From: a virus | Taxonomy: Duplodnaviria > Heunggongvirae > Uroviricota > Caudoviricetes | Length of the DNA: 34,661 bases | IMG/VR virus record: IMGVR_UViG_2531839482_000004 | Strand: one strand, 5' to 3' | The notes under the pieces: generated by a model | What the model was told of the DNA's origin: nothing | The model's input: the letters and a program-made list of their open reading frames with translations, nothing else | Database searches by the model: none | Shown here: piece by piece, positions 1-34,661 of the stretch | Layout: each line of letters begins with the position of its first letter | Position numbering within the stretch: the first letter of the stretch is position 1 | Made by a program: the position numbers and the translations under genes

Positions 1-307
<307 letters not shown>

Positions 308-359
308 TTAGGTGGCGAGATGCAAAAGTTAGTCAGAATGCGATTCAGGAGGTTTAAGG

Positions 360-806
360 GTGAGGCAAATATACATGCTTCGCAACGAAGCAATCAGAAA
401 TAACGCCATAGACGCAATACTCTCACTTCCCATCGACGACAAGTCACCTCACGAAGTCCACATTAAAGAACCCAAGCGGAGCAATCCTCAAAACCGCCTT
501 ATGTGGGCGTTATTGCAGGACGTATCACGTCAGGTGCTTTGGCATGGACAGAGACTTGCGCCGGAGGACTGGAAAGACCTGTTTACTGCCCTGTGGCTTA
601 AGACCAAAAAACTGGAGCAACGAAGTGTGCCTGGTATCGACGGTGGCGTTGTCATGCTTGGCGTGCGTACCAGCAAAATGCGAAAGGCCAGCATGACTGA
701 GCTTATCGAAATCATGTTCTGGTTCGGCTCAGAGCGCAACGTGCGGTGGAGTGATGACTCCCGGCGAGAGTATGAATGGTCACAACAAAAAGGGAGGGGT
801 GAATGA
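360..806 (+). CDS. ninB: NinB/Orf-family recombination protein
   Basis: 148-aa ORF, GTG start with AGGAGG 8 nt upstream; NinB-like motif pattern (PQNRLMWALLQDVSRQV, PGIDGG, ELIEI); position upstream of ninE in a nin region. Confidence 0.8.
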   Translation: MRQIYMLRNEAIRNNAIDAILSLPIDDKSPHEVHIKEPKRSNPQNRLMWALLQDVSRQVLWHGQRLAPEDWKDLFTALWLKTKKLEQRSVPGIDGGVVMLGVRTSKMRKASMTELIEIMFWFGSERNVRWSDDSRREYEWSQQKGRGE

Positions 807-1333
807 TTAAGCATAAATCAGAAACACCAAAAGAAGTTAGAGATTGCTGGCAAACGCCGCTTTGGCTTTTTGATGCACTGGATATTGAGTTTGGATTCTG
901 TCTGGATTCGGCAGCGAGCGACAAAAATGCTCTGTGCGCTCACTGGCTAACTGAGGCCGACGACGCGCTCAATTCTGAGTGGGTAAGCCACGGTGCAATC
1001 TGGAATAACCCACCGTACAGCAATATCAGGCCGTGGGTGGAAAAAGCCGCTGAGCAGTGCATACAACAGCGACAGACGGTAGTTATGCTTGTGCCAGAGG
1101 ATATGTCAGTCGGATGGTTCAGCAAGGCTCTGGAGAGTGTCGACGAAGTTCGCATTATCACTGATGGACGGATTAATTTTATCGAACCATCGACAGGGCT
1201 GGAGAAGAAGGGAAACAGCAAAGGCTCCATGCTGCTGATTTGGCGACCGTTCATCAGTCCTCGACGGATGTTTACTACCGTATCCAAAGCGGCATTGATG
1301 GCGATCGGGCAGGGCGTCAGGAGGGCGGCATGA
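803..1333 (+). CDS. phage N6-adenine DNA methyltransferase
   Basis: 176-aa ORF with NPPY catalytic motif ([10 protein letters not shown]); ATGA overlap with ninB stop; occupies the lambda ninC/ninD position. Confidence 0.8.
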
Positions 1334-1506
1334 GGCGACAGCGACGAAGTTTCACCGACATCATCTGCGAAAACTGCAAATACCTTCCAACGAAACGCTC
1401 CAGAAATAAACGCAAGCCAATCCCAAAAGAATCTGACGTAAAAACCTTCAATTACACAGCTCACCTGTGGGATATCCGGTGGCTAAGATATCGTGCGAGG
1501 AAATGA
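1330..1506 (+). CDS. ninE: NinE protein
   Basis: [58 protein letters not shown] closely matches lambda NinE; ATG at 1330 overlaps the methyltransferase stop. Confidence 0.85.
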
Positions 1507-1508
1507 CA

Positions 1509-1850
1509 ATGGATTATTCACAGTTAAGTGATTTTGAAATTAACAGAATGGTAGGAGACATAATTTTTAAAGGACTTTGGGCAAGTAAACCGGAAACATC
1601 AGGGAATAACACCAACAAATGGTATTACGGAAATGCTGATACAACTTTTGAGCCATTAAATCATTTGCCTGACTACTGCAATGATCCGAGCGCTTCATGG
1701 CCGATTATTGAGAAATACAGGATTTCTATCTTAGACCAGTTAACTGAATGGTGTGTGGATGCAAAAGGCGTAAGCCCAATATTTGATACCAGACCTCTCC
1801 GCGCCGCCATGATTGTCTTTCTCCTGATGCAGGAGGCCAATAATGCTTAG
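1509..1850 (+). CDS. hypothetical nin-region protein
   Basis: ORF 1467-1850; ATG at 1509 ([17 protein letters not shown]...) has GAGG 8 nt upstream. Lower GC than neighbours; no family recognised with confidence. Confidence 0.5.
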
Positions 1851-2037
1851 CCTATCTCAATCCCTTCAATACCTGAAAGGAAGCATAGAGCGGGCTTCAA
1901 TGTGCACAGAGTGGATTCTATCTAGGTTTAGCGCATACAGAAGATTGCCGGTAAAGGGCATGCCAAGCAAGTCGATGCTGCATATGCAAAAGAATACGCG
2001 CTGGAAGGGATGGCGAGAACACAGGTTATCTGGCTGA
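1843..2037 (+). pseudogene. NinF-like N-terminus fused to unrelated sequence; a ybcO-like 3' remnant lies in another frame
   Basis: First ~20 aa ([21 protein letters not shown]) resemble lambda NinF, then diverge. In a different frame 1990-2060 encodes ...[28 protein letters not shown], resembling the C-terminus of DLP12 YbcO and ending at the rusA start. Confidence 0.4.
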
Positions 2038-2056
2038 AAGAGGGGGTTATTAAGGC

Positions 2057-2419
2057 GTGAATACCTACAGCATCACATTCCCCTGGCCTCCGAGCAATAA
2101 TCGCTATTACCGCCATAATCGCGGGCGCACGCACGTCAGCGCAGAGGGGCAGGCATACCGCGATAACGTCGCCCGAATCATTAAAAACGCAATGCTGGAT
2201 ATCGGCCTGGCTATGCCTGTGAAAATCCGCATTGAGTGCCACATGCCGGATCGCCGTCGCCGTGACCTGGATAATCTGCAAAAAGCCGCTTTTGACGCAC
2301 TCACTAAAGCAGGTTTCTGGCTGGATGATGCTCAGGTCGTTGATTACCGCGTTGTGAAGATGCCTGTTACCAAAGGTGGGAGGCTGGAACTGACCATCAC
2401 CGAAATGGGGAATGAATGA
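2057..2419 (+). CDS. rusA: Holliday junction resolvase RusA
   Basis: 120-aa translation [50 protein letters not shown]... is essentially the E. coli DLP12 RusA sequence. Confidence 0.92.
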
Positions 2420-2642
2420 TGTTTGAGTTTAATATGGCAGAACTTCTTCGCCACCGCTGGGGGCGTCTGCGCTTATATCGTTTCCCCGGTTCTGTTTTGA
2501 CCGATTACCGAATACTGAAGAATTACGCCAAAACACTGACAGGAGCAGGAGTATGAAGTCAGAGATAACAATCAACTAATACTGTTTTGTTGATTTTTGC
2601 TTGTAATTGGCGTTCTGGTCTGAGTTTTTGTGGAGTAAGTTG

Positions 2643-3026
2643 ATGCGTGATATTCAGATGGTTCTTGAGCGTTGGGGAGCGTGGGCGGCTAATAATCATG
2701 AAGATGTGACCTGGTCGTCCATTGCCGCCGGTTTTAAGGGATTAATTCCTTCAAAAGTAAAATCTCGCCCGCAATGTTGTGACGATGACGCGATGATCAT
2801 TTGCGGGTGCATGGCCCGTCTGAAAAAGAACAACAGCGATTTGCACGATTTATTAGTAGATTATTATGTAGTCGGTATGACATTCATGTCACTGGCAGGG
2901 AAGCATTGCTGCTCTGATGGTTATATCGGGAAAAGGTTACAAAAGGCTGAGGGCATAATTGAAGGGATGTTAATGGCATTAGATATCCGGTTAGAGATGG
3001 ATATCGTTGTTAATAACTCTAATTAA
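2643..3026 (+). CDS. quuD: late-gene antiterminator Q (DLP12 QuuD-like)
   Basis: [34 protein letters not shown]...[18 protein letters not shown] matches recalled QuuD; ATG 2643 has GGAG 9 nt upstream (track ORF starts earlier at TTG 2607). Confidence 0.85.
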
Positions 3027-3052
3027 TACGCCAATTATTTACTAAAAGTTAT

Positions 3053-3084
3053 TAAAAATGGGGCGTTGAAACGCCCCCAAAAAT
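3053..3084. terminator. GC stem-loop flanked by A/T tracts between Q and nmpC
   Basis: ggggcgttgaaacgcccc (3060-3077) with aaaaat upstream; on the minus strand the hairpin is followed by a T-rich run, consistent with termination of the leftward nmpC transcript. Confidence 0.4.
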
Positions 3085-3111
3085 AAAGGGTAATATATAA
3101 CAGAAGGTTTG

Positions 3112-3200
3112 TATAGTTAGAAGCAAGGTTGTGCTTCTAAAGGAAGTGGCTTGAGGGAGCCACTTATATGTTGGGGAGGCAAAGCCTCCCACAACATATC
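3112..3200. repeat. cluster of three stem-loops immediately 3' of nmpC
   Basis: Inverted repeats agaagca...tgcttct (3115-3136), agtggc...gccact (3137-3157) and atatgttggggaggc/gcctcccacaacatat (3166-3197). Confidence 0.4.
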
Positions 3201-3214
3201 TTTTAGTAATCAAA

Positions 3215-4297
3215 TTAGAACTGGTAAACCATACCTACAGCAACGATATCATCGGTAGCAACGCCAGATGCTTTCGTGAAATCGCTCTTATCAATCAGGT
3301 TGATTTTGTAGTCAACAAAAGTGGACATATTTTTGTTGAAGTAATAGGTTGCACCTACATCAACATATTCAACCAGGTCCTGATCACCCCAAACACCCAA
3401 GTCTTTTCCTTTAGAATGCAGGTAAGCAACGGATGGACGCAGGCCGAAGTCGAACTGATATTGTGCAACAGCTTCGAAGTTTTGTGCTTTGTTGGCAATA
3501 TGGTTATTACCAAAAACAGTCATGTTCTGGGTTTCAGAATAGGTGGTGGCCAGATAGATGTTGTTCGCATCATATTTCAGACCAGCTGCCCATACTTCAG
3601 CATTTTGACCAGAAGCATTCAGACCGTTGTTACCGTAGATAACCTGATTATTAGTGCGATCAGATTTAGCATAGGTTGCACCCACGCCGAATCCTTCATA
3701 CTCATAAGTAGTTGAGAAACCGAAACCATCGCCATTAGCTTCAGTTACTTCATTTCGGTCATTTTTGCCCTGATACTGAGCTGCAAAGTTCAGGCCATCA
3801 ACCAGACCAAAGAAGTCGTTGTTACGATAAGTTGCAACACCTGTGGTGCGACCAGTCATGAATACATCTGTTTGGGTCCAGGTATCGCCACCGAATTCTG
3901 GCAGAACGTCAGTCCACGCACCGATGTCGTATGCTACACCGTAGTTACGGCCGTAATCGATTGAGCCGTAGTCACCGAATTTCAGGCCTGCAAATGCAAG
4001 ACGGGTTTTGTCTTTGGAGGAACCTTGAGATTCAGCGCGGTTGCCTTTGAATTCATATTCCCACTGACCGAAACCAGTCAGTTGATCGTTGATTTGGGTT
4101 TCACCTTTGAAGCCAAGACGGGCATAAGTAGTATCACCATCATCTGCATCATTAGAGGAGAAGTAGTGCTTAGCATTAACTTTCCCGTACAGATCCAGCT
4201 TGTTACTGTCTTTATTATAAATTTCAGCTGCCTGAGCAGACATCGCCATCAGTACTGATGCAGCTACAGCAGAAATTGCCACTGTTAATTTTTTCAT
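3215..4297 (-). CDS. nmpC: outer membrane porin, OmpC/NmpC family (intact)
   Basis: 360-aa ORF with signal peptide [23 protein letters not shown], porin motifs and C-terminal ...VGMVYQF; opposite strand to the phage late genes, as for nmpC in DLP12. Confidence 0.9.
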
Positions 4298-4885
4298 CGT
4301 GAGCCCTTTTTTTTGAACTATTATTAAAAAATGATGTCACTGCGCGATAAATATTCATCTAATCAATGTGATTATTTCAAGATGTAAGTTTTAGTTTCTC
4401 ATTTAATTTGTGAAGTAGATCTCTATTTTTATCTGAACTTTTTCTATCGAAACCTATTTATGGCTCTTATTTGAACAAAAATAAACCTGTTAGCTAATTT
4501 ATATTAATGGCTGTTATTTATGGGGGTTCTATAATTCGACAGTTTAATTTAAATCAACTAAAAATAACGTCTGAAATTATTTATTGGTTATTTGTTGAGG
4601 TTTTCTTATGTATTTGTGGTGGAGTTTTGAACACTCGGTAGCATTCTCATAAATATCATTCAGTGGTTTACGTACGTAAAAAATTGGTTATGCTGTTAAG
4701 AGTGGTTACTTCGTCACACAGCTTAAACCCGCCGTCGAGCTGGTTTTTCCATTTTTTGAGTCTCGATATTAGCTGATAACTCAATACCTGAGTTATTCAC
4801 TGACTCCGAGTCTGTTACGTTTCTGCTTTTTTGCGATACGTTGTATTCCCTCAATTTACACCCGCTTTGTCTGCGAGGTGGGGTT

Positions 4886-5101
4886 ATGAAATCCATGGAT
4901 AAGTTAACAACGGGTGTCGCCTATGGCACCTCAGCAGGTAGTGCCGGTTACTGGTTTTTACAGCTGCTCGATAAAGTCACGCCCTCACAGTGGGCAGCAA
5001 TAGGTGTGCTGGGTAGCCTGGTATTTGGCCTGCTGACGTACCTGACAAACCTCTATTTCAAGATTAAAGAAGATAAGCGCAAGGCTGCGAGAGGTGAATA
5101 A
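4886..5101 (+). CDS. essD: phage-21-type pinholin (S21-like), dual-start motif
   Basis: [71 protein letters not shown], 71 aa, two TM segments; Met1/Met4 dual start typical of holin/antiholin pairs. Confidence 0.88.
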
Positions 5102-5598
5102 TGCCTCCATCATTACGAAAAGCCGTTGCTGCTGCTATTGGTGGCGGAGCAATTGCTATAGCATCAGTGTTAATCACTGGCCCAAGTGGTAACGATGGTC
5201 TGGAAGGTGTCAGCTACATACCATACAAAGATATTGTTGGTGTATGGACTGTATGTCACGGGCATACAGGAAAAGACATCATGCTCGGTAAAACGTATAC
5301 CAAAGCAGAATGCAAAGCCCTCCTGAATAAAGACCTTGCCACGGTCGCCAGACAAATTAACCCGTACATAAAAGTTGATATACCGGAAACAACGCGCGGC
5401 GCTCTTTACTTGTTCGTTTACAACGTGGGCGCTGGCAATTTCAGAACATCGACGCTTCTTCGCAAAATAAACCAGGGCGATATCAAAGGCGCATGTGATC
5501 AGCTACGTCGCTGGACATATGCTGGCGGTAAGCAATGGAAAGGTCTCATGACTCGTCGTGAGATTGAGCGTGAAATCTGTTTGTGGGGTCAGCAATGA
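5101..5598 (+). CDS. rrrD: SAR endolysin (lysozyme with N-terminal signal-anchor-release segment)
   Basis: 165-aa ORF; hydrophobic Gly/Ala-rich N-terminus ([20 protein letters not shown]) followed by lysozyme-like domain; ATG overlaps holin stop (TAATG). Confidence 0.85.
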
Positions 5599-6056
5599 AC
5601 AGAGTAACCGCGATTATCTCCGCTCTGGTTATCTGCATCATCGTTTGCCTGTCATGGGCTGTTAATCATTACCGTGATAACGCCATTACCTACAAAGCCC
5701 AGCGCGACAAAAATGCCAGAGAACTGAAGCTGGCGAACGCGGCAATTACTGACATGCAGATGCGTCAGCGTGATGTTGCTGCGCTCGATGCAAAATACAC
5801 GAAGGAGTTAGCTGATGCGAAAGCTGAAAATGATGCTCTGCGTGATGATGTTGCCGCTGGTCGTCGTCGGTTGCACATCAAAGCAGTCTGTCAGTCAGTG
5901 CGTGAAGCCACCACCGCCTCCGGCGTGGATAATGCAGCCTCCCCCCGACTGGCAGACACCGCTGAACGGGATTATTTCACCCTCAGAGAGAGGCTGATCA
6001 CTATGCAAAAACAACTGGAAGGAACCCAGAAGTATATTAATGAGCAGTGCAGATAG
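5595..6056 (+). CDS. rzpD: i-spanin Rz
   Basis: [23 protein letters not shown]... N-terminal TM then coiled-coil periplasmic domain; matches recalled DLP12 RzpD. Confidence 0.88.
5815..5997 (+). CDS. rzoD: o-spanin Rz1 lipoprotein, embedded in Rz in the +1 frame
   Basis: [24 protein letters not shown]... lipobox LVVVGC, proline-rich; entirely inside the Rz coding region in another frame. Confidence 0.88.
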
Positions 6057-6087
6057 AGCTGCCCATATCGATGGGCAACTCATGCAA

Positions 6088-6381
6088 TTATTGTGAGCAA
6101 TACACACGCGCTTCCAGCGGAGTATAAATGCCTAAAGTAATAAAACCGAGAAATCCATTTACGAATGTTTGCTGGGTTTCTGTTTTAACAACATTTTCTG
6201 CGCCGCCACAAATTTTGGCTGCATCAACAGTTTTCTCCTGTCCAATTCCCGAAACGAAGAAGTGATGGGTGATGGTTTCCTTTGGTGTTACTGCTGTCGG
6301 TTTGTTTCCAACAGTAAACGTCTGTTGAGCACATCCTGTAATAAGCATTGCCAGAGCGGCAGAAAACAACATTTTTTTCAT
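6088..6381 (-). CDS. borD: Bor lipoprotein (serum-resistance moron)
   Basis: MKKMLFSAALAMLITGCAQQTFTV...ARVYCSQ, 97 aa with lipobox LITGC; near-identical to lambda Bor; ATG at 6381. Confidence 0.88.
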   Translation of the reverse strand: MKKMLFSAALAMLITGCAQQTFTVGNKPTAVTPKETITHHFFVSGIGQEKTVDAAKICGGAENVVKTETQQTFVNGFLGFITLGIYTPLEARVYCSQ

Positions 6382-6743
6382 CTTATTATCCTGCATTGTT
6401 AAAAACGGCAGAATCCTATGTGACAACAATTAAACGATAGTTAAATGGATTGATGAAAATTAAAACTATATAGGTGTACGCTCAGACTATTGGAGGAAGT
6501 TGGGGACACTCAGAATCCTGTGGAATGAAATAAACCGGTCTATCCGTCTATTACCCTTTTAGCTGCGCTGTATCGTCGCCGTATTCCCGCATTAACCATG
6601 ACCGTAGCCCGACGGGGAATTCCTTCTGCGTGAGTGTGCGGGAATAATCAAAAACGATGCACACCGGGTTTTACTGTGCTGACAGACGCAGGGTTACCCT
6701 CATAGTCGCTTTTCCGGTGCGATGGTGGAAGAAACCGGGATGT

Positions 6744-6938
6744 TCATCCATCATCACTTTGGATTGATGTATATGCTCTCTTTTCTGACGTTAGTCTCCG
6801 ACGGCAGGCTTCAATGACCCAGGCTGAGAAATTCCCAGACCCTTTTTGCTCAAGAGCGATGTTAATTTGTTCAATCATTTGGTTAGGAAAGCGGATGTTG
6901 CGGGTTGTTGTTCTGCGGGTTCTGTTCTTCGTTGACAT
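6744..6938 (-). CDS. small ribbon-helix-helix-like protein (DLP12 YlcI-like, DUF3950)
   Basis: 64-aa ORF MSTKNRTRRTTTRNIRFPNQMIEQINIALEQKGSGNFSAWVIEACRRRL...; resembles recalled YlcI located between bor and the terminase genes in DLP12. Confidence 0.5.
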   Translation of the reverse strand: MSTKNRTRRTTTRNIRFPNQMIEQINIALEQKGSGNFSAWVIEACRRRLTSEKRAYTSIQSDDG

Positions 6939-7106
6939 GAGGTTGCCCCGTATTCAGTGTCGCTGATTTGTATTGTCTGAAGTTGTTTTTACGTTAAGTT
7001 GATGCAGATCAATTAATACGATACCTGCGTCATAATTGATTATTTGACGTGGTTTGATGGCGTAGATGCACGTTGTGACATGTAGATGATAATTATTATC
7101 ATTTTT

Positions 7107-7326
7107 CGGGTCCTTTCCGGCGATCCGACAGGTTACGGGGCGGCGACCTCGCGGGTTTTCGCTATTTATGAAAAATTTCCGGTTTAAGGCGTTTCCGTTC
7201 TTCTTCGTCATAACTTAATGTTTTTATTTAAAATACCCTCTGAAAAGAAAGGAAACGACAGGTGCTGAAAGCGAGCTTTTTGGCCTCTGTCGTTTCCTTT
7301 CTCTGTTTTTGTCCGTGGAATGAACA
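7107..7326 (+). other. helper prophage cos site (cosQ, cosN, cosB)
   Basis: gggtcctttccggcgatccgacaggttacg / GGGCGGCGACCT / cgcgggttttcgctatttatgaaaa... matches the lambda genome termini; cosN 12-nt cohesive end GGGCGGCGACCT at 7138-7149, followed by cosB R-elements (gtttccgttc, aaaggaaacgacagg, tgtcgtttcctttctc) up to the Nu1 start. Confidence 0.92.
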
Positions 7327-7846
7327 ATGGAAGTCAACAAAAAGCAGCTGGCTGACATTTTCGGTGCGAGTATCCGTACCATTCAGAACTGGCAGGAACA
7401 GGGAATGCCCGTTCTGCGAGGCGGTGGCAAGGGTAATGAGGTACTTTATGACTCTGCCGCCGTCATAAAATGGTATGCCGAAAGGGATGCTGAAATTGAG
7501 AACGAAAAGCTGCGCCGGGAGGTTGAAGAACTGCGGCAGGCCAGCGAGGCAGATCTCCAGCCAGGAACTATTGAGTACGAACGCCATCGACTTACGTGTG
7601 CGCAGGCCGACGCACAGGAACTGAAGAATGCCAGAGACTCCGCTGAAGTGGTGGAAACCGCATTCTGTACTTTCGTGTTGTCGCGGATCGCAGGTGAAAT
7701 TGCCAGTATTCTCGACGGGCTCCCCCTGTCGGTGCAGCGGCGTTTTCCGGAACTGGAAAACCGACATGTTGATTTCCTGAAACGGGATATTATCAAAGCC
7801 ATGAACAAAGCAGCCGCGCTGGATGAACTGATACCGGGGTTGCTGA

Positions 7847-7872
<26 letters not shown>
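7327..7872 (+). CDS. nu1: terminase small subunit Nu1
   Basis: 181-aa translation matches recalled lambda gpNu1 except for one or two substitutions. Confidence 0.95.
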
Positions 7873-11553
<3,681 letters not shown>

Positions 11554-11573
<20 letters not shown>

Positions 11574-12873
11574 TCTCCCGCATATTGCCAGTATGGCCTT
11601 TAATGAGCCGCTGATGCTTGAACCCGCCTATGCGCGGGTTTTCTTTTGTGCGCTTGCAGGCCAGCTTGGGATCAGCCGCCTGACGGATGCGGTGTCCGGC
11701 GACAGCCTGACTGCCGGAGAGGCACCCGCGGCGCTGGCGTTATCCGTTGATGATGACGGACCACGACAGGCCCGCAGTTATCAGGTCATGAACGGCATCG
11801 CCGTGCTGCCGGTGTCCGGCACGCTGGTCAGCCGGACGCGGGCGCTGCAGCCGTATTCGGGGATGACCGGTTACAACGGCATTATCGCCCGTCTGCAACA
11901 GGCTGCCAGCGATCCGATGGTGGACGGCATTCTGCTGGATATGGACACACCGGGCGGGATGGTGGCGGGAGCATTTGACTGTGCTGACATCATCGCCCGT
12001 GTGCGAGACATAAAACCGGTATGGGCGCTGGCCAACGACATGAACTGCAGTGCAGGTCAGCTGCTTGCCAGCGCCGCCTCCCGGCGTCTGGTCACGCAGA
12101 CCGCCCGGACAGGCTCCATCGGCGTCATGATGGCTCACAGTAATTACGGTGCTGCGCTGGAGAAACAGGGCGTGGAAATCACGCTGATTTACAGCGGCAG
12201 CCATAAGGTGGATGGCAACCCCTACAGCCATCTACCGGATGATGTCCGGGAAACACTGCAGTCCCGGATGGATGCAACCCGCCGGATGTTTGCACAGAAG
12301 GTGTCGGCATATACCGGCCTGTCCGTGCAGGCTGTGCTGGATACCGAGGCTGCAGTGTACAGCGGTCAGGAGGCCATTGATGCCGGACTGGCTGATGAAC
12401 TTGTGAACAGTACCGATGCGATCACCGTCATGCGTGATGCACTGGATGCACGTAAATCCCGTCTCTCAGGAGGGCGAATGACCAAAGAGACTCAATCAAC
12501 AACTGTTTCAGCCACTGCTTCGCAGGCTGACGTTACTGGCGTGGTGCAAGCGACGGAGGGCGAGAACGCCAGCGCTGCGCAGCCGGACGTGAACGCGCAG
12601 ATCACCGCAGCGGTTGCGGCAGAAAACAGTCGCATTATGGGGATCCTCAACTGTGAGGAGGCTCACGGACGCGAAGAACAGGCATGCGTGCTGGCCGAAA
12701 CCCCCGGTATGACCGTGGAAACGGCCCGCCGTATTCTGGCCGCAGCACCACAGAGTGCACAGGCGCGCAGTGACACTGCGCTGGATCGTCTGATGCAGGG
12801 GGCACCGGCACCGCTGGCTGCAGGTAACCCGGCATCTGATGCCGTTAACGATTTGCTGAACACACCAGTGTAA
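11554..12873 (+). CDS. C: head maturation protease / scaffold gpC
   Basis: GTG start at 11554 overlapping the B 3' end; 439 aa (VTAELRNLPHIASMAFNEPLMLEPAYARVFF...), lambda gpC. Confidence 0.93.
12268..12873 (+). CDS. nu3: scaffolding protein Nu3 (in-frame internal start within C)
   Basis: ATG at 12268 in the C frame (MDATRRMFAQKVSAY...), same nested arrangement as lambda Nu3. Confidence 0.8.
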   Translation: MDATRRMFAQKVSAYTGLSVQAVLDTEAAVYSGQEAIDAGLADELVNSTDAITVMRDALDARKSRLSGGRMTKETQSTTVSATASQADVTGVVQATEGENASAAQPDVNAQITAAVAAENSRIMGILNCEEAHGREEQACVLAETPGMTVETARRILAAAPQSAQARSDTALDRLMQGAPAPLAAGNPASDAVNDLLNTPV

Positions 12874-12882
12874 GGGATGTTT

Positions 12883-13215
12883 ATGACGAGCAAAGAAACC
12901 TTTACCCATTACCAGCCGCTGGGCAACAGTGACCCGGCTCATACCGCAACCGCGCCCGGCGGGTTGAGTGCGAAAGCGCCTGCAATGACCCCGCTGATGC
13001 TGGACCCCTCCACCCGTAAGCTGGTTGCGTGGGATGGCACCACCGACGGTGCTGCCGTTGGCATTCTTGCAGTTGCTGCTGACCAGACCAGCACCACACT
13101 GACGTTCTACAAGTCCGGCACGTTCCGTTATGAGGATGTGCTCTGGCCGGAGGCTGCCAGCGACGAGACGAAAAAACGGACCGCGTTTGCCGGAACGGCA
13201 ATCAGCATCGTTTAA
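12883..13215 (+). CDS. D: head decoration protein gpD
   Basis: [41 protein letters not shown]..., 110 aa, lambda gpD. Confidence 0.95.
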
Positions 13216-13235
13216 CCTGACCCTTCATCACTAAA

Positions 13236-13257
13236 GGCCGCCTGTGCGGCTTTTTTT
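13236..13257 (+). terminator. stem-loop plus T-tract between D and E
   Basis: gccgcctgtgcggc followed by ttttttt; weak terminator or attenuator-like structure. Confidence 0.35.
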
Positions 13258-13270
13258 ACGGGATTTTTTT

Positions 13271-13546
13271 ATGTCGATGTACACAACCGCCCAGCTGCTG
13301 GCGGCAAATGAGCAGAAATTTAAGTTTGATCCGCTGTTTCTGCGTCTCTTTTTCCGTGAGAGCTATCCCTTCACCACGGAGAAAGTCTATCTCTCACAAA
13401 TTCCTGGACTGGTAAACATGGCGCTGTACGTTTCGCCAATTGTTTCCGGTGAGGTTATCCGTTCCCGTGGCGGCTCCACCTCTGAATTTACGCCGGGTTA
13501 TGTCAAGCCGAAGCACTTAGCATGGCTTTCTGAGGCTTTCGTGTAG
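13271..13546 (+). pseudogene. E: major capsid protein gpE, N-terminal fragment (codons 1-82) interrupted by island insertion
   Basis: MSMYTTAQLLAANEQKFKFDPLFLRLFFRESYPF...TPGYVKPKH matches lambda gpE 1-82, then reads into island DNA (LAWLSEAFV*) and stops at 13546. Confidence 0.92.
13506..13515 (+). repeat. attL core AGCCGAAGCA (left island junction inside E)
   Basis: Identical 10-mer occurs at 24486-24495 at the other junction; sequence outside the pair is contiguous lambda E. Confidence 0.75.
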
Positions 13547-13678
13547 TTGCTGGTTTTTACACTTAATCTTTTGATAATAAAGAATAAGTTTATCTGGCGC
13601 TTTCACTGAATTTTCCTCGTTATCTGTGTGTTGCAATCATCTCTGTATTGCAGCTTGTATTGCTTTTTGGGGCTAAAA

Positions 13679-14914
13679 ATGGCTGGCGAGAACAAACTGA
13701 GCGACAAAGCGCTTAAAGGATATCTGGGGAAACCCAGAGAAAAGCAGATCACCATTGCTGATGGAAAGGGGCTTTCTATTCGTGTGAGTACTAAAGGGGC
13801 TGTGAGCTTTGTTTTCTTCTACAGGTTAGCAGGTGGCCGGGCTGCTCCGGTCTGGCTAACGTTGGGTAAATATCCTGATATGTCACTCAAACAGGCAAGG
13901 GAAAAGCGCGACGAGTGCCGTGGTTGGTTGGCTGACAAACGTGATCCGCGTATCCAGATTAAGATTCAGGCTGAAGAACGCTTAAAGCCGGTCACAGTGG
14001 AGGATGCACTAAATTACTGGTATGAAAATTACTGTAAGGTGCGTCGTAAAACTCATGCTGTAACGCTTGGCAGATTTCGAAAGCATATCTTTCCCTATAT
14101 CGGTCATTTGCCCGTAAATGACACTCACCTATATGAATGGCTGGACTGTTTTGACCGAATTAAACGTAATGCACCAGTTATGGCGGCGTATGTTTTTTCT
14201 GACACTAAATTAGCTCTTCGTTTTTGTCGGGTACGCCAGTACGCGACGTGTGATGCTTTAAAGGATTTGCGCATGAGTGATGTGGGGCAGATTGCAGGTA
14301 AGCGGGATCGGGTTCTGGATGAAGCCGAACTGGGCCAGCTCTGGAAGGCAATTTTTGTCGAGCCTGATTTAAAACTAATGTCTGAATACACGCGAAAAAT
14401 GTTTGTGCTTTGTACAGTATTTGGATGTCGAATGAGTGAAGCCCGATTATCTGAATGGAGTGAATGGGATCTCGAAAGTTGGGTTTGGACTGTACCAAAA
14501 GATCACTCAAAAACTGGTGTTGAAATCGTCAGACCAGTACCTGAAATTCTACGACAGTGGGTAACGGATGTTCACGAAGAGACAAAACATACTGGTTATG
14601 TGCTGGGAAGTCTGCGAATTAGAGAAAGCGTAAGCAAGATTGGGGGGAAAATCGGTAAACGTTTGGGCCATGAAAAACAATGGTCACTACACGACCTTAG
14701 AAGAACGCTATCTACTCATCTAAGTGATCTCGGTGTTGAATTTTATGTAGTAGAACAACTGTTAGGCCATGCGCTACCTGGCGTGGCAGGGGTTTACAAC
14801 AGGAGTACGTTTATGGCTAAAAAACTGGATGCTCTGGAACTCTGGACTACATATCTCAATAGCATCGCAGCTGCTGATTCAAAAGTGACAATCCTCAAAC
14901 AAAAGGCTGGTTAA
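13679..14914 (+). CDS. int: tyrosine integrase, P4-type with N-terminal arm-binding domain
   Basis: N-terminus LSDKALKGYLGKPREKQITIADGKGLSIRVS...LGKYPDMSLKQAREKRDE (DUF4102-like); C-terminal catalytic region with HDLRRT and LGH...GVY motifs; first gene inside the left junction. Confidence 0.88.
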   Translation: MAGENKLSDKALKGYLGKPREKQITIADGKGLSIRVSTKGAVSFVFFYRLAGGRAAPVWLTLGKYPDMSLKQAREKRDECRGWLADKRDPRIQIKIQAEERLKPVTVEDALNYWYENYCKVRRKTHAVTLGRFRKHIFPYIGHLPVNDTHLYEWLDCFDRIKRNAPVMAAYVFSDTKLALRFCRVRQYATCDALKDLRMSDVGQIAGKRDRVLDEAELGQLWKAIFVEPDLKLMSEYTRKMFVLCTVFGCRMSEARLSEWSEWDLESWVWTVPKDHSKTGVEIVRPVPEILRQWVTDVHEETKHTGYVLGSLRIRESVSKIGGKIGKRLGHEKQWSLHDLRRTLSTHLSDLGVEFYVVEQLLGHALPGVAGVYNRSTFMAKKLDALELWTTYLNSIAAADSKVTILKQKAG

Positions 14915-14915
14915 C

Positions 14916-15143
14916 ATGAAAAAAATGGCAATTGTTGATAAAAAGGGTCTGGAGTACATTCCTAACATTGACCGAATGATCCGTGAGAAAGAATGTCGGG
15001 AGCTAACCACTCTTGCGAACAGCACACGCTGGAAGCTGGAGAAGGAAGGAAAATTTCCTAAGCGGATCAAGATTGGCGCTACTGCGGTAGCTTATCGTCT
15101 CTCCGAAGTTCAGGCATGGATTAAGGGAGAATGGAGTAATTAA
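14916..15143 (+). CDS. alpA: AlpA-family HTH regulator / excisionase-like protein
   Basis: 75 aa; ATG overlaps int stop; ...IKIGATAVAYRLSEVQAWIKGE resembles the AlpA HTH pattern; position immediately after int as in E. coli PICIs and P4-like elements. Confidence 0.75.
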   Translation: MKKMAIVDKKGLEYIPNIDRMIREKECRELTTLANSTRWKLEKEGKFPKRIKIGATAVAYRLSEVQAWIKGEWSN

Positions 15144-15161
15144 ATAATAAGGTATTTCGAT

Positions 15162-15983
15162 ATGACAATGTGTGTTATTTGGAAGTCAGTTGATGGAACT
15201 ATTTATGCCGCCACAGATTCTCGACTGAGCTTTGAAGAAAAAAAGTTAGATCGTTGCGTTAAAATATCCCGAATCACATGTCTTTTACATGAGCCTAGTG
15301 ATGCAGTAGATACAAGTAAGATACTTGTTGATAAGCGTGAGATTGCTACATTATTCTGTGGAGGCTTTACAAATGCCTATATCATCAAGGAGAGCCTTAC
15401 TGAGATTTTAAATAAAATAGTTCTCATGAGGGAATACTCCGGCGTGCCCTTTTCGGAAATTATAGATATAGCGTTTTCCATTTATGAAGATACATCAAGA
15501 GATATGTTTGCATCATTAATGGACCAACGATTTGGATGTGTTTTTTACATGATAAGTTACTGCCCTGTATATAAGGAAATGCAAGCATTTAAATTTGAAT
15601 TCAAAATAAATGAAAACGGTATTAACTATTATAAATCTAAACTTTTTGAAGATCGTAACTATGAGGTTAATGGAAGTGGGGTGAGGTACTTGGAACAAAA
15701 TCATCGTATTGAAGATCTAGTTAAAGAAGCTTATCAGAAGAATAAATACACACCACTTCTAGATATACTTGAGTCCGTAATTAATGATGACGACTGTGAC
15801 TCTGTTGGAGGTGCAATGCAATACATTTCATGTAATAAAGATAGACTAAAATTGTGTTGTCATATGTTATTTGAAGAAAATAATCATAAGTATATGAAAG
15901 CTGGGGTGGACTTAAATGAACTCAATGAGAAGTTTATACCTTCTGGTTTGTTTTTTGAGACAGATGCAATCATCAAAAGATAA
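15162..15983 (+). CDS. hypothetical protein, AT-rich cargo gene (possible Ntn-hydrolase-like fold)
   Basis: 273-aa ORF with markedly lower GC than flanks; N-terminus MTMCVIWKSVDGTIYAATDSRL loosely resembles the proteasome/HslV-type N-terminal nucleophile region, with Cys where HslV has Thr. Similarity is weak and unverified. Confidence 0.5.
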   Translation: MTMCVIWKSVDGTIYAATDSRLSFEEKKLDRCVKISRITCLLHEPSDAVDTSKILVDKREIATLFCGGFTNAYIIKESLTEILNKIVLMREYSGVPFSEIIDIAFSIYEDTSRDMFASLMDQRFGCVFYMISYCPVYKEMQAFKFEFKINENGINYYKSKLFEDRNYEVNGSGVRYLEQNHRIEDLVKEAYQKNKYTPLLDILESVINDDDCDSVGGAMQYISCNKDRLKLCCHMLFEENNHKYMKAGVDLNELNEKFIPSGLFFETDAIIKR

Positions 15984-16292
15984 ACGATAACCGACTTTGA
16001 TTGTGATAATTTTATCAAGATTATGATGAATGCTGCAGTATATCTAACATGCTGCAGTTAACTCAATTTGTATTATCGCTAATATTTTTAATAACAAGGA
16101 TGTTTATTGCTTTTTTATTTGAGAGTGAACGTCTAACCATTGTTGTTCTTAGTTCTCATGGAGAGATTGGAGCTTAAAATACGCAATGTTTTGAAATCAG
16201 CGCAACTATATTCCGTAATTGTTCTTTGTCGTTCTTGCGTGGCACGGTGATACACCTCTCATGTCGGTTGTTTTTTTGAACGCAGAAACATA

Positions 16293-16320
16293 AAACAAAG
16301 GCGACCGGGATGGTCGCCAG
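16293..16320 (-). terminator. rho-independent terminator of the leftward island operon
   Basis: ggcgaccgggatggtcgcc hairpin; on the minus strand it is followed by tttgtttt, downstream of the 16387 stop. Confidence 0.5.
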
Positions 16321-16386
16321 TGGCATAACACTAAAATTGAGCGTATTCAGAATACCAAGTGTCGGCTGGTGGACAATGGAATCAGT

Positions 16387-16743
16387 TCAATATTTAGGTG
16401 GTTCAACAAGAGCGTTTATCATTGCTCTCAAATTATCGCGAACACTTATCCAAGTCTGTTCTGCTCGTTCTAACTCATTAGTGTACAGCTTTAATGTTTT
16501 ATCTATGCCATATGTGGCTATTAAATTTATAGCTTCTTGTAACTTTTCGGGATTATTCCTTCTTGGGGGAGTGAATATACCGCGGATTTTTCCGGTAATT
16601 AAAGCTTTACGGTGTCTACATAGAATACCTTTACTTCCTGCTGGACAATTACAAGTCATGATTAGCGAGCCAGAATCGTTTGATACAGTGACTATGTATA
16701 CATCCAAACTACTGCTACTTGTTGCGAAGAATTCGTATTTCAT
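16387..16743 (-). CDS. SWIM-type zinc-finger protein, hypothetical
   Basis: 118-aa ORF with CxC-x7-CxH motif (TCNCPAGSKGILCRH); AAGGAG 8 nt upstream of ATG 16743; preferred over the overlapping plus-strand ORF 16310-16750. Confidence 0.6.
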   Translation of the reverse strand: MKYEFFATSSSSLDVYIVTVSNDSGSLIMTCNCPAGSKGILCRHRKALITGKIRGIFTPPRRNNPEKLQEAINLIATYGIDKTLKLYTNELERAEQTWISVRDNLRAMINALVEPPKY

Positions 16744-16770
16744 GTGTTAGCTCCTTGACTTCAATTATTC

Positions 16771-16965
16771 TTATCCTTTTGGTTCAATACCGCGCCGTAG
16801 CAGCTCTTTGCGCCCTAACTCTTTAAGCCAGTTGGCAAGGCTTACCCCATCGTTACTGGCTTCGTTATCAAACTGCTCCTTCAATTCAGGAACTATGCGC
16901 ATATGGAACGGTGGGGCCTTTCCTGTGCCTTTTTGTTTTTTATCGCGCTTAATAACCGTTGACAT
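16771..16965 (-). CDS. small ribbon-helix-helix-like DNA-binding protein (candidate island regulator)
   Basis: 64 aa; ...FHMRIVPELKEQFDNEASNDGVSLANWLKELGRKEL has a beta-strand/helix/helix pattern like Arc/MetJ-type proteins; start codon abuts a palindromic operator-like site. Confidence 0.55.
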   Translation of the reverse strand: MSTVIKRDKKQKGTGKAPPFHMRIVPELKEQFDNEASNDGVSLANWLKELGRKELLRRGIEPKG

Positions 16966-17026
16966 GTGTACACCTATAGCGTTATGTTTTTATTCGATAG
17001 GTGTACACCTTAACATGTGTGCATTT
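16959..17026. promoter_or_regulatory. divergent control region with inverted repeats (operator candidate)
   Basis: GTGTACACCTAT (16966-16977) and its exact reverse complement ATAGGTGTACAC (16997-17008), 19-bp spacer; related ACATGTGT boxes at 16962 and 17014; TTGACA at 16959-16964. Confidence 0.5.
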
Positions 17027-17300
17027 AAAAACGCAACGCCCCGCAGTGCGGGAACACATGCAGGGCGTCTAACCACCAACGATAGCAACAGTATCGAGGT
17101 AGCTATGAGAAATCATCCCACACACCCGCAAGGGCGGGACTCGCACAACCTGAATAAATTCACTTGGCGCTTTATCGCCCTGAGTGCGGCTAAACCGCGC
17201 ATGCTTACCATCGTGGTCACCAGCGAGCAGGAAGACCGCCAGCAATCCCCAACTGGCTGCGTGATGATATTCGCCGCCCGTATTCGTCAGGAGGTGTGCC

Positions 17301-17525
17301 ATGAATGATCTTTATTTTAAAGTGCTGACACATGCTGAAAACGCGCTCGTTTGTGGCAAAAATATGCGAGAAATCTTATCAACCTGGCTTGATGGGACAA
17401 CAAATGCGGAACACGATGAACGGGATGCTAATTTAGCTGGAGCGTTAATTACGTTACTTGATCCTGTCATCAAAGAGCTGGATGAAGCTATAAAAATACA
17501 CGACCAGAGCTATACCGGAGAATAA
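17301..17525 (+). CDS. hypothetical protein
   Basis: 74-aa ORF, AGGAGG 8 nt upstream of ATG; first gene of the rightward operon leading to the primase. Confidence 0.6.
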   Translation: MNDLYFKVLTHAENALVCGKNMREILSTWLDGTTNAEHDERDANLAGALITLLDPVIKELDEAIKIHDQSYTGE

Positions 17526-17528
17526 AAA

Positions 17529-17816
17529 ATGAAAAATAAATTTTCTGGCTTTATTGCCAGCGGTCAAACTCATTCAAAAATCAGCCTTGGGGATATTTTC
17601 AAAGACAGCTATGGCTATCGGGTAAAGATTATTTCGGTTGATGATCGTCGTGTCTCTTATTTGCGTGATGGTTATGATTTTGAATGTGTTATGCCGCGTC
17701 AGCAGTTCGAAAGAGATTTCATTCTGGTAAAAAATTGCAAGACAGATAATCAGAGGCGTGCCGCAGGCTATATCCGTAAAATTCGGGCAATGTTAGTTGC
17801 CGGAGGTAACAAATGA
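17529..17816 (+). CDS. hypothetical protein
   Basis: 95-aa ORF, GGAGA upstream; tightly coupled to the primase gene (ATGA overlap). Confidence 0.6.
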   Translation: MKNKFSGFIASGQTHSKISLGDIFKDSYGYRVKIISVDDRRVSYLRDGYDFECVMPRQQFERDFILVKNCKTDNQRRAAGYIRKIRAMLVAGGNK

Positions 17817-19633
17817 AACGTGCTCCGAACTTAAAATACCAACCGCGCGACAAAATGACGGAAGTCATCATTTTTGCTGGCAGTGATGCCTGGAGCCATG
17901 CAAAAGAATGGAATGAATGGGCAGGTAAGCATATTGCAGCAGATGATACACCACCAGTCATTCTGGGTACGGAACAACTGGAAAACCTGGATGATATGCA
18001 AATTATCGATGAAGGCCGTCATTATGTGCGTGTTTATCGTGCCGGAAAGATTGCAGAGAAAAGTCTGACGAAGGTTGCGACATTACTTGCTATTGCAGGC
18101 GTAAAGGAAGCACGTTGTTACCGTAGCTTTGTTGATCGAGAGCCTGAAGACTGGACTCCGCGCCTTGTCGGCCTAAAAGCTGAAGCGGAGCATGGGGAAA
18201 GTCTGGTGATTGAACTGCCAGTGAAGAAGGCAGAGCGCAAAAATGACGAGCGTGCTTCATCTTTGGCGTTGAATCAGATGGGGGCCAGCCAGCGCGGTGA
18301 AGTTCTCCTTGCACATTACGGCGGTGAACTGGCAATCAATGCCGACTCTGACACCGTTCATCATTACAACGGCGTTGTATGGGAGCCGGTTCAGGATAAA
18401 GAGTTACAGCGTGCTATGGCGCAGATTTTCATTGATGCGGAGATCAGCTATTCGCAGAACGCTATTAAATCGGCGGTAGATACCATGAAGTTAAGTTTGC
18501 CTGTAATGGGGAATACAGCCCGTAACCTGATTGGATTCAGTAACGGGGTATTTGATACCAGAACTGGTAATTTTCGGGAGCATAACAAAAACGACTGGTT
18601 GTTAATTGCCAGTGAATTACCTTTCAGCCCACCAGCAGAGGGGGAAACGCTGGCAACACATGCGCCGAATTTCTGGAAGTGGTTGCGCCGTTCGGTGGCT
18701 GAGAATGACCGCAAGGCAGATCGCGTACTGGCGGCATTATTCATGGTGCTGGCGAACCGGTACGACTGGCAGTTATTCATTGAGGTAACAGGGCCGGGGG
18801 GAAGTGGTAAAAGTGTGATGGCGGAGATTTGCACCATGCTGGCGGGTAAGGCTAATACAGTATCAGCAAGCATGAAGGCGCTGGAAGATGCAAGGGAACG
18901 TGCGTTAGTGGTTGGCTTTTCGCTGATTATCATGCCGGATATGACCCGCTACGCTGGTGATGGGGCAGGGATTAAGGCCATTACAGGCGGTGACAAGGTG
19001 GCAATTGACCCGAAACACAAAGCCCCCTATTCAACGCGTATTCCGGCAGTAGTGCTGGCGGTTAACAATAACGCCATGTCATTCAGTGACCGCAGCGGGG
19101 GGATCTCACGTCGTCGGGTGATATTCAATTTTTCGGAAGTTGTACCGGAGAACGAACGCGATTCGATGCTGGCGGAAAAAATAGAAGGTGAGCTGGCGGT
19201 AGTGATTCGTCATCTGCTTACAAGGTTTGCTGATCAGGACGAAGCCAGACGCCTGTTATATGAGCAGCAGAAATCTGAAGAAGCACTGGCGATAAAGCGA
19301 GAGGGGGATTCGCTGGTGGACTTCTGCGGTTATCTCATGGCATCGGTAATGTGTGATGGCCTGTTAGTGGGTAATGCTGAAATTGTGCCATTCAGCCCAC
19401 GCAGGTATCTCTATCATGCCTATCTGGCTTATATGAGGGCACATGGGTTTGGTAAACCTGTAACACTGACGCGCTTCGGTAAAGATATGCCGGGGGCAAT
19501 GGCGGAATATGGCAGGGGGTATATGAAACGGAAAACGAAGCACGGTTTGCGTTCAAACGTGACACTGACGGAGGAATCAGAAGACTGGATGCCATCATGT
19601 GTATCGGTCACTAATGACGATAGCAAAAATTAA
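17813..19633 (+). CDS. primase/helicase-type replication protein (P4/PICI pri-rep family, D5-like NTPase)
   Basis: 606 aa; Walker A GPGGSGKS; overall architecture like P4-family primase C-terminal/helicase proteins; GGAGG RBS. Confidence 0.8.
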   Translation: MKRAPNLKYQPRDKMTEVIIFAGSDAWSHAKEWNEWAGKHIAADDTPPVILGTEQLENLDDMQIIDEGRHYVRVYRAGKIAEKSLTKVATLLAIAGVKEARCYRSFVDREPEDWTPRLVGLKAEAEHGESLVIELPVKKAERKNDERASSLALNQMGASQRGEVLLAHYGGELAINADSDTVHHYNGVVWEPVQDKELQRAMAQIFIDAEISYSQNAIKSAVDTMKLSLPVMGNTARNLIGFSNGVFDTRTGNFREHNKNDWLLIASELPFSPPAEGETLATHAPNFWKWLRRSVAENDRKADRVLAALFMVLANRYDWQLFIEVTGPGGSGKSVMAEICTMLAGKANTVSASMKALEDARERALVVGFSLIIMPDMTRYAGDGAGIKAITGGDKVAIDPKHKAPYSTRIPAVVLAVNNNAMSFSDRSGGISRRRVIFNFSEVVPENERDSMLAEKIEGELAVVIRHLLTRFADQDEARRLLYEQQKSEEALAIKREGDSLVDFCGYLMASVMCDGLLVGNAEIVPFSPRRYLYHAYLAYMRAHGFGKPVTLTRFGKDMPGAMAEYGRGYMKRKTKHGLRSNVTLTEESEDWMPSCVSVTNDDSKN

Positions 19634-19644
19634 ACTTATGGAAT

Positions 19645-19800
19645 AACTGTTCACCAAACTATTCACCGTTCACCTTTTTGATTATTTATTGAGCTTCAAG
19701 GGTGAACAGTGGTGAACAGTTGGTGAATAGTTTTTGTGAAACTGTTCACCCATTAACATTATGAATTAAAAGAGAAAATATCAAAAGGTGAACAGGTGAA
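19645..19800. repeat. iteron cluster, candidate island origin of replication
   Basis: About nine copies of GGTGAACAG / CTGTTCACC (and GGTGAAT variants) in both orientations around an AT-rich core (19756-19786), immediately downstream of the primase gene. Confidence 0.75.
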
Positions 19801-19846
19801 GGGTTAAAACGCAAAAATTTTAATTTACTGCTGTGAGATAAAGCCT

Positions 19847-20092
19847 ATGACAGCGAAGCACACAAAAAAATCACAATCGCACGCCCTTGATTTGACGGAA
19901 CACTGGTTAAGGGTGTCGATAAAAATCATCGACCGCAACGCCGGGGAAGGATACGCGAAAGCACATCCCGAACTGATTAGCGCATTCATGACAACGGCGG
20001 CTGCAAACTTTGCCACTCTGACCGAACGGGAGATTGCTGAAGCGGAGGAAGTGACAACAATCAATATTAAGTCCGGAGAGCAGGCAGCATGA
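19847..20092 (+). CDS. hypothetical protein
   Basis: 81-aa ORF between the origin and the ssb-like gene; no family recognised. Confidence 0.5.
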   Translation: MTAKHTKKSQSHALDLTEHWLRVSIKIIDRNAGEGYAKAHPELISAFMTTAAANFATLTEREIAEAEEVTTINIKSGEQAA

Positions 20093-20538
20093 CGGCGCAA
20101 ATATCAGTTTACGGGCGGTTGGTGGACGACCCGCAGACAAAACAGACCAGCAAGGGCACCCCCATGACGCTGGCGCGTATGGCGGTATCACTGCCCTGCA
20201 GTCAGTCGGATGACGGTCAGGCGACGATGTGGTTATCTGTCCTGGCGTTTGGCAGACAAGCCGACGCGCTGGCAAAGCATCACAAAGGCGAACTCCTGAG
20301 CGTGGCGGGTAATATGCAGGTGAGCCAGTGGACTGGACAGAACGGTGAAACGCGGCAGGGCTGGCAGGTTATCGCAGACAGCGTAATCAGTGCGCGAACG
20401 GTGCGACCGGGCGGCAAAAAAGGTCAACAGGGTCAGGCTACTGACGCACTGAACAGAGCAAAACAACAGGTAGATCAGCAAGGAAGCCATCCACCAGTGG
20501 GAGATAATGAGCAATGGGGAGATGATATTCCGTTTTAA
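20089..20538 (+). CDS. ssb: single-stranded DNA-binding protein (SSB-like)
   Basis: 149 aa; OB-fold-like N-terminus, Gly/Gln-rich linker, C-terminal acidic tail ...WGDDIPF as in SSB proteins. Confidence 0.75.
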   Translation: MTAQISVYGRLVDDPQTKQTSKGTPMTLARMAVSLPCSQSDDGQATMWLSVLAFGRQADALAKHHKGELLSVAGNMQVSQWTGQNGETRQGWQVIADSVISARTVRPGGKKGQQGQATDALNRAKQQVDQQGSHPPVGDNEQWGDDIPF

Positions 20539-20755
20539 ATATTGCCAATAAAAAAGGCCGGAAAAAAATAAATTTTCCGGCATGCTACATAAATCCCGAC
20601 CAAAGGGAGTGAAGATATTAACACTAATTATCCGCGCTGAAGTTGTTATCCCAAAACTTTATACAACATTGCACTCGGTTGCATGTATTCGCATGACAAA
20701 TATCGGTGATAGCATATATCCACAATTATTTTTAATGAATGCAAAGAGGATGCGT

Positions 20756-21796
20756 ATGGTTGATTTATATTCGCCTACCCAGCTTGTACAGGTGGTTAAT
20801 GCTGTAGATGTACAAAAACAACTAAATGCGTTGTTTACCAGTTTGTTTTTTACTCGCTCGGTAATGTTTGAATCGCGCGATATTATTCTTGATACAATCG
20901 ACGATCCAAATATCCCAATTGCAGCGTTTTGTTCTCCTATGGTGGGTAGTAAAGTTTCACGTGACGAAGGGTACGAATCAAAAACAATTCGTCCAGGCTA
21001 TATGAAGCCGAAAAGCAGCATTGATCCAAATAAGTTAGCTGTGCGCCCTGCTGGTGTATCACCTGAGCAATACAATGCTTTTGGAGCGCGTAATATTAAA
21101 GTTAAACAGGCGATTGTAAATCAGGCTAAATCTATTCGTGCACGTATTGAATGGCTTGCCGTTCAGGCAATCACAACGGGGAAAAATATCATTGAGGGCG
21201 ATGGTATTGAACGTTATGAGCTGGACTGGAATATTAAACCACAAAATATCATCACTCAGTCTGGCGGTGCTGAGTGGTCAGGTAAGGATAAAGAAACTTT
21301 TGATCCAAATGATGATATTGAGAGCTACGCAGAATTTAGTGAGGGCGTCACTAATATCATCATTATGGGCGGTAATGTATGGAAGAAATACCGTTCATTC
21401 AGAGCGATAAAAGAGGCTCTGGATACCCGTCGTGGTTCTAATTCCGAACTGGAAACGGCCCTTAAAGACCTTGGTGATTCGGTGAGTTTTAAAGGGTATA
21501 TGGGCGATGTTGCGATTGTTGTATACAGCGGGCGTTATACCGACGAGGACGGAACTGAAAAACATTTCCTTGATCCTGATTTGATGGTGCTTGGCAATAC
21601 GGCTCTTCAGGGGATTGTCGCCTATGGCGGTATTCAGGATCCGGAGCTAATCCGAATGGGGCTGACTAAAGCCGAACTTGCACCGAAAAACTATATTGTG
21701 CCTGGTGATCCGGCTATTGAATATGTGCAGACACATTCAGCACCACAGCCAATACCGGCCCGCATCAATCGTTTTGTTACCGTTCGCATTGGCTAA
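20756..21796 (+). CDS. island-encoded major capsid protein, divergent paralog of lambda gpE
   Basis: 346 aa; shares RPGYMKPK, NIITQSGGAEWSGKDKETFDPNDDIESYA, ALDTRRGSNSELETALKDLG, AIVVYSG, MVLGNT with helper gpE but is diverged throughout; AGAGGA RBS 6 nt before ATG 20756. Confidence 0.88.
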   Translation: MVDLYSPTQLVQVVNAVDVQKQLNALFTSLFFTRSVMFESRDIILDTIDDPNIPIAAFCSPMVGSKVSRDEGYESKTIRPGYMKPKSSIDPNKLAVRPAGVSPEQYNAFGARNIKVKQAIVNQAKSIRARIEWLAVQAITTGKNIIEGDGIERYELDWNIKPQNIITQSGGAEWSGKDKETFDPNDDIESYAEFSEGVTNIIIMGGNVWKKYRSFRAIKEALDTRRGSNSELETALKDLGDSVSFKGYMGDVAIVVYSGRYTDEDGTEKHFLDPDLMVLGNTALQGIVAYGGIQDPELIRMGLTKAELAPKNYIVPGDPAIEYVQTHSAPQPIPARINRFVTVRIG

Positions 21797-21805
21797 GGGG
21801 GAGCA

Positions 21806-22147
21806 ATGGCTACTCATTACACTGAACTCATGGCTGGCACTGAAGCACTGGTGACTACGCTGGGGATATTTTCAGCTAATAAAGGGGTAATTCCTGCATT
21901 TACGCCACTGATGCAGGAAGATGCAACAGGTGCACTGGTGGTATGGGATGGTTCGAGCGTAGGTAAAGCGGTTTATGTTTCCGCTGTACAAATCGACACC
22001 GCGAAAAAAACACAGGCTCAGGTCTATAAGACAGGTGTCTTAAATGTTGATGCTCTGAACTGGCCTGAGTCTGTAAAAGAACTGTCAGTAAAGATTGCAG
22101 CGTTTGTTGGCTCAGGTATTTCTGTTCAGCCGCTGGCTCGTGTGTAA
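21806..22147 (+). CDS. island-encoded decoration protein, divergent paralog of lambda gpD
   Basis: 113 aa; shares TPLM, LVVWDG, YKTGV, WPE, AAFVGSGISV with gpD; lies downstream of the capsid gene (order E-like then D-like, opposite to lambda). Confidence 0.75.
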   Translation: MATHYTELMAGTEALVTTLGIFSANKGVIPAFTPLMQEDATGALVVWDGSSVGKAVYVSAVQIDTAKKTQAQVYKTGVLNVDALNWPESVKELSVKIAAFVGSGISVQPLARV

Positions 22148-22158
22148 AGGGGGATACA

Positions 22159-22542
22159 ATGCAGAATGATTACAATGACCTTAAGCCAATTGCCGAAATG
22201 ATGTACCCGAATCCAGCTGTAGAGGAATTAAAAGCTATCGCTGACAAAATGTGTTTAAGCGAGCGCCTTGTTGATATGAATCAGGTGATGGAAATTACAA
22301 CCCTGAGTCGGCGTACACTGCTAAACCTTGAGGCTAGTGGAGAGTTCCCGGAGCGTGTGCAGGTTACGGAAGGGCGTAAGGCCTGGTATTTAAGTGAAGT
22401 GATCGACTGGATAAATAATATTCCTCGCGCTTCTGAATATTGCCGCGTACCTGTCCCAAAAAAGCCAGATGCGGCGCTATGCCTCAAGATTGAGCGTGTA
22501 CGCCGCAATGCACGGGATGGTCGCTATAAGCTGATTGGTTGA
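22159..22542 (+). CDS. AlpA/MerR-like HTH protein with N- and C-terminal extensions
   Basis: 127 aa; core MEITTLSRRTLLNLEASGEFPERVQVTEGRKAWYLSEVIDWI fits the AlpA-type HTH pattern. Confidence 0.6.
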   Translation: MQNDYNDLKPIAEMMYPNPAVEELKAIADKMCLSERLVDMNQVMEITTLSRRTLLNLEASGEFPERVQVTEGRKAWYLSEVIDWINNIPRASEYCRVPVPKKPDAALCLKIERVRRNARDGRYKLIG

Positions 22543-22565
22543 TGAAATTAGGGCCCGCTCTGGCT

Positions 22566-22787
22566 GGCGGGTCCTTTCCGGCGATCTGACAGGCTACGGG
22601 GCGTCAGGCGCGCAGTTTTTCGCTATTTGTGAAAATTTTCCTGTTTAAGGCGTTTCCGTTCTTCTTCGCCGTAACTTAATGTTTTTATTAAAAACACCCC
22701 CTAAAAAGAAAGGAAACGACAGGTGCTAAAAACAGGCTTTTTGGCCTCTGTCGTTTCCTTTCTCTGGTTTTGTCCGTGGAATGAACA
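22566..22787 (+). other. island cos site (cosQ and cosB conserved, cosN divergent)
   Basis: Aligns base-for-base with helper cos 7107-7326, but the cosN position reads GGGCGTCAGGCG (helper GGGCGGCGACCT), with further changes just downstream. Confidence 0.8.
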
Positions 22788-22853
22788 ATGGAAGCCAACA
22801 AAAAGCAGCTGGCTGACATTTTCGGTGCGAGTATCCGTACCATTCAGAACTAG
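22788..22853 (+). pseudogene. Nu1-paralog N-terminal segment ending in an in-frame amber codon (codon 22)
   Basis: MEANKKQLADIFGASIRTIQN then TAG where helper Nu1 has TGG (Trp). Confidence 0.7.
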
Positions 22854-22865
22854 CAGGAGCAGGGA

Positions 22866-23339
22866 ATGCCCGTTCTGCGAGGCGGTGGCAAGGGTAATGA
22901 GGTGCTTTATGACTCTGCCGCCGTCATAAAATGGTATGCCGAAAGGGATGCTGAAATTGAGAACGAAAAGCTGCGCCGGGAGGTTGAAGAACTGCGGCAG
23001 GCCAGCGAGGCAGATCTCCTGCCAGGGACTATTGAGTATGAACGCCATCGACTTACGCGTGCGCAGGCCGACGCACAGGAACTGAAGAATGCCAGCGAAA
23101 CAGGTGAGGTAATTGACACTGCATTTGCGACTTATGCTTTGTCGAAATTAACTGGGGAAGTTGGAGCAATCATTGATAGTCTTCCACTTGCGATCTGTCG
23201 ACAGTTTCCTGGCATGGAAAAACGGTATCAGGACTTCATTAAGATGGAGGTCAGTAAAGCATTTATTCGAGCTTACCAGATCTCAGATAACATTCCAGAT
23301 ATGGCTGAAAGGTATATCAAGGATAATCAGCGAAGTTAA
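22866..23339 (+). CDS. N-terminally truncated terminase small-subunit paralog (Nu1 residues 27-end; divergent C-terminal domain)
   Basis: Starts at the codon equivalent to Nu1 Met27, where a GAA->GAG change creates a GGAG Shine-Dalgarno 6 nt upstream; first ~80 aa near-identical to Nu1, last ~75 aa replaced by AT-rich divergent sequence. Confidence 0.7.
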   Translation: MPVLRGGGKGNEVLYDSAAVIKWYAERDAEIENEKLRREVEELRQASEADLLPGTIEYERHRLTRAQADAQELKNASETGEVIDTAFATYALSKLTGEVGAIIDSLPLAICRQFPGMEKRYQDFIKMEVSKAFIRAYQISDNIPDMAERYIKDNQRS

Positions 23340-23445
23340 AACAAATGAAACCATAGGTAGGAAGAGTGCTTAGGTGGTTCTTTGTTGCTTAAAAGTCGCC
23401 AGTAAAACTGGCGATAGATTTTATTTGTCAAAAGCATTTGACCTT

Positions 23446-24351
23446 TTAAGGTAGTGGTACTATGGATATTTTTCTGTCGTTCCCAAATGAACTTTTAAAT
23501 AATTTCGCTCTTGGATACATCTTAACTAGTGATGCGACTTCATCGAACTCGCTGGCATCAAAAAGAGGACCAAGTATTACAGATTTTAACTCAAAAGGGT
23601 GAAATTTTAAGTCGCTATATTGACCAGTGCTATTTGGCCTAGCGTAGGTTGAAATTCTCCACTCTCTTTCATATGCCCATTCTTCTGTTTTTATGAATAT
23701 TATCTCATTATTGATATATTCAATTGACTTATTGTCTGGCATGAAAAGCAACTCGGCCATCCCTTCAGCAGTGTGAGTTAGAGGCATTTCATCTGTGTAT
23801 TTCATAGGTTTGGCTATTAACCAAGCGCTATCCAGAAAGTCTACACAATCAAATTCGATAACTATACCTTTATATTTATCGGCATAGTGATTCCACATAG
23901 GAGTGATTATAGGGCTCTCAGATAAACACAAAATCCTTCTGTTATTAAGCATTCCTCGCCAGACATCTTTCATTTCTTGTATTGCCGCAGGAGCGCCAAT
24001 CCCAACTGGTGGAATGTTTACCATTTCTTGAAATCTTTCAATTAATCCTGCGGGTATGCCTAAAGGAAATGACTTTTGGAAATCACTTAGCATTGTTCTA
24101 ATTCTAGGGTTTAAATTTTGTATGTCTTCTCTGGGGGTAATCAACTCCGCTATTAACTTGCGGGCTAAAGCTTTGCCAATATTAATTTCGTTAATACCAG
24201 GCATAACTTCTCTTGGAACATCAAAAGGGTCATTAAATAGGACCGGAGAACTCCATCTAAGGCTGCATGAATCAAGAACAATTTTCGCGGTATTCAACGA
24301 CATATACTTATAAAATGTTGAGCGTTCATGCATTCTGTTGGGTGAGCGCAT
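23446..24351 (-). CDS. hypothetical protein, DUF2971-like, AT-rich cargo gene
   Basis: 301 aa; N-terminal FYKYMSL...LRWSSPVLFNDPFD and WAYEREWRI motifs as recalled for DUF2971 proteins; low GC; GAGGA RBS; last gene before the right junction. Confidence 0.55.
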   Translation of the reverse strand: MRSPNRMHERSTFYKYMSLNTAKIVLDSCSLRWSSPVLFNDPFDVPREVMPGINEINIGKALARKLIAELITPREDIQNLNPRIRTMLSDFQKSFPLGIPAGLIERFQEMVNIPPVGIGAPAAIQEMKDVWRGMLNNRRILCLSESPIITPMWNHYADKYKGIVIEFDCVDFLDSAWLIAKPMKYTDEMPLTHTAEGMAELLFMPDNKSIEYINNEIIFIKTEEWAYEREWRISTYARPNSTGQYSDLKFHPFELKSVILGPLFDASEFDEVASLVKMYPRAKLFKSSFGNDRKISIVPLP

Positions 24352-24485
24352 AGATTCCTCTTGTTAAATGAGTGATGGTTTTCATCCATGTATTGCACGT
24401 TGTATTGCATTCAAGGATTTTCCATTTCAATTCTATAGCTAAAACGTAATCAAATCATTCACATCCTTTCATATTTGACTCATGT

Positions 24486-24495
24486 AGCCGAAGCA
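24486..24495 (+). repeat. attR core AGCCGAAGCA (right island junction)
   Basis: Identical to 13506-13515; E coding sequence resumes in frame immediately afterwards. Confidence 0.75.
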
Positions 24496-25276
24496 TGAGG
24501 TGAATCCGCAGATGACCCTGCGTCGCCTGCCGGATGAAGATCCGCAGAATCTGGCGGACCCGGCTTACCGCCGCCGTCGCATCATCCTGCAGAACATGCG
24601 TGACGAAGAGCTGGCCATTGCTCAGGTCGAAGAGATGCAGGCAGTTTCTGCCGTGCTCAAGGGCAAATACACCATGACCGGTGAAGCCTTCGATCCGGTT
24701 GAGGTGGATATGGGCCGCAGTGCGGCGAACAACATCACGCAGTCCGGCGGCACGGAGTGGAGCAAGCGTGACAAGTCCACGTATGACCCGACCGACGATA
24801 TCGAAGCCTACGCGCTGAACGCCAGCGGCGTGGTGAATATCATCGTGTTTGATCCGAAAGGCTGGGCGCTGTTCCGTTCCTTCAAAGCCGTCAAGGAGAA
24901 GCTGGATACCCGTCGCGGCTCTAATTCCGAGCTGGAGACAGCGGTAAAAGACCTGGGCGAAGCGGTGTCCTATAAGGGGATGTATGGCGATACGGCGATC
25001 GTCGTGTATTCCGGACAGTACGTGGAAAACGACGTCAAAAAGAACTTCCTGCCGGACAACACGATGGTGCTGGGGAACACTCAGGCACGCGGTCTGCGCA
25101 CCTATGGCTGCATTCAGGATGCGGACGCACAGCGCGAAGGTATTAACGCCTCTGCCCGCTACCCGAAAAACTGGGTGACCACCGGCGATCCGGCGCGTGA
25201 GTTCACCATGATTCAGTCAGCACCGCTGATGCTGCTGGCTGATCCTGATGCGTTCGTGTCCGTACAACTGGCGTAA
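24486..25276 (+). pseudogene. E: major capsid protein gpE, C-terminal fragment (codons ~80-341)
   Basis: ...KHEVNPQMTLRRLPDEDPQNLADPAYRRRRIILQNMRDEE... to ...FVSVQLA matches lambda gpE; preceded in frame by a TAG from island DNA. Confidence 0.92.
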
Positions 25277-25278
25277 TC

Positions 25279-25300
25279 ATGGCCCTTCGGGGCCATTTTC
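25279..25300 (+). terminator. stem-loop after E
   Basis: atggcccttcggggccat followed by tttctctc. Confidence 0.35.
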
Positions 25301-25317
25301 TCTCTGTGGAGGAGTCC

Positions 25318-25713
25318 ATGACGAAAGATGAACTGATTGCCCGTCTTCAGGTGCTGGGTGAGCAACTGAACCGTGATGTCAGCCTGACGGGGACGAAAGA
25401 AGAACTGGTGCTCCGTGTGGCAGAGCTGGAAGAGGAGCTTGATGACACGGATGACGCTGCCGGTCAGGACACATCTGTCAACCCGGAAAATGCGCTGACC
25501 GGACATGAAAATGAGGTGGTATCAGCGCAGCCGGATACCGTGATTGATACGGCTGCTCTGGTCACGGTCGTGGCACTGGTGACGCTGCATACTGATGCAC
25601 TTCACGCCACGCGGGATGAGCCTGTGGCATTTGTGCTGCCGGGAACGGCGTTTCGTGTCTCTGCCGGTGTGGCAGCCGAAATGACAGAACATGGCCTGGC
25701 CAGAATGCAATAA
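25318..25713 (+). CDS. FI: DNA-packaging protein gpFI
   Basis: MTKDELIARLQVLGEQLNRDVSLTGTKEEL..., lambda gpFI; GGAGG RBS. Confidence 0.93.
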   Translation: MTKDELIARLQVLGEQLNRDVSLTGTKEELVLRVAELEEELDDTDDAAGQDTSVNPENALTGHENEVVSAQPDTVIDTAALVTVVALVTLHTDALHATRDEPVAFVLPGTAFRVSAGVAAEMTEHGLARMQ

Positions 25714-25724
25714 CGGGAGGCGCT

Positions 25725-26078
25725 GTGGCTGATTCCGATAACCTGTTCGATGCTGCCATTGCCCGCGCCGATGAAACGATACGCGGGTACATGGGAACGT
25801 CAGCCACCATGACATCCGGTGAGCTGTCCGGTGCTGTGATACGTGGTGTTTTTGATGACCCTGAAAATATCAGCTATGCCGGACAGGGGGTGCGCGTTGA
25901 AGGCTCCAGCCCGTCCCTGTTTGTCCGGACTGATGATGTGCGGCAGCTGCGGCGTGGAGACACACTGACCATCGGCGAGGAAAACTTCTGGGTGGACCGG
26001 ATTTCGCCGGATGATGGCGGAAGCTGTCATCTCTGGCTTGGGCGTGGCGTGCCGCCTGCCGTTAACCGTCGCCGCTGA
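25725..26078 (+). CDS. FII: head-tail connector gpFII
   Basis: GTG start; 117 aa matching lambda gpFII. Confidence 0.93.
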   Translation: MADSDNLFDAAIARADETIRGYMGTSATMTSGELSGAVIRGVFDDPENISYAGQGVRVEGSSPSLFVRTDDVRQLRRGDTLTIGEENFWVDRISPDDGGSCHLWLGRGVPPAVNRRR

Positions 26079-26089
26079 AAGGGGGATGT

Positions 26090-26668
26090 ATGGCCATAAA
26101 AGGTCTTGAGCAGGCCGTTGAAAACCTCAGCCGTATCAGCAAAACGGCGGTGCCTGGTGCCGCCGCAATGGCCATTAACCGCGTTGCGTCATCCGCGATA
26201 TCGCAGTCTGCGTCACAGGTTGCCCGTGAGACAAAGGTACGCCGGAAACTGGTAAAGGAAAGGGCCAGGCTGAAAAGGGCCACGGTCAAAAATCCGCAGG
26301 CCAGAATCAGGGTTAACCGGGGGGATTTGCCCGTAATCAAGCTGGGTAACGCGCGGGTTGTCCTTTCCCGCCGCAGACGTCGTAAAAAGGGGCAGCGTTC
26401 ATCCCTGAAAGGTGGCGGCAGCGTGCTTGTGGTGGGAAACCGTCGTATTCCCGGCGCGTTTATTCAGCAACTGAAAAATGGCCGGTGGCATGTCATGCAG
26501 CGTGTGGCCGGGAAAAACCGTTACCCCATTGATGTGGTGAAAATCCCGATGGCGGTGCCGCTTACCACGGCGTTTAAACAGAATATTGAACGGATACGGC
26601 GTGAACGTCTTCCGAAAGAGCTGGGCTATGCGCTGCAGCATCAACTGAGAATGGTAATAAAGCGATGA
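26090..26668 (+). CDS. Z: tail completion protein gpZ
   Basis: 192 aa matching lambda gpZ. Confidence 0.93.
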   Translation: MAIKGLEQAVENLSRISKTAVPGAAAMAINRVASSAISQSASQVARETKVRRKLVKERARLKRATVKNPQARIRVNRGDLPVIKLGNARVVLSRRRRRKKGQRSSLKGGGSVLVVGNRRIPGAFIQQLKNGRWHVMQRVAGKNRYPIDVVKIPMAVPLTTAFKQNIERIRRERLPKELGYALQHQLRMVIKR

Positions 26669-27060
26669 AACATACTGAACTCCGTGCAGCCGTACTGGAT
26701 GCACTGGAGAAGCATGACACCGGGGCGACGCTTTTTGATGGTCGCCCCGCTGTTTTTGATGAGGCGGATTTTCCGGCAATTGCCGTTTATCTCACCGGCG
26801 CTGAATACACGGGCGAAGAGCTGGACAGTGATACCTGGCAGGCGGAGCTGCATATTGAAGTTTTCCTGCCTGCTCAGGTGCCGGATTCAGAGCTGGATTC
26901 GTGGATGGAGTCCCGGATTTATCCGGTGATGAGCGATGTCCCGGCACTGTCAGATTTGATCACCAGTATGGTGGCCAGTGGCTATGACTACCGGCGCGAC
27001 GATGATGCGGGCCTGTGGAGTTCAGCCGATCTGACTTATGTCATTACCTATGAAATGTGA
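26665..27060 (+). CDS. U: tail terminator protein gpU
   Basis: 131 aa matching lambda gpU. Confidence 0.93.
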
Positions 27061-27067
27061 GGACGAT

Positions 27068-27808
27068 ATGCCTGTACCAAATCCAGTAATGCCGGTGAAA
27101 GGGGCCGGGACCACACTGTGGGTTTATAAGGGGAACGGTGACCCTTATGCGAACCCGCTTTCAGACGTTGACTGGTCGCGTCTGGCTAAAGTTAAAGACC
27201 TGACGCCCGGCGAACTGACCGCTGAGTCCTATGACGACAGCTATCTCGATGATGAAGATGCGGACTGGACTGCGACCGGGCAGGGGCAGAAATCTGCCGG
27301 AGATACCAGCTTCACGCTGGCGTGGATGCCCGGAGAGCAGGGGCAGCAGGCGCTGCTGGCGTGGTTTAATGAAGGGGATACCCGTGCCTATAAAATCCGC
27401 TTCCCGAACGGCACGGTCGATGTGTTCCGCGGCTGGGTCAGCAGTATCGGTAAGGCGGTGACGGCGAAGGAAGTGATCACCCGCACGGTGAAAGTCACCA
27501 ACGTGAGACGTCCGTCGATGGCAGAAGATCGCAGCACGGTAACAGCGGCAACCGGCATGACCGTGACGCCTGCCAGCACTTCGGTGGTGAAAGGGCAGAG
27601 CACCACGCTGACCGTGGCATTCCAGCCGGAAGGCGCAACCGACAAGAGCTTCCGTGCGGTGTCTGCGGATAAAACAAAAGCCACCGTGTCGGTCAGTGGT
27701 ATGACCATCACCGTGAAAGGTGTTGCTGCAGGCAAGGTCAACATTCCGGTTGTATCCGGTAATGGTGAACTTGCTGTGGTTGCAGAAATCACCGTCACCG
27801 ACAGTTAA
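27068..27808 (+). CDS. V: major tail tube protein gpV
   Basis: [22 protein letters not shown]... 246 aa, lambda gpV with C-terminal Ig-like domain. Confidence 0.93.
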
Positions 27809-27823
27809 TCCGGAGAGTCAGCG

Positions 27824-28246
27824 ATGTTCCTGAAAACCGAATCATTTGAATATAACGGTGTGAGCGTCACGCTTTCTGAACTGTCAGCCCTGCAGCGAAT
27901 TGAGCATCTCGCCCTGCTGAAACGACAGGCAGAACAGGCGGGATCCAGTCTCAATCGACAGGTGAGCGTGGAAGATCTCGTCAGAACCGGTGCTTTTCTG
28001 GTGGCGATGTCCCTGTGGCATAGCCATCCGCAGAAGACAAAGATGCCGTCCATGAATGAAGCCGTTAAACAAATTGAGCAGGAAGTGCTTACCACCTGGC
28101 CCACAGAGGCAATTGCTCAGGCTGAAAATGTGGTAATGCGTCTGTCCGGTATGTCTGAGTTTGTTGTGAATGATGCACCTGAACAGGCAGATGACGCCGG
28201 GCCAGCAGAGCCTGTTTCTGCGGGAAAGTGTTCGACGGTGAGCTGA
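27824..28246 (+). CDS. G: tail assembly chaperone gpG
   Basis: 140 aa matching lambda gpG. Confidence 0.93.
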   Translation: MFLKTESFEYNGVSVTLSELSALQRIEHLALLKRQAEQAGSSLNRQVSVEDLVRTGAFLVAMSLWHSHPQKTKMPSMNEAVKQIEQEVLTTWPTEAIAQAENVVMRLSGMSEFVVNDAPEQADDAGPAEPVSAGKCSTVS

Positions 28247-28662
28247 GTTTTGCCCTGAAACTGGCGCGTGAGATGGGGCGACCCGACTGGCGCGCCATGC
28301 TTGCCGGGATGTCATCCACGGAGTATGCCGACTGGCACCGCTTTTACAGTACCCATTATTTTCATGATGTTCTGCTGGATATGCACTTTTCCGGGCTGAC
28401 GTACACCGTACTCAGCCTGTTTTTCAGCGATCCGGATATGCATCCGCTGGATTTCAGTCTGCTGAACCGGCGCGAGGCTGACGAAGAGCCTGAAGATGAT
28501 GTGCTGATGCAGAAAGCGGCAGGGCTTGCCGGAGGCGTCCGCTTTGGCCCGGACGGGAATGAAGTTATCCCCGCTTCCCCGGATGTGGCGGACATGACGG
28601 AGGATGACGTAATGCTGATGACAGTATCAGAAGGGATCGCAGGAGGAGTCCGGTATGGCTGA
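27824..28662 (+). CDS. T: tail assembly chaperone gpG-T (-1 programmed frameshift product)
   Basis: Slippery heptamer G GGA AAG at 28222-28228 near the G 3' end; the -1 frame continues as the gpT ORF (to 28662). Confidence 0.85.
28222..28228 (+). other. -1 ribosomal frameshift slippery site GGGAAAG
   Basis: Seen directly at the G/T overlap; conserved lambda G-T mechanism. Confidence 0.85.
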
Positions 28663-31216
28663 ACCGGTAGGCGATCTGGTCGTTGATTTGAGTCTGGATG
28701 CGGCCAGATTTGACGAGCAGATGGCCAGAGTCAGGCGTCATTTTTCCGGTACGGAAAGTGATGCGAAAAAAACAGCGGCAGTCGTTGAACAGTCGATGAA
28801 CCGGCAGGCGCTGGCTGCACAGAAAGCGGGAATTTCCGTCGGGCAGTATAAAGCCGCCATGCGTATGCTGCCTGCGCAGTTCACTGACGTGGCCACGCAG
28901 CTTGCAGGCGGGCAAAGTCCGTGGCTGATCCTGCTGCAACAGGGGGGTCAGGTGAAGGACTCCTTCGGCGGGATGATCCCCATGTTCCGGGGGCTTGCCG
29001 GTGCGATCACCCTGCCGATGGTGGGGGCTACCTCGCTGGCGGTGGCGACCGGAGCGCTGGCGTATGCCTGGTATCAGGGCAACTCAACCCTGTCCGATTT
29101 CAACAAAACGCTGGTCCTTTCCGGCAATCAGGCGGGACTGACGGCAGATCGTATGCTGGTCCTGTCCAGAGCCGGGCAGGCGGCAGGGCTGACGTTTAAC
29201 CAGACCAGCGAGTCACTCAGCGCACTGGTTAAGGCGGGGGTAAGCGGTGAGGCTCAGATTGCGTCCATCAGCCAGAGTGTGGCGCGTTTCTCCTCTGCAT
29301 CCGGCGTGGAGGTGGACAAGGTCGCTGAAGCCTTCGGGAAGCTGACCACAGACCCGACGTCGGGGCTGACGGCGATGGCACGCCAGTTCCATAACGTGAC
29401 GGCGGAGCAGATTGCGTATGTTGCTCAGTTGCAGCGTTCCGGCGATGAAGCCGGGGCATTGCAGGCGGCGAACGAGGCCGCAACGAAAGGGTTTGATGAC
29501 CAGACCCGACGCTTGAAAGAGAACATGGGCACGCTGGAAACCTGGGCAGACAGGACAGCACGGGCATTCAAATCCATGTGGGATGCGGTGCTGGATATTG
29601 GTCGTCCTGATACCGCGCAGGAGATGCTGATTAAGGCAGAGGCCGCGTTTAAGAAAGCGGACGATATCTGGAATCTGCGCAAGGATGATTATTTTGTTAA
29701 CGATGAAGCGCGGGCGCGTTACTGGGATGATCGTGAAAAGGCCCGTCTTGCGCTTGAAGTCGCCCGAAAGAAGGCTGAGCAGCAGAGTCAACAGGACAAA
29801 AATGCGCAGCAGCAGAGCGATACCGAAGCGTCACGGCTGAAATATACCGAAGAGGCGCAGAAGGCTTACGAACGGCTGCAGACGCCGCTGGAGAAATATA
29901 CCGCCCGTCAGGAAGAACTGAACAAGGCACTGAAAGACGGGAAAATCCTGCAGGCGGATTACAACACGCTGATGGCGGCGGCGAAAAAGGATTATGAAGC
30001 GACGCTGAAAAAGCCGAAACAGTCCGGCGTGAAGGGGTCTGCGGGCGATCGTCAGGAAGACAGTGCTCATGCTGCCCTGCTGACGCTTCAGGCAGAACTC
30101 CGGACGCTGGAGAAGCATGCCGGAGCAAATGAGAAAATCAGCCAGCAGCGCCGGGATTTGTGGAAGGCGGAGAGTCAGTTCGCGGTACTGGAGGAGGCGG
30201 CGCAACGTCGCCAGCTGTCTGCACAGGAGAAATCCCTGCTGGCGCATAAAGATGAGACGCTGGAGTACAAACGCCAGCTGGCTGCACTTGGCGACAAGGT
30301 TACGTATCAGGAGCGCCTGAACGCGCTGGCGCAGCAGGCGGATAAATTCGCACAGCAGCAACGGGCAAAACGGGCCGCCATTGATGCGAAAAGCCGGGGG
30401 CTGACTGACCGGCAGGCAGAACGGGAAGCCACGGAACAGCGCCTGAAGGAACAGTATGGCGATAATCCGCTGGCGCTGAATAACGTCATGTCAGAGCAGA
30501 AAAAGACCTGGGCGGCTGAAGACCAGCTTCGCGGGAGCTGGATGGCAGGCCTGAAGTCCGGCTGGAGTGAGTGGGAAGAGAGCGCCACGGACAGTATGTC
30601 GCAGGTAAAAAGTGCAGCCACGCAGACCTTTGATGGTATTGCACAGAATATGGCGGCGATGCTGACCGGCAGTGAGCAGAACTGGCGCAGCTTCACCCGT
30701 TCCGTGCTGTCCATGATGACAGAAATTCTGCTTAAGCAGGCAATGGTGGGGATTGTCGGGAGTATCGGCAGCGCCATTGGCGGGGCTGTTGGTGGCGGCG
30801 CATCCGCGTCAGGCGGTACAGCCATTCAGGCCGCTGCGGCGAAATTCCATTTTGCAACCGGAGGATTTACGGGAACCGGCGGCAAATATGAGCCAGCGGG
30901 GATTGTTCACCGTGGTGAATTTGTCTTCACGAAGGAGGCAACCAGCCGGATTGGCGTGGGGAATCTTTACCGGCTGATGCGCGGCTATGCCACCGGCGGT
31001 TATGTCGGTACACCGGGCAGCATGGCAGACAGCCGGTCGCAGGCGTCCGGGACGTTTGAGCAGAATAACCATGTGGTGATTAACAACGACGGCACGAACG
31101 GGCAGATAGGTCCGGCTGCTCTGAAGGCGGTGTATGACATGGCCCGCAAGGGTGCCCGTGATGAAATTCAGACACAGATGCGTGATGGTGGCCTGTTCTC
31201 CGGAGGTGGACGATGA
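28655..31216 (+). CDS. H: tape measure protein gpH
   Basis: 853 aa matching lambda gpH. Confidence 0.95.
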   Translation: MAEPVGDLVVDLSLDAARFDEQMARVRRHFSGTESDAKKTAAVVEQSMNRQALAAQKAGISVGQYKAAMRMLPAQFTDVATQLAGGQSPWLILLQQGGQVKDSFGGMIPMFRGLAGAITLPMVGATSLAVATGALAYAWYQGNSTLSDFNKTLVLSGNQAGLTADRMLVLSRAGQAAGLTFNQTSESLSALVKAGVSGEAQIASISQSVARFSSASGVEVDKVAEAFGKLTTDPTSGLTAMARQFHNVTAEQIAYVAQLQRSGDEAGALQAANEAATKGFDDQTRRLKENMGTLETWADRTARAFKSMWDAVLDIGRPDTAQEMLIKAEAAFKKADDIWNLRKDDYFVNDEARARYWDDREKARLALEVARKKAEQQSQQDKNAQQQSDTEASRLKYTEEAQKAYERLQTPLEKYTARQEELNKALKDGKILQADYNTLMAAAKKDYEATLKKPKQSGVKGSAGDRQEDSAHAALLTLQAELRTLEKHAGANEKISQQRRDLWKAESQFAVLEEAAQRRQLSAQEKSLLAHKDETLEYKRQLAALGDKVTYQERLNALAQQADKFAQQQRAKRAAIDAKSRGLTDRQAEREATEQRLKEQYGDNPLALNNVMSEQKKTWAAEDQLRGSWMAGLKSGWSEWEESATDSMSQVKSAATQTFDGIAQNMAAMLTGSEQNWRSFTRSVLSMMTEILLKQAMVGIVGSIGSAIGGAVGGGASASGGTAIQAAAAKFHFATGGFTGTGGKYEPAGIVHRGEFVFTKEATSRIGVGNLYRLMRGYATGGYVGTPGSMADSRSQASGTFEQNNHVVINNDGTNGQIGPAALKAVYDMARKGARDEIQTQMRDGGLFSGGGR

Positions 31217-31542
31217 AGACCTTCCGCTGGAAAGTGAAACCCGGTATGGATGTGGCTTCGGTCCCTTCTGTAAGAAAGGTGCGCTTTGGTGATGGCTATT
31301 CTCAGCGAGCGCCTGCCGGGCTGAATGCCAACCTGAAAACGTACAGCGTGACGCTTTCTGTCCCCCGTGAGGAGGCCACGGTACTGGAGTCGTTTCTGGA
31401 AGAGCACGGGGGCTGGAAATCCTTTCTGTGGACGCCGCCTTATGAGTGGCGGCAGATAAAGGTGACCTGCGCAAAATGGTCGTCGCGGGTCAGTATGTTG
31501 CGTGTTGAGTTCAGCGCAGAGTTTGAACAGGTGGTGAACTGA
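31213..31542 (+). CDS. M: tail tip protein gpM
   Basis: 109 aa matching lambda gpM. Confidence 0.93.
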   Translation: MKTFRWKVKPGMDVASVPSVRKVRFGDGYSQRAPAGLNANLKTYSVTLSVPREEATVLESFLEEHGGWKSFLWTPPYEWRQIKVTCAKWSSRVSMLRVEFSAEFEQVVN

Positions 31543-32240
31543 TGCAGGATATCCGGCAGGAAACACTGAATGAATGCACCCGTGCGGAGCAGTCGGCCAG
31601 CGTGGTGCTCTGGGAAATCGACCTGACAGAGGTCGGTGGAGAACGTTATTTTTTCTGTAATGAGCAGAACGAAAAAGGTGAGCCGGTCACCTGGCAGGGG
31701 CGACAGTATCAGCCGTATCCCATTCAGGGGAGCGGTTTTGAACTGAATGGCAAAGGCACCAGTACGCGCCCCACGCTGACGGTTTCTAACCTGTACGGTA
31801 TGGTCACCGGGATGGCGGAAGATATGCAGAGTCTGGTCGGCGGAACGGTGGTCCGGCGTAAGGTTTACGCCCGTTTTCTGGATGCGGTGAACTTCGTCAA
31901 CGGAAACAGTTACGCCGATCCGGAGCAGGAGGTGATCAGCCGCTGGCGCATTGAGCAGTGCAGCGAACTGAGCGCGGTGAGTGCCTCCTTTGTACTGTCC
32001 ACGCCGACGGAAACGGATGGCGCTGTTTTTCCGGGACGTATCATGCTGGCCAACACCTGCACCTGGACCTATCGCGGTGACGAGTGCGGTTATAGCGGTC
32101 CGGCTGTCGCGGATGAATATGACCAGCCAACGTCCGATATCACGAAGGATAAATGCAGCAAATGCCTGAGCGGTTGTAAGTTCCGCAATAACGTCGGCAA
32201 CTTTGGCGGCTTCCTTTCCATTAACAAACTTTCGCAGTAA
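31542..32240 (+). CDS. L: tail tip protein gpL
   Basis: 232 aa matching lambda gpL. Confidence 0.93.
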   Translation: MQDIRQETLNECTRAEQSASVVLWEIDLTEVGGERYFFCNEQNEKGEPVTWQGRQYQPYPIQGSGFELNGKGTSTRPTLTVSNLYGMVTGMAEDMQSLVGGTVVRRKVYARFLDAVNFVNGNSYADPEQEVISRWRIEQCSELSAVSASFVLSTPTETDGAVFPGRIMLANTCTWTYRGDECGYSGPAVADEYDQPTSDITKDKCSKCLSGCKFRNNVGNFGGFLSINKLSQ

Positions 32241-32245
32241 ATCCC

Positions 32246-32989
32246 ATGACACAGACAGAATCAGCGATTCTGGCGCACGCCCGGCGATGTGCGCCAGCGG
32301 AGTCGTGCGGCTTCGTGGTAAGCACGCCGGAGGGGGAAAGATATTTTCCCTGCGTGAATATCTCCGGTGAGCCGGAGGCGTATTTCCGTATGTCGCCGGA
32401 AGACTGGCTGCAGGCAGAAATGCAGGGTGAGATTGTGGCGCTGGTCCACAGCCACCCCGGTGGTCTGCCCTGGCTGAGTGAGGCCGACCGGCGGCTGCAG
32501 GTGCAGAGTGATTTGCCGTGGTGGCTGGTCTGCCGGGGGACGATTCATAAGTTCCGCTGTGTGCCGCATCTCACCGGGCGGCGCTTTGAGCACGGTGTGA
32601 CGGACTGTTACACACTGTTCCGGGATGCTTATCATCTGGCGGGGATTGAGATGCCGGACTTTTATCGTGAGGATGACTGGTGGCGTAACGGCCAGAATCT
32701 CTATCTGGATAATCTGGAGGCGACGGGGCTGTATCAGGTGCCGTTGTCAGCGGCACAGCCGGGCGATGTGCTGCTGTGCTGTTTTGGTTCATCAGTGCCG
32801 AATCACGCCGCAATTTACTGCGGCGACGGCGAGCTGCTGCACCATATTCCTGAACAACTGAGCAAACGAGAGAGGTACACCGACAAATGGCAGCGACGCA
32901 CACACTCCCTCTGGCGTCACCGGGCATGGCGCGCATCTGCCTTTACGGGGATTTACAACGATTTGGTCGCCGCATCGACCTTCGTGTGA
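32246..32989 (+). CDS. K: tail tip assembly protein gpK
   Basis: 247-aa ORF; the classical 199-aa lambda K annotation corresponds to the internal start near 32390. Confidence 0.85.
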   Translation: MTQTESAILAHARRCAPAESCGFVVSTPEGERYFPCVNISGEPEAYFRMSPEDWLQAEMQGEIVALVHSHPGGLPWLSEADRRLQVQSDLPWWLVCRGTIHKFRCVPHLTGRRFEHGVTDCYTLFRDAYHLAGIEMPDFYREDDWWRNGQNLYLDNLEATGLYQVPLSAAQPGDVLLCCFGSSVPNHAAIYCGDGELLHHIPEQLSKRERYTDKWQRRTHSLWRHRAWRASAFTGIYNDLVAASTFV

Positions 32990-33558
32990 AAACGGGGGCT
33001 GAAGCCATCCGGGCACTGGCCACACAGCTCCCGGCGTTTCGTCAGAAACTGAGTGACGGCTGGTATCAGGTACGGATTGCCGGGCGGGACGTCAGCACGT
33101 CCGGGTTAACGGCGCAGTTACATGAGACTCTGCCTGATGGCGCTGTGATTCATATTGTTCCCAGAGTCGCCGGGGCCAAGTCAGGTGGCGTATTCCAGAT
33201 TGTCCTGGGGGCTGCCGCCATTGCCGGATCATTCTTTACCGCCGGAGCCACCCTTGCAGCATGGGGGGCAGCCATTGGGACCGGTGGTATGACCGGCATC
33301 CTGTTTTCTCTCGGTGCCAGTATGGTGCTCGGTGGTGTGGCGCAGATGCTGGCACCGAAAGCCAGAACTCCCCGTACACAGACAACGGATAACGGTAAGC
33401 AGAACACCTATTTCTCCTCACTGGATAACATGGTTGCCCAGGGCAATGTTCTGCCTGTTCTGTACGGGGAAATGCGCGTGGGGTCTCGCGTGGTTTCTCA
33501 GGAGATCAGCACGGCAGACGAAGGGGACGGTGGTCAGGTTGTGGTGATTGGTCGCTGA
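32887..33558 (+). CDS. I: tail tip assembly protein gpI
   Basis: 223 aa matching lambda gpI; overlaps the K 3' end. Confidence 0.93.
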   Translation: MAATHTLPLASPGMARICLYGDLQRFGRRIDLRVKTGAEAIRALATQLPAFRQKLSDGWYQVRIAGRDVSTSGLTAQLHETLPDGAVIHIVPRVAGAKSGGVFQIVLGAAAIAGSFFTAGATLAAWGAAIGTGGMTGILFSLGASMVLGGVAQMLAPKARTPRTQTTDNGKQNTYFSSLDNMVAQGNVLPVLYGEMRVGSRVVSQEISTADEGDGGQVVVIGR

Positions 33559-33577
33559 TGCAAAATGTTTTATGTGA

Positions 33578-33598
33578 AACCGCCTGCGGGCGGTTTTG
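33578..33598 (+). terminator. stem-loop between I and J
   Basis: aaaccgcctgcgggcggtttt: GC stem with flanking A/T runs. Confidence 0.35.
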
Positions 33599-33618
33599 TC
33601 ATTTATGGAGCGTGAGGA

Positions 33619-34661
33619 ATGGGTAAAGGCAGCAGTAAGGGGCATACCCCGCGCGAAGCGAAGGACAACCTGAAGTCCACGCAGCTGCTGAGTGTGATCG
33701 ATGCCATCAGCGAAGGGCCGGTTGAAGGTCCGGTGGATGGATTAAAAAGCGTGCTGCTGAACAGTACGCCGGTGCTGGACACTGAGGGGAATACCAACAT
33801 CTCCGGTGTCACGGTGGTGTTCCGTGCCGGTGAGCAGGAGCAGACACCGCCGGAGGGGTTTGAATCCTCCGGCTCCGAGACGGTGCTGGGTACGGAAGTG
33901 AAATATGACACGCCGATCACCCGCACCATTACGTCTGCAAACATCGACCGTCTGCGCTTTACCTTCGGCGTGCAGGCACTGGTGGAAACCACCTCAAAGG
34001 GGGACCGGAATCCGTCGGAAGTCCGCCTGCTGGTTCAGATCCAGCGTAATGGTGGCTGGGTGACAGAAAAAGACATCACCATTAAGGGCAAAACCACTTC
34101 ACAGTATCTGGCCTCGGTGGTGGTGGATAACCTGCCGCCGCGCCCGTTTAATATCCGGATGCGCAGGATGACGCCGGACAGCACCACAGACCAGCTGCAG
34201 AACAAAACGCTCTGGTCGTCATACACCGAAATTATCGATGTGAAACAGTGCTACCCGAACACGGCACTGGTCGGCGTGCAGGTGGACTCGGAGCAGTTCG
34301 GCAGCCAGCAGGTGAGCCGTAATTATCATCTGCGCGGGCGCATTCTGCAGGTGCCGTCGAACTATAACCCGCAGACGCGGCAATACAGCGGTATCTGGGA
34401 CGGAACGTTTAAGCCAGCATACAGCAACAACATGGCCTGGTGTCTGTGGGATATGCTGACCCATCCGCGCTACGGCATGGGGAAACGTCTTGGTGCGGCA
34501 GATGTGGATAAATGGGCGCTGTATGTCATCGGCCAGTACTGCGACCAGTCGGTGCCGGACGGTTTTGGCGGCACGGAGCCGCGCATCACCTGTAATGCCT
34601 ACCTGACCACGCAGCGTAAGGCGTGGGATGTGCTCAGTGATTTCTGCTCGGCGATGCGCTG
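33619..34661 (+). CDS. J: central tail fibre / host specificity protein gpJ (5' part, continues beyond window)
   Basis: MGKGSSKGHTPREAKDNLKSTQLLSVIDAISEGPVEGPVDG... matches lambda gpJ N-terminus. Confidence 0.93.
   Translation, partial: MGKGSSKGHTPREAKDNLKSTQLLSVIDAISEGPVEGPVDGLKSVLLNSTPVLDTEGNTNISGVTVVFRAGEQEQTPPEGFESSGSETVLGTEVKYDTPITRTITSANIDRLRFTFGVQALVETTSKGDRNPSEVRLLVQIQRNGGWVTEKDITIKGKTTSQYLASVVVDNLPPRPFNIRMRRMTPDSTTDQLQNKTLWSSYTEIIDVKQCYPNTALVGVQVDSEQFGSQQVSRNYHLRGRILQVPSNYNPQTRQYSGIWDGTFKPAYSNNMAWCLWDMLTHPRYGMGKRLGAADVDKWALYVIGQYCDQSVPDGFGGTEPRITCNAYLTTQRKAWDVLSDFCSAMR

Follow-up and report, generated by a model that had tools for sequence, protein, structure and literature searches.

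Why should a single prophage carry its cos–nu1 region twice? The window analysed here, a stretch of 34,661 nt, is the late region of a lambda-like prophage, as judged from its lambda-like ORF lengths and Pfam domains, and an earlier note had described in it two highly similar direct copies of cos–nu1, one belonging to the helper phage and the other lying in an island of about 11 kb. An ungapped alignment of positions 7107–7640 (copy A, plus strand) with 22568–23101 (copy B, plus strand) confirms that description, with 34 mismatches in 534 nt (93.6 % identity) at an offset of 15,461 nt; the coordinates given earlier were exact for copy A and 1–2 nt off for copy B (22566–23100). The repeat is far above chance, and an assembly artefact is ruled out because the two-copy layout is also present in independent complete genomes (CP062853 and PSJ-16). 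In what we consider the probable explanation, copy A is the helper's own cos–nu1 and copy B is the packaging module, partly helper-derived, of a helper-embedded PICI of the Eco567.11capE family. The arrangement has largely been described already, and it is the details of the packaging module that are modestly new.

The helper prophage and its embedded island

The genes of the helper run in the order Q, a porin moron, lysis genes, cos, nu1, A, W, B, C and D, and then from FI through the tail genes. Helper nu1 (7327–7872, plus strand) encodes a small terminase (TerS) of 181 aa (Pfam Phage_Nu1, E=1.9e-99) and the next gene is A (7847–9772), encoding the large terminase (TerL) gpA with its ATPase and nuclease domains. 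The major capsid gene E is found in two pieces, a 5′ fragment of about 80 codons (13271–13515, plus strand) that covers positions 1–78 of the Pfam Phage_cap_E profile, and a remainder that restarts at 24486 (24486–25276, plus strand; profile positions 94–328). Between them lies the island, 10,980 bp in length (13506–24485, plus strand), delimited by identical 10-bp att cores, AGCCGAAGCA, at 13506–13515 and 24486–24495. Joining the fragments at this core rebuilds an E ORF of 341 aa, with the lambda E sequence as reference.

The island consists, in order, of genes for a tyrosine integrase (int), AlpA, a D5-type primase, an SSB, an E-like capsid protein, a D-like protein and an AlpA-like helix-turn-helix (HTH) protein, followed by cos, a nu1 homologue that we refer to as nu1′, and a DUF2971 gene. 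The late module upstream of cos (20582–22542, plus strand) comprises the E-like capsid gene (20582–21796), the D-like gene (21806–22147) and the AlpA-family HTH gene (22159–22542), all on the plus strand; it stands at fixed offsets from cos in 37/37 islands and recurs in Citrobacter chromosomal PICIs. All annotated island genes lie on the plus strand, as does the late operon, except the cargo gene (23446–24351, minus strand), which belongs to DUF2971 and to the PADLOC candidate defence family PDC-S31 and occupies a slot between nu1′ and attR that holds other cargo in sister islands.

Helper-embedded PICIs are a known class, whose prototype Eco567.11capE resides in the capsid gene of prophage 50icd in E. 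coli NRG857c (Tommasini, Mageeney & Williams 2023, PMC10111431). In the published case the attachment site is a 10-bp identity block, E is unexpressed until the satellite excises, the 61-kb composite is over the lambda packaging limit, and satellite and helper have 258 bp at 90 % identity in common at cos, with terS lacking (PMC10111431). The island of the window has the same insertion site (E:Phage_cap_E:80, with the E fragments on either side), the same 10-bp att core, the same variant cosN beside a helper with lambda cosN, a composite of about 60 kb, and an integrase identical at 408 of 411 positions to that of 11capE in NRG857c. It follows the four-zone PICI layout (int/alpA, Bro, replication, late), with int, AlpA, D5-type primase, SSB and the E-like and D-like genes all present; these last two, without portal or protease, do not make it a capsid-forming PICI (cf-PICI), a kind that has the complete capsid-assembly set of capsid, portal, protease and connectors. 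Nucleotide identity to Eco567.11capE is 98.6–99.2 % over int–alpA, the replication zone and the capsid/D/HTH/cos block, and all that differs lies in the Bro zone or in the cargo downstream of cos. The prototype has about 240–258 nt in common with the helper cos (about 240 nt in our comparison of NRG857c, against 534 nt in the window), a 64-aa nu1 remnant and HEPN plus DUF262 cargo, unlike the full-length, amber-interrupted, chimeric nu1′ and the DUF2971 gene found here. By these comparisons the island is a cargo variant of the published Eco567.11capE and an ordinary member of its class; islands nearly identical to it are found in strains that are unrelated and in prophages of different context.

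The earlier note had further suggested that the composite exceeds the lambda packaging limit and that propagation of the helper is conditional on excision of the island, and both propositions stand. Whole-prophage length, one of the checks it had proposed, is 59,598 bp in the nearest complete genome (CP062853), where the composite is bounded by a 48-nt copy of the 3′ half of tRNA-Thr. The stronger reason for the helper to await excision is, however, that the island splits the capsid gene, which precise excision restores to a single ORF, rather than the matter of packaging size. The size limit, the dependence on excision and the restoration of E have all been published for the same island family (PMC10111431).

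A chimeric small terminase gene beside a variant cos

Placed by coordinates on the lambda cos layout (PMC9026076), the helper cos (7108–7303, plus strand) comprises cosQ (7108–7114), cosN (7138–7149, GGGCGGCGACCT), R3 (7190–7205), an inverted R2 (7245–7260) and R1 (7288–7303), and the island cos (22569–22764, plus strand) comprises cosQ (22569–22575), a variant cosN (22599–22610, GGGCGTCAGGCG), R3 (22651–22666), R2 (22706–22721) and R1 (22749–22764). In island and helper alike cosQ, GGGTCCT, stands 30 nt before cosN bp 1, exact R3, inverted R2 and R1 sequences occupy cos bp 53–68, 108–123 and 151–166, and the nu1 ATG falls at cos bp 190. Both sites keep the flanking CG dinucleotides, cosN bp 1–5 and all spacings, and the differences between them cluster around cosN, where 5 of the 12 bases differ (bp 6, 8, 9, 10 and 12).

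Each copy of the repeat is made up of a cos site and codons 1–105 of the adjoining gene, nu1 in copy A and nu1′ in copy B. On the left it begins at exactly cosQ, the 200 nt upstream having a background identity of 25 %; the 220 nt of non-coding cos are 89.5 % identical and nu1 codons 1–105 are 96.2 % identical; on the right it ends at the codons for AQADAQELKNA, after which identity falls to 50 % over the last 231 nt (77 codons) of nu1. In CP062853 the two copies differ at 19 of the 534 positions, 8 of them within the first 48 nt. Weak homology between helper and island continues past the repeat as far as the nu1 stop codons (7872 and 23339). This extension had gone unmentioned in the earlier note, as had an in-frame TAG in the island gene (22851–22853) and the five cohesive-end differences.

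Island nu1′ (22788–23339, plus strand; 183 codons) is not a simple duplicate of its neighbour: both copies are indeed cos–nu1 regions, but the island gene is both chimeric and interrupted by an amber codon. Its intact allele (183 aa; CP062853, WP_074514846.1) matches Pfam PF07471 over profile positions 1–162 (E=6e-84) and agrees with lambda TerS (PDB 6HN7 chain B) at 97/98 of residues 1–98, whereas over its C-terminal 80 residues identity to lambda Nu1 drops to only 40 %. DNA encoding this C-terminus is present at 99 % identity or more in 32 of 5,426 complete E. coli genomes, and the corresponding peptide has no match above 40 % identity among 50,697 phage records. Its relatives are the small terminases of Citrobacter and Klebsiella PICIs, at 70–87 % identity, among them the Citrobacter PICI TerS P0002 (73 %), in which the same type of C-terminus is joined to a different N-terminal DNA-binding domain. 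The P0002 gene belongs to a chromosomal PICI with the same capsid/D-like/HTH/cos/terS cassette, where cosQ is conserved, cosN is of the lambda type and cosB is unrelated. The alternative TerS proteins of sister E. coli islands were considered as a source for the C-terminus and rejected, the three C-terminal types being about 40 % identical to one another and the true relatives being those of Citrobacter and Klebsiella; the TerS-like proteins of islands with alternative cosB had no PDB match.

In its nucleotide sequence the island copy shows an identity of 0.91–1.0 to the helper from just right of cosN up to the AQADAQELKN codons, and beyond these it has 0.73–0.77 identity to the Citrobacter PICI against 0.59 to the helper. 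The product of nu1′ is accordingly a chimera of about 103 helper-type N-terminal residues and a PICI-type TerS C-terminus. On this evidence the repeat is probably the footprint of a replacement in which the satellite's cosB and the DNA-binding half of its TerS were swapped for those of the helper, and this exchange would account for the 534 nt that are now alike.

Satellites with a TerS homologue beside their own packaging site are familiar from the pac SaPIs and from terS-carrying E. coli PICIs (PMC6092414), and a Citrobacter island (L321) shows what we regard as the ancestral form of the cassette, its own DNA-binding domain being paired with its own cosB. In the window, by contrast, the gene is interrupted and its DNA-binding half is that of the helper, leaving the satellite without a specificity of its own. 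Another close parallel is EcCICFT073, a Gram-negative cos PICI with a lambda-like helper supplying TerS and TerL, conserved cosQ and cosN, and a TerS-related gene directly downstream of cos (PMC6092414, PMC6739421). There, however, cosB is without phage R elements and Rpp retargets TerS, while the present island has the helper's R3, R2 and R1 and it is cosN rather than cosB that differs. Redirection of the Rpp type is accordingly not indicated here, since cosB carries the three R sites and the match of nu1′ to RppC, over the DNA-binding domain, reaches only E=0.04. The HTH protein encoded upstream of cos was also considered as an Rpp and rejected, as it belongs to the AlpA family (PDB 8c3t). 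Nor does nu1′ have a cognate large terminase: it is followed by a terminator-like hairpin and then by the opposite-strand DUF2971 gene, with no gpA homologue in the island. Since a large terminase is encoded neither by this island nor by the sister islands examined, these islands depend on the TerL of a helper.

In the window the reading frame of nu1′ is broken by a TGG-to-TAG change at codon 22 (22851–22853), although it is intact in CP062853 and in some IMG/VR alleles. The exact TAG allele is carried by 17/32 carrier genomes, and TAG is also found in PSJ-16 and in several distinct IMG/VR alleles, which excludes a private mutation or a sequencing error; Rfam and tRNA scans of the window found nothing, and hence no suppressor tRNA is provided in cis. 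Downstream of the TAG is a candidate restart ORF of 157 aa that begins at Met27 (22866), has AGGAG-N6 upstream and still matches Phage_Nu1 (E=3.2e-64). Loss of the gene is common among its relatives. It is absent from 25 of 33 islands with full lambda-type cosB, most sister islands with the same cos having lost nu1′, exchanged it for cargo or kept just a stub, and Klebsiella nu1′ homologues are truncated or frameshifted. We read nu1′ as a gene in decay, redundant because the helper's Nu1 already reads the island cosB.

A rather unlikely alternative is that nu1′ is an active hijacking factor, in which the full-length chimera, or the 157-aa product from Met27 that would be without the helix-turn-helix, binds Nu1 or gpA and either favours packaging of the island or lowers helper yield, in the manner of Rpp in EcCICFT073 or Ppi in SaPIs. 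The spread of the TAG allele through half of the carriers, from diverse hosts, and its diversification into several alleles would fit such a role, as would the presence in every TAG copy of AGGAG 6 nt ahead of the Met27 ATG, which makes the allele compatible with a functional N-terminally truncated product. This AGGAG is nevertheless a polymorphism older than the TAG and common in ordinary nu1 genes (16/93 copies), so the notion that the stop codon and a new Shine–Dalgarno sequence arose together was rejected. The changes that followed the TAG (F138L, E142G and G34D) are non-synonymous, as in a pseudogene. Conservation of the C-terminal domain at 70–87 % across Citrobacter and Klebsiella PICIs speaks for a function, and Rpp is itself thought to be TerS-derived (PMC6739421), but the resemblance to Rpp is the faint DNA-binding-domain match mentioned above. 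The gene has been dispensed with altogether in most sister islands that share this cos, and since island cosB equals helper cosB a decoy would harm the island too.

Recombination and processing at the two cos sites

From the length of the repeat it had been argued that homologous recombination between the copies would delete A–W–B–C–D together with the left half of the island. A synthetic junction of this kind (helper upstream sequence, repeat, island downstream sequence) was found in none of 5,426 complete E. coli genomes, which hold 34 nu1′-type island copies, and the prediction is not borne out in this sample. PSJ-16 does contain a deletion, spanning gene A to the D-like gene of the island, but it is illegitimate and lies in a decayed Qin-like prophage. 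Such recombination as is visible appears to be sequence exchange or gene conversion, leaving mosaicism and homogenisation; the phage-type contig L135, for example, has helper-type flanks around a variant cosN.

It had likewise been suggested that two cleavable cos sites would lead concatemer processing to yield sub-genomic fragments. The two sites have the same orientation, and the helper-to-island interval of 15.46 kb, equal to 32 % of lambda length, is too short to be packaged in view of the lower packaging limit of lambda. In concatemers of EcCICFT073, which fill phage-sized heads, cos sites spaced by about 15 kb are skipped (PMC6092414). Only the opposite interval, from island to helper, which measures 44.06 kb in CP062853, is of packageable size: a molecule of about 44 kb could be packaged, with ends mismatched at 5 of 12 bases, and would miss everything from nu1 through the 5′ part of E as well as the left 9 kb or so of the island.

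A model for this situation exists in the two-cos lambda phages, in which two co-oriented cos sites likewise lie on one molecule, so that packaging can start at one and end at the other (Feiss et al. 2015, PMC4669245). Passive-prophage experiments in the same study showed that terminase does initiate and terminate at heterologous cos sites, termination needing cosQ and cosN but being independent of cosB, and that the ends may mismatch (PMC4669245). Those phages are engineered, and a 2-bp end mismatch already costs them a 4-fold loss of yield (PMC4669245), compared with the 5/12 bp that would be mismatched in this natural case.

These observations also bear on the proposal that the copies act mainly in cis, with RecA-mediated deletion and two cleavable cos sites breaking up composites that have not excised, the duplication itself thereby gating propagation of the helper. 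Directly oriented sequences of 534 nt at 94–96 % identity are a competent substrate for recombination, helper-type and island-type cos have visibly exchanged sequence, terminase can start at one cos and end at a heterologous one downstream (PMC4669245), and the island-to-helper interval is of packageable size. We nonetheless think the proposal improbable, given that no deletion junction accompanies any of the 34 nu1′-type copies, that the 15.5-kb interval is too short for cutting, that the split E and a composite of 59.6–61 kb fully explain the gating of the helper, and that most sister islands share only about 240 nt with the helper, which means that the long repeat is not conserved.

Cohesive-end alleles and the proposed packaging of the island

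The explanation that we prefer, a partly helper-derived packaging module, requires that helper terminase should act on the island's own cosN. Lambda genetics places constraints on cosQ, the flanking CGs and the left half of cosN, whereas variation at bp 7–12 is tolerated by TerL of lambda; the cosN of N15 differs from that of lambda at bp 9 and 12, and that of Gifsy-1 at bp 8, 9 and 11 (PMC4669245). Four of the five changes in the island cosN fall within the tolerant bp 7–12 and one, G to T at bp 6, lies outside it, in the left half, in which certain mutations are known to be harmful. Because cosQ, the CGs and bp 1–5 are kept and bp 7–12 are tolerant (PMC4669245), the island allele, its change at bp 6 apart, looks cleavable.

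All 37 exact 20-mer matches to the variant cosN lie in islands, and none of the 37 is followed by a large-terminase gene. The idea that it is exclusive to islands had nevertheless to be abandoned, as three phage-type contigs (L135, L179 and L198) carry the variant followed by lambda-type terminase genes, with Nu1 98–99 % and gpA 99 % identical to those of the helper; these loci lend independent support to the view that the allele is cleavable. Only one of these variant-cosN phage contigs has a complete gpA, and in it a single residue, S269G, is absent from 36 gpAs of lambda-cosN phages.

A broader view was obtained by using the HTH gene upstream of cos to sample islands, which avoids a bias towards any cos sequence and gave 77 usable islands. 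The commonest combination is variant cosN with lambda-type R3, R2 and R1 (33 islands, 8 of them with nu1′), followed by lambda cosN with an unrelated cosB (27), while variant cosN is joined to a partial lambda cosB in 8 and to an unrelated cosB in 7, and rare cosN alleles make up the other 2. Lambda cosN together with lambda cosB was found in none of the 77. Phage-type loci with lambda-type cosB, on the other hand, have lambda cosN in 52 copies and the variant in 3. Lambda cosN in the helper goes with the variant in the island in all four composites checked at sequence level (the window, CP062853, PSJ-16 and NRG857c), and at pattern level both cosN search patterns were matched in 4 IMG/VR contigs, whose lambda-cosN matches may be helper cos sites.

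Much of this association between cosN and cosB reflects shared ancestry, as most island cosB haplotypes are nearer to each other than to any phage haplotype. For the same reason a history of many independent cosB conversions, each sparing cosN, finds little support. Only haplotypes L001/L050, L049 and L117 are nearer to phage haplotypes, and in these, later exchange with phages seems to have brought in a new cosB and left cosN variant, the direction and number of such events being estimated from few haplotypes.

That the island cos is instead a non-functional relic that the helper is unable to cut, the island riding passively with the prophage, is very improbable, for although 5/12 cosN positions differ, including bp 6 in the sensitive left half, and the 11capE authors detected no helper virions (PMC10111431), cosQ, the flanking CGs, bp 1–5, R3/R2/R1 and their spacing are kept by all the lambda-cosB islands sampled, the variant cosN is used by phages whose gpA is essentially the same, and the composite is too long for intact packaging, yet near-identical islands have reached unrelated strains and different prophages.

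A working model of how the island came by its packaging module, and of how it uses it, can be put forward on these grounds. An ancestral PICI lineage would have possessed the capsid/D-like/HTH/cos/terS cassette, cosB and the TerS DNA-binding domain both being its own. In one sub-lineage the segment from right of cosN to about terS codon 103 would then have been exchanged for a helper-type cosB (R3-I1-R2-R1) and the Nu1 winged-helix and linker, with the native PICI C-terminal half of TerS retained. The composite's excision and replication, and the satellite's excision, upon induction are experimental findings in NRG857c (PMC10111431). For cleavage, packaging and multimer size, or copies per head, we infer the following course. 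After the composite has excised and replicated, the island would leave at the 10-bp core, restoring E and yielding a 10.98-kb circle, from which concatemers would be produced by means of the island's own primase and origin. The helper's Nu1–gpA terminase would then be recruited, Nu1 binding the R sites of the helper-type cosB and gpA nicking the island cosN. Underfilled heads would skip cos, and a head of lambda size would be full with about four units (43.9 kb, 90.6 % of lambda length), much as EcCICFT073 is packaged as multimers in full-sized heads (PMC6092414). Smaller shells built from the E-like and D-like proteins of the island might alter the number of units.

In the main, the window confirms a known class of satellite and its published consequence, namely that the helper can neither make capsids nor fit its head until the satellite leaves. 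What is new concerns the evolution of a satellite packaging module beside its helper, in which the DNA-binding half of TerS and cosB appear to have been swapped and the gene thereby made redundant to have decayed, and in which the cohesive-end allele differs from that of the helper in each of the four pairs checked and the predicted deletions are absent. It is conceivable, though we would not expect it, that satellites which have adopted the helper's cosB and TerS specificity are selected to keep different cohesive ends (5/12 positions), so that chromosomes cut at one site of each kind, and the joining of helper to satellite, would be non-productive; the cos/TerS-DNA-binding segment would then behave as a specificity cassette traded repeatedly between helper and satellite, with gene conversion stopping short of cosN. 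If the difference in ends is selected rather than inherited through linkage, it would add a new layer of discrimination between helper and satellite, beside the retargeting of cosB recognition by Rpp and the use of a satellite TerS with its own pac site.

Cargo and capsid genes of the island

The slot of the capE island that extends from cos and its chimeric TerS gene, nu1', to attR is a cargo hotspot. In the window it holds a DUF2971 gene (23446-24351, minus strand), which has a hit (E=2.5e-32) to PDC-S31, a candidate defence family of PADLOC, and is separated from the convergent nu1' gene by a terminator-like hairpin with a T-run (23395-23424). The same slot contains HEPN and DUF262 in Escherichia coli NRG857c, the carrier of the prototype island, a TIR-like ORF of 380 aa in locus L082, and different large ORFs in loci L044, L055 and L060.

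The island also encodes an E-like major capsid protein and a D-like decoration protein (20582-22147), which are ~45% and ~38% identical to E and D of the helper, respectively. The E-like protein is a 404-aa ORF in the window, and its RefSeq relatives are annotated at 346 aa. The direct repeat of 72% identity between 21391-21525 and 24874-25008 is plain homology between the E-like and E genes.

The helper prophage and a decayed composite

The helper prophage carries a moron, a 360-aa Gram-negative porin gene (3215-4297, minus strand; Porin_1, E=3.6e-152) that lies in a low-GC stretch with the Q antiterminator (2607-3026) on one side and the lysis genes on the other. Its TerS, Nu1, has a linker-region substitution that is private to it, with cysteine at residue 91 (codon 91, window position 7597), where lambda TerS (PDB 6HN7) and all of the island alleles have arginine.

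Decay can evidently affect a helper and its satellite jointly, as in strain PSJ-16 (NZ_AP027632.1, locus L199), where a remnant of the window's island lies within a decayed Qin-like cryptic prophage (5334-9651 of that locus). The remnant retains a partial D-like gene, an HTH gene, cos, nu1' with its TAG codon, DUF2971 and a 3' fragment of E, and a deletion has fused the island's D-like gene with A of the helper.

Terminase and cos variation in related elements

Islands with a cosB unrelated to that of lambda comprise L060, L090 and 34 others (loci within L040-L119), and two rare cosN alleles, GGGCGGAAGGCG and GGGCGGCTGACG, occur in this group. In the two sister capE islands of this kind that were examined, L060 and L090, a Phage_Nu1-family protein of 160-183 aa is encoded immediately after cos; its N-terminal domain differs from that of lambda, and no resemblance to RppC, the TerS-redirecting PICI protein, is detectable. 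These two islands may possess a satellite-specific TerS/cosB pair, separate from the Rpp system. In the Citrobacter chromosomal PICIs L321-L323 (9488-10664), homologues of two tail genes of lambda, Z and, with weak similarity, I, come after the TerS gene, a case of the late-gene capture described for that PICI group.

The variant cosN of the window's island, GGGCGTCAGGCG, is also found in three lambda-like, phage-type IMG/VR contigs (L135, L179 and L198), in which the rest of cos, nu1 and A are helper-type; the flanks in L135 are nearly identical in sequence to the window's helper. These contigs suggest that the cosN allele has moved between the satellite and helper pools, in one direction or the other.

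Follow-up and report, generated by a model that had tools for sequence, protein, structure and literature searches.

A satellite island in a lambdoid prophage's major capsid gene E: probable membership in the known 11capE group of helper-embedded PICIs

The DNA analysed here, referred to as the window, is a 34,661-nucleotide stretch (IMG/VR record IMGVR_UViG_2531839482_000004) in which the late operon of a lambdoid helper prophage is interrupted by an island at positions 13516-24495. This island is very probably an HE-PICI (helper-embedded member of the phage-inducible chromosomal islands, PICIs) of the published E:Phage_cap_E:80 group, integrated in the helper gene E. The preliminary description of a satellite that sits in its helper's capsid gene, carries its own E-like and D-like genes and blocks helper E until it excises is upheld by our analysis. 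The finding is correct but it is not new, as the element type, the site and the element's own capsid gene were described in 2023. The founder of the group is Eco567.11capE (11capE) from E. coli NRG857c (CP001855.1 1199333-1210409), reported by Tommasini, Mageeney and Williams (NAR Genom Bioinform 2023, PMC10111431). That study listed 201 instances at the E:Phage_cap_E:80 site. Near codon 80 of the capsid gene these have a 10-bp identity block (agccgaagca or aacccaagca), and the element bears a capsid gene of its own. Over ~7.4 kb (int-alpA, the replication zone, and the block from the E-like gene through the D-like and second AlpA genes to cos), the insert shares 98.6-99.2% identity with 11capE. 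The idea that these features are combined in no satellite family described so far is wrong. The view that classical PICIs have no capsid-shell genes also fails, since 21 of the 29 reference Gram-negative PICIs have a major capsid gene (PMC10111431) and EcCICFT073 carries both an E-like and a D-like gene.

The split E gene and its attachment site

The helper head genes upstream of E lie on the plus strand at 7327..13215 and parallel the RefSeq annotation of a sister locus. They include Nu1 (7327-7872; Pfam Phage_Nu1), A (7847-9772; GpA_ATPase and GpA_nuclease), W (9769-9975), B (9972-11573; Phage_portal_2), C/Nu3 (11419-12873; Peptidase_S49) and D (12877-13215; HDPD). The late operon continues at 25279..34661 on the same strand with genes for head completion and for the tail, namely FI, FII, Z, U, V, G, T, H, M, L, K, I and the start of J, in an ORF layout that parallels the annotated sister prophage. 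It is open from Nu1 through the tail genes, and the window ends short of the helper early region and termini. The island is found inside E, between D and FI, with its int, alpA and primase genes on the late-operon strand.

A 10-bp direct repeat, AGCCGAAGCA, marks the split in the lambda-type major capsid gene E. On the plus strand it is present as the attL copy (13506..13515), containing the crossover region, and as the attR copy (24486..24495). The insert between them, counted from 13516 to 24495, is 10,980 bp long, and the GC content, ~0.58-0.60 in the flanks, drops to 0.34-0.51 within it. The E 5' fragment (13271..13515, +; codons 1-82, MSMYTT...TPGYVKPKH) reads into island sequence and stops at 13546; because it meets this stop, attP does not complement E. 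The 3' fragment (24496..25276, +; EVNPQMTLRR...VSVQLA) begins with the last base of codon 82 and extends to the stop codon. Removal of 13516-24495 in silico results in an in-frame ORF of 1026 nt and 341 codons, the product of which aligns without gaps to the lambda major capsid protein (PDB 7vi9) over residues 1-341 of both proteins (E = 1e-224). The repeats, the GC drop and the restored gene confirm that E is split by ~10.98 kb of foreign DNA. The split had been placed after codon 82, and this exact point does not hold, as the crossover may lie anywhere inside codons 79-82.

The repeat is the agccgaagca block given for E_Phage_cap_E_80 elements in the supplement of PMC10111431. The att flanks match the alignments of that supplement, in which 19 entries of supplementary file 6 have an attR flank identical to the one here. 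According to PMC10111431, the doubled motif tgTGTATTGCantgTGTATTGCa is located 81 +/- 2 bp upstream of the attP centre and 132 +/- 2 bp downstream of it. In the window, on the upstream side of the core centre, the doubled TGTATTGC motif of the P arm (24387..24409, +) ends at a distance of 81.5 bp, and on the downstream side that of the P' arm (13642..13664, +) starts at 131.5 bp, so both spacings agree with the published values. Additionally, an identical attL junction was found in 173 of 5,426 complete E. coli genomes. The uninterrupted E that was to be looked for at the same locus does exist, with an intact attB (empty site) in 3,104 of the same 5,426 genomes, and near-identical copies of the island were found in unrelated strains and hosts.

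Gene content of the island

The genes are arranged as int and alpA, a variable zone, primase and SSB, and then the E-like gene (E'), the D-like gene (D'), cos and a Nu1 paralog, an order that fits the Integration/Bro/Replication/Late zones of HE-PICIs. The gene content proposed earlier (integrase, alpA, primase with iterons, SSB, cos and a small-terminase paralog, with no large terminase subunit, portal, protease or tail genes) agrees with both the domain searches and the ORF list, and no ORF for TerL, portal, protease or tail proteins was found within the insert. The tyrosine integrase (13679..14914, +; Pfam Arm-DNA-bind_3 4e-19, Phage_integrase 1e-16) has its longest ORF beginning at 13628, and the start that agrees with RefSeq is 13679. 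It is followed by AlpA (14916..15143, +; Phage_AlpA 6e-15), an excisionase and regulator. The int-alpA DNA is 98.6% identical to 11capE, and it is by this identity that the integrase was assigned to the HE-PICI clade.

The variable "dynamic" zone (15162..17308) has ORFs on both strands, encoding a 273-aa protein of unknown function (15162-15983, +), a SWIM zinc-finger protein (16387-16743, -), an Arc-like repressor (16771-16965, -) and an Icd-like protein (16895-17308, +). No counterpart of 15123-17150 was found in 11capE by DNA comparison, and searches of the dynamic zone in the present island copy revealed no Bro-N domain, C4 RNA or isrK RNA. Near the right end there is a cargo gene encoding a DUF2971 protein (23446..24351, -; Pfam DUF2971 1e-9; PADLOC PDC-S31 2.5e-32) that is a candidate for anti-phage defence. 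The two variable regions of the island may act as cargo carriers, here for this candidate defence gene.

The replication zone (17301..20538, +) is 98.6-99.2% identical to 11capE. It encodes a 74-aa protein, a DUF4222 protein (17529-17816), a P4-family primase/helicase (17813-19633; D5_N, DUF5906 and Pox_D5 domains, TIGR01613), an 81-aa protein (19847-20092) and SSB (20089-20538), all on the plus strand. Direct and inverted copies of the iteron GGTGAACAG(T) just 3' of the primase gene (19645..19802) form a putative origin, and an indel that distinguishes the window from the sister copy of the island (H1) maps to this region. In Gram-negative PICIs the ori is situated downstream of pri (PMC10111431).

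The E-like major capsid gene E' (20756..21796, +; Pfam Phage_cap_E 3e-41) was given the start of RefSeq WP_000228111.1, which is annotated in both the sister copy H1 and 11capE. Its product shares 41% identity with helper E and 55% with the EcCICFT073 capsid protein (PDB 3BQW). The D-like head decoration gene D' (21806..22147, +; HDPD 4e-15) encodes a protein with 38% identity to helper D and 54% identity to the EcCICFT073 D-like protein. Both products are closer to their EcCICFT073 counterparts than to those of the helper, and from these sequence identities we infer that E' and D' are a shell-gene pair of PICI lineage. They may provide a back-up or alternative shell protein. A capsid gene homologous to E' is reportedly dispensable for PICI transfer. 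The next gene encodes a second AlpA-family HTH protein of 127 aa (22159..22542, +; Phage_AlpA 7.6e-9; phrog_2790; PDB 8c3t AlpA), for which comparison with RppA gave no similarity.

Packaging site and proposed life cycle

The cos layout of lambda, with cosQ, cosN and cosB, is established knowledge. It is also given in PMC6739421. The helper cos region (7108..7326, +) was read from the sequence and aligned with the island cos site (22569..22787, +), and the alignment indicates that the two are homologous. The cosQ and cosB of the island closely resemble those of the helper, and its cosB is of the helper type. The 12-nt cohesive end of the helper is GGGCGGCGACCT (7138-7149) and the corresponding cosN overhang position in the island is GGGCGTCAGGCG (22599-22610), in which seven of the 12 bases are as in the helper and five differ. 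From cos into Nu1 (22567-23095), the island shares 95% identity with the helper cos-Nu1 region of the sister prophage.

The small-terminase paralog noted earlier is present (Nu1 or TerS paralog, 22788..23339, +; Phage_Nu1 3e-64) but in this copy it has an in-frame amber, TAG at 22851-22853, at codon 22. An ATG at 22866 could yield a product of 157 aa that is without the first 26 residues. The intact Nu1 paralog of the sister copy is 73% identical to helper Nu1, with residues 1-74 identical and the differences located mostly from about residue 103 on. The exact amber allele is present in 17 complete genomes. As a result of the amber codon and the five mismatches in the 12-base cosN overhang, efficient cutting by the helper terminase is not assured. 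Rpp, a protein that steers the helper TerS to a cosB specific to the PICI, is typical of many but not all E. coli PICIs. A tblastn search of the whole window with EcCICFT073 RppA, a query identified via PDB 6hlk, gave nothing better than E = 0.08; because Rpp is found in only a part of the E. coli PICIs, the missing homologue does not exclude membership.

The island tyrosine integrase recombined attP, through its 10-bp core, with codons 79-82 of helper E. While integrated, the satellite would block the production of helper E, which may delay or reduce the helper yield. Late transcription of the helper, antiterminated by Q, would read into int-alpA, and the helper would thus time both the excision of the satellite and the expression of its late genes. 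The excised circle would replicate from its own primase and iteron origin. The helper terminase would then cut and package at the lambda-like cos of the island into particles with the helper portal and tail, probably as roughly four-unit concatemers (4 x 10.98 kb = 43.9 kb). Concatemers of phage length are said to be formed by an E. coli model PICI. For the founder, SOS induction causes the helper-satellite composite to leave the chromosome and replicate as one unit, and precise excision of the satellite, which regenerates intact E, follows later at ~2 h post-induction (PMC10111431).

Alternative readings and comparison with known satellites

Foreign DNA in E could also stem from a chimeric contig or another assembly artefact, or from a single accidental (off-target) insertion by an island that normally sits elsewhere, for example in a tRNA gene. 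A sister group with a nearly identical integrase sits in tRNA-Phe genes, and 28 off-target HE-PICI events have been noted (PMC10111431). This reading, a concern already raised in the preliminary description, is refuted by the recurrence of the identical attL junction in independent complete genomes and by the many empty sites. The clean direct repeat that bounds the insert, the perfect restoration of E upon its removal, and flanks and a 10-bp core exactly as published for the elements at the E site also leave this reading highly improbable. It is somewhat less remote, yet still very unlikely, that the island is a decayed and immobile remnant in a dead prophage, with the split E a mere pseudogene and the island genes relics. 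The amber codon in the Nu1 paralog would fit such decay, as would the observations that many HE-PICI helpers look truncated and that NRG857c gave no virions (PMC10111431). However, the core ORFs (int, alpA, primase, SSB, E' and D') are all intact, as are both att arms with their doubled motifs, and the helper late operon is open. The precise excision of the induced founder (PMC10111431) and the near-identical copies in unrelated backgrounds are likewise at odds with a relic.

There is hardly any chance that the island is a P4-like satellite or a capsid-forming PICI (cf-PICI) and not a classical Gram-negative PICI. Similar to P4, it has a P4-family primase/helicase, an AlpA and an Icd-like protein, and its integrase belongs to the same broad PICI/P4 clade (PMC10111431). 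The earlier designation of the integrase as P4-type stands only as far as this broad kinship is concerned. Among the island proteins scanned against Pfam, PHROGs and NCBIfam, there was no match to the Psu, Sid or Delta families, which in P4-like satellites serve capsid sizing and transactivation. In addition, the helper of the island is lambdoid and not P2-like, the target is a phage late gene and not a tRNA gene, and neither the C4 nor the isrK immunity RNA was detected in the island. The island resembles cf-PICIs in that the satellite encodes its own major capsid protein, along with a decoration protein. According to 10.1101/2022.09.08.507074, cf-PICIs encode all that is needed for the head and for packaging (capsid, protease, portal, connectors, TerS and TerL) and obtain nothing but tails from the helper, whereas genes for portal, protease, head-tail connectors and TerL are all missing from the island, which of this set carries only the E-like, D-like and nonsense-bearing Nu1-like genes. 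Its shell genes belong to the lambda E/D type and have homologues in the classical PICI EcCICFT073.

The preferred reading, an HE-PICI of the 11capE group, places the island among the Gram-negative PICIs, which are recognised by int, alpA, pri-rep with an adjacent ori, cos, the lack of most virion genes and a size of 10-20 kb, all of which are found here. EcCICFT073, which serves as the model for Gram-negative PICIs (Fillol-Salom et al. 2018 and 2019), shares with the island the order of int, alpA, primase and late zone, a lambdoid helper, cos packaging and the E-like and D-like genes side by side. The two differ in location, as EcCICFT073 is chromosomal, beside phoQ in CFT073, and not within its helper. 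EcCICFT073 uses RppA and a non-phage cosB (PMC6739421), whereas the island has no Rpp homologue and keeps a helper-type cosB and a Nu1 paralog.

The closest relative is 11capE. Its excision after mitomycin C was observed, and its kinetics and replication were followed by qPCR and deep sequencing; virions of neither 11capE nor its helper were recovered (PMC10111431), and for this reason transfer and helper dependence are still inferred. The window differs from 11capE in the cargo at 15123-17150, which encodes the 273-aa protein and the SWIM protein, and at the right end (22823-24474), where it has the full-length amber-bearing Nu1 paralog and DUF2971 in place of a 64-aa Nu1 N-terminal fragment and HEPN and DUF262 genes; 11capE is described as having no terS (PMC10111431). 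The recurrent-amber Nu1 paralog, the divergent cosN overhang and the absence of an Rpp homologue are small additions to what is known of 11capE. In other respects the two elements correspond closely: they have the same target gene, codon and orientation, similar sizes (10.98 kb in the window and 11.08 kb in 11capE), the doubled motif at identical spacing and the same type of 10-bp core, of which the window has the agccgaagca variant that is listed many times in the supplement. In the annotation of the sister copy H1, the E', D', AlpA-like, 81-aa and 74-aa proteins carry the same accessions as in 11capE.

The split helper gene E and the gene content of the island

The window contains a lambda-type late operon in which the helper genes Nu1 (start at 7327), A (7847), B (9972), C (11419) and D (12877) were identified by Pfam matches, with W located between A and B, followed by an ORF that opens with the N-terminus of lambda gpE at 13271. 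Past ...TPGYVKPKH the E reading frame enters unrelated sequence and reaches a stop at 13546, and the remaining gpE (EVNPQMTLRR...VSVQLA) picks up at 24496 and terminates at 25276. A 10-bp direct repeat, AGCCGAAGCA, is located at both breakpoints (13506-13515 and 24486-24495). In silico removal of 13516-24495 (10,980 bp) results in a 1026-nt ORF whose 341-aa product matches the lambda major capsid protein (PDB 7vi9) from residue 1 to 341 (E = 1e-224) with no gap at the junction. The GC content is about 0.58-0.60 in the flanks versus 0.34-0.51 in the insert. The preliminary description of a lambda-type E gene split by ~10.98 kb of foreign DNA is borne out by the breakpoint repeat, the drop in GC content and the exact restoration of E. 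Elsewhere in the helper prophage, moron genes encode an OmpC/NmpC-type porin between Q and the holin (3215-4297, minus strand; Porin_1, 3.6e-152) and, past the lysis cassette, a Bor/Iss-like lipoprotein (6088-6429, minus strand). A lambdoid prophage of E. coli CFT073 has the same porin and Bor/Iss-like moron arrangement.

The island encodes a tyrosine integrase with an arm-binding domain (13679-14914) and AlpA (14916-15143), followed by a variable zone that includes a 273-aa protein with no assigned function (15162-15983, plus strand), a SWIM zinc-finger protein (16387-16743, minus strand), an Arc-like repressor (minus strand) and an Icd-like protein. A 74-aa protein and a DUF4222 protein are listed ahead of a P4-family primase/helicase (17813-19633), and GGTGAACAG iterons in direct and inverted copies (19645-19802), an 81-aa protein and SSB follow it. 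The right part includes an E-like major capsid gene, E' (20756-21796; Phage_cap_E, 3e-41), a D-like decoration gene, D' (21806-22147), a cos region homologous to that of the helper (22569-22787), a second AlpA-family protein between D' and cos, a Nu1 paralog (22788-23339) and a DUF2971 gene (23446-24351, minus strand). No TerL, portal, protease or tail genes are present within the insert, and the gene inventory proposed earlier, including these absences, was accurate.

Membership in a catalogued satellite family

A 2023 study by Tommasini, Mageeney and Williams (PMC10111431) reported a total of 491 HE-PICIs at 14 late-gene sites, with 201 elements mapped to the site E:Phage_cap_E:80, which has a 10-bp identity block. 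In the window the block reads agccgaagca, and it and the att flanks on both sides agree with entries in the supplementary alignments of that study (e.g. Eco112.11.E_Phage_cap_E_80), and the island sequence next to attR was found in 19 supplementary entries. The HE-PICI-specific doubled motif tgTGTATTGCantgTGTATTGCa occurs twice in the island: one copy lies 81.5 bp upstream of the core centre and the other 131.5 bp downstream, the published distances being 81 +/- 2 and 132 +/- 2 (PMC10111431). BLAST comparison with 11capE, the founder of this group from E. coli NRG857c (NC_017634 1198800-1211200), gave identities of 98.6% for int-alpA, 98.6% for the replication zone and 99.2% for the segment from SSB through E', D' and the second AlpA to cos. 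The differences are confined to two cargo regions (15123-17150 and 22823-24474), and the two elements have the zone order Integration, dynamic, Replication and Late in common. With every testable defining feature present, the island is a further copy of the published, catalogued HE-PICI family. The preliminary description was therefore right about the type of element but wrong about its novelty, as a satellite family with this combination had already been described (PMC10111431). An embedded satellite of this kind leaves the helper capsid gene broken until it exits, and it is replicated and transcribed together with the helper. Since this arrangement was published in 2023 (PMC10111431), the window adds a further example to the catalogue rather than a discovery.

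The possibility that the split arose by chance or through an assembly artefact, which would have undone the earlier reading, is ruled out by the recurrence of the site. The attL junction was found in 173 of 5,426 complete E. coli genomes (140-bp junction-spanning probe at 80% coverage or more), and the empty site, probed in its reconstructed form, was matched in 3,104 complete E. coli genomes, several at 100% identity. Unrelated strains of pig, human, frog, swan and seawater origin have near-full-length copies of the island. For matches that cover no more than the island with its junctions, the underlying annotation includes three "major capsid protein" entries; in the sister locus, a near-identical copy of the island with its helper prophage in another E. 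coli genome, these correspond to the two parts of the split helper E and to the island's own capsid gene. An intron- or intein-like insertion was also considered and rejected, as were identities as a P4-like satellite and as a capsid-forming PICI (cf-PICI). In the phage genome collection the island was found in no deposited phage, with matches only to the E and Nu1 flanks and to a distant primase, and the plasmid collection gave nothing relevant, its single good match being a chromosome mislabelled as a plasmid. Compared with the copy in strain Res13-Lact-PEB20-37-A, to which it is 99.5% identical, the island differs in length only within the iteron region (19645-19667 in the window versus 21266-21320 in the locus of that strain, L001), which points to a difference of about 74 bp in the copy number of the origin repeats.

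Cargo zones and the predicted life cycle

The left variable zone was named the Bro zone in PMC10111431, and no Bro-N domain was found in this zone of the island. The 273-aa protein encoded there, whose gene sits in a stretch of very low GC content (about 0.34-0.36), has no Pfam or PADLOC match and matches only phrog_16034, a PHROG of unknown function. The SWIM zinc-finger protein has a weak PADLOC match (PDC-S62, 1e-4). The sole solid PADLOC match among the cargo genes is that of the DUF2971 protein to the candidate defence system PDC-S31 (E = 2.5e-32). This gene occupies the right-end cargo slot, which is taken by HEPN and DUF262 genes in 11capE, and the differing candidate defence cargo suggests that the slot is a defence-gene hotspot. 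P4-type C4 and isrK immunity RNAs were searched for across the island with no Rfam match at E <= 0.1, and consensus scans for promoters and terminators gave counts no higher than expected from shuffled sequence and were therefore uninformative.

When treated with mitomycin C, the helper-satellite composite of 11capE leaves the chromosome and replicates (PMC10111431). Excision of the satellite trails that of the composite and becomes detectable at 2 h; among excised composite circles at 2-3 h, 42-98% are satellite-free (PMC10111431). The excision is precise, forming the predicted attB and attP, and no virions were recovered by the authors (PMC10111431). The island in the window has both att arms, both doubled motifs and an intact int-alpA, and in silico excision restores E exactly; its anatomy allows the excision pathway of the founder. 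From that study (PMC10111431) and established lambda biology, a sequence of events can be proposed. Q-antiterminated late transcription would run from D and the 5' fragment of E into int-alpA, so that the late phase of the helper would trigger satellite excision and expression, with no helper E made until the satellite is excised. The freed circle would replicate via its own primase and iteron origin, and helper terminase would cleave the island cos and fill particles that have the helper portal and tail. Four island units would amount to 43.9 kb, or roughly 90% of the length of the lambda genome, in keeping with the reported packaging of an E. coli PICI in the form of phage-length concatemers (PMC10111431).

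Shell genes and packaging compared with EcCICFT073 and 11capE

It had been proposed that classical PICIs lack shell genes, which is not the case. Of 29 reference Gram-negative PICIs, 21 carry a major capsid gene, which is not needed for transfer (PMC10111431). The right end of EcCICFT073, the model Gram-negative PICI of E. coli CFT073 (L003 1-3655, corresponding to NC_004431 1385000-1388654), includes adjacent genes annotated as "major capsid protein" and "head decoration protein" with RppA further along, in the order E-like capsid (the PDB 3BQW protein), D-like decoration, 137-aa unknown, RppA and 93-aa unknown. Lambda cos-like sequences, detected by blastn with window 7102-7182, flank rppA on either side in opposite orientations. 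E' shares 55% identity with the EcCICFT073 capsid (PDB 3BQW) and 41% with helper E; the corresponding values for D' are 54% with the EcCICFT073 D-like protein and 38% with helper D. Because they are closer to the EcCICFT073 proteins than to those of the helper, E' and D' look like a PICI-lineage module rather than a recent copy of the window helper's genes.

The Nu1 paralog of the sister copy, which is intact, is 73% identical to helper Nu1 overall, with residues 1-74 identical and most differences from about residue 103 onward. In the window this gene has an in-frame amber at codon 22 (22851-22853), TAG versus TGG in the sister copy and the helper. The amber allele (exact 66-bp match) was found in 17 complete E. 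coli genomes from varied sources, and is therefore an inherited lineage allele rather than a sequencing error. The ATG at 22866 could serve as a restart, giving a 157-aa Nu1' in which the winged-helix DNA-binding domain is missing its first part. The cosQ and cosB of the island are nearly the same as those of the helper, whereas the 12-nt cosN overhangs, GGGCGTCAGGCG in the island (22599-22610) and GGGCGGCGACCT in the helper (7138-7149), are identical at 7 of 12 bases, so the satellite and helper DNA ends would not be mutually cohesive. A tblastn search of the whole window with EcCICFT073 RppA, the TerS-redirecting protein, gave no Rpp homologue, and thus packaging must be biased toward the satellite by means other than those of EcCICFT073. 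The AlpA-like protein after D' is unlike either EcCICFT073 protein in the syntenic position, and a PDB search with it yielded AlpA alone.

We consider it unlikely that E' and D', the helper-type cosQ and cosB, the altered cosN and the Nu1 paralog together constitute an uncharacterised packaging and assembly hijack distinct from Rpp. Under such a hijack the satellite shell proteins would assemble on the portal, protease and scaffold of the helper at a time when helper E is physically split, and satellite-specific cohesive ends with a modified TerS would bias the terminase to satellite DNA; the diverged gpA-facing C-terminal half of the Nu1 paralog, and the recurrent allele that loses the start of the DNA-binding domain, could be read in this way. 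The Nu1 paralog, the cosN overhang and the absence of Rpp fit the picture of a dynamic late zone with late-gene capture drawn in PMC10111431, and the classification of the island as an HE-PICI is unchanged. 11capE was reported without terS (PMC10111431), and NRG857c keeps merely a 64-aa Nu1 N-terminal ORF (L002 9479-9673). The window variant differs in having a full-length Nu1 paralog (22823-23339 in this comparison) where 11capE has this DNA-binding-domain ORF. A free TerS DNA-binding domain of this kind is similar to the TerS-mimicking N-terminus of Rpp, and the 64-aa product might interfere with helper TerS.

Follow-up and report, generated by a model that had tools for sequence, protein, structure and literature searches.

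The window analysed here, a 34,661 bp stretch of Caudoviricetes DNA (IMG/VR record IMGVR_UViG_2531839482_000004), carries a lambda-type major capsid gene, E, that is cut in two by a long insertion. The question raised by this locus is whether the capsid gene has been destroyed, or whether it is held apart by an element that can leave again and restore it. The original prediction favoured the second answer, proposing that recombination between two short repeats at the junctions would return an intact E reading frame and that the island behaves as a reversible interruption of the helper capsid gene. By its predicted gene content, the element that surrounds the island is a prophage of the lambda type. 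Of its late genes, those from Nu1 through I have lambda-like open reading frame lengths and no visible decay, and J is cut by the window end. The window does not extend to the early region of this prophage.

The split capsid gene and its junctions

The E frame starts at 13271 (MSMYTTAQLL...), passes through the left copy of the repeat, continues for nine foreign codons and reaches a stop at 13544-13546, ending ...KPKHLAWLSEAFV. Residues 5-82 of this left fragment match positions 1-78 of the Pfam Phage_cap_E profile. The 3′ fragment on the far side of the island is without its own start in the E frame context. When nucleotides 13271-13515 and 24496-25276 are joined, they form 341 codons plus a stop, in frame, reading ...PGYVKPKHEVNPQMTL.... 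The restored protein aligns without gaps to the lambda major capsid protein of PDB 7vi9 (residues 1-341 to 1-341, E = 1e-224) and matches Phage_cap_E across the whole profile. It is also identical at 334 of 341 residues to what we take to be the lambda gpE sequence.

The 10 bp repeat AGCCGAAGCA is present in exactly two copies in the window, both on the + strand (Table 1). By chance 0.13 copies are expected under a dinucleotide-preserving shuffle, and two or more copies were found in 1 of 100 shuffles. This statistic is modest, and weak when taken alone; it is the placement of the copies that decides. The letters at the left and right junctions are exactly those quoted in the original prediction, and its central claim holds: recombination anywhere in the 10 bp block rebuilds a lambda-type E, as judged by the 341 in-frame codons, the alignment to 7vi9 and natural empty sites that are 100.0% identical (see below). 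Excision would be expected to leave scarless junctions, with attB reading ...GTCAAGCCGAAGCATGAGGTG... and attP reading ...CATGTAGCCGAAGCACTTAGC....

Between the repeats, the island measures 10,980 bp and has a GC content of 34-51%, versus approximately 58% in the flanking late genes. Its right end supplies no E 5′ sequence, which means that its attP brings no replacement sequence and that the target late gene is disrupted. Because the island holds no replacement for the interrupted E sequence, the prophage would be without its own capsid protein for as long as the island is integrated.

Table 1. Features of the island, its junctions and the embedding prophage (positions in the window)
Feature	Position	Strand	Remarks
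Embedding prophage cos and Nu1	7107-7872	+	cosN GGGCGGCGACCT at 7138-7149; Nu1 at 7327-7872
E 5′ fragment	13271-13546	+	codons 1-82 authentic, then 9 island codons and stop (translation)
attL copy of 10 bp identity block AGCCGAAGCA	13506-13515	+	spans E codons K79-P80-K81-H82
P′ arm, doubled TGTATTGC (tcTGTATTGCagctTGTATTGCt)	13642-13664	+	starts 131.5 bp downstream of core centre
Tyrosine integrase, 411 aa	13679-14914	+	Pfam Arm-DNA-bind_3 4e-19, Phage_integrase 1e-16
AlpA-family excisionase/regulator	14916-15143	+	Pfam Phage_AlpA 6e-15
Variable (dynamic) zone	15162-17300	both	contents differ from 11capE
273-aa protein, function unassigned	15162-15983	+	end-to-end match to phrog_16034 (unknown function)
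SWIM zinc-finger protein	16387-16743	-	variable zone
Arc/HicB-like small repressor candidate	16771-16965	-	variable zone
Replication zone	17301-20538	+	Pfam D5_N, Pox_D5, DUF5906, SSB
Small ORF	17301-17525	+	replication zone
DUF4222	17529-17816	+	replication zone
D5-type primase-helicase	17813-19633	+	Pfam D5_N, Pox_D5, DUF5906
Iterons	19645-19732		tandem repeats
Small ORF	19847-20092	+	replication zone
SSB	20089-20538	+	Pfam SSB
Island gpE-family major capsid protein, 346 aa	20756-21796	+	Pfam Phage_cap_E 3e-41
Island gpD-family head decoration protein, 113 aa	21806-22147	+	Pfam HDPD 4e-15
Second AlpA-family HTH protein, 127 aa	22159-22542	+	Phage_AlpA 8e-9, phrog_2790 1e-49, PDB 8c3t AlpA
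Island cos region	22567-22787	+	cosQ and cosB helper-like; cosN 12-mer GGGCGTCAGGCG at 22599-22610
Island Nu1-like small-terminase gene	22788-23339	+	codon 22 amber; C-terminal third unlike that of any phage Nu1
DUF2971 cargo gene	23446-24351	-	Pfam DUF2971 1e-9; PADLOC PDC-S31 2.5e-32
P arm, doubled TGTATTGC (caTGTATTGCacgtTGTATTGCa)	24387-24409	+	ends 81.5 bp upstream of core centre
attR copy of 10 bp identity block AGCCGAAGCA	24486-24495	+	exact repeat
E 3′ fragment	24496-25276	+	last base of codon 82, codons 83-341, stop

A published counterpart, and empty and occupied sites

The arrangement in the window is already known, as helper-embedded PICIs (HE-PICIs) with precise excision were described by Tommasini, Mageeney and Williams (NAR Genom Bioinform 2023; PMC10111431). 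Their Eco567.11capE is an 11 kb island that interrupts the lambda-E-like capsid gene in a prophage integrated at icd of E. coli NRG857c. It is bounded by a 10 bp identity block and has its own capsid gene (PMC10111431). When cells were treated with mitomycin C and attB and attP were followed by qPCR and deep sequencing, the composite of prophage and satellite excised precisely and replicated, and the satellite then excised precisely at 2-3 h, by which time 42-98% of composites had lost it (PMC10111431). The induction experiment put forward in the original prediction is thus already published for a near-identical element. The same authors catalogued 201 further elements at the E:Phage_cap_E:80 site and 290 elements at 13 other late-gene sites, found that many HE-PICI helpers look truncated, and did not detect virions of either partner (PMC10111431). 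They read the interruption as ‘regulated gene integrity’, which is the same reading as the ‘reversible interruption of the helper capsid gene’ proposed for the window.

Several features place the island beside these elements. Its core spans codons 79-82 of E, near position 80 of the Phage_cap_E profile, and the island separates the two E fragments in the gene order Nu1-A-W-B-C-D-E′...′E-FI-FII-Z-U-V-G-T-H-M-L-K-I. The island itself has the PICI organization of int-AlpA, a variable zone, a primase/SSB replication zone and a late zone. All of its recognizable core genes, including int, alpA and the primase gene, are on the + strand, the same as the late operon. Judged from predicted genes and their order, its layout is that of a Gram-negative cos-type PICI. 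The attP sites of HE-PICIs are diagnosed by doubled copies of TGTATTGC, one lying 81 ± 2 bp upstream of the centre and the other 132 ± 2 bp downstream (PMC10111431); in the window TGTATTGC occurs 9 times versus 1.29 expected, and doubled copies are present on both sides of the core (Table 1).

Over all 411 residues, the integrase has 99.3% identity to its NRG857c 11capE counterpart (approximately 408 of 411, with the length counted from the start used in the RefSeq annotation of relatives), which assigns it on sequence to the 11capE clade. Identities to 11capE are 97% for AlpA, 99.7% for the primase, 99.7% for the island capsid protein and 100% for the island gpD-like protein. Both islands target the same codon of a lambda E-type capsid gene, and both have a 10 bp identity block, the same orientation and the doubled TGTATTGC arm motifs. 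They differ in the core, where the window has the synonymous variant AGCCGAAGCA and 11capE has AACCCAAGCA, and in the variable zone, where positions 15123-17150 of the window are unrelated and give no BLAST match to NRG857c. The cargo at the right end also differs, being DUF2971 in the window and HEPN plus DUF262 in 11capE. Furthermore, the window keeps a full-length Nu1-like gene, albeit with an amber codon, of which 11capE has only a 64-aa remnant; 11capE was described as lacking terS (PMC10111431).

Identity blocks at the E:80 site are listed in the supplement of PMC10111431 as agccgaagca (85 entries), aacccaagca (72), agcccaagca (8), aagca (18), ccaagca (2) and aaccgaagca (1). The block in the window, agccgaagca, is therefore the commonest catalogued variant, with 85 entries versus 72 for aacccaagca. 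The shorter blocks, aagca and ccaagca, hint at a crossover in the right-hand part of the block, although later homologous recombination between E alleles could yield the same short-block pattern.

The predicted empty site also exists in nature. An in silico attB of 1000 bp, made by joining 13016-13515 to 24496-24995, was compared by BLAST with 5426 complete E. coli genomes. In at least 25 of these genomes it matched annotated intact ‘major capsid protein’ genes in one piece and at 100.0% identity, and 131 records were at least 99% identical. An uninterrupted version of the E site was found in 3155 of the 5426 genomes, and lambda-like phages match across the joint at 98%. With the island removed, the window is collinear with an island-free prophage of strain Res13-Lact-EB12-05 over an 11,875 bp block that spans the junction (98.56% identity, 2 gaps). 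The occupied attL junction was found in 173 of the 5426 genomes, and the attR junction with the right-end cargo of the window in 32 complete genomes.

The junction expected of an excised island was sought by exact-pattern scans that allowed the known core variants. Among IMG/VR viral contigs there were no matches to the attP junction. A scan of metagenomes returned one contig, L003 (ORSG01002381, human gut, 8651 bp), which carries in order the 3′ end of a primase gene, SSB, capsid, decoration and AlpA-like genes, cargo, the attP junction, int and alpA. The junction (6599-6630) reads ...TTGACTCATGT AACCCAAGCA CTTAGCATGG..., has the AACCCAAGCA variant of the core rather than that of the window, and comes from a contig with coverage of approximately 2.9x. 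By its gene order this contig represents a sibling island in circular, concatemeric or tandem form. It lends support to natural recombination at the E:80 core, although a single contig could instead reflect tandem insertion.

Taken with the restored frame, these comparisons make it very probable that 13516-24495 is an HE-PICI of the E:Phage_cap_E:80 group, a near-identical sibling of Eco567.11capE, that splits E reversibly. Precise excision has been seen experimentally in Eco567.11capE, and for the copy in the window we infer it from the analyses above.

Probable reversible interruption and its alternatives

The reversible interruption put forward in the original prediction is supported at the level of sequence by the restoration of the frame, by an intact integrase with AlpA adjoining it, and by arm motifs at the published distances. 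The island has all of the parts needed for an integrase-mediated interruption of this kind: the intact tyrosine integrase, the adjoining AlpA and the paired arm motifs. In the mechanism that we propose, integration of the island would have split E and left a copy of AGCCGAAGCA in direct repeat at each end, as attL and attR. On induction, the composite of prophage and island would leave the chromosome and then replicate. Integrase and AlpA would later excise the island precisely within the 10 bp block to give an intact 341-codon E. The timing of this excision could plausibly come from Q-antiterminated late transcription that enters int and alpA. Q-modified polymerase passes terminators, and therefore the island would not block the late genes downstream of it. 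For the same reason, a promoter and terminator consensus scan at the left junction is uninformative; its counts did not differ from those of shuffles, and it gave no + strand terminator between E′ and int. Switching on of int and alpA by read-through from the prophage late promoter is a hypothesis in PMC10111431. Once circular, the island may replicate using its own primase and iterons, and would presumably be packaged via its cos site by the helper terminase.

Other histories could have left a capsid gene in two pieces. The island might be a true HE-PICI by descent of which this copy no longer excises or transfers, leaving E permanently inactive and the prophage a capsid-less remnant. We consider this improbable. 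It would fit with the internal stop in the Nu1-like gene of the island, with a prophage whose early region is outside the window, and with the finding that helpers often look truncated and that virions were not obtained (PMC10111431). However, the integrase and AlpA are full length and closely match (99.3% and 97%) their counterparts in 11capE, for which excision has been demonstrated. The two core copies do not differ from each other, neither arm motif is damaged, and the late genes Nu1 through I retain lambda-like lengths. Moreover, the amber codon is common to otherwise intact open reading frames in relatives, which is unlike general decay.

It is more doubtful still, and in our judgement very improbable, that the island stays in place and that, during prophage morphogenesis, the E-like and D-like proteins it encodes take over from the split E, such that excision would be unneeded for particles. 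The island does encode full-length proteins of the gpE and gpD families, from genes that run in the direction of the late operon, and a ‘backup intact copy’ was suggested in PMC10111431. Yet its capsid protein shares only 41% identity with the restored helper E, and its decoration protein 38% with helper D. The composite, at approximately 11 kb over the prophage length, would also exceed the roughly 10% of extra insert tolerated by lambda packaging, and the sibling 11capE excises upon induction (PMC10111431). We give almost no credence to an unrelated insertion that is flanked by the same 10-mer by chance or through target-site duplication by a transposon, even with two copies of the 10-mer arising in one of the 100 shuffles. 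The copies are placed exactly as restoration of the frame requires, the cured sequence is 100.0% identical to natural alleles, and the same junction recurs in 173 genomes. No transposase family match was found among the island open reading frames, which instead include a tyrosine integrase at the left end, with its arm motifs. This last explanation is refuted by the natural empty sites, the recurrence in 173 genomes and the integrase identity with 11capE.

Reversible splitting of E by an HE-PICI has relatives outside the satellites. Regulated gene integrity, or active lysogeny, is known for the skin element in sigK and SPbeta in spsM of Bacillus subtilis, and for phi10403S in comK of Listeria. 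As in these cases, an integrase-bearing element in the window splits a gene that precise, timed excision would rebuild, and its attP is without replacement sequence. Unlike these cases, the gene that is split belongs to another mobile element, being a late gene of a prophage, and not to the host. In HE-PICIs, regulation by gene interruption is thought to serve the satellite (PMC10111431). Embedding in the helper capsid gene would guarantee co-residence and couple excision to the helper late phase, and the embedded satellite would hold back helper capsid production until its departure. As one more instance of a catalogued type, the window adds little. It does add an independent measure of prevalence, in that occupied attL junctions (173) can be set against uninterrupted sites (3155) in the same 5426 complete E. 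coli genomes. As a minor lead, it also draws attention to a terS/cosN variant, so far undescribed, that occurs in one sub-lineage.

The packaging module and other island genes

The junction itself is known, and the least-explained part of the island is its packaging module. In BLAST comparisons, positions 22567-23095 of the island are 95.3% identical to the cos-Nu1 region of a near-identical helper prophage, and the cos/Nu1 segment aligns directly with the helper cos region of the window itself (7080-7880). The cosB region of the island is approximately 95% identical to that of the helper. In contrast, the cosN of the island, GGGCGTCAGGCG, differs from that of the embedding prophage, GGGCGGCGACCT, at 6 of 12 positions. 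This cosN variant is conserved in four islands, including NRG857c 11capE, the H1 island and that of metagenome contig L003.

The Nu1-like gene is chimeric. Its first approximately 100 codons, for the DNA-binding and assembly part, are lambda-type, with approximately 95% DNA identity to helper-type Nu1, and the best match to its last approximately 83 residues among 50,697 phage records is only 41% identical. The gene was found in 31 of the 5426 complete genomes. Codon 22 is TAG in the window and TGG (W22) in intact relatives; the same W22 amber is present in 3 of 7 sampled relatives, with the remainder of the open reading frame intact. A search for Phage_Nu1 in the accessible portions of the text and supplements of PMC10111431 gave no match.

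In size (approximately 11 kb) and in the order int-alpA-primase-capsid homologue-cos, the island resembles EcCICFT073 and other Gram-negative cos-type PICIs, which parasitize lambdoid phages (Fillol-Salom et al. 2018; 2019, PMC6739421). EcCICFT073 occupies a site in the chromosome and its action is purely in trans, whereas the island in the window sits inside the E gene of a prophage. EcCICFT073 has phage-like cosN and cosQ with a different cosB that is read by an Rpp-TerS complex (PMC6739421). This pattern is reversed in the window, where cosB is helper-like and cosN differs. No Rpp homologue was recognized when the 127-aa HTH protein was compared with solved structures, among which only AlpA (8c3t) matched. 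Packaging redirection of the Rpp type, as in EcCICFT073, was rejected on the approximately 95% identity of cosB to that of the helper and on the match of the 127-aa protein to AlpA.

The embedding prophage is presumed to be the packaging helper of the island, as it likewise was in PMC10111431. Packaging by this prophage is not assured, because cosN differs at 6 of 12 positions and the Nu1-like gene has an amber codon. The packaging module may be a redirection or helper-interference device undescribed for HE-PICIs, or the prophage may serve as landing pad and induction sensor and not as packaging helper; we regard this proposal as tentative and on balance unlikely.

Elsewhere in the island, the 273-aa open reading frame at the start of the variable zone has a very low GC content, approximately 34%, and gave no match in Pfam or PADLOC. 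The iterons are short repeats of AACTATTCACC and of its complement, GGTGAACAGTT; they follow the primase gene and precede the next open reading frame, and from this arrangement they are likely to be the replication origin of the island. Relatives differ at the iterons by a short indel (roughly 50-75 bp). Immunity RNAs of the C4/isrK type are mentioned in PMC10111431; an Rfam scan of 13000-25000 for such RNAs gave none at the gathering score. Among solved structures, the best match to the capsid protein encoded by the island is 3bqw (7e-121), which carries the annotation ‘Putative capsid protein of prophage’. At the attB-homologous position (20996-21010), the capsid gene of the island reads AAGCCGAAAAGCAGC and keeps 7 contiguous bases of the 10 bp core. 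Finally, the DUF2971 cargo gene is a candidate defence gene. Since HEPN and DUF262 genes occupy the same slot in NRG857c, the right end of the island looks like a position for swappable defence cargo.

Follow-up and report, generated by a model that had tools for sequence, protein, structure and literature searches.

The gene that follows integrase and alpA in a satellite island of this virus record (IMG/VR IMGVR_UViG_2531839482_000004) encodes a protein of the proteasome fold, and we tentatively propose that it is an accessory threonine protease engaged in phage/mobile-element conflict, most likely in anti-phage defence. While the fold is assigned firmly, the anti-phage function, which we infer from the location of the gene, is a reading that we favour without quite calling it probable. 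The window considered throughout is the whole stretch of 34,661 nucleotides; the features discussed below are collected in Table 1.

The reading frame, which an earlier note on this DNA had put at 15162-15983, is present with its N-terminus exactly as quoted there, and it is confirmed as a real gene. At this composition one stop would be expected per ~12 codons, which puts the chance of a 273-codon open frame at about 7e-11, and full-length homologues with 40-99% identity occur in Klebsiella, Pectobacterium, Serratia, Enterobacter, Providencia and Rahnella. The deviant base composition on which the note had remarked is equally evident: GC content is 33.6% (GC3 28.8%) compared to 45.1% for the rest of the island, 45.3% for int, 44.3% for alpA and 57% for the flanking prophage, and no more than 7 of 677 windows of 822 bp across the whole sequence equal the frame in AT-richness. 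The cassette that holds the gene is carried by 4 of 5426 complete E. coli genomes, and the counts in phage records (0 of 50,697) and in plasmids (1 of 72,556) are similarly low, so that a housekeeping role can be rejected.

Table 1. Features of the island and of its cargo gene, by position in the window; residue assignments are predictions.
Feature	Position	Strand	Basis or remark
attL core AGCCGAAGCA	13506..13515	.	Sequence; island interrupts lambda-like major capsid gene E after ...GYVKPKH
Island tyrosine integrase	13628..14914	+	Pfam Arm-DNA-bind_3, Phage_integrase; RefSeq start about 13679 (near-identical locus)
AlpA regulator/excisionase	14916..15143	+	Pfam Phage_AlpA, 6e-15
Variable cargo cassette	15144..16343	+	~1.1 kb; cargo ORF alone plus 230-360 bp of AT-rich non-coding DNA
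Cargo ORF	15162..15983	+	ATG to stop, 273 aa; proteasome-beta-fold hydrolase, predicted N-terminal Thr nucleophile, no propeptide
Thr2 codon, predicted nucleophile	15165..15167	+	Residue 1 after initiator Met removal
Asp19-Ser20-Arg21, counterpart of proteasome Asp17-x-Arg19	15216..15224	+	Conservation, profile alignment
Lys34, counterpart of proteasome Lys33	15261..15263	+	Invariant, 147/147
Elongated S3-S4 beta-hairpin, Lys34 to Gly67	15264..15359	+	Family hallmark
Gly67 in FCGG, counterpart of oxyanion-hole Gly47	15360..15362	+	Gly in 146/147
Gly171-Ser172-Gly173, predicted counterpart of proteasome Gly128-Ser129-Gly130	15672..15680	+	Motif, order, spacing
Ser214-Val-Gly-Gly217, likely counterpart of proteasome Ser169-Gly170	15801..15812	+	Order, spacing
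Second cargo gene, DUF2971 protein	23446..24351	-	Island 3' end; PADLOC PDC-S31 2.5e-32; Pfam DUF2971 1e-9; GC 37.7%
attR core AGCCGAAGCA	24486..24495	.	Sequence; capsid gene E resumes (EVNPQMTLRRL...)

Monomer structures predicted from alignments of 147 and 15 sequences (pLDDT 94 and 76, respectively) have the four-layer alpha-beta-beta-alpha arrangement of Ntn hydrolases. In a Foldseek comparison to the PDB, a check that the earlier note had proposed, the best 50 matches are all proteasome subunits, which match better than other Ntn families. The loose likeness to proteasome/HslV-type hydrolases noticed in that note agrees with the fold and with the spacing of the catalytic residues considered below. 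The note had been unable to place the protein in a known family, and our library searches repeat that failure. Pfam returns no match for the cargo protein, with PF00227 (Proteasome) absent even at E up to 10; across the family, PF00227 is the Pfam family with the largest number of matching members, but the matches are few and weak (3 of 147, best E 0.007). The suggested look at defence databases came back empty, no PADLOC-DB v2 family matching the protein at E up to 10, and phmmer against PDB sequences found nothing, NCBIfam yielded only noise, and the sole PHROGs match is phrog_16034, of unknown function. Profile searches of PDB sequences, started from the 15- or the 147-sequence alignment, gave no significant match, and the best biologically sensible one is to the human chimeric beta-9/beta-1 proteasome chain (E 1.1). 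Direct hhalign comparison with single sequences of E. coli HslV and the T. acidophilum beta subunit pairs the expected residues at weak E values of 0.0016 to 0.2; we use these alignments as support only. Identity to the 20S beta, HslV, Anbu and BPH group is only 7-18%. Overall, the cargo protein belongs to the superfamily at the level of fold and lies outside PF00227 as now defined.

The family, which comprises about 295 clusters at 50% identity, allows the predicted active site to be traced residue by residue (conservation was counted over 147 members, spacing from the Thr over 137). Its pattern is a Met-Thr start, followed by Asp, Lys, Gly, Gly-Ser-Gly and Ser-Val-Gly-Gly; K34 and G171 are invariant, and T2, D19, S20, R21, G67, V215, G216 and G217 are conserved in at least 90% of members. 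The second position is Thr in 139 of 147 sequences (95%) and Ser in another four (3%), and the Thr directly follows the initiator Met, as residue 2, in 133 of 137. Threonine is a permissive residue for methionine aminopeptidase. In the comparison with E. coli HslV, M1-T2 falls opposite Met-Thr1 and FCGG opposite FAGG. At the Asp19-Ser20-Arg21 site, Asp is found in 144, Ser in 140 and Arg in 136 of 147 members; with the Thr as residue 1, the Asp occupies position 17 in 97 members and position 18 in another 36, out of 137 scored, and the profile sets SDSR opposite the SDSR of the human chimeric chain. The modal position of the Lys, 33 in the same count, is shared by 87 of the 137 sequences, the cargo protein among them.

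Further downstream, the putative Gly-Ser-Gly element combines Gly171 (147 of 147) with Ser or Thr at 172 (119) and G173 (130), and in the model it lies where a strand gives way to helix 172-178. The second putative backing motif has Ser or Thr at 214 in 108 of 147 members, V215 in 142, G216 in 142 and G217 in 146, and the distance from Ser172 to Ser214 is 42 residues, compared to 40 in the T. acidophilum beta subunit. D209, conserved in 59%, is an uncertain candidate for the Asp166 equivalent; Cys134-Pro135 and Gln220 are further signatures of the family. Taken at face value, the sequence predicts an ordinary Thr1 enzyme without a propeptide, like E. coli HslV.

This is not how the N-terminus had been read in the earlier note, which saw Cys in place of Thr. 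Imagine that Met-Thr-Met were a three-residue propeptide, cut off to expose Cys4 as the nucleophile. MTMC is indeed invariant among the 15 closest sequences, position 4 is more often Cys than anything else (77%, n=147), and some other Ntn families do use a Cys nucleophile (acid ceramidase, NAAA, C69 dipeptidase). The family alignment, however, largely refutes the idea: Cys4 gives way to Val, Ile, Ser, Leu, Ala, Gly or Thr in 23% of members, whereas Thr2 is conserved as described and stands at the canonical, proteasome-like distance from Asp (17/18) and Lys (33). On these grounds we assign the nucleophile to Thr2 rather than Cys4, and reject the latter as exceedingly improbable.

Compared to the known proteasome-like Ntn hydrolases (MEROPS family T1, Pfam PF00227: 20S beta, HslV, Anbu and BPH), the cargo protein is long, at 273 versus about 175-205 residues. 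Three segments account for the surplus: the S3-S4 hairpin is longer by about 19 residues, the stretch from the oxyanion Gly to Gly-Ser-Gly by about 23, and the C-terminus by about 24. Its gene also differs from that group in being a rare accessory on mobile elements, not a housekeeping gene. The longer hairpin shows up as a gap of 33 residues from Lys34 to Gly67 (31-36 across the family), where the proteasome has 14 from Lys33 to Gly47; in the model it is built from strands 35-43 and 55-67, and it holds the most variable, indel-bearing loop of the family (about residues 45-56). In connectase, specificity is set by an S3/S4 insertion that lies over the active site (PMC8665760). By analogy, the hairpin here, about 19 residues longer than that of proteasomes and located at the connectase gating site, would likely determine which substrate or trigger the enzyme responds to.

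The same comparison raises the prospect that the protein has the proteasome fold without being a protease, and acts instead as a connectase-like ligase or transpeptidase, as an amidase on a small molecule or peptide tag, or as a catalytically silent scaffold. Connectase shares fold and Thr1 chemistry, yet ligates proteins, and its specificity element sits in the same place as the hallmark insertion of our family; Anbu and BPH, likewise with the same fold and catalytic residues, are without a demonstrated proteolytic role (PMC8665760). One island-borne member of the family, moreover, has a ubiquitin-like Bub operon about 6 kb away. We consider a non-proteolytic function improbable all the same.

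Dozens of families of prokaryotic proteasome homologues have been recognised by sequence alone, and a survey by Fuchs, Alva and Lupas in 2021 described 22 uncharacterised ones, for example GPH, PMI-1 to PMI-6, DPH, RPC and PPH, some of which (PPH, AAH) are phage-borne (PMC8665760). The cargo family resembles them in its Thr1/Asp17/Lys33/Gly47 set, in the lack of a propeptide and in its S3/S4 and C-terminal insertions, and it may be either one of the 22 or a further family; a C-terminal helix (251-261) in the model of the cargo protein fits the description of their 'group II' (PMC8665760). Where the survey found no informative genomic context for its families (PMC8665760), the context of the cargo family is specific, namely the cargo slot of phage-inducible chromosomal islands (PICIs) and defence islands.

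The element that carries the gene belongs to the '11capE' type of helper-embedded PICIs. Gene E of a lambda-like prophage is split by the 10-bp repeat of the two att cores into a truncated gpE frame (13244-13546) and a frame for the C-terminal part of gpE (24500-25276), and the island lies co-directional with the gene it interrupts. Its Pfam content includes int, AlpA, a D5-type primase and SSB, along with capsid, decoration and Nu1-type terminase genes of its own. The genes for int, AlpA and the primase share one orientation, and E. coli A37 and six further genomes have an annotated island of the same layout. All this matches 11capE, a helper-embedded PICI with site E:Phage_cap_E_80 and a 10-bp identity block at that site, in size (about 11 kb), in orientation within the lambda-like capsid gene E, in the 10-bp block and in the succession of zones, in which int-alpA is followed by a variable zone, by a replication zone with primase and SSB, and by a late zone that includes a capsid E homologue (PMC10111431). 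Of the PICI or P4-like setting suggested in the earlier note, the PICI part stands, and a P4-like identity is rejected in view of the helper-embedded type (PMC10111431). One departure from the type concerns the zone after alpA, which the study of 11capE describes as made up chiefly of Bro-network proteins and immunity RNAs (PMC10111431) and which opens here with the proteasome-like gene; an Rfam search for C4 and isrK immunity RNAs found none at gathering threshold and only noise at E up to 1.

The note had also suspected a variable cargo slot behind int-alpA, and such a slot exists. Sister islands are 96.5-99% identical to this one up to 15122-15141, after which homology resumes at 16210, 16344, 17151 or 17811 (in one sister island, L019, there is no later match in the stretch compared); the cassette in between, bounded upstream by the alpA stop codon, has a GC content of 34.3%. 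In six sampled sister islands the slot is filled by unrelated genes, encoding a TIR protein that matches PADLOC PDC-S35 (7e-67), putAbiC, DUF2971 proteins (two) and unknowns (two). An allele with 39% identity is found at this position in islands that share 90-95% identity with the present one in their int and alpA proteins, and a homologue is found directly after alpA in more distant PICIs of Klebsiella and Rahnella as well. A genome-wide locus search with the shallow alignment gave one species representative. At both the 5' and the 3' end, PICIs harbour immune systems (PMC11364771), and in P4 hotspots six of eight randomly chosen unknown genes protected against phages (PMC13586616). The cargo gene resembles such immune cargo, for example Tai, in being a single gene of foreign composition in a 5' swap-in hotspot (PMC11364771, PMC13586616), with unrelated defence-type genes at the same position in sister elements; it differs in that its product is without similarity to any PADLOC model.

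The cargo frame begins 19 nt past the alpA stop (15143), behind an AAGG ribosome-binding site. No promoter-like site is found on the + strand within 14700-15162, and neither a promoter nor a terminator of the frame's own exceeds chance expectation. Since the gene is without a predicted promoter of its own, its expression may follow AlpA and induction rather than be constitutive. AlpA-linked expression of this kind would suit a role in the satellite life cycle too.

Such a role would consist of interference with the helper: induced together with int-alpA, the protein would cleave a morphogenetic protein of helper or satellite (capsid, scaffold/protease gpC, terminase) and so bias packaging to the satellite. 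The close coupling to alpA fits this scenario, as does the presence of homologues in the after-alpA slot of at least four PICI lineages, and the island does parasitise a lambdoid helper while supplying morphogenetic genes of its own. Against this, only 4 of the 179 E. coli genomes with the same int-alpA type have the cargo gene, the slot being otherwise taken by unrelated genes, and the gene must therefore be dispensable for the life cycle. In addition, family members occur where no helper is involved, on a plasmid, on an integrative and conjugative element (ICE) and in chromosomal defence islands. We regard helper interference as quite unlikely.

Genomic neighbourhoods point back to defence. 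Among 15 distinct contexts, sampled without a statistical null, seven have defence-type neighbours (ThsB, restriction-modification, mad7, SspF-like, Bub, NACHT, HEPN-SNF2 or Ppl-like) and two resemble ordinary chromosome. One member has a Thoeris-like ThsB-TIR gene, SLATT and QueC/TGT as neighbours, and others are found near Type I restriction-modification together with the MADS gene mad7 and an SspF-like protein, near HEPN-SNF2 and a weak AbiU-like match, or near a 1474-aa NACHT protein. Neighbours elsewhere include two DNA methylases with an HNH protein, and Multi_ubiq/ThiF/BubE. A plasmid-borne member (IncFII) lies near a STAND ATPase, a member on a Pectobacterium ICE is accompanied by a Ppl-like protein, and one member sits at a prophage end. 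There is no conserved partner gene, the immediate neighbours in nine contexts being mutually unrelated, and no unfoldase gene (HslU or AAA+) near the cargo frame.

Could the same neighbourhoods signal attack on immunity rather than immunity itself? The protease might degrade a protein of the host immune system or of a competing element and thereby help its carrier, be it satellite, plasmid or ICE, to become established. The spread of the family over several kinds of mobile element (PICIs, IncFII plasmid, ICE, prophage end) would be in keeping with this, an ArdC-type anti-restriction gene is located about 2.7 kb from the member on the Pectobacterium ICE, and the adjoining STAND/NACHT or other immune genes could be targets instead of partners. 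However, those slot genes in the sampled sister islands that can be classified are of defence type (TIR, putAbiC, PDC-S31-like), with no known anti-defence gene among them; the plasmid member lies between traI and repA, outside the leading region (gene order as read here); and members within chromosomal defence islands suit defence better. Counter-defence or competition between elements is, in our view, unlikely.

We return, then, to anti-phage defence, and suggest the following model. The gene would be swap-in PICI cargo, probably co-transcribed with int-alpA, and its product a cytoplasmic hydrolase of the proteasome family (MEROPS T1-like). Once methionine aminopeptidase had taken off the initiator Met, Thr2 would become the N-terminal nucleophile, activated by Asp19, Arg21 and Lys34, with Gly67 providing the oxyanion hole and the Gly-Ser-Gly (171-173) and Ser-Val-Gly-Gly (214-217) segments backing the active site, a part that their counterparts play in HslV and in 20S beta subunits. 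In the version that we prefer, this would be a single-gene anti-phage protease that guards the lysogen, and hence both satellite and helper prophage, by cleaving either a phage protein or, in the manner of abortive infection, a host protein. It speaks against this version that the known proteases of the proteasome family show activity only in assembled form, as hexameric or heptameric double rings, and that many of them depend on an unfoldase.

A more far-reaching proposal would be that stand-alone proteasome-type threonine proteases constitute a new class of single-gene anti-phage immunity on satellites, plasmids and ICEs, in which the long, variable S3-S4 hairpin over the active site would sense a phage protein or confer specificity for it. 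We put this forward as a possibility that is on the whole rather doubtful. Our literature search found no link between proteasome homologues and phage defence, and no proteasome-type enzyme among defence effectors or known anti-phage genes.

The family, for which there is no Pfam, NCBIfam or PADLOC model, merits one. Its sharp context, a satellite cargo slot and defence islands, turns the function of an orphan homologue into a question of cloning one gene. If the gene protects, a Thr1 Ntn protease, without an adjacent sensor or unfoldase partner, would be a new enzymatic class in bacterial immunity; if host defences or helper proteins are attacked instead, it would be a new satellite weapon. 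Should the more far-reaching proposal hold true, it would give the proteasome fold in bacteria an immune function, the first that we could find, and one of the many orphan prokaryotic proteasome homologues its first physiological role.

The open reading frame directly after int and alpA is a real gene. Read from ATG to stop, it gives the same N-terminus that the earlier note had quoted, and it starts 19 nt past the stop codon of alpA (75 aa; Pfam Phage_AlpA, 6e-15), whose upstream neighbour is a tyrosine integrase gene. Its base composition differs from that of its flanks, as that note had observed: GC content is 33.6% (GC3 28.8%) compared with 45% for the rest of the island and 57% for the prophage on either side, and only 7 of 677 windows of 822 bp across the sequence are equally AT-rich. 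At this composition a stop is expected every ~12 codons, so that the chance of an equally long open frame is ~7e-11. Klebsiella, Pectobacterium, Serratia, Enterobacter, Providencia and Rahnella have full-length homologues, 40-99% identical. For the gene itself, no separate promoter was predicted.

The island carrying the gene is the helper-embedded PICI '11capE' (site E:Phage_cap_E_80), as described in PMC10111431. After int, alpA and the cargo gene come two opposite-strand ORFs, one for a SWIM protein and one small, then DUF4222, a primase of D5 type, SSB, the island's own capsid E homologue, a decoration protein resembling gpD, an HTH protein and a small terminase of Nu1 type, with a reverse-strand DUF2971 gene at the 3' end. 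The stretch 13500-17400 is present at 99.8% identity in E. coli A37.

Features of the island and its insertion site
Feature	Position	Strand	Remarks
Cargo gene	15162-15983	+	ATG to stop, 273 codons
Island	~13516-24485		~11 kb; splits lambda-like major capsid gene E of the helper prophage
Capsid gene E, N-terminal piece	13244-13546
Capsid gene E, C-terminal piece	24500-25276
att cores	13506-13515 and 24486-24495		10-bp repeat AGCCGAAGCA at the split
Island's own capsid E homologue	within 20582-21796
gpD-like decoration gene	21806-22147
Nu1-type small terminase	22866-23339
DUF2971 gene	23446-24351	-	second AT-rich cargo (37.7% GC), island 3' end; matches candidate defence model PDC-S31 of PADLOC, 2.5e-32

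The opposite-strand pair (16387-16965, minus strand) comprises a 118-aa SWIM zinc-finger protein with a weak PADLOC match (PDC-S62, 1e-4) and a 64-aa ORF; it runs convergently to the cargo gene, ends at a strong terminator-like hairpin (16318-16300), and is kept in some sister islands and swapped out in others. In the prophage, a full-length general porin gene (3215-4297, minus strand; Pfam Porin_1, 3.6e-152), classic lambdoid cargo of the NmpC/Lc type, lies in an AT-rich stretch of the Q/lysis region. The large terminase ORF (7847-9772, plus strand; 641 aa) is intact in the window and, according to the annotation, frameshifted in E. coli A37 (L001:6347-8274), so the A37 assembly is not the source of the window.

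The position after alpA is a genuine swap-in hotspot. Sister islands match the window at 96.5-99% identity up to 15122-15141, the end of alpA, and homology returns only at 16210, 16344, 17151 or 17811; one island (L019) has no further match in the compared stretch beyond the end of alpA. This gap delimits a cassette at ~15144-16343 with the cargo gene as its one gene. Among 5426 complete E. coli genomes, 179 have this int-alpA type and four have the cassette, all at no less than 99.6% identity. That variable cargo sits here had been proposed from the sequence alone, and the six sister islands examined agree: one holds a TIR protein (PADLOC PDC-S35, 7e-67; Pfam CAP12-PCTIR_TIR), another a putAbiC protein on the reverse strand, two hold DUF2971 proteins, and the remainder two unrelated unknowns. 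DUF2971 is thus seen at both ends, at the island 3' end here and after alpA in sister islands; immune systems have been reported from both the 5' and the 3' end of PICIs (PMC11364771). A 39%-identical allele follows alpA directly in islands that share 90-95% identity with the window in their int and alpA proteins (IMG/VR contigs, L043:3567-4391 and L044:3231-4055; integrase 90.5%, AlpA 94.5%). Two alleles this far apart within a single island lineage point to repeated exchange of the cassette, not divergence in place. That the gene is a single-gene cassette, acquired horizontally, we regard as firmly established.

The earlier note could not assign the protein to a family, and neither do sequence libraries: there is no match up to E 10 in Pfam, PADLOC or PDB sequences, only noise in NCBIfam, and a sole match in PHROGs, phrog_16034, of unknown function. 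An exhaustive HMMER search against 1.84 billion cluster representatives recovered 295 related clusters (178 at E <=1e-10), mostly metagenomic and without names, nearly all 245-305 aa long and aligned from residue 1. When the 147 members of the family alignment were scanned singly, PF00227 (Proteasome) was the Pfam family with most matches, yet it matched three members only, and weakly (best E 0.007). An AlphaFold model from a 15-sequence alignment (pLDDT 76) returned 20S proteasome subunits as all of its top 50 Foldseek matches in the PDB, and a model from 147 sequences reached pLDDT 94.1 and pTM 0.91. Other Ntn families (acid ceramidase, connectase, NAAA, penicillin acylase) came next in line, scoring 9.4 or less. 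The predicted structure places the protein in the proteasome superfamily.

Judging from the alignment, the catalytic residues are those of the proteasome and the predicted nucleophile is Thr2, not a cysteine. K34 and G171 are invariant across the family, and M1, T2, D19, S20, R21, D30, G67, G132, C134, V215, G216, G217 and Q220 are at least 90% conserved. Counting from the threonine as residue 1 in the 137 members scored for spacing, the aspartate falls at 17 in 97 and at 18 in 36 (the cargo protein among these 36), and the lysine at 33 in 87, cargo protein included; Thr1/Asp17/Lys33 is the numbering of proteasome beta subunits (PMC8665760). GSG at 171-173 and then SVGG at 214-217 have the order and spacing of proteasome Gly-Ser129-Gly and Ser169-Gly170. 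Profile alignments, statistically weak and mutually consistent, pair M1-T2 and FCGG with Met-Thr1 and FAGG of E. coli HslV, and SDSR...K with the identical motif in a human chimeric beta-9/beta-1 proteasome chain. The earlier note was right about the HslV-like N-terminus. Its accompanying idea of Cys in place of Thr fails: of 147 members, 139 have Thr and 4 have Ser at position 2, whereas only 113 have Cys at position 4, where the others have Val, Ile, Ser, Leu, Ala, Gly or Thr. Because Cys4 is often replaced, while Thr2 is conserved and canonically spaced from Asp and Lys, we reject Cys4 as nucleophile. The threonine is residue 2 in 133 of 137 scored members, which argues that there is no propeptide. 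Threonine is a permissive second residue for methionine aminopeptidase, and removal of the initiator Met alone should suffice for maturation, as in E. coli HslV. We are confident that the protein combines a proteasome-beta fold with a complete Thr1 active-site residue set at canonical spacing, and infer that it is an active threonine protease.

The family has hallmarks of its own. Its Lys-to-Gly spacing is 31-36 residues, compared with 14 in proteasomes; this segment is modelled as a long S3-S4 hairpin (strands 35-43 and 55-67), and close relatives differ most, with an indel, at its tip. Connectase, too, has an insertion at the S3-S4 site, which lies over the active site and determines substrate specificity (PMC8665760). 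Between the oxyanion Gly and GSG a further ~23 residues are added, and at the C-terminus ~24, helix 251-261 included; Cys134-Pro135 and Gln220 are extra signatures. Fuchs, Alva and Lupas described 22 orphan families of proteasome homologues, some phage-borne, in no function-suggesting context (PMC8665760); the present family may be one of these or an additional one, and with its helix at the C-terminus and no propeptide it agrees with what they describe as 'group II'.

Relatives also follow alpA in a PICI of Rahnella and in one of Klebsiella variicola that is inserted in the large-terminase gene of a prophage; in the latter (L004:5942-8000), three consecutive AlpA-family genes precede the proteasome-like gene, and a 179-aa ORF without family match overlaps it downstream. 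Two close homologues neighbour STAND-type NTPases: one in Serratia (L008:1-4287) adjoins a 1474-aa NACHT protein, and one on an Enterobacter IncFII plasmid is divergent from a STAND ATPase (L010:5969-7357; 462 aa, nSTAND1/AAA_16, weak mad8 match). Other close relatives belong to the cargo of a Pectobacterium ICE, which encodes a Ppl-like protein as well, or lie at the tail-fibre end of a Providencia prophage. Distant members are found near ThsB-TIR, SLATT and QueC/TGT; near a pair of DNA methylases accompanied by an HNH protein, together with a Multi_ubiq/ThiF/BubE operon; near type I restriction-modification genes, mad7 and a gene for an SspF-like protein; and near a HEPN-SNF2 helicase, a weak AbiU-like match and an integrase. 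One more is surrounded by small phage-like ORFs, and two contexts resemble ordinary chromosome. No neighbour is conserved between the contexts compared. No GenBank phage record has the gene; six IMG/VR contigs do, at least five of them PICI-bearing. Immediately downstream of one distant metagenomic member (P0057) lies a gene (L020:8900-9574) whose product begins MTIAIAV...LVADG and carries GGxIxY around residue 200; this may be another proteasome-like paralogue, distinct from the first, which would hint that some loci encode two subunits (profile match non-significant, E 0.14).

We infer a role in phage or mobile-element conflict. Anti-phage defence is the reading we favour, tentatively, because of the neighbours, the behaviour of the slot and the success rate of unknown satellite-hotspot genes, six of eight of which were active in the only published random test (PMC13586616). 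Against it stand the absence of a PADLOC defence-model match, of a partner gene and of a predicted promoter, and the structural cousins: HslV needs assembly and an unfoldase, Anbu and BPH have no demonstrated proteolytic role, and connectase is a ligase. Alternatively, and less probably, the protein may act in counter-defence, may be a protease that interferes with the helper in a manner tied to satellite induction, or may be an enzyme without proteolytic activity. Our literature search found no link of any proteasome homologue to phage defence. Fold, satellite and hotspot logic were known already, and their combination, which can be tested directly, was not met in our literature and database searches.

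Follow-up and report, generated by a model that had tools for sequence, protein, structure and literature searches.

How a satellite integrated in a prophage could replicate after excision, and with which enzymes of its own, is the question raised by positions 17813-20538 of a 34,661-nucleotide viral sequence (IMG/VR record IMGVR_UViG_2531839482_000004; the whole stretch is referred to below as the window). A preliminary description, made from the sequence alone, had read this segment as a self-contained replicon in which a primase/helicase gene is followed by an iteron origin and an SSB-like gene, i.e. as the pri-rep/ori layout of PICIs with an added SSB. Our analysis makes it likely that an E. 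coli-type PICI uses this segment as its replication zone, that the island is present here as a helper-embedded copy within a lambda-like prophage, the major capsid gene of which it interrupts, and that replication works by the mechanism proposed below. Elements of this type have already been published, including their embedded position and the make-up of the replication zone (primase family, SSB and an origin 3′ of pri).

Results

The island interrupts capsid gene E of a lambda-like prophage

The island is ~11 kb in size and interrupts a lambda-like capsid gene E at 13515/24486 (Table 1). E residues 1-82 are encoded at 13271-13515 and residues ~83 to 341 follow attR, up to 25276; fusing the two junctions across the 10-mer AGCCGAAGCA restores a 341-aa E-like ORF. 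The flanks carry lambda-like Nu1, A, portal, D, FI and tape measure genes, all on the plus strand. For helper-embedded PICIs (HE-PICIs), 14 integration sites have been mapped, each with an att identity block (PMC10111431), and both the 10-bp AGCCGAAGCA and the attL flank of the window match the E_Phage_cap_E_80 HE-PICI entries in the supplement of that study. The window island shares with HE-PICIs the split E gene between lambda-like genes as well as a mapped site with its att identity block. The preliminary description had recognised the pri/ori module of the P4 alpha family, and in this respect the PICI assignment stands; the location of the element inside a capsid gene of a prophage had been overlooked. 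A satellite inside a prophage capsid gene was also considered as a novelty in its own right, which we rejected since it is already published (PMC10111431).

Table 1. Coordinates of island features in the window

Feature	Position	Strand	Evidence or remark
attL identity block AGCCGAAGCA	13506..13515	+	left island end, inside E; longest word common to both junctions (10-mer)
Island integrase, tyrosine recombinase with Arm-DNA-bind_3	13679..14914	+	Pfam Arm-DNA-bind_3 3.6e-19, Phage_integrase 9.4e-17
AlpA-family regulator/excisionase	14916..15143	+	Pfam Phage_AlpA 6e-15
DUF4222 protein	17529..17816	+	Pfam DUF4222 3.4e-22; stop overlaps pri start
Pri, P4-alpha-like origin-binding SF3 helicase, 606 aa	17813..19633	+	Pfam D5_N, DUF5906, Pox_D5
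Replication origin (predicted), 213-bp gap after pri	19634..19846	.	nine TGTTCACC-type iterons and A+T-rich spacers
Iterons 1-3	19647-55, 19659-67, 19668-74	-	reverse
Iterons 4-6	19701-09, 19711-19, 19722-30	+	forward
Iteron 7	19742-50	-	reverse
Iterons 8-9	19787-95, 19795-803	+	forward
81-aa conserved ORF	19847..20092	+	phrog_1231 2.2e-48; stop overlaps ssb start
SSB, 149 aa (OB fold, short linker, DDIPF tip)	20089..20538	+	Pfam SSB 2.7e-16
Island capsid gene, E-like	20756-21796	+	Pfam Phage_cap_E 1.8e-41
Island decoration gene, D-like	21806-22147	+	Pfam HDPD 4.4e-15
Nu1/terS-like gene	22788..23339	+	Pfam Phage_Nu1 3.2e-64 from residue 27 onward
attR identity block AGCCGAAGCA	24486..24495	+	right island end

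The genes of the island follow the order int-alpA-...-DUF4222-pri-ori-orf81-ssb-capsid-decoration-HTH-terS; as is typical of PICIs, int-alpA-...-pri run in one direction and phage tail and lysis genes are absent. The capsid and decoration genes (20756..22147) form the ‘late zone’ and lie outside the replicon. Compared with the intact copy in L001 by alignment and translation, the terS-like gene carries a nonsense codon, W22* (TAG at 22851-22853). By megablast, the whole island is 99.6% identical to L001, the integrase of which differs by one residue. Accessory genes of the window island comprise a 273-aa ORF, a SWIM protein and a DUF2971 protein; PADLOC returned no defence-system match for the SSB or the 273-aa ORF. 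Neither the whole window at Rfam gathering thresholds nor 15900-17900 at E<=1 yielded a C4/isrK-type immunity RNA or anything else credible, and a promoter and terminator scan of 16700-20800 found sites no commoner than in shuffled sequence.

The founding HE-PICI, Eco567.11capE of E. coli NRG857c (Tommasini, Mageeney and Williams 2023, PMC10111431), occupies the same site, E_Phage_cap_E_80 in capsid gene E, with the same attL flank. It is likewise ~11 kb long and has the order int-alpA ... DUF4222-pri-ori-orf81-ssb-capsid-decoration-HTH. Its Pri is identical to that of the window at 604 of 606 residues, and its origin differs by three substitutions and a 74-bp deletion in the window copy. The att block is AACCCAAGCA in 11capE and AGCCGAAGCA in the window, the latter being a variant listed for other members. 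The accessory genes differ, with HEPN, DUF262 and only a short terS remnant in 11capE, and the three genes named above plus a full-length terS-like gene with its nonsense codon in the window.

Pri resembles P4 alpha in its helicase and origin-binding domains

Pri consists of an N-terminal domain (residues 1 to ~130), a D5_N domain (163-292), an ATPase whose Walker A motif, GPGGSGKS, lies at 327-334 and an origin-binding domain at 498-594. It aligns with P4 alpha residues 323-771 at 51% identity over 449 residues, the Walker A motif being aligned and conserved, and its residues 498-594 match the P4 origin-binding domain (PDB 1KA8, E 1.7e-24). An SF3 helicase core with Walker A and a C-terminal origin-binding domain, as expected of an alpha-type protein, are both present, but the N-terminal primase domain with its zinc motif and TOPRIM fold is not. 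Homology to alpha is confined to the helicase and origin-binding parts: alpha residues 1-322, i.e. the primase region with its Cys pair and EGYATA motif, lack an equivalent in Pri. Judged by sequence, this region is replaced in Pri by an unrelated ~130-aa domain, leaving no recognisable primase domain. The earlier reading of the gene as a P4-family primase/helicase holds for its helicase and origin-binding parts but is not supported for the primase.

Searches with the N-terminal ~130 aa agree on this point. Pfam gave no match, hhalign found no significant match between the domain family and P4 alpha 1-322 (probability 0.3%), Foldseek against the PDB gave weak matches, none of them significant (best E 0.11), and the domain contains no zinc ribbon. 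A structure search of BFVD returned a single significant match, to a phage protein of 112 aa that is uncharacterised. In an alignment of 23 diverse members of the family, conservation is seen at A4, P5, G23, A26, W27, P48, L56, G78, A93 and an Arg near 121; none of the acidic residues reaches 90% conservation (E17 lies at 70-90%). The domain is rare, with only ~150 clusters among 1.8 billion representative proteins, and a scan of ten full-length members placed it in each case N-terminal to a helicase, either D5-type or DUF927. A literature search for primase activity of PICI Pri proteins returned nothing relevant.

The genetic context of pri is well conserved. Pri lies upstream of the origin in 87/88 IMG/VR contigs, and the DUF4222 gene, its conserved upstream partner, is present in 74 of the 88; EcCICFT073 and other PICIs have it in the corresponding place.

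A single iteron cluster 3′ of pri resembles both ori and crr of P4

The gap after pri is A+T-rich (33% G+C, i.e. 67% A+T, vs 44% G+C for the island) and holds nine GGTGAA-core repeats in both orientations between 19647 and 19803, ordered as three reverse, three forward, one reverse and two forward. The exact motif GGTGAAYAG occurs seven times in the 34.6-kb window, each time in this gap, where 0.46 occurrences would be expected and 100 shuffles gave a maximum of 2. Degenerate copies are GTTCACC at 19668-19674 and GGTGAAGGG at 19795-19803. The spacers at 19675-19699 (80% A+T) and 19751-19786 (~76%) are A+T-rich. The nine cores form the sole dense iteron cluster of the window. These results bear out the preliminary count of about nine iterons, oriented both ways around an A+T-rich core, directly downstream of a P4-alpha-like gene; that nine is a reduced number had escaped the earlier reading.

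Among 65 distinct origins, iteron columns are 99.5% conserved vs 96.8% for the spacers, and the iterons are still conserved between origins that are only 76% identical overall. The origin region was found in 686 of 5426 complete E. coli genomes. A literature search for TGTTCACC returned nothing relevant; the same 8-mer is annotated in P4 as the ‘ori type 1 repeat’. The window origin aligns with P4 ori at 80% over 76 nt (score 69; shuffled <=34), preserving its architecture of three direct repeats, one inverted repeat, an A+T spacer and two direct repeats, and with P4 crr at 83% over 58 nt (score 58; shuffled <=26). By these alignments the window origin is homologous to both P4 sites and uses the same iteron. 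Its position directly after an alpha-like gene corresponds to that of crr. However, ori and crr lie 4.5 kb apart in P4, whereas the window has one compact cluster. The island also differs from P4 in its other genes: sid, psu, delta and epsilon, the hijacking genes of P4-like satellites, are not annotated in it, the other genes being homologues of lambda E, D and Nu1, and it encodes an SSB, which P4 does not.

The closest experimental precedent is EcCICFT073, the model Gram-negative PICI (Fillol-Salom et al. 2018, PMC6092414), which shares the layout DUF4222-pri-ori-small ORF-SSB-...-capsid-decoration. Its Pri is 43% identical to that of the window over the full length (584-606 residues), the N-terminal domain included. 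As described in PMC6092414 and as seen in the window, its origin directly follows pri on the 3′ side, and A+T-rich DNA is flanked there by iterons of both orientations. At 44 °C the pri-ori segment of EcCICFT073 kept a temperature-sensitive plasmid in its host, which mutants in rep or ori failed to do (PMC6092414). Unlike the window island, EcCICFT073 is integrated in the chromosome rather than in a prophage, and its ssb is followed by a PerC gene. The iterons differ as well, being TGTCTACC/GGTAGACAG in EcCICFT073 and TGTTCACC in the window, so that the two origins differ in specificity.

The window origin carries a 74-bp deletion

The window origin is 74 bp shorter than every aligned relative and has nine iterons where twelve are usual. 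The deletion, which takes out three of the twelve iterons together with a 35-nt A+T-rich spacer, lies between two iterons, and its junction falls within the AACTGTTCACC copy at 19645-19655. This junction is absent from the 5426 complete E. coli genomes, in which the best match is in two pieces, and was not found in viral, metagenome or species-representative genome contigs; the undeleted junction is present in 106 viral contigs. None of the related origins has fewer than ten iteron cores. Judging from these comparisons, the deletion is private to the window copy. With nine iterons, the origin may initiate less efficiently or may be inactive.

A small ORF and an SSB gene complete the module

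An 81-aa ORF, overlooked in the earlier reading, sits between the origin and ssb. Its counterpart in EcCICFT073, which occupies the same position, is 83% identical. The ORF is present in 81/95 contigs with the origin; its structure model is a helical hairpin of low confidence (pLDDT 65, pTM 0.38).

The SSB-like gene with a DDIPF tail described previously proved to be just that. The protein scores above the curated cut-offs of both Pfam SSB (60.0 bits vs 26) and TIGR00621 (67.3 bits vs 53.95), and it ends in WGDDIPF, a tip also conserved in the EcCICFT073 SSB, to which it is 68% identical. It combines the two features that define bacterial SSBs, an OB-fold domain and the acidic D-D-I-P-F tip at the C-terminus, in a short protein of 149 aa with a linker of ~35 aa. 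It matches SSBs in the PDB, E. coli SSB being a distant relative (PDB 1EQQ, E 7.8e-4). The gene is not an addition to the PICI layout, as had been supposed, but a standard component: it lies downstream in 78/95 IMG/VR contigs carrying a window-type origin, and the order pri-ori-(small ORF)-SSB recurs in EcCICFT073 and in chromosomal PICIs at tRNA-Gly, yicC and tRNA-Pro. A literature search for the role of the PICI SSB gave nothing relevant among the top matches.

Discussion

We propose that Pri acts as a shortened relative of P4 alpha, the C-terminal winged-helix domain of which would recognise the TGTTCACC iterons just downstream of pri; we infer this binding from P4 alpha and from PDB 1KA8. 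Pri would then form an SF3 hexameric helicase and open the adjoining A+T-rich spacer, and the island SSB would coat the unwound strands, its DDIPF tip probably recruiting host replisome proteins. This role of the SSB is probable by inference. Because Pri lacks a recognisable primase domain, primers would most likely come from the host primase (DnaG), with synthesis by host Pol III. The replicon thus probably depends on host priming, and the idea that it is self-contained is not supported: neither a primase nor a polymerase is recognisable, so that host functions are needed. While integrated, the island would also be copied passively along with its helper. Autonomous replication after excision is plausible by homology, given plasmid maintenance by pri-ori of EcCICFT073 (PMC6092414). 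Against this, the near-identical 11capE gave ambiguous results, with a reported attP:attB ratio after excision of ~1 in two of three induction replicates and of 1.6-1.9 in the third, values that do not establish strong autonomous amplification (PMC10111431). The window copy has, in addition, lost three iterons and one A+T-rich spacer.

Alternatively, the replicon could be decaying and no longer functional, with the island persisting only as a passenger that is copied with the prophage and the chromosome. We regard this as unlikely, though it is the rival to be taken most seriously: the loss of three of twelve iterons with a spacer, seen nowhere else and leaving fewer cores than in any related origin, speaks for it, and the nonsense codon in the terS-like gene means that the element may be decaying. 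Against this, the replication ORFs are all intact, with 0-2 amino-acid changes relative to the nearest relative, and the remaining origin keeps the entire segment homologous to P4 ori and to a crr unit. Only 44 substitutions separate the 11-kb island from that relative, so any decay must be very recent.

Two further readings touch on how replication starts. The N-terminal ~130 aa of Pri might constitute a minimal, divergent TOPRIM primase, making Pri a true primase-helicase that is self-priming like P4 alpha. This strikes us as improbable: besides the failure of Pfam, hhalign and Foldseek to link the domain to a primase and the missing zinc ribbon, the domain lacks the metal site Glu...DxD, the defining mark of TOPRIM, because the positions conserved among the 23 members include no acidic residue at 90%. 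It is more improbable still, to the point of being hardly tenable, that the iteron cluster serves as a cis-acting accessory element of the P4 crr kind, or else in regulation or handcuffing, with initiation elsewhere in the island. In P4 the cluster directly downstream of alpha is indeed crr, with the origin ~4.5 kb away, and part of the window cluster is closely similar to the crr unit; yet the window contains no second cluster, the one present includes the ori-like segment with the same repeat architecture, and in EcCICFT073 plasmid maintenance needed the region 3′ of pri, and this region together with the rep gene was enough for it (PMC6092414).

As a more speculative extension, which we consider doubtful but worth stating, the ‘primases’ of E. 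coli-type PICIs may not be primases at all. Their N-terminal ~130-aa domain would instead be an adaptor that, with the SSB and the 81-aa protein, recruits host (or helper) priming to an SF3 helicase lacking a natural partner in E. coli.

Our findings mainly confirm a known module. These PICI proteins are annotated as ‘DNA primase’ solely on account of similarity to the helicase and DNA-binding regions of P4 alpha, which raises the question of how a replicon driven by an SF3 helicase is primed in E. coli. The iterons of the window and of EcCICFT073 make up a natural pair for the study of origin specificity and, possibly, of incompatibility between co-resident satellites. Finally, PICI origins can be trimmed by iteron-mediated deletion, and the window copy offers a natural comparison of a nine-iteron with a twelve-iteron origin.

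The island and its replication module

The window represents the late part of a lambda-like prophage and includes its lysozyme, Nu1, terminase A, portal, D, FI and tape measure genes; the prophage's major capsid gene E is split by an 11-kb island. The 10-mer AGCCGAAGCA is common to both E junctions, and when they are fused at this word an E-like ORF of 341 aa is restored. The island starts with integrase, AlpA, a 273-aa ORF, a SWIM protein (-), a 64-aa ORF (-) and an Icd-like ORF, continues with a 74-aa ORF, DUF4222, the P4 alpha-like protein Pri, the origin, orf81 and SSB, and ends with the island's own capsid (E-like) and decoration (D-like) genes, another AlpA-like HTH, a Nu1-like terS and DUF2971 (-).

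An E gene split by an island with its own divergent E- and D-like genes is the published configuration of helper-embedded PICIs. Tommasini, Mageeney and Williams (2023, PMC10111431) described Eco567.11capE (hereafter 11capE) in E. coli NRG857c, mapped 491 further helper-embedded elements to 14 late-gene sites, including E_Phage_cap_E_80, and assigned 'Primase, SSB and DUF5906' to the PICI replication zone; the att block and attL flank in their supplement are the same as those of the window. Pri of 11capE is identical to ours at 604 of 606 positions, and the island is present over at least 80% of its length in no fewer than 18 complete E. coli genomes (best identity 99.6%). The region 17813-20538 is a real, well-defined PICI replication module; both its type and its embedded configuration are known.

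Several neighbouring genes deserve mention. The porin gene is located upstream of the lysis genes of the prophage; the CFT073 icd prophage has the same arrangement. The SWIM gene occupies a zone that holds Bro/AntA-type genes in other PICIs. The Icd-like ORF and the divergent 64-aa ORF overlap at the latter's 5' end; around 16895-17308, Rfam found no P4 CI/seqA-type RNA. Since 11capE has HEPN and DUF262 genes where the window island has DUF2971, the right-end position appears to be a slot for variable accessory or defence genes.

Features of the prophage, the island and its replication zone (window coordinates)
Feature	Position	Strand	Remarks
OmpC-like porin gene	3215-4297	-	Pfam Porin_1, 3.5e-152
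Capsid gene E, split	13271-13515 and 24486-25276		residues 1-82 and remainder; interrupted by island 13516-24485
273-aa ORF	15162-15983	+	sole match phrog_16034 (function unknown); no Pfam, NCBIfam or PADLOC match
SWIM zinc-finger protein, 118 aa	16387-16743	-	
Icd-like ORF	16895-17308	+	NF033153, 8.7e-17
Promoter-like site	16959-16988		10/12 sigma-70-like; inside Icd-like ORF region
Pri, 606 aa	17813-19633	+	Pfam D5_N (residues 163-292), DUF5906 (326-434), Pox_D5 (497-592)
Pri N-terminal domain (residues 1-130)	17813-18200		
Origin gap, 213 bp	19634-19846		iteron cluster
A+T-rich spacers	19675-19699 and 19751-19786		between iterons
orf81, 81 aa	19847-20092	+	stop codon overlaps ssb start
SSB, 149 aa	20089-20538	+	Pfam SSB and TIGR00621
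E-like capsid gene of island	20756-21796		divergent
D-like decoration gene of island	21806-22147		
Nu1-like terS	22788-23339		nonsense: TGG-to-TAG, codon 22 (stop at 22851-22853), vs intact NZ_CP062853 copy
DUF2971 protein	23446-24351	-	PADLOC candidate defence family PDC-S31, E 2.9e-32

Pri is a P4 alpha-like helicase with a distinct N-terminal domain

The preliminary description took Pri for a primase/helicase of the P4 family. Family and helicase hold: Pri and residues 323-771 of P4 alpha are 51% identical in alignment and share the Walker A motif, and the solved structure of the P4 origin-binding domain (1KA8) is matched by Pri residues 498-594 (E 1.7e-24). The primase assignment is not supported, as P4 alpha residues 1-322, the primase part, align nowhere in Pri. 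Residues 1-160 have no Pfam match. They make up a conserved domain: its motif TE-IIFAGSDAW-HA is invariant in E. coli relatives, and the confident AlphaFold model of residues 1-130 (pLDDT ~90) has an alternating beta/alpha fold. A profile search for this domain among 1.84 billion representative proteins returned just 150 clusters. In all ten full-length members scanned it stands N-terminal to a helicase of either the DUF927 or the D5_N/DUF5906/Pox_D5 type, a pattern that points to an exchangeable module found specifically in these satellites; none of the ten has a recognised primase domain. Conserved across 23 diverse members are A4, P5, G23, A26, W27, P48, L56, G78, A93 and an Arg near 121. 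A TOPRIM active site needs an invariant Glu and a DxD motif; no acidic residue is at least 90% conserved in the 23 members, with E17 at 70-90%. We consider it distinctly improbable that Pri is a catalytic primase; it owes the label 'DNA primase' to the helicase and DNA-binding regions of P4 alpha. The host most likely provides the priming, in agreement with the pri-ori of EcCICFT073, the model Gram-negative PICI, functioning in plain E. coli DH5alpha, and the replicon can thus hardly be called self-contained.

The origin resembles P4 ori and crr

The origin gap has 33% G+C, against 44% in the surrounding island and 53.5% in the rest of the window. It holds all seven exact copies of GGTGAAYAG present in the 34.6-kb window (0.46 expected by chance; at most 2 in 100 shuffles), and with two degenerate copies there are nine in all, ordered three reverse, three forward, one reverse and two forward. 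The window contains no second iteron cluster. The nine iterons in both orientations, in an A+T-rich gap directly after the P4-family gene, were therefore correctly recognised at the outset, as was the SSB-like gene, whose product scores above the curated Pfam SSB and TIGR00621 thresholds and has WGDDIPF as its C-terminus; orf81 alone had been overlooked.

The iteron is the same 8-mer that is annotated as 'ori type 1 repeat' in the record of satellite phage P4. P4 ori shares 80% identity with 19696-19768 over a 76-column alignment, its architecture (three direct repeats, one inverted, A+T spacer, two direct) is present in 19696-19803, and a P4 crr unit is 83% identical to 19745-19800; the respective ori and crr alignment scores are 69 and 58, whereas shuffled sequences gave no more than 34 and 26. 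The site directly 3' of the alpha-like gene, where the PICI origin lies, is the crr location in P4. Judged by this homology, the crr position and the single iteron cluster, the PICI origin appears to be related to P4 ori and crr, combined in a compact form.

The module is shared among PICIs

EcCICFT073 (NC_004431, ~1377930-1388700) has the same series of DUF4222, pri, a 288-bp iteron gap, an 85-aa ORF and an SSB ending in DDIPF (Pri 43% identical over its full length, small ORF 83%, SSB 68%), which bears out the proposed PICI pri/ori layout. Its origin (28997-29284 of our locus L005) similarly carries iterons in both orientations directly 3' of pri, but the iteron differs (TGTCTACC/GGTAGACAG), implying a different origin specificity. 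The C-terminal domain of EcCICFT073 Pri has diverged in keeping with this.

The window origin region was found in 686 of 5426 complete E. coli genomes. The four copies sampled are in chromosomal PICIs at tRNA-Gly, yicC (two) and tRNA-Pro, all with the order pri, origin, SSB (the SSB a pseudogene in one). Among 106 IMG/VR contigs with a window-type origin, counting only those with enough flank, Pri lies upstream in 87/88, and orf81 and SSB lie downstream in 81/95 and 78/95; capsid and decoration genes accompany the origin in only 43/79. The SSB, present in EcCICFT073, the four chromosomal PICIs and most of these contigs, is thus not the addition it was thought to be.

The window copy carries an origin deletion

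The island differs from its nearest relative by 44 substitutions and a single 74-bp deletion, which makes its origin 74 bases shorter than every relative aligned (the nearest relative's island, 11capE, the four chromosomal PICIs and 65 distinct IMG/VR origins). Falling exactly between two direct AACTGTTCACC copies, the deletion has eliminated three iterons together with an A+T-rich spacer of 35 nt, leaving nine iteron cores where 82 of 105 related origins have 12 and the minimum is 10. The junction is absent from complete E. coli genomes, where the best match is in two pieces, and from viral, metagenome and species-representative genome collections; the undeleted junction is present in 106 viral contigs. 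Because the P4-ori-like and crr-like segments are retained whole, origin function may survive, and serious impairment of this copy's origin seems possible though rather unlikely. The replication ORFs are all intact. The interrupted terS could re-initiate at an ATG at codon 27 without its N-terminal helix-turn-helix; in NRG857c, terS is reduced to a short remnant.

Autonomous replication

At 44 C the EcCICFT073 pri-ori sustained a temperature-sensitive plasmid; mutants in rep or ori failed to do so (PMC6092414). Given its homology to this pri-ori, the window module probably replicates autonomously. The published induction data for 11capE are weak evidence of such replication: excision was late, with the composite already replicated by then, and attP:attB was ~1 in two of the replicates and 1.6-1.9 in the remaining one (PMC10111431). 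Embedded islands are additionally copied passively with their helper. Within a known class of module, the points of note are the apparently primase-less initiator, the homology of the origin to P4 ori and crr, and the natural origin deletion; moreover, the window-type and EcCICFT073 origins present a natural specificity pair.

Follow-up and report, generated by a model that had tools for sequence, protein, structure and literature searches.

The window analysed here, i.e., the whole stretch of 34,661 nt, holds the late region of a lambda-like prophage and, inserted in it, a satellite of the 11capE type, i.e., a helper-embedded PICI that is co-oriented with the late operon of its helper (Table 1). 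Besides the helper genes listed in the table, FI was also matched by Pfam. The att cores (AGCCGAAGCA) correspond to codons 79-82 of helper gene E, and a search of the whole window finds exact copies of this 10-mer at attL and attR only. Joining the two flanks gives ...GYVKPKHEVNPQ... and restores an intact E ORF of 341 codons. The location of the cores in these codons and the intact joined ORF assign the element to the helper-embedded PICIs of site E:Phage_cap_E_80. The megablast matches of about 3000 other E. coli genomes end exactly at position 13515, the last base of the core, and 173 of the 5426 complete E. coli genomes contain the attL junction. Joining the halves gives an intact helper E in all 12 composites in which both of them are covered. 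These 12 sequences are all different, with pN/pS of about 0.05-0.17; judged by them, helper E is still needed and under selection in the composites.

Table 1. Position of the helper and island features in the window
Feature	Position	Strand	Remark
Helper head and packaging genes Nu1, A, W, B (portal), C (S49 protease/scaffold), D	7327..13215	+	Pfam Phage_Nu1, GpA_ATPase/GpA_nuclease, gpW, Phage_portal_2, Peptidase_S49, HDPD
Helper E, 5' part	13271..13515	+	Codons 1-82, ended by the island; translation MSMYTTAQLL...GYVKPKH
attL core	13506..13515	+	AGCCGAAGCA, exact 10-mer
Satellite (helper-embedded PICI, 11capE type)	13516..24495	+	10,980 bp; co-oriented with the helper late operon
Tyrosine integrase	13679..14914	+	Pfam Arm-DNA-bind_3 and Phage_integrase; start according to the RefSeq annotation of copy L001
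AlpA regulator/excisionase homologue	14916..15143	+	Pfam Phage_AlpA, 6e-15
D5-type primase/helicase (replication)	17813..19633	+	Pfam D5_N, DUF5906, Pox_D5
Single-strand DNA-binding protein	20089..20538	+	Pfam SSB, 2.7e-16
Satellite-type gpE homologue (major capsid protein)	20756..21796	+	346 aa
Satellite-type gpD homologue (head decoration protein)	21806..22147	+	113 aa
Second AlpA-like HTH protein	22159..22542	+	127 aa; Pfam Phage_AlpA, 7.6e-9
Island cos region (cosQ-cosN-cosB)	22567..22790	+	About 96% identical to helper cos outside cosN
Island cosN core	22599-22610	+	GGGCGTCAGGCG
Nu1-type small-terminase gene	22788..23339	+	In-frame TAG at 22851-22853 (codon 22)
Cargo gene, DUF2971 protein	23446..24351	-	Pfam DUF2971; PADLOC PDC-S31 (candidate defence family), 2.5e-32
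attR core	24486..24495	+	AGCCGAAGCA, exact 10-mer
Helper E, 3' part	24496..25276	+	Codons 83-341

The island has an integrase gene at its left end, alpA, a primase module, a size within 10-20 kb, genes mostly in one direction, no lysis or tail genes, and a cos site of helper type followed by a Nu1-type gene. These are the features of Gram-negative PICIs, and the island is thus a satellite, as the original prediction had it; the coordinates given there are all correct. The genes on the opposite strand are those of a SWIM protein, of an adjoining small ORF and of the DUF2971 cargo protein. Other island genes encode a 273-aa protein without assigned family and a DUF4222 protein. The DNA of the integrase is 98-100% identical among the E-embedded copies. 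The Rfam scan of the island returned zero matches, and the sites found by a promoter/terminator scan around the E/D pair are no commoner than in shuffled sequence.

Pfam finds no portal, protease/scaffold, head-tail connector or large-terminase gene among the island ORFs. The island thus lacks the portal, protease, connectors and large terminase of its own that define capsid-forming PICIs. The claim that it carries only shell and decoration genes is correct as far as portal, protease/scaffold and large terminase are concerned, but it had missed the cos site and the Nu1-type gene. Between cosQ and Nu1 codon ~100 the island and the helper have about 96% identity, except for the cosN core and codon 22. 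The 12-nt cohesive-end core bears clustered changes (the variant is GGGCGTCAGGCG, the comparison cosN sequence GGGCGGCGACCT). It had been considered that this variant cosN could be specific to embedded satellites; this is weakened by a two-base neighbour present in two real phages. The Nu1-type gene is near-identical to helper Nu1 over its first ~100 codons and diverged over its last ~80. Its codon 22 is changed from TGG to TAG in the window copy, and the sister copies have an intact Nu1-type gene of 183 aa, annotated as small terminase. On these alignments, the view that cos and the 5' segment of Nu1 were recently captured from the helper holds.

The E-like and D-like genes

A ribosome-binding site, AAGAGG, precedes the E-like ORF by 7 nt, and the start of this ORF is the same in the RefSeq annotation of a 99.7% identical copy (L001 16331-17371). 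Its product aligns end to end with the reconstituted helper gpE (41% identity, E=4e-84) and matches Pfam Phage_cap_E (PF03864) with 142.7 bits (cut-off 22.9) over positions 4-327 of the 329 of the profile; the proposed homology to helper gpE is thus confirmed. Divergence had been announced over the whole length of the protein. It does run over the full length, but it is uneven: the consensus residue is common to the satellite and phage groups at 65-85% of the positions within residues 161-260, and at just 25-40% of the positions within residues 41-80 (the E-loop), 121-160 (the spine helix and the next strands) and 321-340. The central domain and the N-arm motif (L26, F27, F31, F32) are common to the E-like protein and phage gpE.

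The AF2 model of the E-like protein has a pLDDT of 80.9 and a pTM of 0.80, with low confidence at the tip of the E-loop only. It superposes on 3BQW with a TM-score of 0.91 and on lambda gpE (7VI9/7SJ5) with one of 0.82-0.88. The predicted fold is that of plain lambda gpE (HK97-like), no domain being gained or lost, and by alignment and model the E-like protein is a full-length lambda-type shell protein. At the att-equivalent site (21005-21017) the E-like gene reads AAGCCGAAAAGCA and, for that reason, does not contain the att-core 10-mer; this point of the original prediction stands.

The D-like gene starts 9 nt after the E-like gene and has its own ribosome-binding site, GGGGGAG. The D-like protein is indeed a homologue of helper gpD, as proposed (38% identity, E=1e-17; Pfam HDPD, PF02924, 56.3 bits for a cut-off of 29.1). 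It matches PDB 1TD0 at 6e-16 and lambda gpD at 1e-11, and it retains the THY motif of the N-terminal strand of gpD. The E-like, D-like and second AlpA-like genes are spaced by 9-11 nt, each with a strong ribosome-binding site, so that the trio looks like one operon. The second AlpA-like gene follows the E/D pair in every E. coli, Serratia, Salmonella and Cedecea island examined.

In lambda, the E-loop and the N-arm make up the gpD-binding sheet, and the E-loop and spine-helix regions provide inter-subunit and gpD contacts. Since the E-like protein diverges in the E-loop, this may be the reason why a cognate D has been retained. The divergence of E-loop and spine helix from phage gpE would also fit altered assembly.

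A lineage restricted to satellites

Among 50,697 phage genomes, the best match of the E-like protein is lambda, with 41.7% identity, and none exceeds 42%. In the protein database, identities range from 100% to about 50% within a satellite group (Escherichia, Cedecea, Scandinavium, Serratia, Edwardsiella, Salmonella, Lelliottia), then come the phage gpE at 44% or less. The neighbour-joining (NJ) tree separates satellite and phage sequences in 300 bootstraps out of 300 once row P0044, a helper/satellite hybrid, is removed; the split failed while this row was included. The 11 satellite-group contexts examined, from six genera, are all int-alpA-primase islands, and the phage-group contexts examined are all prophage head operons. 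In all the satellites examined E precedes D, and all the phages examined have D before E.

At unsaturated distances, dN/dS is 0.03-0.09 for the E-like gene and 0.08-0.12 for the D-like gene. The further copies are intact in 79 cases out of 79 (E-like) and in 78 out of 79 (D-like). By these sequence comparisons, the E/D pair is an old, satellite-only lineage under purifying selection. A recent capture of the pair from the helper was considered but discarded, no phage being closer than 42% and the gene order being reversed.

The same pair, with a nucleotide identity of about 96-97%, is carried by chromosomal PICIs at cspD-clpS and abgR-smrA, and a second cspD-clpS island has a more diverged allele. 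Serratia and Lelliottia have more distant members of the lineage at fis, and Edwardsiella has one in an island that interrupts the portal gene of a helper with intact D and E; that island has no copy of the portal gene. Islands embedded upstream of helper E, with this gene left intact, carry the same pair too. Judged by this distribution, the E/D module is independent of the insertion site. The satellite E is 41-47% identical to the E of its own helper (three genera), and the helpers differ from each other by 37-44%; on these values the satellite E does not track the E of its own helper. The satellite-only lineage, the purifying selection, the reversed order and the presence of the pair beside an intact helper E are new in the present analysis.

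Possible roles of the pair

The E/D pair is a conserved capsid module of a kind known in Gram-negative PICIs, here in a helper-embedded element. Its most probable role, to which we give slightly less than an even chance, would be to supply bulk components to full-size heads built on the helper machinery and, in addition, to provide cover while helper E is split. The pair would be transcribed together with the co-oriented island in the late phase. The E-like and D-like proteins would then join the helper portal, protease/scaffold, terminase and tails to form ordinary full-size (T=7) heads, the pair thus providing the two head components required in the largest number. A lambda head contains roughly 415 gpE, about as many gpD, and 12 portal subunits. 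Each of these full-size heads would hold the 11-kb island about four times, head to tail. For an embedded island, the pair would also cover the interval during which helper E is still split; this cover would be a by-product, since the same pair is present where the satellite does not disrupt E.

The 21 embedded islands with mosaic content measure 10.37-11.61 kb, i.e., 41.5-46.4 kb for four copies. The packaging range of lambda is roughly 38-51 kb, and four copies of islands of this size would thus fill a lambda head. The island sizes support full-size heads, and four copies per head would parallel the proposed cos-skipping of EcCICFT073. Among 94 loci, no excised (attP), circular or cos-ended contig of the island was found; such contigs could have indicated the packaging of monomers.

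EcCICFT073 encodes the capsid protein c1499 and the head decoration protein c1500 (Fillol-Salom et al. 2018, PMC6092414). Both were located in CFT073; the E-like protein is 55% identical to c1499 and the D-like protein 54% identical to c1500, versus 41% and 38%, respectively, for helper gpE and gpD. In a lambda/EcCICFT073 lysogen all the DNA that had been packaged was of phage size, and cos-skipping was proposed for the packaging of EcCICFT073 (PMC6092414). Deletion of c1499 or c1500 did not relieve the interference with lambda and was judged without effect on transfer, which reached up to 10^6 per ml when c1499 was replaced by cat (PMC6092414). It must be noticed that in Table 1 of that paper the c1499 deletion gives 0.48-0.60 of the wild-type transfer in all four recipients; this is no effect for the authors and may be a weak hint of a supply role. 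As the authors report no phenotype for these deletions, such a role must be small under laboratory conditions. At 41% identity, mixed assembly of the E-like protein with helper gpE is putative, and so is a structural role of the pair in 11capE-type particles. A pair that could be freely exchanged with phage E/D would be expected in some phage; its absence from the phage genomes searched hints at a satellite-specific specialisation that the supply role leaves unexplained, and gives some room to the more exotic readings.

Other roles can be weighed on the same data. The original prediction was that the capsid is remodelled to a smaller T number. Small-capsid remodelling is unlikely according to our analysis, and we find it improbable that the satellite shell protein, alone or as Ccm-like pentamers in a helper lattice, builds a small head for one 11-kb genome and excludes the helper genome. 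There are precedents, i.e., Ccm, a capsid homologue acting as pentamers (PMC8569155), and Pasteurella PmCI172, which makes small heads and encodes a capsid homologue (PMC6092414); the clade-specific changes in the E-loop, the spine helix and the C-terminal strands would agree with such a role. The narrow size range of the embedded islands (10.4-11.6 kb) would agree as well, but it is explained equally well by four copies per full lambda head. Moreover, EcCICFT073, whose pair is 54-55% identical, packaged only phage-sized DNA, and neither interference nor transfer was altered when c1499 or c1500 was deleted. The structure comparison gives a plain gpE fold, without domain added or lost relative to gpE, and helper E is intact and under selection in 12 composites out of 12. 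Smaller heads as the reason for the pair are also difficult to reconcile with its presence in satellites that leave E uninterrupted. The same low probability is given to a distinct, satellite-only shell built by the satellite-type E and D, either with a smaller T number or of the same size and excluding helper gpE. If true, the embedded satellite would form its own type of head and leave the helper capsid gene split, and the absence of this capsid lineage from phages would be explained.

Interference or a decoy function, which is unlikely although slightly less so, would mean that the pair is directed against phages and not at packaging, in that it poisons the head assembly of the helper or of a competitor, titrates scaffold or portal, or masks capsid-sensing immunity. 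PICIs commonly interfere with their helpers, and the pair was never found in phages. Interference was not relieved when c1499 or c1500 was deleted, but Rpp, the main interference factor, was still present in these tests, so that a weaker effect would be masked. A poison needs no cognate decoration protein under equal selection, and neither the E-like nor the D-like protein matches any PADLOC defence family. According to Tommasini et al. (PMC10111431), the capsid gene could be a pure backup copy that merely replaces the interrupted helper gene: helper E cannot be expressed before excision, which is late (2 h), and the island came from a screen for islands with a homologue of their target gene. 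This is as doubtful as a small head, for the same pair is present in chromosomal PICIs and in portal-gene islands whose helper has an intact D and E, the D gene is duplicated too although it is not interrupted, and the portal-gene-embedded island has no portal copy. Finally, it is very improbable that the pair is a remnant without function, left by an earlier capture of helper late genes. The lack of phenotype of c1499/c1500 would be expected of a remnant, and the capture of late genes by PICIs is documented; on the contrary, dN/dS values of 0.03-0.12, intact copies (E-like 79/79, D-like 78/79), conservation across six genera and the lack of a close donor among the 50,697 phage genomes all speak against it.

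The supply of bulk components to full-size heads is retained as a tentative proposal. Why satellites alone should keep an old lineage of the most abundant two head proteins, strongly conserved and with no laboratory phenotype found, is a puzzle. The phenotype of the pair is best sought in the embedded form, where helper E becomes available only on excision.

Comparison with known elements

The nesting of a satellite in its own helper's capsid gene is a striking arrangement, described in 2023 by Tommasini, Mageeney & Williams, who report 201 elements at the E site (PMC10111431). In that paper Eco567.11capE of E. coli NRG857c, an 11-kb PICI, lies in prophage 50icd, in its capsid gene E, has an identity block of 10 bp and was discovered by a screen for islands carrying a homologue of their own target gene. 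The same source gives the order of events as excision of the composite, replication, then late excision of the satellite (2 h); excision was shown and particles could not be recovered. Its Figure 1A compares the att-equivalent segment of the gpE-family gene of the island, the divergence of which would prevent self-integration. The window island is an 11capE-type element, and the element with its own capsid gene was already published in 2023 (PMC10111431). Both share the 11-kb size, the insertion in E, the co-orientation with the late genes, int, alpA and primase, a gpE-family gene differing at the att-equivalent site, and a cos-like segment in common. The window is not from the Eco567.11capE strain, its closest complete-genome match being 99.6% identical. 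In that paper 11capE is said to be without terS, whereas the sister copies of the window island have an intact Nu1-type gene, with one nonsense codon in the window; the available text makes no mention of a decoration gene in 11capE (PMC10111431).

The capsid/decoration pair of an E. coli PICI was described and knocked out in 2018. EcCICFT073 resembles the window island in being a PICI with E and D, in this order, behind primase and SSB, and its pair belongs to the same satellite-only clade. It differs in that it is chromosomal, whereas the window island is helper-embedded, and in that it packages via Rpp and a cos with a foreign cosB, whereas the island keeps the helper cosB and a Nu1-type gene. 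By sequence and by fold, the E-like protein is best matched by PDB 3BQW, a CFT073 «putative capsid protein of prophage» whose crystal structure dates from 2008. By its 351 aa and its 53-55% identity to the E-like protein, 3BQW appears to be c1499. The literature search found no later work on c1499 or on helper-embedded PICIs beyond PMC10111431 and PMC6092414.

Lambda gpE and gpD (and phage 21 SHP) belong to the same Pfam families as the island pair, with the same lengths and fold. Lambda gpE and gpD differ from the pair by their identity (41% and 38%) and by the reversed gene order; unlike lambda gpE, the island capsid protein was never found as the capsid of a sequenced phage (50,697 genomes). 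Ccm of SaPIbov5 is a capsid-protein homologue that takes up the pentamers, giving heads that are small, with T=4 (Hawkins et al. 2021, PMC8569155). Like the E-like protein, it is encoded by a satellite with cos packaging and is homologous to the capsid protein of the helper. Unlike it, Ccm has a demonstrated effect on size and shape, has no decoration partner and belongs to an unrelated sequence family; no size effect was seen in EcCICFT073, the nearest studied relative of the island pair. Capsid-forming PICIs, e.g., EcCIEDL933, share with the island the PICI backbone and a capsid gene of their own in a clade apart from the phage homologues, but they also encode protease and portal, as well as head-tail connectors and large terminase. 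The phenotype of the pair would show whether classical PICIs are a step towards capsid-forming PICIs.

Gene order of the E/D module and a hybrid capsid gene

The order of the two head genes separates satellites from phages. In all the satellites examined the capsid gene E precedes the decoration gene D, whereas in all the phages examined D precedes E; the comparison covers the island and helper of the window and the loci L003-L009, L092 and L093. This opposite order shows that the satellite module was not simply captured as a block from a helper.

One locus (L094, a metagenome scaffold) contains a hybrid capsid gene, whose product is P0044. This gene is of the helper E type over its 5' two-thirds, and its 3' third matches the island E-like gene exactly; helper C and D lie upstream and the island D-like gene downstream. 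The crossover coincides with the sole 14-nt exact match between the helper E and island E-like genes. Encountered a single time, this hybrid arose either naturally, as a recombinant or cointegrate, or as a chimera during assembly.

Features of the window and of the compared loci
Feature	Location	Strand	Remarks
Helper porin gene	3215-4297	-	full-length, Gram-negative type; Pfam Porin_1, 3.6e-152
Helper cosN	7138-7149
Helper D-E order	12883-13515
18-mer similar to the hairpin	17532-17549
Perfect 9-bp hairpin	20557-20581		GCCGGAAAA...TTTTCCGGC; between ssb and the E-like gene
Island E-D order	20756-22147
Island cosN	22599-22610
Chimeric Nu1-type small-terminase gene	22788-23339		
DUF2971 protein gene	23446-24351	-	island right end; match to candidate defence family PDC-S31, 2.5e-32
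Hybrid capsid gene (P0044)	L094 2801-3829
TIR-domain protein	L093 12106-13254		Cedecea
Salmonella island with E/D pair	L005 4292-~14000		among P2-like tail genes of a prophage
S49 (gpC-like) protease gene of a fis-site PICI	L006 11409-12752		Lelliottia

Island cosN and Nu1-type gene

The island and helper cos sites share an identity of about 96%, and the cohesive-end core reads GGGCGTCAGGCG in the island and GGGCGGCGACCT in the helper. In a set of 84 loci that carry this E/D module, a variant core is present in 37 of the 42 E-embedded islands and in 3 of the 17 islands seen not to lie in E; these loci come from related samples, so the counts are not independent. Four different right flanks accompany the variant core, which is carried by 71-73 of 5426 complete genomes. 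Phages PhiR46_1 and YDC107_1 have as their cos GGGCGGAAGGCG, a two-base neighbour of this core.

The Nu1-type gene is almost identical to helper Nu1 from codon 1 to about codon 100. Its last ~80 codons, which include the part binding the terminase large subunit, are diverged. Codon 22 is an in-frame TAG in the window and in three IMG/VR copies; the gene is uninterrupted in L001 (the locus with a 99.7% identical copy of the island E-like gene) and in three other copies. According to the published description of 11capE (PMC10111431), terS is absent from this element.

Right-end gene, intergenic hairpin and helper porin

At the position of the DUF2971 gene of the window, the Cedecea relative encodes a TIR-domain protein instead. 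This difference suggests that the island right end is a variable cargo or defence slot.

The hairpin upstream of the E-like gene obtains a terminator score on the minus strand only. The helper porin gene is located upstream of the helper lysis and packaging region, and a prophage of CFT073 has a similar gene, annotated ompC.

E/D islands in other settings

In Lelliottia the protease gene lies directly 3' of the E/D pair, which takes this PICI one step closer to a more complete set of head genes. Some prophages pair a lambda-type head with a contractile tail of the P2 type, and these also host E-embedded islands (L092, L093). The genes around the Salmonella island are baseplate J, I, fibre, then tube. 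This site may be a late-gene target beyond the lambda cognates listed by Tommasini et al. 2023 (PMC10111431).

Follow-up and report, generated by a model that had tools for sequence, protein, structure and literature searches.

A winged helix–turn–helix (HTH) protein of the AlpA family, encoded by the last gene of a mobile capsid cassette in a prophage satellite, is under selection, and its cassette is conserved together with an array of phased hexamers that is unique in the 34,661-nucleotide stretch of phage DNA analysed here ('the window'; IMG/VR record IMGVR_UViG_2531839482_000004). We tentatively read this 127-aa protein, below the HTH protein, as a dedicated regulator of the cassette, which comprises a lambda-E-like gene, a lambda-D-like gene and the HTH gene itself; should that hold, it would probably be a positive autoregulator. 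None of the satellite type, the AlpA family or cos piracy is new. What appears to be undescribed in the literature examined is the extended AlpA subfamily, its constant location as the final gene of a capsid cassette that is itself mobile, and the candidate operator. Gram-negative PICIs and helper-embedded PICIs (HE-PICIs) are common in E. coli and its relatives, and the timing and purpose of their capsid genes could be approached through a regulator/operator pair that moves with the capsid cassette.

A capsid cassette in a helper-embedded satellite

A lambdoid prophage makes up the window, and its gene E is split by a helper-embedded PICI of ~11 kb, the published 11capE type described by Tommasini, Mageeney and Williams (site E:Phage_cap_E:80); a free-standing PICI is thereby ruled out. 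The lambda-E-like capsid gene of the helper is cut at attL, where the satellite starts (identity block AGCCGAAGCA, 13506..13515, forward strand), and resumes at attR (the same block, 24485..24494, forward strand). The block agrees with the published 10-bp block of 11capE. HE-PICIs carry a doubled motif, TGTATTGC-N4-TGTATTGC, ~81 bp upstream and ~132 bp downstream of the attP centre (PMC10111431), and copies are found here at 24389-24409 and 13644-13664, at the published distances. Excision of 11capE is late, after the composite has replicated. The HE-PICI authors hypothesise helper read-through for late transcription in general; they place AlpA beside int, and a second AlpA-type gene in the late zone is not discussed in the part of their report available.

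A RefSeq twin of the window (L001, 99.6% identical) supplies an annotated gene order. Its prophage runs nohD/Nu1, A, W, B, C, D and then the major capsid gene, split by the element; the capsid fragment is annotated and is followed by int. Within the element the order is int, a 75-aa AlpA, a variable zone, a D5/P4-type primase, SSB, the E-like, D-like and HTH genes, cos and a Nu1-like gene. A reverse-strand DUF2971 gene ends the element, after which the capsid gene resumes and the lambda tail genes follow. In the window the tyrosine integrase of the satellite (13680..14914, forward strand; in the ORF list and annotated in L001) is adjoined by the 75-aa AlpA gene (14916..15143, forward strand), whose orthologues in L003-L007 match Pfam Phage_AlpA. 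The HTH gene is thus the second AlpA-type gene of the island, as had been claimed from the sequence. A repeat search located an origin-like iteron cluster just after the primase gene (19645..19798), with ~8 copies of GGTGAACAG in both orientations. Rfam models gave no match in the window at gathering thresholds.

The capsid operon is divided from the replication module by a terminator-like palindromic hairpin (20557..20581), and hairpins are found at the same upstream place in other loci. The major capsid gene of lambda-E type (20756..21796, forward strand; 346 aa in RefSeq; Pfam Phage_cap_E, E=3e-41) has its ATG at 20756 and a Shine-Dalgarno sequence at ~20744. It is followed on the forward strand by the lambda-D-like head decoration gene (21806..22147; Pfam HDPD, E=4e-15) and the HTH gene (22159..22542; ATG at 22159, TGA at 22540-22542). 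The intergenic gaps are 9 and 11 nt, the ATG of the HTH gene lying 11 nt past the D-like stop, and a GGGGG Shine-Dalgarno sequence stands 6 nt 5' of that start. These neighbours confirm that the gene ends the capsid module. The original prediction had also called the three genes co-transcribed: the compact unit, with its short gaps and flanking hairpins, is borne out, and co-transcription itself is what such a layout would suggest.

Directly past the HTH stop is a GC-rich hairpin (GGGCCCGC / GCGGGTCC, 22551..22574, forward strand), a weak terminator-like element whose 3' arm overlaps cosQ. A hairpin likewise stands 3' of the capsid cassette and before cos in L011, L015, L017 and EcCICFT073. 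The HTH stop lies 26 bp ahead of a cosQ/cosN of lambda type, in keeping with the claimed position just upstream of the island cos. The cosQ-like element GGGTCCTTTCCGGC (22569..22582) is identical to that of the helper cos and conserved across satellites; the cohesive-end equivalent in cosN is GGGCGTCAGGCG (22599..22610; helper counterpart GGGCGGCGACCT), and the lambda-like cosB region (22640..22785) is ~92% identical to helper cosB, all three on the forward strand. Taken together, the satellite cosQ, cosN, cosB and the start of Nu1 are ~90% identical to the helper's own cos (~7110-7330). The Nu1-like small-terminase gene (22788..23339, forward strand) is interrupted in the window by a TAG at 22851-22853; the codon is TGG in the helper and in L001, where the satellite copy is intact (183 aa).

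The cassette was compared in loci from E. coli (two types), Buttiauxella, Serratia plymuthica, Cedecea, Kosakonia, Kluyvera and Superficieibacter and on two metagenomic contigs. The trio of E-like, D-like and HTH genes is constant in all of them, and the cassette is kept as a unit of terminator, promoter-like region, E-like gene, D-like gene, HTH gene, hairpin and cos, with the HTH gene always ending ~25-60 bp from cosQ. The integrases beside the trio range from 98% down to ~31% identity or are undetectable as relatives, and the HTH-bearing satellites are integrated in prophage gene E, at another prophage site or at fis. The small int-proximal HTH protein is AlpA-type, HTH_17-type or unrelated, and the primase is of D5_N/Pox_D5 or DUF927 type. 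TerS-like genes come in up to three types, among them a lambda-like one and a Nu1 type of 38-43% identity, or are absent. At least three types of cosB and at least six versions of the 12-nt cosN core are freely combined. An RDF should track the integrase and a packaging-specificity factor should track cos; the HTH protein tracks neither.

The AlpA-type HTH protein

Residues 36-85 of the HTH protein match Pfam Phage_AlpA (PF05930) over profile positions 2-51 of 51, at 35.8 bits against a cut-off of 21 (E=7.6e-9), in agreement with the AlpA/MerR-type HTH core that had been predicted. The remaining Pfam matches at E<=1 are HTH_17 and DUF746, both weak. PHROG 2790, labelled 'excisionase and transcriptional regulator', aligns to residues 11-109 (E=1e-49), and the top solved relative by sequence is the AlpA-family excisionase GIsul2 Xis (8c3t, E=2e-9). 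The predicted layout is an N-terminal helical hairpin (~8-33), a winged HTH (37-87), a linker and a C-terminal basic helix (105-120). A first AF2 model, built on 28 close homologues, had a pLDDT of 59 and uninformative Foldseek matches. The AlphaFold model from a deeper alignment reaches a pLDDT of 81 overall and ~95 in the core, with two N-terminal helices, the winged HTH, an ill-defined linker and a C-terminal helix; the deeper alignment settled the HTH core and left the placement of the extensions loose. The closest solved folds to the model are the excisionases 8c3t, RdfS, Pukovnik Xis and a Klebsiella putative excisionase; BldC and MerR-family proteins rank after these, and PrtN-annotated viral proteins are present among the fold matches. 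As modelled, the protein has a MerR-like/excisionase-like winged-helix fold (β strand, HTH, β-hairpin wing, helix).

A word-indexed search returned 98 relatives, nearly all of 127 aa and from Enterobacteriaceae, and a genome scan extended the family by four genera. In an exhaustive profile search of 1.84 billion representative proteins, ~3 further clusters align over most of the HTH profile; the other ~2,230 matches are restricted to the core, roughly residues 33-90. The extensions, described as unique in the original prediction, are thus confirmed as confined to a handful of protein clusters. No full-length relative was found by tblastn in 50,697 phage records; the family is borne by satellites and not by phages. 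When IMG/VR and metagenome contigs were scanned for more distant members of the family, the only copies to turn up were E. coli-like.

Conservation runs over the whole length of the protein. It includes an N-terminal AD-M-LSERLVDM segment, the recognition helix TLSRRTLLNLE, which is almost invariant across loci, and a C-terminal tail, WINNIPR-S--C-VPVP-KPD--LCLK-ER-RR, with a basic helix and two conserved Cys. Of 80 near-identical IMG/VR loci, 77 have an intact copy of the gene; synonymous sites are saturated, pN is 0.13-0.38 and dN/dS is ~0.19. Judged from these substitution patterns, purifying selection acts on the HTH protein along its whole length.

A phased array ahead of the capsid operon

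Between the upstream hairpin and the E-like gene lies a phased array of four hexamers with a 10-bp period (20659..20694, forward strand), the candidate operator of the HTH protein. The hexamers are TTATAC (20659), TTGCAC (20669), TTGCAT (20679) and TCGCAT (20689), separated by N4 spacers. An extended -10-like element, TG-a-TAGCAT (20707..20715, forward strand), is found 15 nt past the fourth hexamer and 25 nt past the third, and is kept as TGATAGCAT, TGATACCAT or TGCTAGCAT in L014, L015 and L017. No good -35 element stands alongside it, and a generic promoter scan of the region did not flag it; its assignment as a -10 is a guess from consensus, and its role in a promoter is put forward on the same footing. 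If TAGCAT is the -10, the three best-conserved hexamers would be centred near -40, -50 and -60, the placement of an activator at a promoter that has no -35.

Sites were scored as arrays when they had at least 15 of 18 matches to three TTGCAC hexamers at 10-bp phase, a score that gave no match in 20 shuffles. By this measure the array is found once per locus, ~85-110 nt before the E-like start, in eight of nine diverse loci; the Serratia loci (L011/L012) have a degenerate phased version, TTGGGT/TTGTGC/TTGTGC. It is unique in the window, where a pattern search returned the same site, and in L001. Every one of the 80 loci in the first IMG/VR set has it, with no other scoring site in their 669 kb; substitutions within it fall mostly in the spacers, and among the hexamers the fourth alone varies. 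The array heads every upstream-sequence variant in the fetched loci that have both the E-like and the HTH gene (~200 non-independent entries), in degenerate form in L011 and L002. It is absent from five EcCICFT073-type E-D cassettes that have no HTH gene; these carry a small additional ORF and an operator-like palindrome of another kind, CATTGCA-N5-TGCAATG, beside a TATAAT. Essentially two cassette lineages are compared here, effectively one evolutionary contrast, and shared descent could explain the association of the HTH gene with the array.

Several other roles for the array were considered. It was rejected as a replication origin, the separate GGTGAACAG iteron cluster being found after pri, and is unlikely to be the site of the int-proximal AlpA, a protein that changes type while the array stays. 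The half-site arrangement of lambda CII is TTGC-N6-TTGC; the geometry of the array and its TTATAC/TTGTAC hexamer variants fit a CII site poorly. Within the HTH protein, the changes R52Q (Serratia) and R52G (Cedecea) go together with TTGTGC and TTGTAC repeats; TTATAC also occurs with R52, and this covariation is too thin to carry weight.

The HTH protein is the sole DNA-binding protein common to all array-bearing elements, and the array precedes its operon, which favours a regulator of the cassette. Binding of DNA by the protein is predicted from this layout. The protein would bind the three or four TTGCAC hexamers at 20659-20694 head-to-tail as several monomers; direct repeats on one helix face are bound cooperatively in this way by monomeric winged-helix proteins of Xis/AlpA type (Gifsy-1, lambda Xis; PMC2603039). 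The array would then occupy positions of about -38 to -73, counted from the extended -10-like element, beside which there is no usable -35, and the protein would most likely activate, and so auto-amplify, the three-gene operon. The satellites are co-oriented with the helper late operon, so in the embedded state the first HTH molecules could come from helper late transcription that reads through the satellite; thereafter, with the satellite excised, the protein would sustain expression of the capsid operon. The original prediction had suggested that the protein may couple island late genes to the helper or act on helper promoters. The phased array in the promoter-like region of its own operon supports the part concerned with control of island late genes; the part concerned with helper promoters finds no counterpart, as set out below.

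Some observations sit less easily with autoregulation. EcCICFT073-type cassettes manage without such a protein, and any regulatory role may be non-essential. Dedicated activators are not among the closest solved structures, which are excisionases; the array could be the target of a factor from host or helper; and the conserved C-terminal tail is left unaccounted for.

Those structures, together with the PHROG 2790 label, would suit an excisionase (RDF) of the satellite, or by cross-talk of the helper prophage, which times excision late, as is the case for 11capE after replication of the composite. We consider this unlikely: the gene is ~7 kb from int, which is adjoined by a separate small gene of AlpA/Xis type, and the recognition helix is nearly invariant whereas the integrases are 98% to ~31% identical or unrelated and the satellites occupy different integration sites. 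According to the available part of one source (PMC11773190), an AlpA-like protein of a PICI helps its helper to excise, and not the PICI itself, which would fit cross-talk. However, no TTGCAC array, itself a candidate motif only, is found near attL or attR, and TGTATTGC-N4-TGTATTGC is confined to loci of HE-PICI type, being absent from the HTH-bearing L009, L011/L012, L015 and L016; this doubled attP motif was rejected as a target of the HTH protein on that ground. The short distance to cosQ points elsewhere, to a packaging accessory that acts at cos or on the small terminase as a functional analogue of Rpp or Ppi. L011, L015, L017 and L004 bear the HTH gene and have no detectable TerS-like gene after cos, and satellite cosN cores differ from the helper's, both of which would leave room for such a factor. 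Yet the types of cosB (at least three) and the cores of cosN (at least six) combine freely while the reading head of the HTH protein is constant, so that it cannot determine specificity for either, and the sole invariant cos elements are shared with helpers. No repeat like the array of the E-like promoter region is found near cos. The protein has no sequence similarity to Rpp, which is absent from its PDB sequence matches at E<=10; in structure matches a dozen generic MerR/Xis folds come ahead of Rpp and TerS, and Rpp is encoded after cos, in the TerS position. A packaging role is, on this evidence, quite improbable.

Satellites commonly encode regulators of helper late genes, P4 Delta and the SaPI Pti proteins among them, and contacts to other proteins could be made through the conserved extensions at both termini. 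Regulation outside the cassette, of helper genes (interference) or of host genes, is nevertheless doubtful. Neither the array nor paired hexamers above chance are found in the window's helper DNA (1-13505 and 24495-34661) or in L001, and none in 33 kb, early region included, of the lambdoid prophage of CFT073, a result that speaks against action on helper promoters; the search used the array motif and is a weak test should the protein recognise another. The same protein also occurs with helpers that look very unlike one another, with lambda-like siphovirus tails or a P2-like baseplate (L002). A host target has a precedent in another E. coli PICI, which encodes a putative repressor that silences virulence genes according to the available part of PMC11773190. 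Finally, the array might be bound by another factor, such as a host regulator, a CII-like activator of the helper or the int-proximal AlpA, with the HTH protein a minor or redundant passenger. The resemblance of the repeats to the TTGC-N6-TTGC arrangement of lambda CII points that way, as do the TTGCA-like words in EcCICFT073-type promoters and the marker insertion tolerated by c1501, the gene in the equivalent EcCICFT073 position. Against this, the protein is under whole-length purifying selection and intact in 77 of 80 copies, the conserved hexamers lie near -40, -50 and -60 and do not straddle -35, some variants (TTATAC/TTGTAC) have no TTGC, and the int-proximal HTH protein varies in type where the array does not; we give this reading a small chance.

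A dedicated cassette regulator, probably autoregulatory, remains the reading that we prefer, tentatively as stated. A more speculative extension of it, to which we attach a low probability, makes the HTH protein a hand-over switch for satellites that ride inside or beside a helper. Its first synthesis would be passive, by Q-antiterminated helper late transcription or AlpA-driven read-through; bound to the array, it would then lock on the capsid operon after excision, once the helper promoter is lost. The C-terminal tail might contact the terminase or capsid machinery at the adjacent cos and so link late transcription to packaging. If the regulator/operator pair is confirmed, it would amount to a small expression module, portable and triggered by phage, of use in engineered PICI 'drones'.

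Comparison with known systems

Of the excisionases that resemble the protein in fold, the Xis-type RDFs (GIsul2 Xis 8c3t, RdfS, lambda Xis) differ from it in gene position; the HTH protein is, besides, independent of integrase type, and its candidate motif is absent from the att sites. The Pseudomonas AlpA-type antiterminator, a Q-like eight-helix fold with a C-terminal HTH, shares the name only. The PrtN/P-box system of Pseudomonas pyocin genes (definition in PMC4905994) is matched in architecture only, by the array and the Shine-Dalgarno sequence at ~20744; the repeat word differs and the HTH protein has no Pfam PrtN-family match at E<=1. The binding proposed for the array would nevertheless resemble that of the activator PrtN to its P-boxes, or of P4 Vis to late promoters.

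The Rpp protein of EcCICFT073 is likewise a cos-adjacent winged-HTH protein of the MerR-like superfamily in a PICI that has an E-like and D-like cassette. Rpp binds the helper TerS and retargets packaging (PMC6739421); Rpp proteins have an N-terminal winged HTH and a C-terminal helical dimerisation domain that binds the DNA-binding domain of TerS. In EcCICFT073 the order is E-like, D-like, c1501 (an unrelated 137-aa protein), terminator, cosQ/cosN and RppA (144 aa). RppA (L008:2660-3094) is thus encoded after cosN, in the TerS slot, and the HTH gene before cos, in the slot of c1501; the HTH protein has no sequence similarity to Rpp or c1501 and was rejected as an Rpp homologue. By its position the Nu1-like gene after cos is the equivalent of Rpp. 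This corrects a possible misassignment: the cos-proximal HTH protein here is not the Rpp packaging-redirection factor. The capsid and decoration genes of EcCICFT073 are dispensable for its transfer, and c1501 served as a neutral marker site (PMC6092414).

P4 Vis offers another parallel, as a small AlpA/Xis-like DNA-binding protein of a satellite (DNA binding by the HTH protein being a prediction). As far as the available part of PMC2603039 goes, which cites Polo 1996 and Cali 2004, Vis regulates the late (morphogenetic) promoters of P4 and binds attP. Vis is also the excisionase, a role against which the att-site and integrase comparisons speak for the HTH protein, and is encoded in the P4 late-left operon near int. 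No significant match to P4 is among the best 25 of 28 phage matches.

With the AlpA family itself (PF05930; CP4-57 AlpA, EcCICFT073 PICI AlpA) the HTH protein shares the winged-HTH core, and with EcCICFT073 AlpA the encoding by a satellite. A typical AlpA is a single domain of ~60-90 aa encoded beside the integrase, whereas the HTH protein, at 127 aa and ~7 kb from int, is nearly twice as long and adds an N-terminal helical hairpin and a Cys-containing basic C-terminal tail. Identity to the satellite's own AlpA is ~30-36% over the core. The PICI AlpA activates its own promoter (PMC6092414), as is proposed here for the HTH protein at the capsid operon.

Cohesive ends and terminase gene of the satellite

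The 12-nt cohesive-end core reads GGGCGTCAGGCG in the satellite (22599-22610) versus GGGCGGCGACCT in the helper (7138-7149), and the cosQ and cosB elements flanking these differing cores are about 92% identical between the two. Comparison of cosN and cosB across satellites (the window and loci L002-L004, L011, L014-L017 and L018-L097) gave at least six cosN cores and three cosB types, which occur in free combination.

The satellite Nu1-like small-terminase gene (22788-23339) contains an in-frame TAG at 22851-22853, which on sequence comparison replaces the TGG codon (Trp22) of the helper and of L001, the closely related RefSeq region. The identical stop is present in three of the seven IMG/VR copies with this terS type. 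From an ATG at 22866 a product could still be made, though without helix 1 of the DNA-binding domain. The N-terminal ~100 residues of the Nu1-like protein are ~98% identical to lambda Nu1, and its C-terminal, gpA-binding half is divergent from it.

The Buttiauxella satellite (L002) carries the same module as the window, comprising the E-like, D-like and HTH genes, cos and the Nu1-like gene. The DNA around it (L002 1-285 and 13245-20384) appears to belong to a prophage encoding a P2-like baseplate and tail fibres, so the capsid cassette is not limited to lambda-tailed helpers.

Likely replication origin, attachment sites and variable zones

Directly 3′ of the primase gene is a dense cluster (19645-19798) of about eight copies of the iteron GGTGAACAG, in both orientations and separated by AT-rich spacers; it is likely the satellite origin of replication. 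The doubled attP motif published for HE-PICI, TGTATTGCA-N3-TGTATTGC, occurs at 13644-13664 and 24389-24409, each copy as far from the crossover as previously reported. The motif has the word ATTGCA in common with the hexamers of the capsid promoter, but its period is 12 bp, and it is missing from the non-embedded satellites that carry the HTH gene.

In the window, the final slot ahead of attR is occupied by a DUF2971 gene (23446-24351, minus strand); in sister elements (L003, L005-L007) an Abi_C-domain gene takes its place. This appears to be a position for variable cargo, perhaps defence genes. The zone after alpA also varies, with a 273-aa ORF in the window (15162-15983, plus strand) and a 178-aa gene in L001 (15672-16208, minus strand), despite 99.6% identity elsewhere; this divergence agrees with the ‘dynamic Bro zone’ described in the literature on HE-PICIs.

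Comparison with EcCICFT073

Unlike the HTH-bearing type, EcCICFT073 (L008:330-420) and its relatives (L098-L101) have a different conserved promoter upstream of the E-like gene, containing ATTTGCAA, the palindrome CATTGCA-N5-TGCAATG and TATAAT or TAAAAT. It is followed by a 68-90-aa ORF that overlaps the capsid start, and together these probably form a further uncharacterised regulator/operator pair. Before cos, the EcCICFT073-type cassettes encode c1501, an acidic protein of 137-141 aa unrelated to the HTH protein. After cos, Rpp takes the same position as the satellite Nu1-like gene (L008:2084-3094 compared with window 22159-23339), which fits Rpp being a diverged TerS.

Follow-up and report, generated by a model that had tools for sequence, protein, structure and literature searches.

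A complete lambda-type cos site carrying a variant cosN in a helper-embedded satellite of the 11capE type

The window, that is, the whole stretch of 34,661 nucleotides analysed here (IMG/VR virus record IMGVR_UViG_2531839482_000004), is a lambda-like prophage (porin moron, lysis cassette, Bor, cos1, Nu1, A, W, B, C, D) with an island inside its major capsid gene, and this island contains a second cos, which we call cos2. We propose that cos2 is probably a functional, phage-derived packaging site of an 11capE-type PICI, which the helper terminase would cut at the positions homologous to those of cos1. Its cohesive end reads GGGCGTCAGGCG instead of the GGGCGGCGACCT of the resident site, and this 12-mer is a natural cosN allele that circulates in this island family and occurs rarely in lambda-like phages. 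Taken on the sequence comparisons described below, the variant cosN is most likely a natural variant, neither a broken nor a re-targeted site, in which the end sequence is altered and the cutting position probably is not. A second helper-like cos in this island type is already known (PMC10111431), and published work leads one to expect a second cos whose cosN varies in the right half; its mechanism is ordinary. What is new is modest: this allele and its strong link to satellites, a PICI in which the helper cosB is kept, and a terS of the island that had been overlooked.

The insertion divides the major capsid gene E, whose N-terminal part lies at 13244-13546 and whose C-terminal part lies at 24500-25276. 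The split falls at a 10-bp identity block, AGCCGAAGCA, which forms the island junctions at 13506-13515 and 24486-24495, placed by comparison with the intact E gene of the prophage locus L020, and this is the capsid-E site used by 11capE-type helper-embedded PICIs (HE-PICIs). The gene set is also that of a PICI, with integrase, AlpA, primase/replicase and an own capsid gene in about 11 kb. It comprises a tyrosine integrase, AlpA, a DUF2971 protein, a SWIM protein, a D5-type primase/helicase, an SSB and an own E-family capsid protein, together with an own D-family decoration protein, a second AlpA-like protein and a second DUF2971 protein encoded on the minus strand; Pfam matches are PF00589, PF05930, D5_N/Pox_D5, PF03864 and PF02924. 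cos2 and a Nu1-family gene sit between the second AlpA-like and the second DUF2971 genes. With coverage of 80% or more of the cos2/terS query, about 30 RefSeq genomes show the same arrangement and have the same genes annotated.

Tommasini, Mageeney & Williams (2023, PMC10111431) described 11capE, a helper-embedded PICI which sits in the E. coli NRG857c prophage 50icd and has a 10-bp att identity block and an own capsid gene. The same study found 201 similar elements at the same capsid site and reported that 11capE carries a 258-bp cos-like sequence about 90% identical to that of the helper. Excision and replication of the model were demonstrated, and virions from the model composite were not detected (PMC10111431). 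The island of the window resembles 11capE in its capsid-E integration site, 10-bp identity block, size of about 11 kb, gene order (int/AlpA/primase/own capsid) and a cos-like stretch of about 90% identity. It differs in that terS is said to be lacking in the published element, whereas the window island has a Nu1-family terS with an internal stop; the publication is silent on the cosN difference (PMC10111431). A search for follow-up literature on the packaging of HE-PICIs found none.

Some other features of prophage and island can be described here. Two cargo genes lie in the late region of the prophage, one for a Bor/Iss lipoprotein (PF06291; 6088-6429, minus strand) and one, in a stretch of low GC, for an OmpC-family porin (PF00267; 3215-4297, minus strand). 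The two DUF2971-type genes lie near opposite ends of the island (15162-15983, plus strand, and 23446-24351, minus strand) according to RefSeq annotation, which Pfam backs for the second only. The accessory region varies among related islands, and in locus L001 other genes take the place of the first DUF2971-type gene. Inside both island ends there is a doubled 30-nt motif containing TGTATTGCA (13637-13666 and 24382-24411; the copies are 83% identical), which is probably the 'doubled DNA motif' reported as unique to HE-PICIs.

Table 1. Coordinates of the two cos sites, the terminase genes and the island in the window, with the differences between cos2 and cos1
Feature	Positions	Strand	Differences, cos2 vs cos1	Remarks
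cos1, resident prophage cos	7108..7302	+		cosQ 7108-7114, R3 7187-7202, R2 7248-7263, R1 7287-7302
cos1 canonical cosN, GGGCGGCGACCT	7138-7149	+
Helper terminase genes Nu1 + A	7327..9772	+
Helper Nu1	7327-7872	+		PF07471
Helper A (gpA, TerL)	7847-9772	+
Island, 11capE-type helper-embedded PICI	13506..24495	+		10,980 bp; same layout in L001 and L002; type described in PMC10111431
cos2, complete lambda-type cos (cosQ to R1)	22569..22763	+		gap-free alignment to cos1
cosQ heptamer GGGTCCT	22569..22575	+	0/7	ends 23 bp before nick; identical to cos1 7108-7114
cosQ-cosN spacer			2/21
Nick flanks (CG/CG)	22597-22598 and 22611-22612		0/4
cosN 12-mer, GGGCGTCAGGCG	22599..22610	+		in 53 IMG/VR contigs
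cosN 1-5			0/5
cosN 6-12			5/7	positions 6, 8, 9, 10, 12
I2			5/35	including positions 16 and 18
R3 (AGGCGTTTCCGTTCTT), TerS-binding element	22648..22663	+	0/16	lambda positions 50-65
I1, IHF-site interval between R3 and R2	22664..22708	+	6/45	length kept; IHF role inferred from lambda
R2, inverted R element (AAAGGAAACGACAGGT on + strand)	22709..22724	-	0/16
R2-R1 spacer			4/22
R1 (CTGTCGTTTCCTTTCT)	22748..22763	+	0/16
Island terS (Nu1 family)	22788..23339	+		lambda-type DNA-binding domain, divergent C-terminal half

cos2 has what a lambda-like cos has: the distance of cosQ, the frame CG-GGGCG.......-CG around the nicks, and R3, I1, inverted R2 and R1 at fixed spacing (Table 1), R3 being known for its role in TerS binding (PMC9026076). 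Set against lambda cos itself, cos2 has the same elements in unchanged order and spacing, with no difference in cosQ, in R3, R2 and R1, in the CGs next to the nicks or in cosN 1-5, and about 190 bp from the nick a gene of the Nu1 family likewise starts; the differences are the five cohesive-end positions, the 11-kb satellite host, and an adjacent terS that is chimeric and carries an amber stop. A prior reading made from the letters of the window, here the sequence-only reading, had described a second helper-like cos inside an island, and the alignment with cos1 bears this out, being free of gaps not only over the site but from cosQ through codon ~93 of the Nu1 gene. It had also held that the island cos is not a simple copy of the resident one and that its terminase-binding elements are retained, and both points hold. 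With the nick set before 7138 in cos1 and before 22599 in cos2, 23 of the 220 positions from cosQ to the terS ATG differ (197/220 = 89.5% identity), and these differences are unevenly placed: none falls in the 64 positions of the named contact elements vs 18/149 (12%) in the spacers (deficit p = 0.002), and cosN 6-12 has an excess (Fisher p = 1.5e-4). The different 12-nt cohesive end and the changes just 3' of it, in I2, were likewise read correctly. The expression 'cosN replaced' was too strong, since it describes positions 6-12 but not cosN 1-5 and the CGs on both sides of the nicks, which are unchanged; within cosN's left half, bp 6 alone is changed (G to T).

These changes lie mostly where lambda-type cosN sites are known to vary. 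Lambda-like phages often differ at bp 7-12, N15 and phiD326 doing so at 9 and 12 and Gifsy-1 at 8, 9 and 11, and TerL-lambda nicks right-half variants efficiently, anchored by R3-bound TerS (PMC4669245). Genetic data point the same way: G2C in cosN is deleterious and the symmetric C11G is silent, and cosQ, the left half of cosN and the CG flanks are under selection while bp 7-12 are not (PMC4669245). The cosN of cos2 resembles those of N15, phiD326 and Gifsy-1 in that the variation sits in the cosB-proximal part with CG flanks, left half and cosQ conserved, and its A9G and T12G are at positions shared with N15. Nevertheless it has five changes, including bp 6, against two or three in those phages, its allele is mainly satellite-borne (49 of 53 contigs), and the terminase genes adjacent to it are 98-99% lambda-like. 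Apart from bp 6, the island allele thus fits the published right-half tolerance. bp 6 belongs formally to the left half, where mutations can hurt, and we count it against our main explanation. The suggestion that the nicking site is functionally altered finds no support here, because the changes are where lambda TerL is insensitive (Feiss et al. 2015, PMC4669245) and the gpA of phages with the variant or the sister allele is 98-99% identical to that of the helper, with no residue that co-varies.

The distribution of the allele was followed in IMG/VR by a scan for lambda-type cos anchored on TACGGGGCG...TTTTCGCTATTT. In this anchored scan GGGCGGCGACCT was the majority allele, and GGGCGGAAGGCG, GGGCGTCAGGCG and a single GGGCGGCAGGCG were also found. 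A targeted scan found GGGCGTCAGGCG in 53 contigs, 49 of them islands of this family, with the island upstream genes (AlpA-like and D-like, 94-100% identity), and four in ordinary lambda-like prophage contexts (L020, L153, L160 and L176, predicted prophages and not isolated phages). Because the same 12-mer recurs in L001, L002 and these 53 contigs, a sequencing error, which the sequence-only reading had allowed for, is excluded, and so is a one-off mutation. That reading had also called for a comparison with the cosN of other lambdoid phages, and this turned out informative: beside the four prophages with the exact allele, a sister allele, GGGCGGAAGGCG, which differs from GGGCGTCAGGCG at positions 6 and 7 only, is present in phage contexts that include the deposited phage genomes PhiR46_1 (PV340565; record host E. 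coli ECOR13) and YDC107_1. A literature text search for the three variant 12-mers returned unrelated primer matches only.

The terminases next to these alleles are nearly the same. In L020, L160 and L176, full Nu1 and gpA genes stand beside GGGCGTCAGGCG, with Nu1 97-98% and gpA 98-99% identical to those of the helper. Over 34 full-length sequences, gpA varies in 38 of 632 columns, no one of which follows the cosN allele (canonical or variant), and we therefore reject a terminase adapted to the variant cosN. Given near-identical gpA beside the canonical, the variant and the sister allele, essentially one terminase stands next to at least three different 12-mers.

Within the islands the allele is stable. 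Across 18 distinct island haplotypes with lambda-type cosB no variable site was found in cosN from -1 to 14, and the flanking spacers vary at 9/21 and 8/35 positions; cosQ is invariant too, though partly fixed by the search pattern. In the same way, the left-of-nick CG and cosN 1-5 were fixed by the search patterns and their invariance is no independent evidence: in the sample anchored on the island upstream context, positions -3 to 5 are fixed and only 6-15 are free. C11 and C13, which the patterns left free, are invariant in every allele.

An allele-unbiased scan, anchored on the island-specific upstream context only, retrieved 80 of 101 loci and revealed that the cosN allele goes with the type of cosB. 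Islands with lambda-type cosB carry GGGCGTCAGGCG in 24 of 24 cases (16 haplotypes) and no other allele, and those with a third, diverged cosB type (type C) carry it in 8 of 8, again with no other allele. Among 38 islands with non-lambda cosB the allele appears in five, with 27 canonical, four GGGCGGAAGGCG and two other sites. A naive Fisher test of this association gives p = 1e-12 without phylogenetic correction. In the seven composites covered, the window and six RefSeq genomes, the helper cosN is canonical (7/7). The third type, seen in L139, L136, L154 and others, departs from about 60 bp after the nick and has diverged R-like elements, e.g. GCCGTTTCTGTTCTT, with no Nu1-family gene downstream.

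The closest relatives of the window island by their capsid, decoration and AlpA-like genes, L083, L091 and L099 (95-100% identity), are identical to it up to cosQ. Past cosQ their cosN is canonical and their cosB has no lambda R elements; a Nu1-family protein of 175-184 aa with an unrelated N-terminus follows, located at 3057-3611 in L083 and 34-38% identical to Nu1. This module is the arrangement described for Rpp-type PICIs (PMC6739421, PMC9026076). Here an 'Rpp-like' label would reflect position and the 34-38% identity to Nu1 only; the L083 protein 3' of the non-lambda cosB gave no PDB match to RppC, and the Nu1-family protein of these three islands may be a full-length alternative TerS and not Rpp.

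The sequence-only reading had also raised the capture of cos2 from a different lambdoid phage, and a foreign lambdoid origin is plausible. cos2 is nearer to the PhiR46_1/YDC107_1-type cos (93.6%) than to lambda (89.7%) or to cos1 (89.5%), the exact 12-mer occurs in the four lambda-like prophage contexts, and in L083, L091 and L099 a different cosB module is joined at the same place. Three or four of the 18 island cosB haplotypes nest among phage haplotypes, with 2-5 differences in 146 bp from the nearest phage, and they keep the variant cosN, two of them adjoining canonical-cosN phages. As these nested haplotypes have kept the variant cosN, exchange must have been repeated to the right of cosN, and single descent as the basis of the association is weakened. 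Most simply, GGGCGTCAGGCG is read as the allele resident in the island lineage, with crossovers in the conserved I2 stretch right of cosN.

The gene that follows cos2 belongs to the Nu1 family. In comparison with the helper Nu1, 91 of the N-terminal 95 residues of the island TerS are identical and the C-terminal half has 38/88 (~43%). Residues 1-98 match lambda TerS (6HN7_B, E = 4.6e-58), and the match to RppC (6HLK) has E = 0.053 only. In INPHARED phages no TerS has a C-terminal half close to that of the island, the best match being 47%, and NCBIfam has no family for Nu1, the island TerS or the Nu1-like protein of the relatives. In the window codon 22 is an amber stop (TGG to TAG, 22851-22853). 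The same codon is TAG in 6 of 10 related loci and TGG, leaving the gene intact, in 4 of 10; the intact product has 183 aa and belongs to a cluster (P0001) of 115 members, and RefSeq names the equivalent gene 'terminase small subunit, internal stop'. Downstream of the amber an AGGAG lies 6 nt before Met27 (ATG at 22866), where a restart could give an N-terminally truncated product of 157 aa without the recognition helix. Since the Nu1 of the resident helper is lambda-type, cos2 should be recognised without an island protein in the window.

Other islands of the family have no terS at all. In L127, L133, L141 and L142, which also lack rpp, phage homology starts at cosQ and ends ~12 bp past R1. 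This trimming is in keeping with retention of the cos itself. Measured from the nick, the phage-homologous stretch of these four runs from about 35 bp before to 180 bp after it. A different situation is seen in two RefSeq genomes (L179, 3685-4448, NZ_CP115821.1; L180, 3441-4204, NZ_CP159453.1), whose helper combines a non-lambda cosB with a TerS N-terminus of phage-21 type, and whose embedded island has a lambda-type cosB with an amber terS. By their sequence, these resident helpers should not recognise the lambda-type cos of their island, which would depend on either a different lambda-type phage or an island TerS that is intact.

The anatomy of cos2, the pattern of its conservation, the recurrence of its allele and the near-identical terminases beside different cosN alleles are observed; cleavage and its exact position, packaging and concatemer size are what we infer. 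The helper Nu1 (TerS) and IHF would bind the unchanged R3-I1-R2-R1 array, and the array-bound TerS would anchor the helper TerL (gpA), placing nicks on either side of 22599-22610; the changed cosN bases fall in the right part, and a lambda-type TerL does not read this part. Packaging of an island concatemer would then proceed rightward through about four units of 10.98 kb (43.9 kb, within the lambda packaging range) and end at a downstream cos2 by means of the conserved cosQ. The product would have 12-nt 5' ends GGGCGTCAGGCG, which would pair with one another and be mismatched to helper ends at 5 of 12 positions. Published experiments showed that cloned cos sites suffice for lambda- or phi80-mediated plasmid transfer (PMC6739421). 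The untouched contact elements, the terS-less relatives that keep cosQ to R1 and the cosN that is invariant in 18 haplotypes suggest that cos2 is maintained. Besides bp 6, we count against this explanation that the terS of the window is inactivated, that virions of the model composite went undetected (PMC10111431), that the exact allele is found outside islands in four predicted prophages rather than in isolated phages, and that the helpers of L179 and L180 are 21-type.

There are other explanations of the site. cos2 might be a decaying, disused relic of captured helper late DNA (cos and nu1), with the cosN changes and the terS amber as signs of decay. The amber, which the window shares with 6 of 10 related loci, the undetected virions (PMC10111431) and the late-gene capture described for this PICI group would agree with a relic, but decay should strike R3, R2, R1 and cosQ like the spacers, which the 0/64 vs 18/149 count contradicts. 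Furthermore, the cosN allele is invariant over 16-18 haplotypes with diverged spacers, terS-less relatives retain precisely cosQ to R1, and the same allele stands in intact prophage packaging regions, so we consider a relic unlikely. The intact 183-aa TerS in relatives and the place of island terS directly downstream of cos2, as Nu1 in lambda, could also mean that cos2 was made for the island's own TerS in the manner of SaPIs, the variant cosN reflecting a differently positioned TerL and the system being dead in the window through the amber; 21-type helpers as in L179 and L180 could use the island cos only through such a protein. Yet many islands have the same cos and cosN allele without any terS, the variant cosN is found beside ordinary Nu1 and gpA in phage contexts as well, and the cosN-R3 spacing is unchanged, which makes this possibility an unlikely one.

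It is also conceivable, though we give it only a slight chance, that the variant end was selected as a 'private' end, by which a satellite that shares the helper cosB avoids the annealing and cyclising of cos2-to-cos1 chromosomes (~45 kb) or of mixed co-injected ends. Stated for composites in general, and with a similarly small likelihood, their two cos sites would never be equivalent: satellites would change cosB, with an own TerS or Rpp-like protein, or, when they have the helper cosB, carry a different 12-mer as a selected private end. The figures from the allele-unbiased scan agree with this, from the variant in every lambda-type and type-C cosB island to the mainly canonical sites of the non-lambda group (27/38, with the variant in only 5/38) and the canonical helper cosN of all seven composites, and so do the three or four phage-nested haplotypes that still have the variant cosN, two of them beside canonical-cosN phages. 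A 2-bp mismatch of cohesive ends already costs about fourfold in yield (PMC4669245). However, the counts are not phylogenetically independent, a resident lineage allele (TCAGGCG) with crossovers in the conserved I2 to its right is a simpler reading, non-cyclising hybrids offer no evident fitness benefit to the island, and five islands have a non-lambda cosB beside the variant cosN, although private ends would not be needed there. On balance we retain cos2 as a helper-cut packaging site whose cosN is a natural variant.

In comparison with the satellites studied so far, EcCICFT073 with its cos1 and Rpp (PMC6739421, PMC9026076) is similar in having a satellite cos, at the same position in a Gram-negative PICI, presumed to be cut by the helper TerL. 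In Rpp-type PICIs cosQ and cosN stay helper-like while cosB, devoid of R elements, is a replacement that calls for Rpp-TerS; the window island does the reverse: R3, R2 and R1 are present and identical to those of the helper, there is no rpp, and the adjacent gene is Nu1-type. As to the small-terminase strategy of SaPIs, the island does have a terS; in the window its codon 22 is the amber, and 4 of 10 relatives have the gene without it. In this sense, the window island is a natural counter-example to the Rpp paradigm of Gram-negative cos PICIs (cosN conserved, cosB replaced), and satellites that retain the full helper cosB could be packaged by an unmodified helper terminase. The tolerance of lambda-type terminases would be extended to five cohesive-end changes, bp 6 included. 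Should cleavage be confirmed, satellite DNA could be recognised simply by its GGGCGTCAGGCG end in end-sequencing data from viromes. That the cosN allele goes with the cosB type offers a testable lead on how satellite and helper avoid or exploit two cos sites per replicon, and, if the ends are indeed private, satellite-helper hybrid chromosomes (e.g. the ~45-kb cos2-to-cos1 product) or mixed ends would be kept from cyclising.

The composite has a tandem-cos geometry, cos1 and cos2 being 15,461 bp apart in direct orientation, and an arc of ~45 kb from cos2 to cos1 would follow for the 61-kb composite of the publication. Chromosomes cut between unlike cos sites cyclise with mismatched ends that are resolved by replication, which moves the 12-mer as a unit between cos backgrounds (PMC4669245). 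cos1 with the 5' half of Nu1 (7108-7610) and cos2 with the 5' half of terS (22569-23070) form direct repeats of about 500 bp that are ~94% identical, a potential substrate for deletion, gene conversion or cos-to-cos packaging of a hybrid chromosome. A promoter and terminator scan around cos2 gave nothing beyond chance. Directly 3' of the AlpA-like stop codon there is an 8-bp stem, GGGCCCGC / GCGGGTCC, with an 8-nt loop (22551-22574), whose 3' arm overlaps cosQ; phage cos contexts lack this arrangement, which the island family has kept.

Follow-up and report, generated by a model that had tools for sequence, protein, structure and literature searches.

An amber codon in the nu1 gene of a capE-type helper-embedded PICI, probably a tolerated null allele of a modular satellite terS

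The window examined here, meaning the entire stretch of 34,661 nt, is a lambda-like prophage with an embedded satellite. It holds two genes of the Nu1 family of small terminases: one is intact and belongs to the helper prophage, and the other lies in the satellite island and is interrupted by an amber codon. The question raised by this locus is whether the interrupted copy has gained a use as a shortened protein that is restarted downstream of the stop codon, or whether it is simply a broken gene that the satellite can do without. The first-pass annotation favored the former possibility. It described an island-borne second copy of nu1 beside its own cos, a Shine-Dalgarno motif created for a restart at Met27, a replaced C-terminus, and a product that could interfere with or redirect packaging by analogy with Ppi and Rpp. 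The presence of a second copy next to its own cos is borne out by the cosN and cosB elements found upstream of it; the remaining proposals are taken up below beside the evidence that bears on each of them. Table 1 collects the features of the window on which the argument depends.

Table 1. Features of the window relevant to the island copy of nu1 (HTH, helix-turn-helix).
Feature	Position	Strand	Remarks
Helper prophage nu1	7327..7872	+	Intact, 181 aa; comparison copy
Satellite island	13506..24495	+	~11-kb helper-embedded PICI, capE type, within prophage gene E; assigned from core repeats, Pfam content and the 11capE description (PMC10111431)
Conserved satellite late module	20756-22542		E-like capsid (346 aa), D-like decoration (113 aa) and AlpA-family (127 aa) genes
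Helper-matched cassette	22560..23093	+	cos plus nu1 codons 1-102; ~97% DNA identity to helper; coding part 55% GC
Island cosN, 12-nt cohesive-end equivalent	22599..22610	+	GGGCGTCAGGCG; helper has GGGCGGCGACCT at 7138-7149
Island cosB	22651..22763	+	Lambda-type motifs R3 (22651-22662), R2 (22707-22718, inverted) and R1 (22752-22763)
Island nu1, 5' end	22788..22853	+	Codons 1-21, then amber codon 22 (TAG 22851-22853)
Shine-Dalgarno-like motif	22855..22859	+	AGGAG, 6 nt before the Met27 ATG; includes GAG codon 24
Open 157-aa ORF	22866..23339	+	Met27 to stop; possible restart product without helices alpha1-alpha2 of the winged HTH
Satellite-type Nu1 C-terminal half	23094..23339	+	Codons 103-183; 41% GC; 40% identical to lambda Nu1
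Terminator-like hairpin, then T-run	23395..23415	+	Downstream of island nu1
DUF2971 gene	23446-24351	minus	Downstream of island nu1

The island belongs to the capE type of helper-embedded PICI, a known kind of element. A 10-bp att core (AGCCGAAGCA) is present at both of its ends (13506-13515 and 24486-24495), and between them the island splits the capsid gene E of the prophage into a 5' fragment at 13244-13546 and a 3' fragment at 24500-25276. Since the core is found at both ends, excision would restore E. The prophage genes run in the order nu1 (7327-7872), A (7847-9772), and then the portal, protease and D genes. Within the island are genes for a tyrosine integrase, a D5-type primase, SSB, an E-like capsid protein, a D-like decoration protein and an AlpA-family protein, together with cos, the nu1-like gene and the DUF2971 gene; Pfam matches are obtained for the integrase, the D5-type primase, Phage_cap_E, HDPD and Phage_AlpA. 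The island follows the PICI gene order of int, AlpA/HTH gene, variable zone, primase/SSB and late zone, and the RefSeq annotation of sister loci agrees with this description.

The HE-PICI family '11capE', elements of ~11 kb at the gene E site, has been described by Tommasini, Mageeney & Williams (2023, PMC10111431). The window island resembles this family in its insertion at the same gene E site with the 10-bp core, in its size, in the order of its zones including a late E-like capsid gene, and in its island-type cosN, and its D-like/AlpA-like segment is 100% identical to that of the 11capE element of strain NRG857c. It differs from the type element, described as lacking terS and left with 12 nu1 codons, in that it keeps a full-length nu1 frame with an amber codon. 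Nu1 is absent from the text and supplements of the HE-PICI paper (PMC10111431). Of 5426 complete E. coli genomes, about 395 have the D-like/AlpA-like module, inserted at several different sites. Its 127-aa AlpA-like gene, located upstream of cos, was considered as a candidate Rpp and rejected, as there is no sequence similarity to Rpp and the sole PDB match is an AlpA-family protein.

Past cos and nu1, the right end of the island is a cargo hotspot that holds DUF2971 in the window and HEPN plus DUF262 in NRG857c (L019 15737-17453). The same hotspot in relatives holds either FRG plus DUF3892 or a 398-aa protein (L013 8001-9355; L010 8594-9790). In some lineages, nu1 has been worn away or eliminated by the exchange of cassettes at this hotspot. 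Defects are also seen in some of the helpers that host such islands: TerL carries a frameshift in strain A37 (L025 2421-4348), and the helper protease gene of strain 95-3322 has an internal stop (L007 1256-2572).

When translated, positions 22788-23339 give a Nu1 homolog of 183 codons that is interrupted by a stop at codon 22; the helper has TGG there, so that the TGG-to-TAG change originally reported at this codon is upheld by comparison with helper nu1. With codon 22 read as W, the frame matches Phage_Nu1 (PF07471) over positions 1-162 of the 164 in the model (E = 8e-82, 273 bits), and the tryptophan at this position is invariant in 16 aligned Nu1 homologs. The island gene shares with lambda gpNu1 and with nohA/nohD this Pfam family, a nearly identical stretch covering the N-terminal 98 residues (lambda Nu1/TerS, PDB 6HN7 and 1J9I), and a location directly after cosN and the cosB sites R3-R2-R1, which stand immediately upstream of the ATG at 22788. 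It differs from lambda gpNu1 in its C-terminal half, which is only 40% identical, in the stop at codon 22, which leaves the N-terminal winged HTH interrupted, and in having no large terminase gene beside it; the only terL in the window is that of the helper (7847-9772).

The island and helper cos regions differ at their cohesive ends, where six of the 12 positions of GGGCGTCAGGCG depart from the helper's lambda-type GGGCGGCGACCT and the bases just to the right differ as well. The island variant is common to sister islands, NRG857c 11capE included; elsewhere, the cohesive end is of the lambda type in A37 and reads GGGCGTCGACCT in two divergent satellites (L010 and L013). The R3, R2 and R1 motifs are the same in island and helper (helper 7190-7201, 7246-7257 and 7291-7302). 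In the helper Nu1 itself, codon 91 (7597-7599) encodes Cys (RLTCAQ), a position occupied by Arg in the other aligned Nu1 homologs with the exception of P0109, which has Lys.

The two halves of the island gene have different affinities. In successive 30-nt windows, the island and helper copies agree at 28-30 of 30 positions up to nt ~300 and at 11-20 of 30 thereafter, which places a breakpoint at codon ~102. The GC content of the N-terminal half (55%) is like that of the helper, while the C-terminal half has 41%, against 44% for the island as a whole and 51% for the helper's equivalent. Over its ~81 residues, the C-terminal half aligns to lambda Nu1 at 40% identity, and it is nearly invariant among the 32 E. 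coli records in which it occurs. A search of 50,697 phage records returned no C-terminus closer than the lambda-type one at 40%. On the basis of these records, borrowing of this half from a known phage is rejected, and so is the phage 21 C-terminus, since phage 21 is present in the searched collection. By comparison with the PDB, no solved structure spans the C-terminal half of the island Nu1.

Strain A37 provides an informative counterpart (L006 12001-12530). There, the backbone and the C-terminal half are those of the window island, but cosB and the DNA-binding half are of the phage 21 type, and the helper resident in A37 matches this 21-type cassette at 98.1% identity across its cos-nu1 5' region (L025 1650-2250). 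The TerS of the A37 helper is itself a mosaic, with a 21-type N-terminus and a lambda-type C-terminus. The crossover falls within ERHRLTRAQADAQELKN, a motif conserved throughout these proteins. Since the C-terminal half is island-like in GC content and is kept together with a 21-type cassette in A37, the exchangeable part is the cassette of cos and the DNA-binding domain. The C-terminus had initially been read as the replaced portion of the gene. It is indeed AT-rich and divergent from that of the helper, but it is a homologous Nu1 domain and, judged from composition and from A37, it is the satellite-native half, so that the mosaic arose in the direction opposite to the one proposed: the recent import is cos plus the N-terminal DNA-binding half, both matched to the helper. 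An arrangement of this kind suggests recombinational retuning of the packaging specificity of the satellite to its resident helper.

Across this satellite family, the Nu1-like gene is as a rule intact and under purifying selection. The divergent satellites L010 and L013 share the late module of E-like, D-like and AlpA-like genes and cos, followed by an intact Nu1-like gene of 182-184 aa with a related C-terminus. Between the window nu1 and those of L010 and L013, dS is saturated and dN is about 0.2; for the pair L010 and L013, dN/dS comes to 0.30 over the whole gene and to 0.24 in the C-terminal half. The low dN/dS across satellites argues that satellite terS, its C-terminal half included, is a selected gene at the level of the family. 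The sampled D-like/AlpA-like satellites at other integration sites encode a Nu1-family TerS of 180 aa. Its DNA-binding half differs, as does the accompanying cosB, and the closest phage relative of this protein is N15 gp1 (47.6%).

Loss of the gene has occurred repeatedly. The NRG857c 11capE element keeps the island cos but has only 12 nu1 codons before the HEPN/DUF262 cassette, a junction present in 28 genomes. In the FCI1 type, found in 20 genomes, cos is kept and nu1 is wholly replaced. In an ENA metagenome contig with the amber-type cos haplotype (L018 9756-9960), a further deletion of 80 bp takes out codons ~22-48, with them the TAG site as well as Met27, and causes a frameshift. In this contig, the gene caller joined the remainder of nu1 to an upstream out-of-frame GTG ORF. 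On these counts, variants that lack a working terS outnumber the 15 records in which the gene is intact.

A sequencing or assembly error in the window would account for a single-base difference, and nothing beyond that difference speaks for it. This explanation can be dismissed. The exact 60-mer around the TAG is found in 17 independent complete E. coli genomes from several continents, with humans, a frigatebird, a swan and a bullfrog among the sources, and in three IMG/VR contigs, and the ORF starting at Met27 is present on 162 public contigs. The codon is therefore real. PGAP labels the TAG-bearing nu1 genes as having an 'internal stop', so that RefSeq already flags them as pseudogenes. The stop is carried by 17 of the 32 complete-genome records and the other 15 are intact, the island alleles of L004, L005, L006, L007, L008 and L009 being full length. 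Among public contigs, the exact 157-aa ORF occurs on 162 and the isogenic intact protein, P0122, on 156, with further intact island Nu1 variants on 139 and 31.

The TAG is a recent G-to-A change of single origin. The amber allele is separated from that of L007 (strain 95-3322, P0122) by this one change in the gene plus one synonymous SNP specific to the window, and all eight TAG loci examined, whether in complete genomes or in the window, share one cos haplotype. The TAG is found on at least four island backbones, which differ in their variable and replication zones. Between L015 and L016, identity is 100.0% across the TAG islands and only 94.8% in the helper flanks, and in the IMG/VR contig L028 a TAG island lies beside an E gene only 67% identical to that of the window, which represents a third, very divergent helper background. 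The occurrence of TAG islands in dissimilar helpers implies that the islands have moved between helpers and that full-length island TerS is evidently not needed for this mobility. In a scan for island-only packaged contigs, the three IMG/VR contigs with the TAG 60-mer were all of the prophage type with helper DNA attached, a result that carries no information on packaging. In strain PSJ-16 (L001 12618-15645), a remnant of a TAG-bearing island persists in a degraded Qin-like cryptic prophage at the Qin locus, where a deletion fuses the helper gene A to the island D-like gene.

Downstream of the amber codon, the frame stays open from Met27, and an ORF restarted there would indeed lack the helix-turn-helix, as was originally predicted. 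With the limits of the secondary structure elements taken from the published account of the DNA-binding domain (PMC6739421) and from PDB entries 1J9I and 6HN7, the 157-aa product that may be made would be without the HTH but would keep the wing, the dimerization helix alpha3, the linker and the C-terminal half. Where the helper has GAA as codon 24, the island has GAG (22857-22859), which gives CAGGAGCAGGGAATG ahead of the Met27 ATG at 22866. The predicted pairing with the anti-Shine-Dalgarno sequence is -6.6 kcal/mol with GAG and -5.5 with GAA, a gain of ~1 kcal/mol, and the native nu1 start pairs at -3.3; a value of -6.0 or better is reached by 14.5% of the ATGs in the window. The distance from the TAG to the ATG is 12 nt, and termination at the TAG followed by reinitiation at Met27 is plausible.

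The history of the GAG codon, however, does not connect it to the amber. GAG occurs together with TGG in the intact island alleles of L007, L008 and L009. The intact helper nohD of NRG857c has both codons too and departs from the 60-mer of the window at the TAG base alone; many other nohA/nohD genes are alike in this respect. Since GAG is present in intact alleles, it must be older than the TAG and is not a compensatory change tied to it. Thus, the first-pass annotation located a genuine AGGAG motif at a suitable distance from Met27, but the motif did not arise with the amber: the Met27 Shine-Dalgarno sequence was not created for restart.

Could the amber allele nevertheless be functional? Termination and reinitiation might yield an HTH-less Nu1 that co-assembles with helper Nu1, binds gpA, or both, and in this manner interferes with or biases packaging. 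In keeping with this proposal are the open frame preceded by its AGGAG motif, the short gap between stop and start, and the identity or near-identity of residues 27-102 to helper Nu1; lambda TerS, moreover, is known to dimerize through its N-terminal domain (PMC6739421), and the allele is frequent, on several backbones and in several helpers. The age of the Shine-Dalgarno variant counts against it, as does the isogenic intact allele one base away, which is equally common. One derivative of the amber haplotype has deleted Met27, and sister islands have lost the whole C-terminal half, so that there is no convergent retention of a form devoid of the DNA-binding domain. Because the island relies on the same cosB sites as the helper, a protein that poisoned helper Nu1 would harm the island's own packaging too. 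A functional restart is for these reasons considered unlikely. A more specific version, in which Nu1 27-183, with its dimerization region identical to that of the helper and its satellite-specific C-terminal half, acts as a decoy without a DNA-binding domain that titrates helper Nu1 or gpA, and in which the frequency and spread of the allele reflect positive selection and not drift, is doubtful; if it were true, that selection would account for the presence of the allele on four or more island backbones and in three or more helper backgrounds. Ppi of SaPIs is a small protein that binds the TerS of the helper and blocks it; its likeness to the island product is an analogy drawn by the first-pass annotation. 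The Ppi- or Rpp-like interference envisaged there finds no positive evidence here, given the equally common intact allele, the deletion of Met27 in one derivative and the loss of the gene in sister islands.

Alternatively, full-length TerS could still be produced through a host amber suppressor or UAG read-through, in which case the stop would lower the dose without abolishing it. The stop is followed by C, and in E. coli the context TAGC favors termination only weakly; the remainder of the gene is also intact. Read-through levels are normally very low, though, and the carriers are diverse wild isolates in which suppressors are not expected. A search of the 34.7-kb window for tRNA genes found none of any kind, and hence no suppressor tRNA nearby. 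Even if a residue were inserted, the invariance of W22 in the 16 homologs implies that Gln, Tyr or Lys at this position would probably damage the recognition helix. Continued synthesis of the full-length protein is accordingly regarded as very improbable.

The explanation that best accommodates these observations is that the gene is the satellite's own Nu1-family terS, that it is redundant in this lineage, and that it has been knocked out here by the single G-to-A change from TGG to TAG; the amber is probably a tolerated null allele. With the same cosB R sites and the same DNA-binding domain on both sides, helper Nu1 would recognize the island cos and assemble the terminase there. The island terS would then add no recognition specificity in this lineage, making it redundant and its null alleles tolerable. 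Redundancy is deduced here from the identity of cos and DNA-binding domain between island and helper, and tolerated nulls would explain the amber, the 80-bp deletion in one derivative and the full replacement of the gene in sister islands alike. The amber would be one such allele, young and either drifting or hitch-hiking, and the 157-aa restart protein, if made, would be a by-product.

Some observations sit less easily with a tolerated null. The amber allele is common, amounting to about a third to half of its allele family, and it has spread over several backbones and helpers as a beneficial allele would also do. Nearly all carriers retain an uninterrupted 157-aa ORF, and the Shine-Dalgarno sequence at Met27 is moderately good, better than that of the native start. 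The derived changes in the TAG lineage comprise four nonsynonymous substitutions (E144G, N180K, F140L and A72T) and one synonymous substitution, too few for dN/dS to separate neutrality from constraint; the allele is too young for selection tests, and the 4 versus 1 changes fit both alike.

Comparison with known packaging systems of satellites helps to define what the island gene is. Some PICIs of Gram-negative (GN) hosts contain a terS homolog (Fillol-Salom 2018, PMC6092414). As with these homologs and SaPI TerS, the island encodes a small terminase without a large one and presumably uses the TerL of its helper. In contrast to them, the DNA-binding domain and cosB of the window island are of the helper type (~97% DNA identity) and not satellite-specific, and the product is also truncated. 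A recognition site and DNA-binding domain distinct from those of the helper, as in the SaPI type, are missing from the window island but occur in sister PICIs such as L020; the resemblance of the island gene to SaPI-type TerS is one of family only. Owing to its helper-type DNA-binding domain and cosB, the island protein would be incapable of discriminating island from helper DNA. Rpp of EcCICFT073 works differently: its own winged HTH heterodimerizes with the TerS DNA-binding domain and retargets it to a PICI cosB that has no phage R sites (Fillol-Salom 2019, PMC6739421). Rpp and the island gene are alike in being encoded beside a PICI cos and in acting on, or resembling, the DNA-binding domain of Nu1. 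They differ in that the window restart product would be without an HTH and the window island cosB has phage R sites. The similarity to RppC is marginal (E = 0.053) and confined to the DNA-binding domain. Judged from its predicted domain content, the restart product is not Rpp-like.

Taken alone, the amber is a routine segregating null allele. The locus does correct the picture of the 11capE family, since the type element was described without terS and yet many relatives carry a terS of the Nu1 family. This terS is modular: the half comprising cos and the DNA-binding domain tracks the helper, being of the lambda type or the 21 type, while the C-terminal half is satellite-specific and conserved. 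The natural allelic series of intact, amber, 80-bp deletion and fully replaced forms could help to establish the contribution of a small terminase to its satellite, and the modularity itself suggests a testable route by which cos satellites may retune their packaging specificity to new helpers.
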